Shown: positions 1 through 24,000 of the stretch, one piece after another | Position numbering within the stretch: the first letter of the stretch is position 1 | Layout of the letters: every line of letters begins with the position of its first letter | NCBI RefSeq assembly: GCF_011440395.1 | Contig: NZ_JAAOIX010000001.1 | Coordinates: 866,680-890,679, forward strand | From: Pseudomaricurvus alcaniphilus | GTDB lineage: Bacteria; Pseudomonadota; Gammaproteobacteria; Pseudomonadales; Cellvibrionaceae | Reading direction: 5' to 3' | DNA length: 24,000 bases | The notes under the pieces: generated by a model | What the model saw: the letters and a program-made list of their open reading frames with translations, nothing else | The model's database searches: none | What the model was told of the DNA's origin: nothing | Position numbers and translations under genes: made by a program

Positions 1-222
1 CGGTTTCAGCGCTTGCACCAGGCCATGGGCAAACTGGTGAGCGCCGGTATCCGGCAGCGGGATGTACGCAGCGACTACAGCATCGATTTGCTGGTGCAAA
101 TGCTGGTGGGTGGTTATCTGTACGCCCTGCTGAACTGGTTGACCAATGAAGACAAGGATCTCACCGGGGTCATGCAGGACACCGCCGCATTTTTGGCCGA
201 AGCTGTGGCCCCGGCAAAATAG
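1..222 (+). CDS. Transcriptional regulator, probably TetR/AcrR family; C-terminal fragment with the 5' end outside the window
   Basis: The frame is open from base 1 (RFQRLHQAMGKL...). The tail looks like a helical ligand-binding domain. It lies co-directionally upstream of the SDR genes. No DNA-binding domain is visible, so the family call is weak. Confidence 0.45.
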   Translation, partial: RFQRLHQAMGKLVSAGIRQRDVRSDYSIDLLVQMLVGGYLYALLNWLTNEDKDLTGVMQDTAAFLAEAVAPAK

Positions 223-325
223 CCAATGGCTGCGAAATAATTAATAGAGTGTGCTGGTGAAAATAGCCGTTGAACGACGTCACACTACATACAATTTTTA
301 CTCAATTGCTAGCGGGAGATAACCC

Positions 326-1132
326 ATGTTACTGGATGCTTTCAAACTCAATGGCAAGGTCGCCATAGTCACCGGAGCCGGCAAGGGCATCGGCAAATCG
401 GTGGCCGAAGGCCTGGCGCAATTGGGCGCGCACGTGGTCTGCGTCGCCCGCAGCCAGGAGGATATAGACGCAACCGCGGAATTGGTTAAAGGTCATGGCG
501 TCGACGCACTTGCCATCGCCTGCGATGTCACCAAAGAAGAGCAACTGCAAAACCTGGTGACCCGGACGGTGGAGAAGTTTGGCGCTATAGACATACTGGT
601 CAACAATGCCGGCGCCCCGGGCAAGGGCTTCGGCTCCATTGAAAAAGTCGACAAAACCCGGTTTGAGCACACCCTGGCCATCAACCTCACCTCGGCCTAT
701 ACCCTGGTGCACCTGTGCCTGCCCTACCTGCGCAAAAGCTCCTCGGCAGCGATCGTCAACGTTTCCTCGGCTTTAAGCTGGATGGTGGATAAAAACTTTT
801 CCGCCTACGCCGCGGCCAAGGCCGGTATGAACCAGATGACCAGGGTTATGTCATACGAATTGGCACCGCATATCCGCGTCAATGCTGTGGCTCCCGGCGC
901 CATTGAGACGCCCAGCACTTCGTTTATCACCAGTGATCCCCAGCGCAAGTCAGACGCCGAGCGCTGGATTCCCCTGCAACGACTGGGCAAACCGGAAGAC
1001 ATTGCCCTCGGCGTGCTCTACCTGGCCTCGGGCGCCAGCGCCTTCGTGAGCGGCAAGGTGCTGGAGATCGACGGTGGCATGCAGGCATTACCGGGCAGCG
1101 CCATCCAGGAAGTGATTGCACGCAACGGCTAA
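326..1132 (+). CDS. Short-chain dehydrogenase/reductase, FabG-like classical SDR
   Basis: ATG is preceded by GGGAGA. It has the cofactor motif TGAGKGIG, an NNAG motif and the catalytic S...YAAAK (YxxxK). At 268 aa it is typical SDR length. Confidence 0.9.
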   Translation: MLLDAFKLNGKVAIVTGAGKGIGKSVAEGLAQLGAHVVCVARSQEDIDATAELVKGHGVDALAIACDVTKEEQLQNLVTRTVEKFGAIDILVNNAGAPGKGFGSIEKVDKTRFEHTLAINLTSAYTLVHLCLPYLRKSSSAAIVNVSSALSWMVDKNFSAYAAAKAGMNQMTRVMSYELAPHIRVNAVAPGAIETPSTSFITSDPQRKSDAERWIPLQRLGKPEDIALGVLYLASGASAFVSGKVLEIDGGMQALPGSAIQEVIARNG

Positions 1133-1287
1133 CTGTCCGGTCCTTGCTTTAACTGCTGATTCGAACAGTGCACGAATTTGCCAACGGCAATGAATGCTGA
1201 AGTTCTACCGGGTAAGTTGGCAAACGCTTACGGTAATGGGATCGAAAATACCCTTGCCCAAAATTCCATTCTGAAAGGAGATAATAT

Positions 1288-2049
1288 ATGGGAGTCTATG
1301 CCCTCACTGGCGGTGCCACCGGTATCGGTGCCGCCATCAAACAGCAACTGCGAGACGCCGGCCACCGGGTTATCGTGGTCGACTTGAAAGACGCAGATAT
1401 CAACGCCGACCTGTCTACTGCCGAAGGCAGGAATTCAGCCATTGCCGGGGTTCGGGAACTGGCTGCGGAGGGTTTGCAAGGGCTGATTACCTGTGCCGGT
1501 GTCGCTTCCCATGTACCCAACCGTGCCCTCATTGCCAGCGTCAATTACTTCGGCAGTGTCGATCTGGTGGAAGGGTTAAAAGACCTGGTGGCGCAAGGCG
1601 GTGGCCGCATCGTTTTGGTATCTTCCAACTCGGCACCCATGTGCCAACAGACCGACTATCTCGATGCGCTTCTGGCCGGTGACGAAAAGCTCGCCGGCAT
1701 CAAGGCGGCAGAAATTACCGGACAGGAAGCCTACAGTGGCTCCAAGCAAGCCCTGGCGCGCTGGATGCGACGCAACACCAAATCCCTCGCCGGAGCCGGT
1801 ATCAGCATCAATGCCATTGCCCCTGGCTACACGGAAACCCCTATGACCCAGGCTGTCGCCAACGACCCGGCTTACGGCGATGCCATTAAACAATTTCTGA
1901 AAAGCATACCACTGGGCCGGCCGGGCAGCCCGGCAGATATGGCCAATATGGTGGAATTCCTGCTCAGCGACAAGGCCAGCTTTATCTGTGGCTCCGTGCT
2001 GTTTGTCGATGGTGGCCACGACGCCATGCTGCGCCCCGACAACTTCTAG
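1288..2049 (+). CDS. SDR oxidoreductase resembling 3-alpha-hydroxysteroid dehydrogenase/carbonyl reductase (Comamonas HsdA type)
   Basis: ATG is preceded by AAGGAG. It has TGGATGIG and YSGSK (YxxxK). The blocks ADLSTAEGR, SVNYFG, INAIAPGYTETP and VDGGHDAMLRP match my recollection of C. testosteroni 3alpha-HSD/CR. Confidence 0.8.
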   Translation: MGVYALTGGATGIGAAIKQQLRDAGHRVIVVDLKDADINADLSTAEGRNSAIAGVRELAAEGLQGLITCAGVASHVPNRALIASVNYFGSVDLVEGLKDLVAQGGGRIVLVSSNSAPMCQQTDYLDALLAGDEKLAGIKAAEITGQEAYSGSKQALARWMRRNTKSLAGAGISINAIAPGYTETPMTQAVANDPAYGDAIKQFLKSIPLGRPGSPADMANMVEFLLSDKASFICGSVLFVDGGHDAMLRPDNF

Positions 2050-2083
2050 AGTAGTGCCCTAAACGATATACAGCGGAGTCTTT

Positions 2084-3412
2084 ATGCCGACGATAGCAAA
2101 TAGCATCAAATCAATCTTTTTTATTGCCGCCATTTCCTTTGCACTCTGCCAGCCTGCGTCGGCCAGGGAAAGTGGTGTGCTTAGCGCGGAAGAGTCAGAC
2201 CCGCGAACACTCGGCTGGATGCAAGGCTTTCCACCGCCGGCAGACAAATTAATTATGCAGCCACAGTCCAACTACTTCAGCTTTCCACGCATACGCTGGA
2301 CTGTGTGCCATATGCGTGAACTCTTCCCCACCCAACAAGTGAGCCGCGGACTCGGTGCACCCACACCATTCGCCTACGCAATCGATAATAAAATAGACTC
2401 GGTTACATTTACCCCTCTTGGTGACAATCAGACAATGACATGGGCTGAGTCGCTGTCGACAAATTACACCGACGGCATGTTGATTCTGCACCGAGGAAAA
2501 ATCGTCTACGAAACCTATTCGGGCTGCCTGCAAGAGACGGGCAAACACGCTTCGATGTCAATGACCAAGTCACTGACTGGCCTGCTGGCAGAGATACTGG
2601 TGGCTGAAGGACAACTTGATGACAATGCCAGGGTATCCGCAATAATTCCCGAGCTTGGCAACAGCGGCTTTGGCAGCGCGACGGTGCGCCAGGTTATGGA
2701 TATGACCACGGCGCTCAATTATAGCGAGAACTATTCAGACCCCAAGGCAGATATTTGGATCTATTCCGCCGCTGCGAGCCCCTTGCCAAAAGCCAAAGAT
2801 TATCAGGGCCCCGATGGTTACTTTGAATACCTCCAGACGGTGAAAAAAAAGGGCAGACATGGCAAGGCTTTTGGCTACCGGACCATTAACAGCGACGCTT
2901 TGGGCTGGATCATCTCACGCACCACCGGCAAGGAGATGACAGATCTGCTGGCGGAAAAAATCTGGATGAAAATGGGTGCTGAACAAGATGCCTATTTAAC
3001 CGTTGACGGCAAAGGAGTGCCGTTCGCAGGCGGCGGCCTTAGCGCCGGCTTGCGCGATCTGGGTCGCATCGGGCAGCTGATGTTGAATGGCGGCGTTCTC
3101 AATGGTCAGCGCCTGTTCCCGGAATCGGTCGTCGCCAACATTCAGCAAGGTGGCGACAAGCAAGCCTTCGCCAAGGCGGGCTATGAAACTCTGCCGGGAG
3201 GCAGTTATCGCAGCATGTGGTGGCTGTTGCACAACCAGCACCAAGCCTATGCCGCTCGAGGCGTTTATGGCCAAACCATTTATGTCGACCCGACCGCGGA
3301 AATGGTTATTGTGCGTTTTGCGTCTTTACCCGTGGCAACAAACTCCTATAACGACCCGACGTCACTGCCCGCATACCAGGCTGTTGCTGAATACCTGATG
3401 ACGAAACCCTAA
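2084..3412 (+). CDS. Secreted serine hydrolase of the beta-lactamase/transpeptidase fold (class C / NylB / family VIII esterase-like)
   Basis: GGAG lies 5 nt upstream of the ATG. The N-terminal signal peptide ends in ASA|RE. The SxxK nucleophile motif is in ASMSMTKSLTG. At 442 aa the length fits this fold. Confidence 0.85.
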   Translation: MPTIANSIKSIFFIAAISFALCQPASARESGVLSAEESDPRTLGWMQGFPPPADKLIMQPQSNYFSFPRIRWTVCHMRELFPTQQVSRGLGAPTPFAYAIDNKIDSVTFTPLGDNQTMTWAESLSTNYTDGMLILHRGKIVYETYSGCLQETGKHASMSMTKSLTGLLAEILVAEGQLDDNARVSAIIPELGNSGFGSATVRQVMDMTTALNYSENYSDPKADIWIYSAAASPLPKAKDYQGPDGYFEYLQTVKKKGRHGKAFGYRTINSDALGWIISRTTGKEMTDLLAEKIWMKMGAEQDAYLTVDGKGVPFAGGGLSAGLRDLGRIGQLMLNGGVLNGQRLFPESVVANIQQGGDKQAFAKAGYETLPGGSYRSMWWLLHNQHQAYAARGVYGQTIYVDPTAEMVIVRFASLPVATNSYNDPTSLPAYQAVAEYLMTKP

Positions 3413-3427
3413 TCCTGCCTGGGCAAA

Positions 3428-3447
3428 AGGCCTGCACCTGCAGGCCT
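3428..3447 (+). terminator. Perfect GC-rich palindromic stem-loop 16 nt after the hydrolase stop codon; possible terminator
   Basis: AGGCCTGCA-cc-TGCAGGCCT forms a 9 bp stem. No U-tract follows on the plus strand, so intrinsic terminator function is uncertain. Confidence 0.35.
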
Positions 3448-3755
3448 GAGAGCCTGCAAATTCAGTTTAAAAGGCCGGGTCAAAACATTTGACCATTAAG
3501 ACACTTTTTCGATTAACGTCTATCGGCTCTATCTGCGTTTAACTAGCCATTGTATCGACACGGACCTGTTGCTAATCTCGTGCAAACCAACAGCTACCGC
3601 CTACTAAACACACTCGAATATAGCGTTTTATTGCAGTGTGAAAACATACAATTTTCTTCTTGTTTTAGTATGCCAATTCTATTTCCGATCAGTATATTAG
3701 GTCTCACAAGTAAGCACTTGTCACCCTAAATATTAAACTACAGGAACTATTAAGC

Positions 3756-4280
3756 ATGACTACTTATTCAAGCAAGGCATTCAAAAAAATGGAAGAATTA
3801 GCCAACACTTTCGAAGAGCGCAAGAACAAGGCTTCCGAAAAAACCACAGCAGCAAAAGAAAAATATATTACCCCGGTAAAATCCTATTTCGAAGAAATGA
3901 ACGGCTCTTTAAAAGGTGTTCTCGAAGTCAACAAAAAAGCTCTGGAGAAAGGCAAGAACGCTAACAAAGCGTTTGTTTCCAAGGTCCGTGAGGCCGGTGA
4001 AAACGCAGTCAACGACTCAAAATCTGAAATAGAGAAATCGACTGAGGACGCCAAACTGGCGATAAAGAAATCCATTGAGAACATGAAGGACAATGCCGAG
4101 AAGCAAGTCGAGCGCGTCAAGGAGTCCCTCCAGACCAGCAAAACCCGCTTTCAAGACAGTGTCCAGACACTGAAAAATGCCACCGAAGAAGTCGTCAACA
4201 AACTGAAAGGCAACAAAAGCGATGCTAAAAAATCAGCACCAAAGAAACTTGCTGCTCCCAAGCAGGAAGTTACTGCCTAA
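3756..4280 (+). CDS. Lys/Glu-rich all-helical protein with 11-residue (3-4-4) amphipathic periodicity and a basic AP/K tail; phasin-, LEA- or apolipoprotein-like architecture, function unknown
   Basis: It is the only long ORF in the AT-rich island and has no overlapping alternative ORF of similar quality. An AGGA sits upstream. Hydrophobic residues follow hendecad spacing from about residue 41 to 150. The C-terminus is KKSAPKKLAAPKQ. Confidence 0.7.
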   Translation: MTTYSSKAFKKMEELANTFEERKNKASEKTTAAKEKYITPVKSYFEEMNGSLKGVLEVNKKALEKGKNANKAFVSKVREAGENAVNDSKSEIEKSTEDAKLAIKKSIENMKDNAEKQVERVKESLQTSKTRFQDSVQTLKNATEEVVNKLKGNKSDAKKSAPKKLAAPKQEVTA

Positions 4281-4712
4281 ACTGAAATAACCGCATGGTT
4301 AGTTAGGGCCCATCCGCAAACGAAAGTTTCTAGTGGGCACTAATATGGTACAAGGACGTACTACCAGTTTCTATGACTGCAAATCATTGAAAATAACAGA
4401 AATGCACAGTGCTAATTAAAGGTACCTTTAATAATACCAGGCATCCGGACCAATAACCAAAAGATCCGTTTTTTATAATATGTAGAGTTTTTTCAGCCGT
4501 ATTACCGATTAACTTTCCAGCTATACCCCTACGCCTCCTTGACCCTGCCACTACACCTGAAACAGGGCTTCGCAGAGCAATGCGCTTTTTCCTGGCTCAC
4601 AAAATCAGTGATCTATCTTTATCGTTTTTGGCGCCGGTCGCATCACTGGCGCCACGACATTCTTTTCGCAATGACTGAAAGTTGCGTTACCAGATGCTCA
4701 CGGGTTTACCGA

Positions 4713-5810
4713 TTAGCGCTGGTCGAAGTCGACGACCACCTCATCGGTTAACGGATGTGCCTGGCAAGACAGAATAAAGCCCTGCTCTATTTCATGGGGC
4801 TCCAGACCGTGGGTTATGTCCATATCCACCTTGCCCTTGATCAACTTGCATTTACAGGTGGAGCAAACACCCGCCTTGCAGGAGTATGGCAATTCCATAC
4901 CGTTGTGCATACCCGCATCGAGGATATTTTCACCTACGGTCGCCAGATCGAACATAATGGAACGTCCATCCGCCACCACGGTGACCTTGCTGGTCTTTTC
5001 CTCGCCAAACTCCTGGATACGCTGTTGGGCTTTCTCCATTCTCTTTTGCGAATCCTCCGAAGAGTTGGCAAACAATTCATAGTGGATCTGCGAATCGAGC
5101 AGGCCTTCGACCCTGAAACCTCGTGACACCTCCGACATCATCGCTTCCGGGCCACAGATAAAGGCTTCGTCGGTGCCCTTGATGTCGATCAGTCCGGCCT
5201 TGGCAAGCGCGTAACCCTTCTTGTTGTCAATGCGCCCATTTAATAGATCCGCGCCCTGATCCTCATAATTCATGATATTGATCCACTGGAAGCGACTAAT
5301 ATAGCGATTCTTGACGAAGCTCAACTCATCCTTAAACATCACCGAGTTCGACCGGCGGTTACCGTAGATGAGGGTTACCCGACTTTTTGGCTCCTCAGCC
5401 AGGACCGTCTTGATAATCGAGAGTATGGGGGTAATGCCACTGCCGACCGCCAAACACATGTAATTTTTCTGGTTATTCGAGTCTACCTGGGTGAAGAAGC
5501 TGCCCTGGGGAGGCATTACCATAACCGTGTCACCCTCCTTGAAATTGTCGTTGGCATAATTGGAGAACACGCCATTCTTGACCCGCTTGATACCGACCCG
5601 CAGGTGCCCGTCATTCACCCCGGAACAGATCGAGTAGGAGCGGCGTACATCTTCACCCTCGATATCGGCCTTGAGGGTCAGGAATTGACCTTGAGTAAAC
5701 CTGAATTTGTCCTGCAGTTCGTCTGGCACGGCAAAGGTAATACAAACCGCTGTATCGGTTTCCGGCTGCACATCCGCAATCCTGAGGTTGTAGAAGTTTG
5801 TATCGGACAT
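4713..5810 (-). CDS. paaE: Phenylacetyl-CoA 1,2-epoxidase reductase subunit PaaE
   Basis: It has the FNR-type RRSYSI (RxYS) FAD motif and the GSGITP NAD(P)H motif. The C-terminal plant-type 2Fe-2S motif is CKAGVCSTC...C. It directly follows paaD. Confidence 0.93.
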   Translation of the reverse strand: MSDTNFYNLRIADVQPETDTAVCITFAVPDELQDKFRFTQGQFLTLKADIEGEDVRRSYSICSGVNDGHLRVGIKRVKNGVFSNYANDNFKEGDTVMVMPPQGSFFTQVDSNNQKNYMCLAVGSGITPILSIIKTVLAEEPKSRVTLIYGNRRSNSVMFKDELSFVKNRYISRFQWINIMNYEDQGADLLNGRIDNKKGYALAKAGLIDIKGTDEAFICGPEAMMSEVSRGFRVEGLLDSQIHYELFANSSEDSQKRMEKAQQRIQEFGEEKTSKVTVVADGRSIMFDLATVGENILDAGMHNGMELPYSCKAGVCSTCKCKLIKGKVDMDITHGLEPHEIEQGFILSCQAHPLTDEVVVDFDQR

Positions 5811-5818
5811 CGTTACAC

Positions 5819-6394
5819 CTATATTGTTTTAAAATAATCGAAGGGCTCACCACAGTCGCTGCATTGAAACAGCGCCTTACAGGCCGTAGAGCCAAATTCA
5901 CTGACTCGCACCGTATTTTCAGAGCCACATTGGGGGCAAGGCACATGTTGCTCAGGCGTCGCCCCTGTCTCAGTATCTTGCGGTGGAGCGATACCATAAT
6001 TACGCAGTTTTTTCCTGCCCTCCGATGACATCCACTCGGTAGTCCAGGCCGGAGCCAGTTGGGCCTTGATTTCGTGATCGGTCAGGCCGCCTGCATTCAA
6101 CGCCACTTCGATATCGCTGCGAATGGTGTCCATCGCGGGGCAACCCGAGTAGGTGGGTGTGATTGTGACAATGACCTTACCCGCTATTACCTCAACATCT
6201 CGCAACACACCGAGATCCCATATCGATAGTGCCGGAATCTCAGGGTCCTTGACCTGGTCGAGCAGGTCCCAAATCTCCGCACAACTGGAGTTTTGCCGAT
6301 ACTGTTCGCGCTCATACTGTTCCTGGGATATCAGTGGAATAAGGTTCATAGTTTTACTATCTGTACCCTCAGGGTTACCTTTCTGTGCGTTCAA
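5819..6394 (-). CDS. paaD: Phenylacetate-CoA oxygenase subunit PaaD
   Basis: It carries a DUF59-like block (DPEIPALSIWDLGVLRDV) and a C-terminal Cys pair motif CPQCGS...CSDCGEPFDYFK. The TTG start at 6394 is supported by a strong GGAGGT 8 nt upstream. An alternative ATG lies at 6349. Confidence 0.88.
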   Translation of the reverse strand: MNAQKGNPEGTDSKTMNLIPLISQEQYEREQYRQNSSCAEIWDLLDQVKDPEIPALSIWDLGVLRDVEVIAGKVIVTITPTYSGCPAMDTIRSDIEVALNAGGLTDHEIKAQLAPAWTTEWMSSEGRKKLRNYGIAPPQDTETGATPEQHVPCPQCGSENTVRVSEFGSTACKALFQCSDCGEPFDYFKTI

Positions 6395-6439
6395 AACTGC
6401 GTACCTCCAGGCTTTTCATTTACCCAGGCTCAGGGCGGT

Positions 6440-7210
6440 TTACCACTGACAGCCCGGGTAGGCTCTGTAGACCGACTGCATATCGGTCAACAAGTGACCC
6501 AGGTTTTCGGTATGGTAGCCGACACGCCCACCGCGCACAGCCCAATCGCCGGCCGGAATTTCCAGAGTAGCCTCACTGAGAATGGCCTTAATTTCAACTT
6601 CCCACTGTGCCTTGAGGCGGGTGGTGTCAACCGCGATGCCCGCATCCACAAGTTGCTGTTCCAGCTCATCCAGCTCGAACATCTCGAAGGTATACCCCCA
6701 GAGGGCGTCGACCGCGGTTTGCGCACGTTGATGGCTCTCCTCCGTGCCGTCACCCAGGCGCAGCACCCATTCCCGGCTGCGGCGCAAGTGATACCGGGTT
6801 TCCTTGCTCGCCTTGGCAGCGATCGCGGCCAGGGTTGCATCCTTGGATTTAACCAACTCGGCAAGAAAGCCTGTATTGAATGCGTCCACCAGCAACTGCC
6901 GCACCTGGGTGTAGGCAAAATCGCCTTTGGGCAGCTCATTGATCAGCAGATTTTTATATTCACGGGCATCGCGCATATAGGCGAAGTCGTCTTCCGTCCT
7001 GCCGTCACCGGCGAGTTCCGCGGCATAGCCGTAGAACATTCGGGCGCGGCCGATATAGTCCAGCGCCACATTGCCTAACGCAATATCCTCCTCCAAAAAG
7101 GGGCCGTTGCTTACCCACTCCGAAATTCTGTGCCCCAGCACGACCGAGTCGTCGCCGAGGCGCAGCGCGTATTCCAGCGTCGCCTGTTTTAAATCTGTAG
7201 CACTCATCAT
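6440..7210 (-). CDS. paaC: Phenylacetyl-CoA 1,2-epoxidase subunit PaaC
   Basis: It sits between paaB and paaD. It is a 256 aa ferritin-like helical protein with a GGAGA RBS. The order paaABCDE is conserved. Confidence 0.9.
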   Translation of the reverse strand: MMSATDLKQATLEYALRLGDDSVVLGHRISEWVSNGPFLEEDIALGNVALDYIGRARMFYGYAAELAGDGRTEDDFAYMRDAREYKNLLINELPKGDFAYTQVRQLLVDAFNTGFLAELVKSKDATLAAIAAKASKETRYHLRRSREWVLRLGDGTEESHQRAQTAVDALWGYTFEMFELDELEQQLVDAGIAVDTTRLKAQWEVEIKAILSEATLEIPAGDWAVRGGRVGYHTENLGHLLTDMQSVYRAYPGCQW

Positions 7211-7227
7211 TGATTCTCCGGGCTCGC

Positions 7228-7515
7228 TTACATGTTGTTAACAGGATCGGGAAGCTTGTAGTAAGTCGCGTGCCGATAGGGCTTATCATCCGAGGGGTCG
7301 TAAAAGCTCTCCGCATCGTCTTCCTGGGAAGCACAGATGTCGTCGGACTTCACCACCCAGATGCTCACACCCTCGCTGCGGCGCGTATAAACATCGCGCG
7401 CGTACTCCAGGGCTTGCTCGTGGTCTTCCGCGTGCAGGCTGCCCACATGCTTGTGATCCAGCCCGCGCTTGGAGCGGATAAAAACTTCAAATAATTCCAG
7501 GTTTTCGGGTTTCAT
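7228..7515 (-). CDS. paaB: Phenylacetyl-CoA 1,2-epoxidase subunit PaaB
   Basis: It is 95 aa with a GGAG RBS at 8 nt spacing. The conserved PaaB block is DVYTRRSEGVSIWVV. It lies immediately after paaA. Confidence 0.93.
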   Translation of the reverse strand: MKPENLELFEVFIRSKRGLDHKHVGSLHAEDHEQALEYARDVYTRRSEGVSIWVVKSDDICASQEDDAESFYDPSDDKPYRHATYYKLPDPVNNM

Positions 7516-7548
7516 AACGGGTACTCCGATATCTCGTTCAGCCTTGCC

Positions 7549-8514
7549 TTATGCAGCATGCCGGGATTTTTTGGCGCTCTTCTTCTCGTTATAAGCAGTT
7601 ATCGCATCGCGAACCCATGCGCCTTCCTCATGGGCCTTGACGTGGTGTTCGATCCGCTGACGATTGCAGTGACCGTTGCCATTGATCACATTGTAGAATT
7701 CATCCCAGTCAAGATCTCCGTGATCGTAATGACCACGCTCTTCGTTCCACTTGAGTTCCTTGTCCGGGTGTTCCAGCCCGAGGTACTCGATCTGGGGTAC
7801 GGTTTGGTCGATAAATTTCTGGCGCAGGTCATCATTGGTCTCGCGCTTGATTTTCCACTCCATCGATTTGGCGGAGTGTGCAGACTCGGAGTCGTGGGGG
7901 CCGAACATCATCAACGCGGGCCAGTAAAAACGGTTGAGCGAATCCTGCGCCATTTTTTTCTGCTCTGCACTGCCGTGGGCCAGCGCAATCATAAGCTCGT
8001 AACCCTGGCGCTGGTGGAAGCTCTCCTCCTTGCAGATACGGATCATGCCGCGGGCATAGGGGCCATAGGAGGTCCGCTGCAGAGAGACCTGATTAACAAT
8101 AGCGGCACCGTCGACCAGCCAGCCGATCGCACCGATATCACCCCAGGTCTGGGTGGGGTAGTTAAAGATGGATGCGTACTTGGCCGCGCCGGTTTGCAGC
8201 GCTTCGATCATCTCCGCCCGCGAAATACCCAGGGTCTCCGCCGAGCTGTACAAGTACAGACCATGACCGGCCTCGTCCTGCACCTTCGACAACAACACCG
8301 CCTTGCGGCGCAAAGAGGGTGCCCGAGTAATCCAGTTGCCCTCGGGCTGCATGCCGATGACTTCTGAATGGGCGTGCTGTTGTATTTGGCGGATCAGGTT
8401 CTTGCGGTAAGCGTCCGGCATCCAATCCTTGGGCTCGATCTTCTCTTCCGCCTCAATCTTGCGCATAAAGTTTTTTTCAGGATCCATACTCATGACCATT
8501 ATTCCCCGCTGCAT
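7549..8514 (-). CDS. paaA: Phenylacetyl-CoA 1,2-epoxidase catalytic subunit PaaA
   Basis: It is near-collinear with my recollection of E. coli PaaA ([33 protein letters not shown] di-iron ligand motifs). The true start is probably one of the internal ATGs at 8499, 8493 or 8487; GGGGAA lies 8 nt before the ATG at 8493. Confidence 0.95.
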
Positions 8515-8529
8515 CAGTTTACGTGGTCT

Positions 8530-8558
8530 ATATTATGATACACATATCTCTTTGTAAA
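8530..8558 (-). promoter_or_regulatory. Sigma70-type promoter of the paaABCDE operon
   Basis: The minus strand reads TTTACA-17 nt-TAATAT. This lies about 15-30 nt upstream of the candidate paaA start codons. Confidence 0.55.
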
Positions 8559-8577
8559 GCTTTATTATGTGTCATAA
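8533..8577. promoter_or_regulatory. Candidate operator: inverted repeat TTATGA(TA)CACATA - 19 nt - TATGTGTCATAA overlapping the paaA promoter
   Basis: The arms at 8533-8546 and 8566-8577 are complementary except for a 2-nt TA indel. The left arm fills the -35/-10 spacer and the -35 hexamer lies between the arms. Confidence 0.5.
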
Positions 8578-8797
8578 ATAGGCAGTTTTGGTTGAGCGCA
8601 CTCCTGGCTAAATCGAGTGTGACGGGTTCACCAAGCCCGAACAAGTAAACCCTGTGCCGACTCCAGCCTCGTTATCAAACCACTCTCCGAGCACATAACC
8701 CCTGAGTTTTCTTCGGCATCAGCAAAGTATCCTTGCGTTAATTCGAAATCGCTATATACAAGATAAGCATTTATTCCGGATGTTATAAAAATACGAA

Positions 8798-9367
8798 CTA
8801 GTGGAGCTGGTCGTTAATTGCATATATGACATGGATACTCAGGAGAAATACGGTAACCGGGACAAACTTGTTTAGTTGCCGAACAATGGCTGGCGGATTG
8901 CTTTTACTGTATTCACTGGAGGTGTGAAGCGCGGCAACAAATTTTGTCAGCCACAAGTAAATAACGGTGACTCCAAGTGAACCCAGCAGCCATGCGAGAA
9001 CAGTGCTTTTGGCCCAGTAGTCCTGCTGGAACACAAAAATCATTACCGCCATAGGTGGTTCAAGAAATAACAGCCCTCTGTCCAGGCCGGAAAGGAGCCC
9101 GGTATCGTTTGGATCCGGTTTCAGGAAGAGGTAGCCGCTACCGAGATAGATCCAGAAAACCGAGAATATGGCCAGAATACAGGCTGAGACAGTATGACCG
9201 GCCTGGATGGCCAATATTAAACATACACAATGGGGGAGCGCGCCACAAAGCAGAAGGAGCAGCCCGCCGAATTTTGGTGGCAGCATTTTCATGGATAGCC
9301 CGATAAAAATACCACAGACCAGATAGATGCTGGTTAGCGCCAAAAGAATAACGTTAAAATCATGCAT
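8798..9367 (-). CDS. Hypothetical integral membrane protein with about 6 predicted TM helices
   Basis: The 189 aa ORF has six hydrophobic stretches of about 20 residues. It lies between the PaaI-like gene and the paaA promoter. I recognise no family motif, and its GC content looks lower than its neighbours. Confidence 0.6.
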   Translation of the reverse strand: MHDFNVILLALTSIYLVCGIFIGLSMKMLPPKFGGLLLLLCGALPHCVCLILAIQAGHTVSACILAIFSVFWIYLGSGYLFLKPDPNDTGLLSGLDRGLLFLEPPMAVMIFVFQQDYWAKSTVLAWLLGSLGVTVIYLWLTKFVAALHTSSEYSKSNPPAIVRQLNKFVPVTVFLLSIHVIYAINDQLH

Positions 9368-9396
9368 AAAGGTGTTGCCCTTAACTAATTAAAAAT

Positions 9397-9849
9397 TTAT
9401 TTATTCATGGGTATGATGACATTGGTCGCGCTGGCCGATGCTATGTGTTTGCCCGCCTCGTCATGCAGGTCCGCATGGGAAAACGAAATGGTGCGCCCCT
9501 TGCGAATAACCCTGGCTGTGCCGACATAGACTCCCGCCGGTGCCGGACGCAGGAATTCGACATTAAGATTCGTGGTGCCAATGGAGTAGCCTTCATCCAG
9601 GTCGGCAAGCAGTAAGACGGCCATGGTGAAATCCAGCATGCCCGCAACGATACCGCCTTGAACTACCCCGCCGCCGTGGAGAAAACGTTCATCGGTGACA
9701 AAGGACAGACGCGCTTCCATCGCATCCATATCCAGCGCATCGATGGTCGAGGTGAGTAATTCGGCGATGGGCGACGCCCGAAATTCCACCGGAAACACCT
9801 GCTCATCAACAACTTTGCGTAACTCGCGTTGAAATAAATCGTATGCCAT
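9397..9849 (-). CDS. paaI: PaaI-family hotdog-fold acyl-CoA thioesterase
   Basis: GGAGG lies 6 nt upstream of the ATG. The motif HGGGVVQGGIVAGMLD is typical of the PaaI/TIGR00369 thioesterase family. The 150 aa length and the paa context fit. Confidence 0.8.
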   Translation of the reverse strand: MAYDLFQRELRKVVDEQVFPVEFRASPIAELLTSTIDALDMDAMEARLSFVTDERFLHGGGVVQGGIVAGMLDFTMAVLLLADLDEGYSIGTTNLNVEFLRPAPAGVYVGTARVIRKGRTISFSHADLHDEAGKHIASASATNVIIPMNK

Positions 9850-10004
9850 TGTGCGCCTCCTTACAGGGGCCTGAATATGTTTGCCGAAATCGGTTGCCAG
9901 TTTAGGTAACGCAAAGCGACCCGCTGGTTAGAACAATAACAACAGCGCTGGCGGTGAGAATGCCCTATTGTCCTGGTTTGGCCTGGCTTGGGCAGGCACT
10001 ATGC

Positions 10005-10076
10005 CACGGTTACCCTGTATGTCACGGTCACCTTGTATGTCACGGTTACCTTGTACACCACGGTTATCTTGCGTAG
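10005..10076. repeat. Four contiguous copies of an 18-bp tandem repeat (CACGGTTACCTTGTATGT consensus)
   Basis: The units are 10005-10022, 10023-10040, 10041-10058 and 10059-10076, degenerating toward the last. Each contains a GGTNACC palindrome. The last unit covers the acylase stop codon and its final 3 full codons, plus part of a fourth. Confidence 0.9.
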
Positions 10077-12580
10077 CGTAAAGTGACAGCAGCTTCCGTC
10101 ATCTGCTCGACCTGAGCACGGCTAAAGGGCAATGGCTTGTGTTCAAAGCGCTGATAGAGCTCCATCTGATCGGCGTAGTGCGGGCTTCTGGAGCCGTCGG
10201 GTGCAATAAACCCGCTCTGTCCCGGAGGAGCCACATCGGAACCCTCGATGTGCGAGCCGCGGGCGATAAAGAGATTGTTTTCCGTACCCCGATTCATCAC
10301 CACCGGTAACGACATTTCGTTGTCTACCGTGGTCTGGCGCACCCCACGAAAGTTGTTAACACCAAAAACAAGCGGATGCGGCTTGACCCGCCAGGCCGCT
10401 ATATCCGTGCCGTGCTCAGTTTGCAGTTGCGCCAGCGCAGCAGTGAAGGTTTCAACCAATAGCTGGGCCGGGTCCTGGCCGTTAAAGAAATCGAAGCCGC
10501 TGATCTCCCCGTTCCGGTGTTGATCCAGGATGCGCACTAAAGCCTTGGTTCCCGGCGATGCGCCCACCGCTCCGGTGATCCTGCCGGTGGGATAGCCCGG
10601 CGAGGCGAAACGGAAAAAGAACTTATCGCCGATATCGTCGGCAAATACTCGGGCTAGCAACCGCTTGAGCCAGGCCTCCATGATCGCCGGCCCGGCGCTG
10701 TCGAAGTAGCCATCGGCGTCCTTATCCCACCAGTATTTGTCCCAGCCCTGCAGTTCAGCCAACCCGGCGCTGGTGAGCGCAGACTGCTTTGCCCCGGCCA
10801 GGGCGTCAGTCAAGTAGGGCAACAAATAGGCGACATTGACATCGGCATAGGAGGTGCGGCTGTTGATGTCCCATACCTGCTCAGCTGTCAGGCTTTGTCG
10901 GGCTACCAGCTCGTCGATGATGGTATCGGCGCGATCCACCCTGCCCCAGTTTTTCCACCACATATCGATAGCGCGCCAACCCCGCGCCGGCCGATTATTC
11001 CAGTTCTGGATATAACCCTGCTCGGGGTTGTAGACGTAGGGATTGCTTTCGAAGGGCAGCCAGCCCTGCCAGTCCATGGAGCCATCGCCCTTGGCCGGGA
11101 ACCGACTGTCGTGCTGGGCGTGGCGCAGCGGATACTTGCCGCCGTGGGTGTAGCCAATATTGCCCTCGCTATCGATATAGTAAAAGTTGATATTGATGGC
11201 AATACGCGCAACATAGTTACGCCACTGGGAGAAGTTTTTCGCCTTCGGCATGTCCACCCACGCCATCATGGTCTCCAGTTCGTGGTCTTCCCAGGCGCGC
11301 TTCTTGCTAAAGGCAACGCCCTTGGCACTGTCGTGCAGAATCACCGGCCCATGCACACTGCGATAAAACGTGACACTGGTGGGCTGCTGCCCTTTGACCG
11401 GAATTTGTTCGTCACGCCGCTCAAAAAACCGATAGCTGCCCTGGTACAGGTATTGATCTGGGTTTTCAGGATTCAGTTGCAGCTCGAAGATATCGACCTG
11501 GTCGCCATATCCCGCGGTGCTGCCCCAGCCGATAGAGTTATTGTGCGCAAACAACACCGCGGGATAGGCCAACATGGTGTTACCCACCACGTCCCAGTCT
11601 GCACCGTGCAGGCCGACGCCGTACACATAGGAAGGGTTGATCCAGCCAAACTGCGGGCCGTTTACCAGCACCGCCTTGGCATCCCGGGCCTTGTGCTTAT
11701 TCACCAGCCACACATTGCTGGTGGTGGGAAATCCGGCCGTGCCGGAATTACCCGATAGCGCATAGTGCTTGTTCAGATAGGCACTCCGCTCTTCGTCACT
11801 CGCGATAGCCAGGTGTCCGCCACTGGCATCCATGGCAAGCCGTACCGGCGGGTTAATGTCCCGGTCGGTTAGATAGGAGGGTGGATTGGTGGGGTTTTGC
11901 CTGTTGCCAGATTGCAAGCTGCTGTCATCGGGCACCGTAGTCGGTGAGTCGCTATCGTAGAGCGGCTGCACCGTATTGACGATCTTCCAGGCTTCGTCGT
12001 CGGTATAACGGGTGCGGAGATTCTGGTAGAAGGCCAGGTTATTGAGCTCCTCATTGAAATCCGCATAGCGGTGGGCCATGCTGCCCGCAAAGATCATTGC
12101 CACTTCATAGGCGGTGAGCCTGGAAGGCATGAATCCGTAATCCAGGAATTCTTTCGGCATCAGCTTCTCGGGACGCTTGTTCACTTCCGCCAGCCAGCTG
12201 TTATAACCTGCAGCGTAACCCTCCAGCACATCGCGATGCTCCTCACTGAGCGCCGCCATCTGCCGACGAATGGAATCAGGATCAAAGCCCTGGCGCACCT
12301 GCTTATCGACCTCGACAAAGTCTGCGCCCAATACCTCGGCCGCTGTACCCGTCACCGTCCGTTTGGTCATTTCCATCTGGAACAAGCGGTCCTGCGCCAC
12401 AGCGTAGCCGTAGCCGTAAAACACGCCAAAATTATCTTCGGCATAGATATGGGGTACGCCGTAACTGTCACGCTTGATGGTCACTTCCCCTGCACCTTTG
12501 CCGGGTAGTGAATTTACAGTGCAACCGGCCAGAATGAGGCACATTAAGCTGGCAACCAGCCACCGGGATCGTGCATGCAT
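10064..12580 (-). CDS. pac: Penicillin G acylase-type Ntn-hydrolase (penicillin amidase family), predicted lipoprotein
   Basis: AAGGAG lies 8 nt upstream of the ATG. The lipobox is LILAG|C. The alpha chain block is DSYGVPHIYAEDNFGVFYGYGYAVAQDRLFQMEM. The beta chain begins SNVWLV (nucleophile Ser), followed by NGPQFGW and NWNN. It is collinear over its whole length with my recollection of E. coli PGA. Confidence 0.92.
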   Translation of the reverse strand: MHARSRWLVASLMCLILAGCTVNSLPGKGAGEVTIKRDSYGVPHIYAEDNFGVFYGYGYAVAQDRLFQMEMTKRTVTGTAAEVLGADFVEVDKQVRQGFDPDSIRRQMAALSEEHRDVLEGYAAGYNSWLAEVNKRPEKLMPKEFLDYGFMPSRLTAYEVAMIFAGSMAHRYADFNEELNNLAFYQNLRTRYTDDEAWKIVNTVQPLYDSDSPTTVPDDSSLQSGNRQNPTNPPSYLTDRDINPPVRLAMDASGGHLAIASDEERSAYLNKHYALSGNSGTAGFPTTSNVWLVNKHKARDAKAVLVNGPQFGWINPSYVYGVGLHGADWDVVGNTMLAYPAVLFAHNNSIGWGSTAGYGDQVDIFELQLNPENPDQYLYQGSYRFFERRDEQIPVKGQQPTSVTFYRSVHGPVILHDSAKGVAFSKKRAWEDHELETMMAWVDMPKAKNFSQWRNYVARIAININFYYIDSEGNIGYTHGGKYPLRHAQHDSRFPAKGDGSMDWQGWLPFESNPYVYNPEQGYIQNWNNRPARGWRAIDMWWKNWGRVDRADTIIDELVARQSLTAEQVWDINSRTSYADVNVAYLLPYLTDALAGAKQSALTSAGLAELQGWDKYWWDKDADGYFDSAGPAIMEAWLKRLLARVFADDIGDKFFFRFASPGYPTGRITGAVGASPGTKALVRILDQHRNGEISGFDFFNGQDPAQLLVETFTAALAQLQTEHGTDIAAWRVKPHPLVFGVNNFRGVRQTTVDNEMSLPVVMNRGTENNLFIARGSHIEGSDVAPPGQSGFIAPDGSRSPHYADQMELYQRFEHKPLPFSRAQVEQMTEAAVTLRYAR

Positions 12581-12607
12581 GATCGGTACTCCTTACGTTA
12601 GGCACGG

Positions 12608-12635
12608 AAAAAAAGGGTGCATGTAAAATGCACCC
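12608..12635 (-). terminator. Rho-independent terminator between the TonB-dependent receptor gene and the acylase gene
   Basis: The minus strand reads GGGTGCAT-TTTAC-ATGCACCC followed by TTTTTTT. It lies 27 nt after the receptor stop and 27 nt before the acylase ATG. Confidence 0.8.
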
Positions 12636-12662
12636 ATCGAGCTTATCCGTTCAGTTGAACAG

Positions 12663-14885
12663 CTAGTAGTTCTGCCAGGTTACTGACACACCGTAGGTGG
12701 CAGGCGCGCCCCATACACCAACAGCGGAGCCGGCGAAGTTATAGGCATGGGAGATGTATTCCTCGTCGGACAGGTTTTTGCCCCACAATGCTACCAGCCA
12801 TTTCTCATCGCTGGACTGCCAGGCGATCCGCCCGTTCCAGAGCCCAAACTCCTCTATTACAACGTCCTCGTTGAGATAGTCACCAACCTGTTCATCGCTG
12901 TAGGCGTAGTCGAGACGGAATTTCAAGTTGCCCGATTCGATCGGATACTCGTAATTCACAGTAGCGGTAAAGGTATTCTCAGGCGCCTGGCGCAGCGCAC
13001 CACCTGATGCGTCGACGTTGCCAAGGTTGAAATCCTTGGTTTCCGTATCGAGGTAGGCGTAGTTACCGGACAGCTGCAGGTTGTCAGTGACCGCCCAAAT
13101 CGCCTCCATTTCCAGCCCTTTGATCTCCGCTTCACCCAGATTGACTGTGGTGAAGAATTCGTTGGGGTTACCCGACCCCGGAATAACACCAAAGCGAACC
13201 GCCTGCAGGTCCGTATAGTCCATGTAGTAAGCGGTGAGGTTAAGCCGCACGGTATGGTCAAAGAAGTCGCCTTTCATACCGACTTCGTAGTTGATCACCT
13301 CTTCCGGATCAACCGCTGCATGGGCTAATTTAATCGGGGGGATATTGGGAAAGCCGCCGCTCTTGAAGCCCTTGGCGATGCTGCCGAAGATCATCACATC
13401 ATCAGTGACTCGGTAATCCACGGCAACCTTGGGCGATACATCCTCCCAGCTTTCATCGGCTGTGCTGAAAAAGCTCTCTGCCATAAAGAAGGTTCCGGCC
13501 GAGACGCCATTACAAATGGCCATACTTTGCGCGGCGACGAACGGATCCGTGATTGTCGCCGGATCGTCTGCACAGCGGATATTCAATGCAGTCACATCCT
13601 TTTTATCACGGGTAAAGCGCAAGCCCAAATGCAGCGACAGCTCGTTGGTCAGGGCCCAACTGGCCTGTCCATAGGCGGCAAAGCTCTCTGTTTCGTTGGT
13701 TGCGAAGTGCGTAGATCGCGCAGTTTCGAGCAGCGGTGGGCCGGCAGAGAAAACCCGAAAGGATTCCGAGCGGTCGGTCTCTTCCTGCAGATAATAGAGG
13801 CCCGCGACGAAGTTAAAATCCCCATCGAGCTGTGACGTCCAGCGCAGCTCCTGGCTTAACTGGTCAGTCTGTTCCTGAATATCATCGAGCAGATCGGCAT
13901 CCGCGCCAAACACACCCGCGATTCCCGATGAGGCCATCTGCCAGTCAGTTTCCGACTCGCGCCAGGCGGTAATGGAAGTCAGGGTGCCGCTGCCCAAATC
14001 GAAATTGACACTCAGGTTGGCGCCCTGGGCGTCTCTTTTGGACCCGCCTTCGATCGGGGTGGCTACCTTGTGAGGATTGGCTCGTCCGGAGCCTTGCGCT
14101 TCGGCCAGCGCATTCAGGGGGCCGGCGAAGGGTGTACGCCCCATATCCTCAGATTCCTCGTCCATGAAATCTGCGGAGAATATTACCTCAGTGTTGTTGG
14201 ATGCATGCCAGAGCAGCTGAACACGCCCCGAATCCTTATTCGCATCAGCCTGGTCCTTGTTCAGCGCCACGTTTCGTACATAGCCATCGTGCTCATTGTG
14301 GCTAAAGGAGACTTTGCCCAGCAGGTTTTCCGCCAAGGCGCCACTCACCAGCCCCTCGTACTTCATGTGACCCTCATTTCCAACCGAAACCGTACCCTTA
14401 ACGGTCAGGTCTTCGGTGGGCTTGGAGGTAACAATGTTGATCGCACCACCGATGGCATTGCGGCCAAACAGGGTTCCCTGGGGGCCTCGCAGTATCTCAA
14501 TGCGCTCCAGGTCGTAAAGATCAAAGTTAATATTGGAGGGGCGGCCAATGTACACCCCGTCCAGAAAAGCCGTCACGGAGTTATCCATTCCCGGCCCGTC
14601 GTCCGCCGATGTAATTCCCCGCAGTGATATCAGCGCCTGTCCCGGCGCGAACTCAGCGTAGGACATGCCAGGCGCATACAGCGCTACTTCTGTTGCGCCG
14701 CGAATATCGGCCTCTTCCATCATTTCGCCCGCCATAGCTGTTACTGAAACCGGGACGTCCTGTAGATTCTCTTCACGGTGCTGTGCGGTTACTATTATTT
14801 CCTCAATGGCCGCCATGGTGGGCGCGGCAATTGTCGCTGCTGCAATCCCGGAGATAGCCAGATTCAGAATCGATCGCTTGAGCAT
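12663..14885 (-). CDS. TonB-dependent outer-membrane receptor
   Basis: The signal peptide is MLKRSILNLAISGIAAATIAAPTMA. The plug-domain start is EEIIVTAQHREENLQDVPVSVTA. It has a beta-barrel-type sequence with a C-terminal aromatic residue (..TWQNY). I moved the start to the ATG at 14885, which has GGAG 6 nt upstream; the ORF track begins at the TTG at 14897. Confidence 0.92.
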   Translation of the reverse strand: MLKRSILNLAISGIAAATIAAPTMAAIEEIIVTAQHREENLQDVPVSVTAMAGEMMEEADIRGATEVALYAPGMSYAEFAPGQALISLRGITSADDGPGMDNSVTAFLDGVYIGRPSNINFDLYDLERIEILRGPQGTLFGRNAIGGAINIVTSKPTEDLTVKGTVSVGNEGHMKYEGLVSGALAENLLGKVSFSHNEHDGYVRNVALNKDQADANKDSGRVQLLWHASNNTEVIFSADFMDEESEDMGRTPFAGPLNALAEAQGSGRANPHKVATPIEGGSKRDAQGANLSVNFDLGSGTLTSITAWRESETDWQMASSGIAGVFGADADLLDDIQEQTDQLSQELRWTSQLDGDFNFVAGLYYLQEETDRSESFRVFSAGPPLLETARSTHFATNETESFAAYGQASWALTNELSLHLGLRFTRDKKDVTALNIRCADDPATITDPFVAAQSMAICNGVSAGTFFMAESFFSTADESWEDVSPKVAVDYRVTDDVMIFGSIAKGFKSGGFPNIPPIKLAHAAVDPEEVINYEVGMKGDFFDHTVRLNLTAYYMDYTDLQAVRFGVIPGSGNPNEFFTTVNLGEAEIKGLEMEAIWAVTDNLQLSGNYAYLDTETKDFNLGNVDASGGALRQAPENTFTATVNYEYPIESGNLKFRLDYAYSDEQVGDYLNEDVVIEEFGLWNGRIAWQSSDEKWLVALWGKNLSDEEYISHAYNFAGSAVGVWGAPATYGVSVTWQNY

Positions 14886-14941
14886 GTTGGTCTCCAATTT
14901 ATTTTATTAGTCTTAGCTGCCAAACAGTTTTGTCAGAACGT

Positions 14942-14975
14942 GACACAATTAATTAAGTGCACACCATTATTGTGT
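14942..14975. promoter_or_regulatory. Candidate operator upstream of the TonB-dependent receptor gene: GTGACACAAT - N19 - ATTGTGTAACAC
   Basis: It has the same ACACA-N23-TGTGT geometry as the sites upstream of paaA and paaF. Its near edge lies 57 nt upstream of the receptor ATG at 14885, in an AT-rich leader. Confidence 0.45.
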
Positions 14976-15216
14976 AACACTTTTTAAGAGATGTCCAACC
15001 TATTCTATCGGGCGCCTGTCCGCAACCTGCCCATGCTTGTTTTAAGGTCATTGCTGTGCAGACAGGAACCCATAGATTTCAAGAACTTACTGAATTGAGG
15101 GAGGCGGAACCGGCACCTGTGGGGGATAAAAAAATGAGATTCTTTACGGCGCCTATCTGAAAATTATTCTTAAAATTATAGTTGTAACTTGATACCAGGC
15201 TGAACAGCCTGGCGCG

Positions 15217-15286
15217 CATTCAAAGGTATGCACTTAAAGGTTAGGAATCAAACGTGAGGAATCAAAGGTTAGCACTCAAAGTGCCA
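15217..15286. repeat. Five contiguous degenerate copies of a 14-bp tandem repeat (consensus about GAATCAAAGGTTAG)
   Basis: The units are cattcaaaggtatg, cacttaaaggttag, gaatcaaacgtgag, gaatcaaaggttag and cactcaaagtgcca. They match the consensus at 9-12 of 14 positions. The period is not a multiple of 3, and the array lies in a 625-bp non-coding spacer. Confidence 0.75.
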
Positions 15287-15509
15287 CTCGATCGAGTCGC
15301 AGAGTTCACTATCCGCTTCCTTGATGTGGCGCACTATGGCAGCTGATAAATGAATCAACTCCAATGGCTCGGCAGCACGGAAAGCCCACCAGTAGCGGCA
15401 CAATCCGTGCCTTGACTTTATTTTCCAGGCGTCATGTCATGTTGATGCCCGCGACGCCGCGCCGTGTTCAAACACGGCAGAAACGGTTGTTTCGACAAGC
15501 CTCTACGGG

Positions 15510-17057
15510 TCAAGCCCCATCGATAAACCTGCCACCGCCATAAACCTTACGTTGCAATAACGGCGAGACGCGGTAACGATCTTCACCATAGGTGTACAAC
15601 AGGTTCTTTAAAACCTGTTCTATATAAACAAGACCAATATGATCAGCCCAGGCCAAAGGCCCCTGGGGGTAGTTCACCCCATCGCGCATGGCCGTATCCA
15701 CCGCCTCGGCATTGCACACTTGCTGGTTGACCGCATCTGCCCCTTCATTCGCCAGCGCGCACAATGTCCGCATTACGACCATACCGGGTATATCGTCAAT
15801 CACCGAGACCTGCTTGCCGATGGCCTTGAACAAGCCAATCGCCTTATCCAGTGACGCAGCGTCAGCCTGGTCAGAAGCACAGATCGCAATTCGTTGCGCA
15901 TTGCTATAATCCAGCGCCAGGTCAAACAGAACTACATTGGGGTTGTCACTCTGGGCACTGACTTGAGTCGCCGTTCGACCGTCCGTTAGTCGCACCATCA
16001 CACCTTCTATTTCGATACAGCTATCACCTGAGGTCGGTTTGGCGTCTATCTCAATACCGGCATTGGCAAACTGGTTACGCAGGGGCTCGCAAACACCCAA
16101 CTCACCGTAAATGCTGATACGGCCAGGCTTGAACCCTGAATCTGCATTCGAGGGGACTGCAGCAACGGCTTGCTCGCTATAGTCATAGAAACCACGGCCA
16201 CTTTTGCGCCCCAGAAACCCGGCATTTACGTACTCCAGTTGCACCACTGCAGGCTTGAAGCGGGGATCCTGGTAAAAAGCGTTAAACACCGACTCGGACA
16301 CGGCATAATTGACGTCGTTGCCAATAAGATCCATCAGTTCGAAGGGGCCCATGCGAAAACCACCACTCTCCCTGGCAATGGCATCTATGGTGGGGATATC
16401 CGCTCCGCCCTCCTGAAACACTCGCATGGCTTCCGTATAAAATGGCCGCGCGACGCGGTTGACGATAAAGCCGGGTGTCGATTTTGCGTGCACGGGATTC
16501 TTGCCCCAGGCCAACGCTGTTTCGTAAACGCATGCAGCAATCTTCGGGTCAGTGGCAACGCCGCTGATGACCTCGACCAGCTTCATAACCGGTGCCGGAT
16601 TAAAAAAATGCATGCCCACCAAATTCCACGGCCGCTTCAAGCCGGCACCAATCGCTGTTACCGATATAGAAGAGGTATTGGTAGCCAGTATCACATCGTC
16701 ACTACAGATGTCTTCCAGCCCCGCAAAGACCTTTTGCTTGATCTCAAGGCTTTCCACAATGGCTTCGATAATAAAGGACGCGTCAGCCAACGCTTCCATA
16801 GCTTCATGAGGCTCGATCCGAGCGACCAGTGCGGCGGCCTCAGCGTCACTCATCTTGCCCCGCGCCACCTGTCGCGCCAGCCCCGTGCGAATATTGTCGA
16901 TGCCACTGGTCGCAGCACCTGGCGCGGTGTCGAATAACTTCACTCTGTGACCGGCCGCGGCAGCGACCTGGGCAATACCTGCACCCATGGTGCCAGCACC
17001 AATGACGCCGATTATTTTGTCTGCTGTTAAGCTAACCATGTTATTCACAACCCTCAT
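15510..17057 (-). CDS. paaH: 3-hydroxyadipyl-CoA (3-hydroxyacyl-CoA) dehydrogenase PaaH, long form
   Basis: The N-terminal Rossmann motif is IGVIGAGTMGAGIAQ. It has the 3-hydroxyacyl-CoA dehydrogenase NAD-binding and C-terminal domains plus a duplicated C-terminal domain, as in E. coli PaaH. It follows paaF. An alternative start lies at the ATG at 17039. Confidence 0.88.
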   Translation of the reverse strand: MRVVNNMVSLTADKIIGVIGAGTMGAGIAQVAAAAGHRVKLFDTAPGAATSGIDNIRTGLARQVARGKMSDAEAAALVARIEPHEAMEALADASFIIEAIVESLEIKQKVFAGLEDICSDDVILATNTSSISVTAIGAGLKRPWNLVGMHFFNPAPVMKLVEVISGVATDPKIAACVYETALAWGKNPVHAKSTPGFIVNRVARPFYTEAMRVFQEGGADIPTIDAIARESGGFRMGPFELMDLIGNDVNYAVSESVFNAFYQDPRFKPAVVQLEYVNAGFLGRKSGRGFYDYSEQAVAAVPSNADSGFKPGRISIYGELGVCEPLRNQFANAGIEIDAKPTSGDSCIEIEGVMVRLTDGRTATQVSAQSDNPNVVLFDLALDYSNAQRIAICASDQADAASLDKAIGLFKAIGKQVSVIDDIPGMVVMRTLCALANEGADAVNQQVCNAEAVDTAMRDGVNYPQGPLAWADHIGLVYIEQVLKNLLYTYGEDRYRVSPLLQRKVYGGGRFIDGA

Positions 17058-17111
17058 TCACCTTTAAATACTGGAAATACTGGCGGGCGCTTTTCCATAA
17101 ACGCAGTTACA

Positions 17112-17163
17112 CCTTTCCGGTTATCCTGAGCTTTTGCCCTGAGCTGTTATCCAGAATTGTTAT
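17112..17163. repeat. Four contiguous degenerate copies of a 13-bp tandem repeat (CCTGAGCTGTTAT consensus)
   Basis: The units are cctttccggttat, cctgagcttttgc, cctgagctgttat and ccagaattgttat. The array ends 1 nt from the paaF stop codon, in the paaF-paaH intergenic spacer. Confidence 0.7.
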
Positions 17164-17164
17164 T

Positions 17165-17944
17165 CTATGCGCCCTTGAAATTCGGTTTTCTCTTTTCCAG
17201 AAAAGCGTTAATGCCTTCGTTTCTGTCCTCGGTACCGGCCAGCATGACAAACGCCTTGCGCTCATATTTTAGCCCTGCTTCCAGTGACGTCTCGAACGCA
17301 TTGAGGAGCACATCCTTGGCCTGTTCTACGGCAATTGGCGGCTTTGCGGCAATCTTGCCGGCGATTTCAAGAGCGCGTTCGATACTGGCCTCGGGTAGGG
17401 TTACGTCTGAAACAAGGCCCGCCGCCAGGGCTTCTGCGGCGGATATAAACTCTCCCGCCAGCACCATTTTCATGGCCAGTGATTTCCCCACTGCGCGAAT
17501 CAACCGCTGGGTACCGCCTGCGCCAGGGATAATGCCCATATTTATTTCCGGCTGGCCAAATTTTGCGGTCTCGCCGGCGACAACGATATCGGCGTGCATA
17601 ACCAGTTCACAGCCGGCCCCGAGCGCATAGCCATTGACCGCCGCGATAAGCGGCTTTCGGAAATCACTGATTCGCTGCCACAGCTGCGGGCGCGGCTCAT
17701 ACAGAATGCCCAACATATCCGCTTCACTCATCGCCTTTAAGTCGGCCCCGGCGGCAAAAACCTCGGCACCACCGGTGATCACTACGGCGCGGACATCCTT
17801 ACGGGCCCCGAAATCCTCGAGCACAGACACCAGCTCTTCCAGGACGGCGGTCGACAGGGCATTTAACACTTTCGGGCGGTTGATCGTGATCAACGCGACA
17901 CCACTGGCGGGATGATCCAGCAATAGATATTTGAGGTTATTCAT
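17165..17944 (-). CDS. paaF: 2,3-dehydroadipyl-CoA hydratase (enoyl-CoA hydratase) PaaF
   Basis: From MNNLKYLLLD onward it is collinear with my recollection of E. coli PaaF (FAAGADL, AAVNGYALGAGCEL, PEINMGIIPGAGGTQRLIRAVGKSLA, TEDRNEGINAFLEKRKPNFKG). The 57-codon extension in the ORF track (to 18115) is AT-rich promoter DNA. Confidence 0.9.
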   Translation of the reverse strand: MNNLKYLLLDHPASGVALITINRPKVLNALSTAVLEELVSVLEDFGARKDVRAVVITGGAEVFAAGADLKAMSEADMLGILYEPRPQLWQRISDFRKPLIAAVNGYALGAGCELVMHADIVVAGETAKFGQPEINMGIIPGAGGTQRLIRAVGKSLAMKMVLAGEFISAAEALAAGLVSDVTLPEASIERALEIAGKIAAKPPIAVEQAKDVLLNAFETSLEAGLKYERKAFVMLAGTEDRNEGINAFLEKRKPNFKGA

Positions 17945-17992
17945 TTTGGCTTCAGCATAATCTCCAGAAGGGTAGGCATAATACTTCAAACA

Positions 17993-18029
17993 GATACACA
18001 TTTCTACATATATAGATAATGTATGTATC
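17993..18029. promoter_or_regulatory. Candidate operator upstream of paaF: GATACACAT - N21 - ATGTATC (extended right arm ATGTATGTATCAT)
   Basis: It has the same 9-mer GATACACAT and the same spacing as the paaA site. It starts 49 nt upstream of the paaF ATG. Confidence 0.45.
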
Positions 18030-18371
18030 ATTATTTTGGCTGTCAGCTTACACCATGATTCAAAAGTTATTATCAGGAGTGACGTTATAGCCAAGTGCAA
18101 TATTGACTTTGTCATGCCCGGCCTCGCTGGTTGGCATCAGCTCCGTGGTGATGGATGGCGCCGACATCGACCTGCCACCGGCACCGGCACCATTTCAAAA
18201 TGGATTTCGTACGGCCTGCAGTGAGGACTGAAAATACAAACTAATCACTCGTGGATATGCTATCTGCCTGTTTAATCTTTCTGCTTGTTCGTGCCTGGCG
18301 AATGCCCACCTTGCGCAACTGCCAATCCAAATATTTAATAATTAAAACCCCTCTATATGCAGCACAATAGC

Positions 18372-18395
18372 AACCAATTCCAATTTGTATTGGTT
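18372..18395. promoter_or_regulatory. Inverted repeat AACCAAT-N10-ATTGGTT upstream of the RND adaptor gene; possible repressor operator
   Basis: The arms are a perfect 7-bp match, lying 34-57 nt upstream of the adaptor ATG at 18429. Confidence 0.3.
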
Positions 18396-18428
18396 ATACT
18401 AACCCCCTTCACGACGCTGGATATTCCC

Positions 18429-19637
18429 ATGAAATATTTTAACCTCGTACTGTGCCTGGGCGCTGTGGCAATTTTCTCCGGCTGTAGCGACGCAACGCCG
18501 CCACAATCCGCTGCGGATATCGCCCCACCCGCGGTTATGGTTGTCGAAGTCCAGCGGCGTGACATCAATGAGGTCGCGGAAGATGTTGCTCGCACTGAGG
18601 CGACAGCCCGCGTCGAGATTCGCGCCCAGGTTACCGGTATTCTCAAGTCCCGGGCGTTCGCCGAGGGATCATTTGTCAATCAGGGTGACCTGCTCCTTGA
18701 AATCGACCCGGCCCAGTTCGAGGCTGACCTGGCTGTGGCCGCCGCCGCGGTTGCCCACGCCAAAGCTGCGCAGAAAAAAGCCGACTTGTACCTCGCCCGA
18801 CTTAAAGGCATGCGCGCGGGTGCTGTCGCTGCCGTCGACCTCGACGCCGCCATCAGCGAAGCCGCGGTTGCTGAGGCAAACTTGCAACAGATGGAGGCAC
18901 AGTGGAAGCTGGCCAAGCTTGACCTGGATCACACCCGTATCACCGCTCCCATCAGTGGTCGTATCGGCGCCAGCACCATCGATGTGGGCAACCTGGTTAG
19001 CGCCAACGGCGACAGCCTGGCGACCATTGTGCAGTCAAACCCCATTGAAGTGTCCTGGTCAATCAGCGAACGATTATTGACCAACTTTAAAGCGGAGATG
19101 CTCTCCATAAATGAGGAACCGGTGATCGTTGACAAGGTCATTCCCCGGCTGCGCCTTTCCAATGGCGAGGAATATACGCACACGGGCGAAATATTTTTTG
19201 TCGATAACGAAGTCAACCCGAGAACCGGGACGGTTACCATTCGCGCCCGCTTTGCCAATGGGGAAGGCCTGCTGATCCCGGGGCAATTTGTCACCGCGCT
19301 GCTGCAGTTGCGCCGCAGCCAGAGTCGACTGTTGATTCCCCAGGCTGCAGTCCAGCAGGACATGCAGGGCTACTTTGTGCTGGTGGTAACAGCGGATAAT
19401 CGGGTGGAGCAGCGCCACGTTGAACTGGGCAACAGGTTTGGCACGGAGTGGATCGTCAACCAGGGCCTGGAGAGCGGAGAATGGATTGTCTATCAGGGGC
19501 TGGAGAAGGTCAGGCCGGGCATAACCGTTAACCCCGCCAGAAATACCTCAGCCCTGGGGAAGCCAGCGACAATGATCAGCGATGCCATCCCTGCCGCAGA
19601 GAGTGATAACAAACAGCCCGGTGGGAGCCAGCCATGA
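18429..19637 (+). CDS. RND efflux periplasmic adaptor (membrane fusion protein, HlyD/AcrA family), lipoprotein
   Basis: I moved the start to the ATG at 18429, giving [18 protein letters not shown]|C (a lipobox). It has coiled-coil-rich barrel-sandwich hybrid features. Its stop overlaps the pump start (ATGA). Confidence 0.88.
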
Positions 19638-22600
19638 TCAGTCATTTCTCCATCGACCGGCCACGTTTCGCTTACGTGGTGTCGATCCTGATTGTACTGG
19701 CGGGATTGATCTCCCTGCGCTCACTGCCGATTGAACAATACCCCGATATTACCCCGCCCCAAATCCAGGTCTCGACCTCCTATCCCGGGGCTAACGCCGA
19801 GACGGTGGAAGCGACCATCGCCACCGTTATCGAAGCCCAGGTGAACGGCGTCGAGGGCATGAGTTACATGTCGTCCACCAGTAGTAATAACGGCAGCTAC
19901 TCATTAACCGTGACCTTTGAGCTCGGGGTCGACCCGGATATCGCCGCCGTCAATGTCCAAAACCGGGTGTCTCTGGCAACCTCCGGCCTGCCCCAGGAAG
20001 TAGTCCGCCAGGGTATAACCGTCAGCAAGAAATCCACCAGCATGCTGGTGGTCTACGGATTGACGTCAGACAACGAAGACTTCGACGAATTGTTTCTGGC
20101 CAATTACGCCAGCATCAATATTCTCAACAACCTGGCCCGGGTACCGGGTGTGGGCGGTGTAGGCGCGTTCGGTGCCGGGGAATACGGTATGCGTATCTGG
20201 CTCGACCCCGATCATCTCGCCAATCTCGGCCTCACGGTTGACGACGTTAGCAGCGCCATCAAGGACCAAAACCTGCAAGCGGCCGCAGGTCGAGTCGGGC
20301 AACCACCCGGCGACAGCGCAACCCAGTTTCAATACACCCTCACCACCCAGGGGCGCCTGTCACAACCGGCGGAGTTTGAGCGTATTATTGTCCGCGCCGA
20401 CCACGACGCGTCCATTTTGCGTCTCGGGGAAGTGGCACGAGTCGAGCTGGGGGCCAGGTCCTACGACTCCACGGCGCGACTCAATGGACAGCCGGCGGCC
20501 ATGTTTGCGGTATATCAATTACCGGGTTCCAACGCGCTGCAGGTTGCCACCGCAGTGGAGCGGGAAGTACAGCGCCTGGCGGAGCAATTTCCGCAAGGGA
20601 TAAGCGCCATTAAAGTCCATGACAGCAGCGAGTTTATCCGGGTTTCCTTGCAGGAACTGGTAGAAACCCTGTTTATCGCAGTAATCCTGGTGGTCGCGGT
20701 TGTCTATCTATTTCTGCAGGACTGGCGCGCCACGCTTATACCCGCGCTGGCGATTCCGGTATCGTTAATTGGCACCTTCGCGGTGTTCAACCTGGTCGGC
20801 TTTAGCATCAACACCATCAGCCTGTTCGGGTTGGTGCTGGCCATCGGCCTGGTTGTCGATGATGCCATTGTGGTTATTGAAAACGTGCAGCGCCATATGA
20901 ACAACGGCGAGTCGCCGCTGCTGGCGACCCGGCGCGCAATGTCGGAAGTGACCAACCCGATCATTGCCACTACCCTGGTACTGCTCGCGGTGTTTGTGCC
21001 GATTGCGTTTGCCGGGGGGATTGCCGGCCGCCTCTATCAACAATTCGCGCTGACCATCGCCGTTGCTGTCACCATCTCCTCGCTGGTGGCTTTAACATTG
21101 AGCCCGGCGTTGTGTGCCACATTACTGAGGTCCCGGCCGGCAAGATCACCGGGTTCCGCGTTCAGCCGCTTCAATCGCGGCTTTGACCGTTTGACCACCC
21201 ACTATGTCGCAGCCGCCAGCGGGCTGACCAGACGCCTGGGCATATCCACTGCGCTGCTGCTCCTGGTCGGCATCGCCACTCTGGGCTTGTATACCTCAAC
21301 CCCAACGGGTTTTCTGCCGGAGGAAGATCAGGGGGTAGTATTCGTCAATTTTCAGTTACCGGATGGCGCATCGTTATCGCGCACCGATACCTTAATGAGC
21401 GAAGCGGAGCAGCTCTTGCGCAAAATACCGGGGGTTGACAAGGTTATCGCCGTGCGCGGTTATTCCCTCCTCGCCGGCAGCCGCTCCAACGGTGGTTTCG
21501 CTGTCGTGCGGCTAAAACCCTGGGGTCAGCGCAGTAGCCCGGCAACCAGCGCTGCGGCCATTGCCGGACGAATCTGGAGTGAACTCGGCAGCATACCCGG
21601 CGCCACCATCGTCGCCTTTGCCCCGCCGCCTATCGCCGGGGTAGGTTCCATGGGGGGCTTCGAACTGGCGCTGCAGGACCGCGGTAACGGTACTCCGGCG
21701 GACCTGGCGCGGGTGACCCGAGGCTTCACCTACGCCGCCAATCAGCAGCCGGCTATTGCCCGCGCATTTACGTCTTTTTCCGCCGAAGTACCGCAGATTC
21801 ACCTGGCTATCGACCGCGACCAGGTGCAGGCGCTGGGTGTATCCCTGGCCAGTGTGTTCAGTGCCCTGCAGACCAACCTGGGATCCATGGTGGTCAATGA
21901 TTTCAATATGTATGGCCACACCTACAAAGTGATGCTGCAGGCAGAGTCCCAATTTCGCGACAACCCGGCGGATATCGGTCGCTTCAGTGTGCGCAGCAGC
22001 AACGGCGACATGATCCCCCTGGCGGCATTGTTGCGCACCGAACCCACCCTGGGTCCCGAGTCATTGACCAGGCACAACATGTTTCGCTCGGCCAGCATCA
22101 GCGGTTCCGCCAACCCCGGGGCAAGCACCGGCACAGCCATGGCGGCGCTGGAGGCACTGACCGCCGCCACCCTGCCGGACAATATGGGTTTCGAGTGGAC
22201 GGGCAGTTCGCTGCAGGAAAAACAGACAGCACCGATCTGGCCCACCCTGTTGCTGTCGCTGGTGTTTGTGTTCCTGGTATTGGTCGCCCTGTATGAAAGC
22301 TGGAGCTTTCCCATCGCCGTTATCCTGATAGTACCTGTGGCAGTAGTGGGTGCTCTTGGTGCCGTGCTGTTGCGCAACCTGTCGCTCGACCTGTACGTGC
22401 AGATTGGCCTGATCATGCTGACCGGGCTCGCCACCAAACAGGCGATTCTCATAGTCGAGTTCGCCAAAGAAAAACTGGAACTGGATGGTATGTCGATACT
22501 CGAGGCAGCCAGGGAAGCGGCCCAATTGCGCTTTCGCGCGATTATTATGACCGCGTTCTCCTTTATACTCGGGATACTGCCACTGGTGTTTGCCAGCGGC

Positions 22601-22798
22601 GCCGGTGCCGGCGCTCGTATTTCCCTGGGAACCGTCGTGTTTGGCGGCATGTTGCTGGTGACGACACTGGGTACCCTGCTGATTCCGGCGTTCTTCGCTA
22701 TGATAGCGCGCGACCCCATTGCTGCCACAACGACTGACTCGCGACGCCAGGGCACCGGGTCTGCAGTACCGGAAAGCCAGTCACCCAGTCAGGGTTAG
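19634..22798 (+). CDS. RND multidrug/hydrophobe efflux pump, inner-membrane permease (AcrB/MexB-like, HAE1 type)
   Basis: It is 1054 aa with a 12-TM architecture and two large periplasmic loops. Conserved TM4 acidic residues appear in [13 protein letters not shown]. It is translationally coupled to the adaptor. Confidence 0.93.
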
Positions 22799-22888
22799 GT
22801 GCAAGACAGGGGCATCCGGTGTCCAATTGCTGCAGGCGTCGGGACAAATCCGGCTGATCTTCCATAGTGTCGTACTCAAAATTCAAAC

Positions 22889-22913
22889 AAAAAAAGGGCT
22901 ACCTGAGTAGCCC
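22889..22913 (-). terminator. Rho-independent terminator of the second TonB-dependent receptor gene
   Basis: The minus strand reads GGGCTAC-TCAG-GTAGCCC followed by TTTTTTT, 24 nt after the stop codon. It lies in the convergent gap facing the RND gene. Confidence 0.8.
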
Positions 22914-22937
22914 CGTTAATACCTAAAGCGTCTACCT

Positions 22938-24000
22938 CTACATTTCCCAGATAAGATCCACACCCCAGGTTCTCGGCTCGCCGTATTGCACCAGGTTGAG
23001 ACCCAGGGCATCACCGTAGTTGAAACCAAAGTTGCGATGCTCATCATCGAGCATATTCTTGCCCCACAGGGCTAGAGTAAAATTGCCACTATCTGTGTCA
23101 AGGTTCCAGGCTAGTCGACCGTTAACAATAGTGCGCTCGTCAACTGTGGCCTGCTCAAAAACCACCGGCGTATCAGGCAGCCTATTACCATTGGTGTCAT
23201 AGTTACCCACACTCGCAGTAATCGGCACTGTTTCGGTGCTCCAGCTGCCGTTCAACGACAAGTGCAAGCTGCTGTCGCCTTTATCCAGAATAGTCCAGTC
23301 CACACCCGCCATCAGTTGATTAGACGGCGACATACCACGCTGTGCGATATTGCTCATCTCTAACACCTGACCACCGTCCAGCGTTGACCCAACGCTATCC
23401 GGGTATTCTTCGTAATCACCGTGGATATAGTTGTAGGACAGAGTTAAGATCAATGCGTCCGTAGCCGCCACTTCCAGCGAGGCTTCCACGCCATAGCGCT
23501 CAGCAACACCGGCATTGGTGATAGCACTGGTTACACTGCCATTGGATTGCGGCAACAAGGTCGACACCTGCAGGTCGGTGTATTCATAGGTGTAAACACT
23601 GGCATTGAAACGCGCACGTCCGTCGAGCAGATCCGACTTTAAGCCGATCTCGTAACTTTCAATGGTTTCCTCATTGAAGGCATCGGCGTTGTCATTGACA
23701 GAGTCATAGAAGTCACCGTTGAAACCACCACTGCGATAACCGGTTGAATAGGTTGCGAACACATTCATATCGTCATTGATAATGTATTGCACGGTGAACT
23801 TGCCGGACAAATTGTAGAAGTTTTCTTCAAAACTCTTGCCAAACACACCCGCTACTTCCGCTTGCGTTTCGGCCAATTCGTCGACCACATAGTTGTCCGC
23901 AACTGGCCCACCAAAGAAGCCAAATGGATTCGAAGAGCTGCGCCACAGGTAATCGATGGTTTTCTTCTCGTGGGTGTAACGTAAACCACCGGTAAACGAC
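22938..24000 (-). CDS. TonB-dependent outer-membrane receptor, C-terminal beta-barrel part; the N-terminus lies beyond the window
   Basis: The frame stays open upstream of the GTG at 23888 through to base 24000 (..FTGGLRYTHEKKTIDYLW..). Alternating beta-strand patterns (YSTGYRSGGFN, LWGKN) are typical of TBDR barrels. Confidence 0.88.
   Translation of the reverse strand, partial: SFTGGLRYTHEKKTIDYLWRSSSNPFGFFGGPVADNYVVDELAETQAEVAGVFGKSFEENFYNLSGKFTVQYIINDDMNVFATYSTGYRSGGFNGDFYDSVNDNADAFNEETIESYEIGLKSDLLDGRARFNASVYTYEYTDLQVSTLLPQSNGSVTSAITNAGVAERYGVEASLEVAATDALILTLSYNYIHGDYEEYPDSVGSTLDGGQVLEMSNIAQRGMSPSNQLMAGVDWTILDKGDSSLHLSLNGSWSTETVPITASVGNYDTNGNRLPDTPVVFEQATVDERTIVNGRLAWNLDTDSGNFTLALWGKNMLDDEHRNFGFNYGDALGLNLVQYGEPRTWGVDLIWEM

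Follow-up and report, generated by a model that had tools for sequence, protein, structure and literature searches.

Among the described regulators of phenylacetate catabolism, the closest to the locus analysed here is PaaX of Escherichia coli, which represses the promoters Pa, Pz and Px, responds to phenylacetyl-CoA as inducer and has the operator TGATTC-N27-GAATCA (PMC9493321). For the E. coli operators this review points to Ferrandez 2000, Kim 2004, Galan 2004 and Fernandez 2014, and, judging by two titles in its reference list (Galan 2004 and Kim 2004), PaaX also represses pac; PaaX of Pseudomonas sp. Y2 is credited there, through del Peso-Santos 2006, with a similar binding sequence (PMC9493321). 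PaaR, a TetR-type regulator, likewise represses paa promoters and responds to phenylacetyl-CoA, with the same operator repeated at several paa units (PMC2770484, PMC9493321).

Based on pattern searches, a weight matrix trained on foreign paa promoters and comparisons to PaaX-encoding loci of other genomes, we propose that three sites in a 24,000-nt stretch of DNA from Pseudomaricurvus alcaniphilus (the window) are, with high probability, operators of a PaaX-family repressor. They would place three units, i.e. two paa operons and a receptor-acylase operon, under one control.

In agreement with the E. coli operators, the sites consist of inverted 6-bp half-sites around a 27-bp spacer with four to five of six bases in common per half-site, and they are placed at paa and penicillin G acylase promoters, overlapping core promoter elements. 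The half-sites differ mainly at position 5, which is A in the window and T in the E. coli consensus, and TGATAC(A) is preferred in the window and in most non-enteric PaaX loci sampled, whereas E. coli prefers TGATTC(G). The arrangement also differs from E. coli in that the paa genes of the window are distributed over separate units with one operator each, the acylase gene is preceded by that of a TonB-dependent receptor (TBDR), and paaX is not adjacent. Coordination of several units, including an upstream feeding pathway, appears to be shared with Pseudomonas sp. Y2, as far as the review describes its paa and sty promoters, although the feeding module is a receptor with an acylase here and styrene oxidation there, the boxes being compared by description only. 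In contrast, the PaaR operator of Burkholderia cenocepacia, Thermus and Corynebacterium is a compact, GC-rich 15-bp palindrome, ACCGACCGGTCGGTT, unrelated in geometry and sequence. This palindrome has only four matches in the window, each with three mismatches and all in coding sequence, and none in the three promoter regions, so that a PaaR-type operator is ruled out, as had already been suspected when the motif was first noticed.

The window has a G+C content of 54%, and its nearest paaA relatives in the reference genome set are those of a Marinobacterium metagenome-assembled genome (MAG; 87%) and Candidatus Njordibacter (84%). Its predicted features are listed in Table 1. The receptor contains the Pfam domains Plug and TonB_dep_Rec_b-barrel. 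The 838-aa protein is closely homologous to penicillin G acylases of solved structure (E 3e-190 to 7reo), and the beta chain of the E. coli penicillin G acylase aligns with it from residue 288. Shared strand and short gaps suggest that the genes for the receptor, the acylase, the thioesterase and the 189-aa protein form one operon; this module sits between paaFH and paaABCDE. In locus L086 a MarR-like protein occupies the position of the 189-aa protein, which was therefore considered as a hidden regulator but rejected, as it has no family match itself.

Table 1 Predicted features of the window and PaaX-type sites in other genomes. Positions are those of the window unless a locus is named; scores in bits for sites are weight-matrix scores.
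Feature	Position	Strand	Details
paaABCDE, predicted target operon 1	4713..8499	minus	phenylacetyl-CoA epoxidase; NCBIfam equivalog matches above cut-off, PaaA to PaaE
TBDR-acylase unit, predicted target operon 3	8798..14897	minus	four genes
189-aa ORF	8798-9367	minus	without family match; just upstream of paaA
hotdog thioesterase	9397-9849	minus	
penicillin G acylase homologue	10064-12580	minus	838 aa; Penicil_amidase, E 3e-138
TonB-dependent receptor (TBDR)	12663-about 14885	minus	receptor models below cut-offs
paaF-paaH, predicted target operon 2	15510..17944	minus	2,3-dehydroadipyl-CoA hydratase and 3-hydroxyadipyl-CoA dehydrogenase
paaH	15510-17057	minus	690 bits, above NCBIfam cut-off
paaF	17165-17944	minus	373 bits, above NCBIfam cut-off
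RND efflux pump	from 18357		divergent to paaFH
promoter-like site, paaABCDE	8530..8558	minus	-35 TTTACA 8558-8553, 17-nt spacer, -10 TAATAT 8535-8530
predicted PaaX-type operator 1, paaA promoter	8536..8574		TGATAC-N27-GTGTCA; spacer 21/27 A+T; 36.2 bits
predicted PaaX-type operator 2, paaF-paaH	17992..18030		AGATAC-N27-GTATCA; spacer 22/27 A+T; 32.8 bits
predicted PaaX-type operator 3, TBDR-acylase	14941..14979		TGACAC-N27-GTAACA; spacer 20/27 A+T; 24.6 bits, weakest
PaaX-type site upstream of receptor gene	L088 18673-18711		24.8 bits
PaaX-type site upstream of receptor gene	L103 924-962		33.6 bits
PaaX-type site upstream of receptor gene	L104 2515-2553		28.6 bits
box just upstream of paaA or in paaX-paaA divergent region	L003		Alteromonadaceae MAG; at most 1 mismatch
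box upstream of paaA or in paaX-paaA divergent region	L011, L025, L028, L052		four Bordetella/Achromobacter genomes; at most 1 mismatch
box upstream of paaA or in paaX-paaA divergent region	L041		Casimicrobiaceae MAG; at most 1 mismatch
box upstream of paaA or in paaX-paaA divergent region	L043		Bryobacteraceae MAG, three sites; at most 1 mismatch

Several further details of the window were noted. To the left of the paa genes (window 1-3412, together with L082 1-13087) lies an unrelated cluster with a TetR gene, several short-chain dehydrogenases, a KshA-like Rieske oxygenase, acyl-CoA dehydrogenases, a second TonB-dependent receptor and a beta-lactamase-family protein. This cluster resembles a distinct catabolic island, under a regulator of its own, that would act on steroids or other hydrophobic substrates. 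Upstream of paaF, a mini-ORF of five codons (ATG CTG AAG CCA AAA TGA, 17958-17941, minus strand) stands behind a GGAG at 17965-17962. As its stop codon overlaps the paaF start codon (ATGA) and paaF lacks a Shine-Dalgarno sequence at normal distance, paaF may be translated by coupling to this mini-ORF. An unusually long gap of about 530 nt (14980-15509) separates the end of paaH from the TBDR operator and contains a terminator-like hairpin 3' of paaFH (15286-15270, minus strand) and, at about 15244-15269, the short direct repeat AGGAATCAAA. A scan of the whole window against Rfam gave no RNA element at gathering score.

The three sites were originally described by the pattern ACACA-N23-TGTRT, which a search of the 24 kb finds at 8540-8572, 14943-14975 and 17996-18028 only, confirming that the core seen at paaA recurs with identical spacing upstream of paaF and the TBDR gene. 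Exact matches to the longer pattern GATACACAT-N21-ATGTRTC are found at paaA (8537-8573) and paaF (17993-18029), and the arms of the inverted repeat at paaA (8533-8542, TTATGATACA; 8568-8577, TGTGTCATAA) are 10 nt each, 90% complementary and 25 nt apart. Counted as strand-matches, the shorter pattern occurs five times against 0.10 expected from shuffles, with 1 of 100 shuffles reaching five, in agreement with the initial annotation, which had put its chance frequency well under once per 24 kb. The sites are all intergenic, and their proximal edges lie 37-56 nt upstream of the first start codon of a minus-strand unit (start codons used: paaA 8487-8499, paaF 17944, TBDR about 14885), within the roughly 60 nt given before; for operator 2 the distance to the paaF ATG is 48 nt.

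Read one base further outward, the repeat becomes TGAYAC-N27-GTRTCA, which spans 39 bp, has an AT-rich spacer and gives the half-site consensus TGAYACA. This is the 6 + N27 + 6 geometry of PaaX, contrary to the initial annotation, which had judged the motif unlike a PaaX box and had suggested that the regulator may be of another type. Of the 15 positions of the PaaX consensus quoted there, WWTRTGATTCGYGWT, the paaA half-site agrees at 11, and the likeness was missed because the repeat had been read in its inner register (ACACA). The window shows inverted half-sites with N27 located at predicted paa and acylase promoters, and the same box is found in PaaX-encoding genomes. A text search of the literature for PaaX together with GATACA gave no mention, within a scope to which the original PaaX papers do not belong.

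The position of the sites relative to the predicted promoters is that of a repressor operator. At paaA, the -35 hexamer lies within the operator spacer and the -10 hexamer abuts the proximal half-site, as read from the sequence; together with the repeat search, this confirms that the inverted repeat brackets the -35 and fills the promoter spacer. The sequence TTTACA-17-TAATAT, formerly described as a near-consensus promoter, is indeed present, but with 9 of 12 consensus matches in a promoter scan it is promoter-like at most, and such sites are not enriched around paaA (2 found versus 0.9 expected). Two overlapping promoter-like sites were detected on the minus strand at paaF, and the predicted hexamers at paaF and at the TBDR gene likewise overlap the operators. 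In many relatives the distal half-site is followed, 5-8 bp further inward, by a TTGAC-like -35, and a TATCAT-like -10 overlaps with the proximal half-site, GTATCAT. The known PaaX operator geometry and the overlap with promoter hexamers support the earlier prediction of a repressor operator overlapping the paaA promoter.

To score the sites, we used a symmetrised weight matrix of 14 foreign paa-promoter sites, none of them from the window. The matrix ranks exactly the three sites at the top of the window (Table 1), the fourth hit reaching 11.6 bits and the null maximum per 24 kb being 8.2 +/- 2.9 (largest 19.8, 200 Markov shuffles), a ranking in which the half-site columns are partly circular, since the training sites were first chosen by a window-derived pattern. 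Independent of that choice are the flanking positions, the composition of the spacer, the location of the sites in the genomes and the two held-out PaaX loci, L175 and L177, each of which shows a single site (38.7 and 45.1 bits, respectively) 33-39 nt upstream of paaA. In a 19-kb stretch of E. coli DNA, the best hit of the matrix is the experimentally known Pa operator (20.1 bits), which in E. coli K-12 reads TGATTC-N27-GAATCG (L081 4876-4914). The view that the three sites of the window belong to one regulon is supported. That they are chance matches, or copies of a small mobile or repetitive element, we consider extremely improbable. Short words like ACACA or TGTAT are indeed frequent in these AT-rich regions, but three sites stand against 0.10 expected, the matrix scores are far above the null and the position is conserved in other genomes. 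Copies of one mobile element can be ruled out altogether, because the three spacers are unrelated to each other and the half-sites are the only common part.

The box is associated with PaaX in other genomes. We sampled 80 paaA loci and searched them with E. coli PaaX using tblastn; a PaaX homologue lies within 10 kb of paaA in 16 loci, the E. coli reference L081 counted. TGATAC-N27-GTATCA, allowing at most one mismatch, is found no more than 400 bp upstream of paaA in 7/16 loci with PaaX versus 3/66 without (Fisher p = 2.6e-4), and in 6/2000 random 400-bp segments. The PaaX-encoding Njordibacter locus L002 has a single perfect site, located between the divergent paaK and paaZ. PaaX loci added later via a protein search carry sites before paaZ and paaA (L086, L090), before paaZ/paaK and paaA (L088) or before paaX itself (L092), and a weight-matrix scan detects a site scoring 24 bits or more in 17 of 23 PaaX loci. 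The box spans gamma-, beta- and alphaproteobacterial as well as acidobacterial PaaX-encoding loci, several times in the paaX-paaA divergent region or upstream of paaX; footprinting of paa upstream regions in relatives, suggested earlier as a check, thus finds it in the paa promoters of many PaaX-encoding genomes.

Two observations concern variation of the box. In the Marinobacterium MAG whose paaA is 87% identical (L001 9744-9783), TGATAC-N28-GTATCA is located about 200 nt upstream of paaA, and since E. coli Pz also reads as N28, the spacer length of the predicted PaaX box is not absolutely fixed. In an alignment of PaaX homologues, the predicted recognition helix (ERFVRTALFRL in E. coli) has F or Y before RL where the boxes read TGATAC or TGATTC (L002, L003, L086, L088, L090 and E. 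coli), and S in the PaaX of L019 and L023, the boxes of which read TGTTAC; S also occurs in the homologues of L057 and L064, two loci that gave no clear box. Helix and box may reflect covariation of protein-DNA specificity.

A paaX gene was found neither in the window nor in the 10 kb on each side (44 kb in total; tblastn and gene lists), in agreement with the initial annotation, which had judged the regulator not identifiable in the window. Six candidates among Njordibacter PaaX homologues all come from other assemblies and none from the source genome. The only regulator genes in the 44 kb are a TetR gene beside dehydrogenase genes (L082 9277-9897, corresponding to window 1-222) and an AraC-type gene 8 kb to the right (L084 17118-18236). 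Their presence, along with the lack of paaX in the 44 kb, would allow one of these regulators to bind the sites, the PaaX likeness being convergent. We regard this as quite improbable, since the same box stands in the paa promoters of PaaX loci from the lineages named above, half-sites spaced by 33 bp within a 39-bp operator are the signature of PaaX and unlike the 15-bp PaaR palindrome, the latter is missing from all intergenic regions of the window, and the TetR gene adjoins unrelated dehydrogenase genes. As paaG, paaI, paaJ, paaK, paaZ and paaY are all absent from this stretch, a second paa locus must exist in the source genome; in relatives, these are the genes with which paaX sits, and the source genome presumably carries paaX elsewhere.

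The third site, upstream of the TBDR gene, is the weakest and deserves separate consideration. It has two half-site mismatches (TGACAC and GTAACA), and its score is little above the largest null value, which leaves a small probability that function is limited to the paaA and paaF sites and that the TBDR site, in its AT-rich promoter region, resembles them by chance. We consider this unlikely. The spacing is exactly N27 with an AT-rich spacer, and the variants TGACAC and TGTTAC recur in other paa operators. Moreover, all homologous operons with available sequence upstream of the receptor gene (L088, L103 and L104; Table 1) have a strong site at the same position. The weakest site of the window is therefore conserved in position in independent lineages. 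A link between PaaX and pac is, by the titles the review cites, also established in E. coli (PMC9493321).

TBDR-acylase pairs homologous to that of the window (41-50% identity) lie beside paa genes in L088, L005, L100 and L104, and L103 holds a further pair with no paa gene seen nearby. Several marine gammaproteobacterial genomes and metagenome contigs have, adjacent to paa clusters, a receptor gene with the gene of an acylase homologue directly behind it (receptor-acylase loci: L088 13937-18638, L005 1-3712, L100, L103, L104 and L177). The metagenomes were scanned with an alignment of three acylases as query; a scan with the TBDR protein alone gave no relative. Among the matches of the acylase scan are contigs 99.5% identical to E. 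coli genomes annotated with penicillin G acylase, and about 115 nt upstream of this E. coli pac gene the matrix detects CGATTC-N27-GTATCA at 25.3 bits (L116 1319-1357; the same in L102 and L113). Should this match coincide with the pac operator of the literature, a TGATAC half-site would be used even by E. coli PaaX. We note that the spacer of the pac site encloses a CRP-like half-site, GATCACA. An interplay of PaaX and cAMP-CRP at pac has been published, which the presence of this half-site inside the pac site fits.

Taken together, we propose the following mechanism, in which binding of PaaX to the window sites, its response to phenylacetyl-CoA and the occlusion of the promoters are modelled on the E. 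coli and Pseudomonas literature. PaaX, a GntR-like, phenylacetyl-CoA-responsive repressor of the paa catabolon, would contact the two TGAYACA half-sites (6-7 bp) on one face of the DNA, their centres being 33 bp, i.e. about three helical turns, apart, a distance that would suit a dimer with two far-apart winged-helix domains. At paaA, the bound repressor would likely exclude RNA polymerase, because the operator covers the -35 and the whole promoter spacer and abuts the -10. On activation of phenylacetate to phenylacetyl-CoA, the repressor would leave the DNA and the three units would be expressed together, paaABCDE providing ring epoxidation and paaFH the beta-oxidation-like steps. The TBDR-acylase-thioesterase operon would probably import and deacylate phenylacetylated compounds, the substrates suggested by its gene content, and thereby feed the pathway.

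In conclusion, sequence alone allowed three operons to be assigned to their regulator and its probable inducer, and none of the findings overturns current understanding. The 6 + N27 + 6 geometry of the E. coli operator is retained in distant phyla, where the half-site is usually TGATAC, and the matrix can be used for annotating PaaX regulons. The findings tie a TonB-dependent receptor and an acylase homologue to phenylacetate catabolism which extends the PaaX-pac link of E. coli and hints at the uptake of phenylacetyl conjugates. With even odds in our estimation, the PaaX regulon of a set of marine Gammaproteobacteria includes a dedicated TonB-dependent receptor, coupled to a periplasmic penicillin G acylase homologue, for an active scavenging of phenylacetylated compounds that is induced by the phenylacetyl-CoA arising from their breakdown, TGATAC(A)-N27 being the common form of the box and TGATTC a local variant.

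Follow-up and report, generated by a model that had tools for sequence, protein, structure and literature searches.

A TonB-dependent receptor (TBDR) and a homologue of penicillin G acylase (PGA) with a predicted lipoprotein signal are encoded side by side among the phenylacetate (paa) genes of Pseudomaricurvus alcaniphilus, and the pairing of the two, which recurs in related genomes, is not a product of chance. Judging from sequence comparisons, the locus probably encodes a module for the TonB-powered import of an arylacetyl amide, its deacylation in the periplasm and the subsequent catabolism of phenylacetate. A dedicated module for uptake, deacylation and phenylacetate (PAA) degradation had been proposed in the initial annotation of the locus; conserved synteny, recurring paa neighbours, operator candidates and the predicted lipobox all lend support to it. 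A full-text literature search, the coverage of which was incomplete, returned no description of a TBDR–PGA architecture.

The receptor and the acylase within the paa locus

The window, which is the whole 24-kb stretch of DNA that we analysed, carries on its minus strand paaF, paaH, a spacer, the TBDR gene, the PGA homologue, a hotdog thioesterase gene, a gene for an orphan membrane protein, and paaABCDE. ORF calls combined with domain and NCBIfam searches found every gene at its annotated position; the spacer between the TBDR gene and paaH was present, although it measured 624 bp rather than the 625 bp given initially. The phenylacetyl-CoA 1,2-epoxidase is encoded by paaABCDE (4713..8514, minus strand; TIGR02156, TIGR02157, TIGR02158, TIGR02159 and TIGR02160, all above their cut-offs), and paaA (7549-8514), paaB (7228-7515), paaC (6440-7210), paaD (5819-6394) and paaE (4713-5810) each passed the NCBIfam equivalog cut-off. 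The 3-hydroxyadipyl-CoA dehydrogenase gene paaH (15510..17057, minus strand) scored 690 bits with TIGR02279 (cut-off 669), and the 2,3-dehydroadipyl-CoA hydratase gene paaF (17165..17944, minus strand) scored 373 bits with NF007239 (cut-off 371). The annotated form of PaaF has 259 residues; a longer ORF of 316 residues would run over an operator candidate. The TBDR and acylase genes are embedded among paa genes as proposed, but the cluster is not complete: it comprises paaABCDE, paaF and paaH, and neither paaG, J, K, Z, X and Y nor a true paaI nor an inner-membrane PAA permease gene was found in the window or in the 10 kb on either side. Searches with tblastn of the spacer and the window for remnants of paaK, paaX, amidase, actP, paaZ, paaJ and paaY genes returned nothing better than E ~0.02. 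Rfam gave no match to a known RNA or riboswitch at the gathering threshold across the whole window, and none at E<=1 between positions 14800 and 15600.

The thioesterase gene (9397..9849, minus strand) had been described as paaI-like. Its product is a hotdog-fold thioesterase of the PaaI/YbdB-type superfamily without a match to TIGR02286; only the generic TIGR00369 matched, with 57 bits, whereas true PaaI proteins of related loci match TIGR02286 with 153 bits. Its identity to true PaaI is only 35%, over 68 aa, and a weak match of PaaI to this thioesterase was the sole exception among the tblastn remnant searches. The neighbouring orphan membrane protein (8798..9367, minus strand; 189 aa, ~6 transmembrane segments) belongs to no Pfam or NCBIfam family. 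We considered it as a conserved PAA channel of the AceTr/SatP-like type and rejected this idea, for which there was no Pfam support even at E<=10; it has only six close homologues, all in unrelated contexts, and is not a conserved part of the module.

The TBDR gene (12663..14885, minus strand, ATG start) encodes 740 residues, in agreement with the public annotation; the ORF tool extends the start to a TTG at 14897. A predicted signal peptide is followed by the TonB-box-like stretch EEIIVTA, a plug domain (PF07715, residues 45-152) and a barrel domain (PF00593, residues 282-709), and the protein ends in WQNY. As marks of a TonB-dependent transporter we took an N-terminal plug, a 22-strand barrel domain, a TonB box and a C-terminal aromatic residue. 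No equivalog model came near its cut-off for the TBDR.

The acylase gene (10064..12580, minus strand) encodes an 838-aa precursor of a PGA-family Ntn hydrolase, in which an alpha chain from about residue 21 is followed by a spacer peptide and a beta chain from Ser288. Its assignment as a full-length PGA homologue stands, with PF01804 aligning over model positions 1-675 of 675 (463 bits). The best relatives of solved structure are penicillin G acylases (7reo, 637 bits); E. coli PGA (1e3a/1gk9) matches with ~437 bits for the beta chain and ~218 bits for the alpha chain, and PvdQ and the cephalosporin acylases reach merely 50-106 bits. The N-terminal block of the alpha chain, initially called nearly identical to that of PGA, is 58% identical to the enterobacterial enzymes, and the whole protein is 40-41% identical to them. 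Alignment to the E. coli chains places the processing site at TT/SNVW, with S288 as beta-Ser1, and betaN241 in the oxyanion motif NWNN, both as annotated. S288, Q310, A356, N528 and R550 form a gapless match to residues beta1, 23, 69, 241 and 263 of the E. coli and Kluyvera enzymes. The classical phenylacetyl pocket consists of alphaM142, alphaF146, betaF24, betaT32, betaF57, betaS67, betaW154 and betaI177 (PMC9340067). Here, in line with the initial reading of the pocket, alphaM142 and betaF24 (NGPQFGW) are kept and alphaF146 is a tyrosine (SMAHRY); betaF57, S67, W154 and I177 are kept as well, and betaT32 is a valine.

A lipobox had also been annotated, and the sequence does read L-A-G-C, with the cysteine at position 20 and threonine at +2. 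As a lipoprotein signal we counted a charged n-region, a hydrophobic core and the pattern [LVI][ASTVI][GAS]C with the cysteine at 15-35. The leader MHARSRWLVASLMCLILAG, with Arg4 and Arg6 in its n-region, runs directly into Cys20, and lipidation is predicted. The protein in NCBI nr has 826 aa and starts 12 residues later, which would leave a 7-residue leader, so the start of the 838-aa form is needed for the signal peptide. Among relatives, the predicted lipobox is a usual rather than a universal feature of the acylase clade, its cysteine being found in 21-24 of the 28 scorable TBDR-linked acylases.

Conservation of the pair and its proposed ligand

Adjacency in related genomes, named beforehand as the proposal's exposed point, is kept in about 30 species-level genomes (TBDR orthologues at 44-53% identity overall): an orthologous TBDR gene (44-50% identity) lies directly upstream of the acylase gene, in the same direction, in 29 of 80 species-representative loci as well as in the window. 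All hosts are marine Gammaproteobacteria, from Halieaceae, Luminiphilus, Porticoccaceae, Cellvibrionaceae, Pseudoteredinibacter, Arenicella and Thiotrichales MAGs, and the pair is also found on three metagenomic contigs with the closest acylase homologues. These closest homologues are under AraC or ECF-sigma/FecR control, with no paa genes nearby and no PaaX box. Genes of the paa pathway lie within 10 kb in ~14 of the TBDR-linked loci; paaK, paaX and paaZ repeatedly adjoin the pair, and the orders paaX / paaK-TBDR-acylase and actP-TBDR-acylase, with actP coding for a PAA-permease-like protein, recur. For about half of the pairs, no paa gene lies within 10 kb, and ~15 loci keep the pair without any paa or permease gene.

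A reverse search from the receptor showed that its partner is an amide hydrolase in all four orthologues sampled. Two of them lie ahead of a PGA-like acylase within paa clusters, a third comes after an amidase of the amidase-signature type, and the fourth is located after an M24 peptidase and before an SSF symporter; the last two have no acylase adjoining. The presence of a different amide hydrolase next to the TBDR where the acylase is absent points to an amide conjugate as the ligand. Five loci (L006, L055, L062, L090 and L091) have ECF-sigma/FecR control, which implies the sensing of a specific extracellular ligand.

It seems unlikely to us that the TBDR instead imports a product or free phenylacetate, as an analogue of the PhaK porin, with the acylase exposed at the surface or acting on conjugates that enter through porins. 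Such import would be compatible with TBDR orthologues that lack an acylase and with TBDR genes that directly follow an ActP/PaaL-like permease gene (L059 and L073) or, elsewhere, paaK, which is the porin/permease placement of Pseudomonas; there are also known TBDTs that take up free aromatic acids, such as DdvT (PMC13149774). It would also fit a GC-rich hairpin with a T-run (12615..12635, minus strand), terminator- or attenuator-like, in the 82-bp gap between the TBDR and acylase genes. Most related loci have a similar hairpin behind the stop codon of the TBDR gene; transcription may read through it, but strict co-transcription of the pair is uncertain. Against the import of free PAA, the pair persists in the ~15 loci without paa or permease genes, the acylase can be replaced next to the TBDR by another amide hydrolase, the ECF-sigma/FecR variants imply a specific extracellular ligand, and PAA, at 136 Da, should need no TonB-powered transporter.

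Pseudomonas pha/paa clusters carry a dedicated PAA porin (PhaK/PaaM) and a permease (PhaJ/PaaL). Here, likewise, outer- and inner-membrane uptake genes appear to belong to the paa cluster, and the related loci do contain an ActP/SSF-type permease. The Pseudomonas porin is of the OprD type, whereas the present locus has an energised TBDR; its coupling to an amide hydrolase implies that a conjugate, and not the free acid, is taken up. DdvT of Sphingobium sp. SYK-6 and TBDT-11 of Novosphingobium also combine a TBDR with an aromatic catabolic pathway for substrate uptake (PMC13149774); unlike the module proposed here, they take up the very compound that the pathway degrades and are not coupled to an Ntn acylase in the periplasm.

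In the mechanism that we favour, the locus would serve nutrient scavenging as an extension of the PAA catabolon. The TBDR would bind an extracellular arylacetyl (phenylacetyl-type) amide conjugate and import it across the outer membrane. After export, the PGA-like enzyme would acquire its lipid at Cys20 and be anchored on the periplasmic face of a membrane; the threonine at +2 makes the outer membrane the likely anchor site. Following self-cleavage between Thr287 and Ser288 into alpha and beta chains, the enzyme would hydrolyse the amide to an arylacetate and an amine moiety. The arylacetate would then enter the cell, in relatives probably via an ActP/PaaL-like symporter. PaaK, presumably encoded elsewhere in the genome, would activate the acid, and PaaABCDE, PaaF and PaaH together with the missing steps would degrade the product.

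Candidate PaaX-type operators

The suggestion that expression is tied to the phenylacetate pathway is supported in silico. A position weight matrix (PWM) built only from 20 sites of other genomes gave its top scores to three candidate PaaX-type operators, upstream of paaF, paaA and the TBDR gene. The first is a perfect GATACA-N25-TGTATC palindrome (17993..18029; 29.3 bits) located 50-85 bp upstream of paaF, and the second, GACACA-N25-TGTATC (8537..8573; 23.7 bits), lies upstream of paaA. The third, GTTACA-N25-TGTGTC (14942..14978; 19.4 bits), has two mismatches to the palindrome, lies 57-93 bp before the TBDR ATG and overlaps promoter-like hexamers at 14997-14969. With the same PWM, the next independent site in the 24 kb scored 6.9 bits.

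The half-site spacing of GATAC-N27-GTATC equals that of the E. coli PaaX box, TGATTC(N27)GAATCA (PMC9493321). The motif is found between paaX and paaK in relatives, and 27 of the 60 matches with at most one mismatch fall in regions upstream of module genes, regions that make up 7.6% of the sequence (p ~4e-15). PaaX-type boxes occur upstream of TBDR, amidase, ECF-sigma and acylase genes in several genomes. As the window and its 10-kb flanks hold no paaK, paaX or permease gene, the link to PaaX is drawn here from the operator. A PaaX-type repressor bound at the TBDR, paaA and paaF sites could couple the three units to phenylacetyl-CoA, similar to the situation at the E. coli W pac promoter. Three E. 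coli-type TGATTC half-sites that cluster at 15245-15357 are part of a 14-bp tandem array; they were dropped as an operator because relatives do not share them upstream of the TBDR gene and no GAATCA is paired with them.

The acylase clade and its substrate

In a neighbour-joining tree, the TBDR-linked acylases form one clade that is sister to the classical PGAs of Enterobacterales, Achromobacter, Pandoraea and Thauera, which have no TBDR alongside. Residues were counted in an alignment of 34 members of the TBDR-linked clade and 40 classical PGAs. BetaS1, Q23, N241 and R263 are invariant in the clade, betaA69 is present in 31 of 34, and the acyl-pocket residues betaP22, F24, F57, S67, W154 and I177 are kept. 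Residue alphaF146 is tyrosine in every one of the 34 clade members and phenylalanine in all 40 classical PGAs; betaT32 is valine throughout the clade (34/34) and threonine in 37 of the 40. Together with alphaF146Y and betaT32V, the substitutions alphaN144H, betaG58A and betaP49L/F50L define the clade at the substrate site. In E. coli PGA, alphaF146 contacts the thiazolidine ring, and alphaF146Y leads to higher affinity for C-alpha-substituted phenylacetyl groups (PMC9340067). This effect suggests that the acyl or leaving group may differ from plain phenylacetyl, and the substrate-site changes mean that the substrate is not necessarily benzylpenicillin or a plain phenylacetyl amide.

The fixation of these substitutions would also suit a non-phenylacetyl substrate. 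We nevertheless doubt that the acylase deacylates another N-acyl amide, be it an acyl-homoserine lactone, an acylated siderophore imported by the TBDR or an N-acyl amino acid or peptide, and that its position among paa genes reflects general clustering of catabolic genes. For such a substrate speak the weak similarity of the TBDR to siderophore receptors (TIGR01783, 178.8 bits, below the cut-off of 223.5; FyuA, 104 bits), the ECF-sigma/FecR control in the loci named above, which is typical of iron–siderophore systems, the POT peptide transporter that follows the acylase in L089, and the ability of Ntn acylases to mature or deacylate siderophores (bioRxiv 10.64898/2026.07.24.740629). However, siderophore and acyl-homoserine lactone acylases belong to the PvdQ/cephalosporin-acylase branch, with its far lower match, and the aromatic acyl pocket (betaF24, F57, W154, I177, S67) is invariant. 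The recurrent paaK, paaX and paaZ neighbours and the PaaX-type boxes in several genomes point the same way, and the loci examined showed neither NRPS nor iron-uptake genes. PvdQ and the marinobactin acylases do resemble the proposed module as periplasmic Ntn acylases linked to TBDR uptake; they represent the other branch (50-82 bits versus 637 for PGA), with long aliphatic pockets, iron regulons and no paa link.

Benzylpenicillin (beta-lactam) catabolism or detoxification, as by the put/paa genes of soil penicillin-growers, is very improbable. In its favour are the homology of the acylase to PGA, a beta-lactamase-family gene (PF00144, 2084-3412) at 1.3 kb from paaE, and a documented route of penicillin catabolism that combines an amidase with the paa pathway (Crofts et al. 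2018, as summarised in PMC11446756). Against it, the PF00144 gene sits in an SDR/TetR unit on the other strand, matches no beta-lactamase equivalog and occurs in none of the 80 related loci; the host clade consists of marine oligotrophs; and the thiazolidine-contacting alphaF146 (PMC9340067) is replaced in every clade member. We rejected the PF00144 gene as a penicillin-pathway part on the grounds of its absence and the missing equivalog match; the best match of its product, at 60 bits, is to a model of a cholic-acid-modifying enzyme. The logic of an amidase that frees phenylacetate for the paa pathway is nonetheless the same as for the put and paa operons of Pseudomonas sp. ABC07, Burkholderia and Pandoraea (Crofts et al. 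2018, as summarised in PMC11446756). According to that summary, which reports no TBDR, the put operon encodes a beta-lactamase, an MFS importer and two amidases, and its hosts are soil Beta- and Gammaproteobacteria with a known substrate, whereas the present hosts are marine.

The acylase shares with the pac/pga products of E. coli W and Kluyvera the S45 Ntn family, the processing site and the catalytic and oxyanion residues. In E. coli W, pac is under PaaX control, and the candidate operator described here has the half-site spacing of the E. coli PaaX box (PMC9493321). The acyl product is in either case proposed to feed the paa pathway. In contrast to the E. coli W and Kluyvera enzymes, the present one, ~40% identical, belongs to a separate clade with alphaF146Y, alphaN144H and betaT32V, has a predicted lipoprotein signal instead of a soluble periplasmic leader, and is paired with a TBDR among paa genes.

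The CUT loci of Xanthomonas and Caulobacter and the PULs of Bacteroidetes are TBDR-centred, target glycans and encode glycoside hydrolases. The present module may be their analogue in combining a TBDR with a hydrolase that is periplasmic or a lipoprotein, a transporter of the inner membrane and a regulator, in some cases with surface signalling through an ECF-sigma/anti-sigma pair; in contrast to them, it features an Ntn amide hydrolase and aromatic acyl-CoA catabolism. It would add aromatic acyl amides to the glycans, metals and vitamins that TBDR nutrient loci serve to acquire.

Penicillin G acylase is among the most used industrial enzymes. Its natural substrate and role have been described only as 'scavenging phenylacetylated compounds' (PMC9493321). 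A conserved clade is tied to an energised importer, paa genes and a PaaX-type operator, and the ligand of the TBDR should be the natural substrate. The pair has cultivable hosts in Pseudomaricurvus, Luminiphilus syltensis, Pseudoteredinibacter and Parahaliea, and the clade provides natural variants (alphaF146Y, alphaN144H and betaT32V) at positions that engineers already mutate for PGA specificity.

More tentatively, it is possible that a TBDR and a lipoprotein acylase of the PGA clade form a widespread two-gene core in marine Gammaproteobacteria, often with an amidase that is sometimes fused to the acylase, and that this core is dedicated to a class of natural arylacetyl amides, possibly C-alpha-substituted or linked to peptides or amino acids, which some lineages may sense at the surface via ECF-sigma/FecR. 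If so, the core would reveal the long-debated physiological role of the PGA family, and a new, actively harvested pool of dissolved organic matter. An exported, indoleacetamide-hydrolase-like amidase (NF005688, 495 bits; cut-off 532) adjoins the pair in 14 loci, and in 5 loci it is joined to the acylase as a C-terminal fusion; PF01425 and PF01804 are combined in two further database proteins.

Receptor–acylase pairing and genomic setting

The gene for the TonB-dependent receptor (TBDR), in which a profile search recognizes plug and barrel, lies on the minus strand at 12663-14885 and is followed after 82 bp by that of an 838-aa penicillin-amidase-family protein, the acylase (10064-12580). Around this pair, an ORF listing and profile searches place paaF (17165-17944) and paaH (15510-17057), the latter separated from the TBDR by a 624-bp non-coding gap (14886-15509), and on the other side a hotdog thioesterase (9397-9849), a 189-aa membrane protein without a family match (8798-9367) and paaA, B, C, D and E (8514 down to 4713), all likewise on the minus strand. 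For each of the seven paa genes, the score exceeds the curated NCBIfam equivalog threshold. As a whole, the cluster is partial: paaG, J, K, Z, X and Y were found neither in the window nor within 10 kb on either side (flanks from contig JAAEZJ010000011.1 of GCA_018222935.1), and no degraded paa remnants were detectable in the window. The wider neighbourhood contains many TBDRs, SDRs, acyl-CoA enzymes and Rieske oxygenases.

The initial annotation had proposed a search for conserved synteny. We scanned one genome per species for homologues of penicillin G acylase (PGA), which gave 80 loci with 10-kb flanks, and analysed these both by tblastn with the window's proteins and by independent ORF clustering. 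In 29 of them, the gene directly preceding the acylase, in the same orientation, encodes an orthologue of the window's TBDR (44-50% identity), and the adjacency recurs in all three of the closest metagenomic homologues (53-57% identity). The 29 loci all belong to marine Gammaproteobacteria (Halieaceae, Luminiphilus, Porticoccaceae, Cellvibrionaceae, Pseudoteredinibacter, Parahaliea, Arenicella and Thiotrichales MAGs). A simple neighbour-joining tree without support values unites the TBDR-linked acylases in one clade; apparent exceptions are confined to one fusion protein and to contigs that are short or truncated. Classical PGAs, from Enterobacterales, Achromobacter, Pandoraea, Thauera and Marinobacterium, make up its sister group, and all of them lack the TBDR. 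Sampling in the reverse direction, we inspected four TBDR orthologues (51-53% identity). Two precede a PGA-like acylase within paa clusters, in the orders paaK-TBDR-acylase-amidase-paaZ-ECH-PaaI-thiolase (Luminiphilus syltensis) and paaX / paaK-TBDR-acylase-amidase; a third comes after an amidase-signature amidase, and the fourth has an M24 peptidase before it and an SSF symporter after it. This receptor family thus has an amide hydrolase as its consistent partner, usually the PGA-like one. Chance adjacency of TBDR and acylase is effectively excluded.

The pair also occurs in variant settings. In three related loci (L006, L055 and L062) it lies within ECF sigma-FecR-TBDR-TBDR-acylase units, and two of the closest metagenomic loci (L090 and L091) have the order ECF sigma-FecR-TBDR (884-901 aa)-acylase, an arrangement indicative of cell-surface signalling control in some lineages. 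In L089, the closest homologous locus (57% identity), the TBDR-acylase pair is preceded by an AraC regulator and followed by a POT/PTR2 di- or tripeptide transporter (6675-8237), a hint at a short peptide as the possible amine leaving group.

The 189-aa membrane protein between the thioesterase and paaA is an orphan with about six TM helices, for which 5.8 billion clusters yielded only six homologues (78-100% identity), all in unrelated contexts. At 2084-3412 (plus strand), 1.3 kb from paaE and in a TetR/SDR/SDR unit, lies a gene for a 442-aa PF00144 beta-lactamase-family serine hydrolase with weak matches only (a cholic-acid-modifying enzyme model, 60 bits; PBP4B); a counterpart is absent from all 80 related loci.

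Candidate PaaX-type operators and an intergenic hairpin

Seven related loci share an inverted repeat, GATACA-N25-yGTATy, upstream of paaK. Written as GATAC-N27-GTATC, it matches in geometry the PaaX operator of E. coli, TGATTC(N27)GAATCA, through which the pga promoter is controlled as well (PMC9493321). Of 60 matches with at most one mismatch across all loci, 27 lie directly upstream of module genes, in regions that make up 7.6% of the sequence (p ~4e-15). Among these 27, candidate boxes precede paaA, the TBDRs of four loci (L035, L041, L052 and L066) and the ECF-sigma genes heading the units of L055 and L062, where ECF-sigma and PaaX-type control layers may be combined. They also lie upstream of classical-clade acylases lacking a TBDR, at ~80-130 bp in Marinobacterium (L017, L018, L021, L024 and L060) and at 77 bp in Leclercia (L079), which points to PaaX control of PGA genes far outside E. 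coli W.

To score the window, we used a weight matrix of 20 sites taken only from other genomes, so the operator evidence is non-circular. Three candidates stand out, upstream of paaF (17993-18029; 29.3 bits), upstream of paaA (8537-8573; 23.7 bits) and 57-93 bp before the TBDR start, overlapping a promoter-like site (14942-14978; 19.4 bits); the next independent match, at 6.9 bits, is far below. The TBDR unit thus shares a candidate control element with the paa operons. The strongest box lies near paaF, inside the 485-bp intergenic region that paaF shares with a divergent RND efflux pair (adaptor and permease; 18357-22798, plus strand). Separately, 330-400 bp upstream of the TBDR, a 14-bp tandem array (15216-15281; 4.7 copies; minus-strand unit ~TAACCTTTGATTSC) holds two of three TGATTC hexamers, the E. 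coli PaaX half-site, clustered at 15245-15357. Related loci do not share the array, which may bind another regulator.

The gap between TBDR and acylase contains a GC-rich hairpin with a T-run (12615-12635). In most TBDR-acylase loci, a comparable, strong GC-rich hairpin, often with a T-run, comes directly after the stop codon of the TBDR (z-scores to -7.9; L001, L005, L007, L041, L048, L052, L055, L066, L071 and L074). The recurrence suggests conserved partial termination or mRNA stabilisation between receptor and enzyme, and attenuation, with more TBDR than enzyme being made, rather than strict co-transcription.

Family and substrate site of the acylase

The acylase is a genuine member of the PGA branch. 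Searches against solved structures gave 425-637 bits for PGAs, ~100 for cephalosporin acylases and 50-82 for PvdQ. Its alignment with the E. coli and Kluyvera beta chains has no gaps across the first 240 residues, allowing direct residue numbering. Processing at TT|SNVW places betaSer1 at S288, and the equivalents of betaQ23, betaF24, betaF57, betaS67, betaA69, betaW154, betaI177, betaN241 and betaR263 are Q310, F311, F344, S354, A356, W441, I464, N528 and R550. In the alpha chain, M142, R145 and F146 correspond to M168, R171 and Y172. The nucleophile, the NWNN motif, the retained alphaM142 and betaF24 and the alphaF146-to-Tyr change had been read correctly in the initial annotation; its 'nearly identical' alpha N-terminal block was overstated, because that block is 58% identical to enterobacterial PGA (40-41% overall). 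The lipobox it had noted is canonical in the 838-aa form: the N-terminus, MHARSRWLVASLMCLILAG-C20-TVN, has the charged n-region and hydrophobic core of a predicted lipoprotein signal. An nr entry, 100% identical, starts later (826 aa); the longer form is the plausible one because the later start would leave a 7-residue leader.

Only 13 alignment columns (at least 85% on each side) separate the TBDR-linked from the classical clade, several of them at or beside the PGA substrate site (site list, PMC9340067). Position alpha146 is Tyr in 34/34 TBDR-linked versus Phe in 40/40 classical sequences, betaT32V is found in all 34, and further changes are alphaN144H, betaG58A (beside betaF57), betaP49L and betaF50L. 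The acyl-pocket aromatics are invariant, as are all catalytic residues. In the E. coli enzyme, alphaF146 makes contact with the thiazolidine ring, and replacing it with Tyr gives a mutant that prefers C-alpha-substituted phenylacetyl groups (PMC9340067). We infer that the acylase is specific for aromatic-acetyl acyl groups but differs in its preference for the alpha-substituent or the leaving group, which makes penicillin G an unlikely natural substrate.

Proposed route, alternatives and accessory amidase

In approximately 14 TBDR-linked loci, paa genes are present no more than 10 kb away. Recurrent neighbours of related loci are PaaK, PaaX and PaaI (all three passing their NCBIfam equivalog cut-offs), annotated PaaZ, PaaJ and PaaY, and an ActP/SSF symporter, the kind that serves as phenylacetate (PAA) permease in Pseudomonas. 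In Collimonas, Zoogloea and Paraburkholderia, PGA genes likewise adjoin paa genes, with no TBDR present (80-locus scan); physical pac-paa linkage is therefore not unique to the window, and its distinctive element is the TBDR.

The most likely reading, held with moderate confidence, couples import to degradation. An arylacetyl amide conjugate would be imported with TonB energy and deacylated in the periplasm by the lipid-anchored, self-processed acylase, relatives also using an IaaH-like amidase. The released acid would be taken up, CoA-activated and degraded by the paa pathway, the whole route standing under a PaaX-type switch. That the TBDR instead imports free PAA or a product seems improbable. 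We also doubt that the acyl group is not phenylacetyl-like, as in an AHL or acyl-siderophore: the ECF/FecR variants and the POT transporter of L089 hint at this, but the PGA-branch assignment, the pocket, the paaK/paaX synteny and the PaaX-type operator argue otherwise. A benzylpenicillin catabolic unit analogous to put/paa is very unlikely.

TBDR-hydrolase utilisation loci are familiar. Also known are PaaX control of PGA (PMC9493321), TBDT uptake of aromatics such as by DdvT (PMC13149774) and amidase-to-paa penicillin catabolism (summarised in PMC11446756). Components and logic are each established. Neither a TBDR coupled to a PGA-family enzyme nor the TBDR-linked clade is described in the full-text literature searched, whose coverage is incomplete, in keeping with the initial annotation, which was aware of no characterised example. 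The value of the module lies in leading towards what PGA-family enzymes act on in nature.

Within the favoured import-and-deacylation route, the second hydrolase of relatives would be an exported amidase whose nearest model is indoleacetamide hydrolase (495 bits; cut-off 532) and which adjoins the TBDR-acylase pair in 14 loci. In five loci, acylase and amidase are fused, with the amidase C-terminal (~1,325 aa; L044 2110-6081, L047 9932-13921, L055 9902-13876, L059 4930-8904 and L073 5441-9439), and two more database proteins, P0101 and P0116, combine PF01425 and PF01804. After autoproteolysis of such fusions, the beta chain would carry the second amidase.
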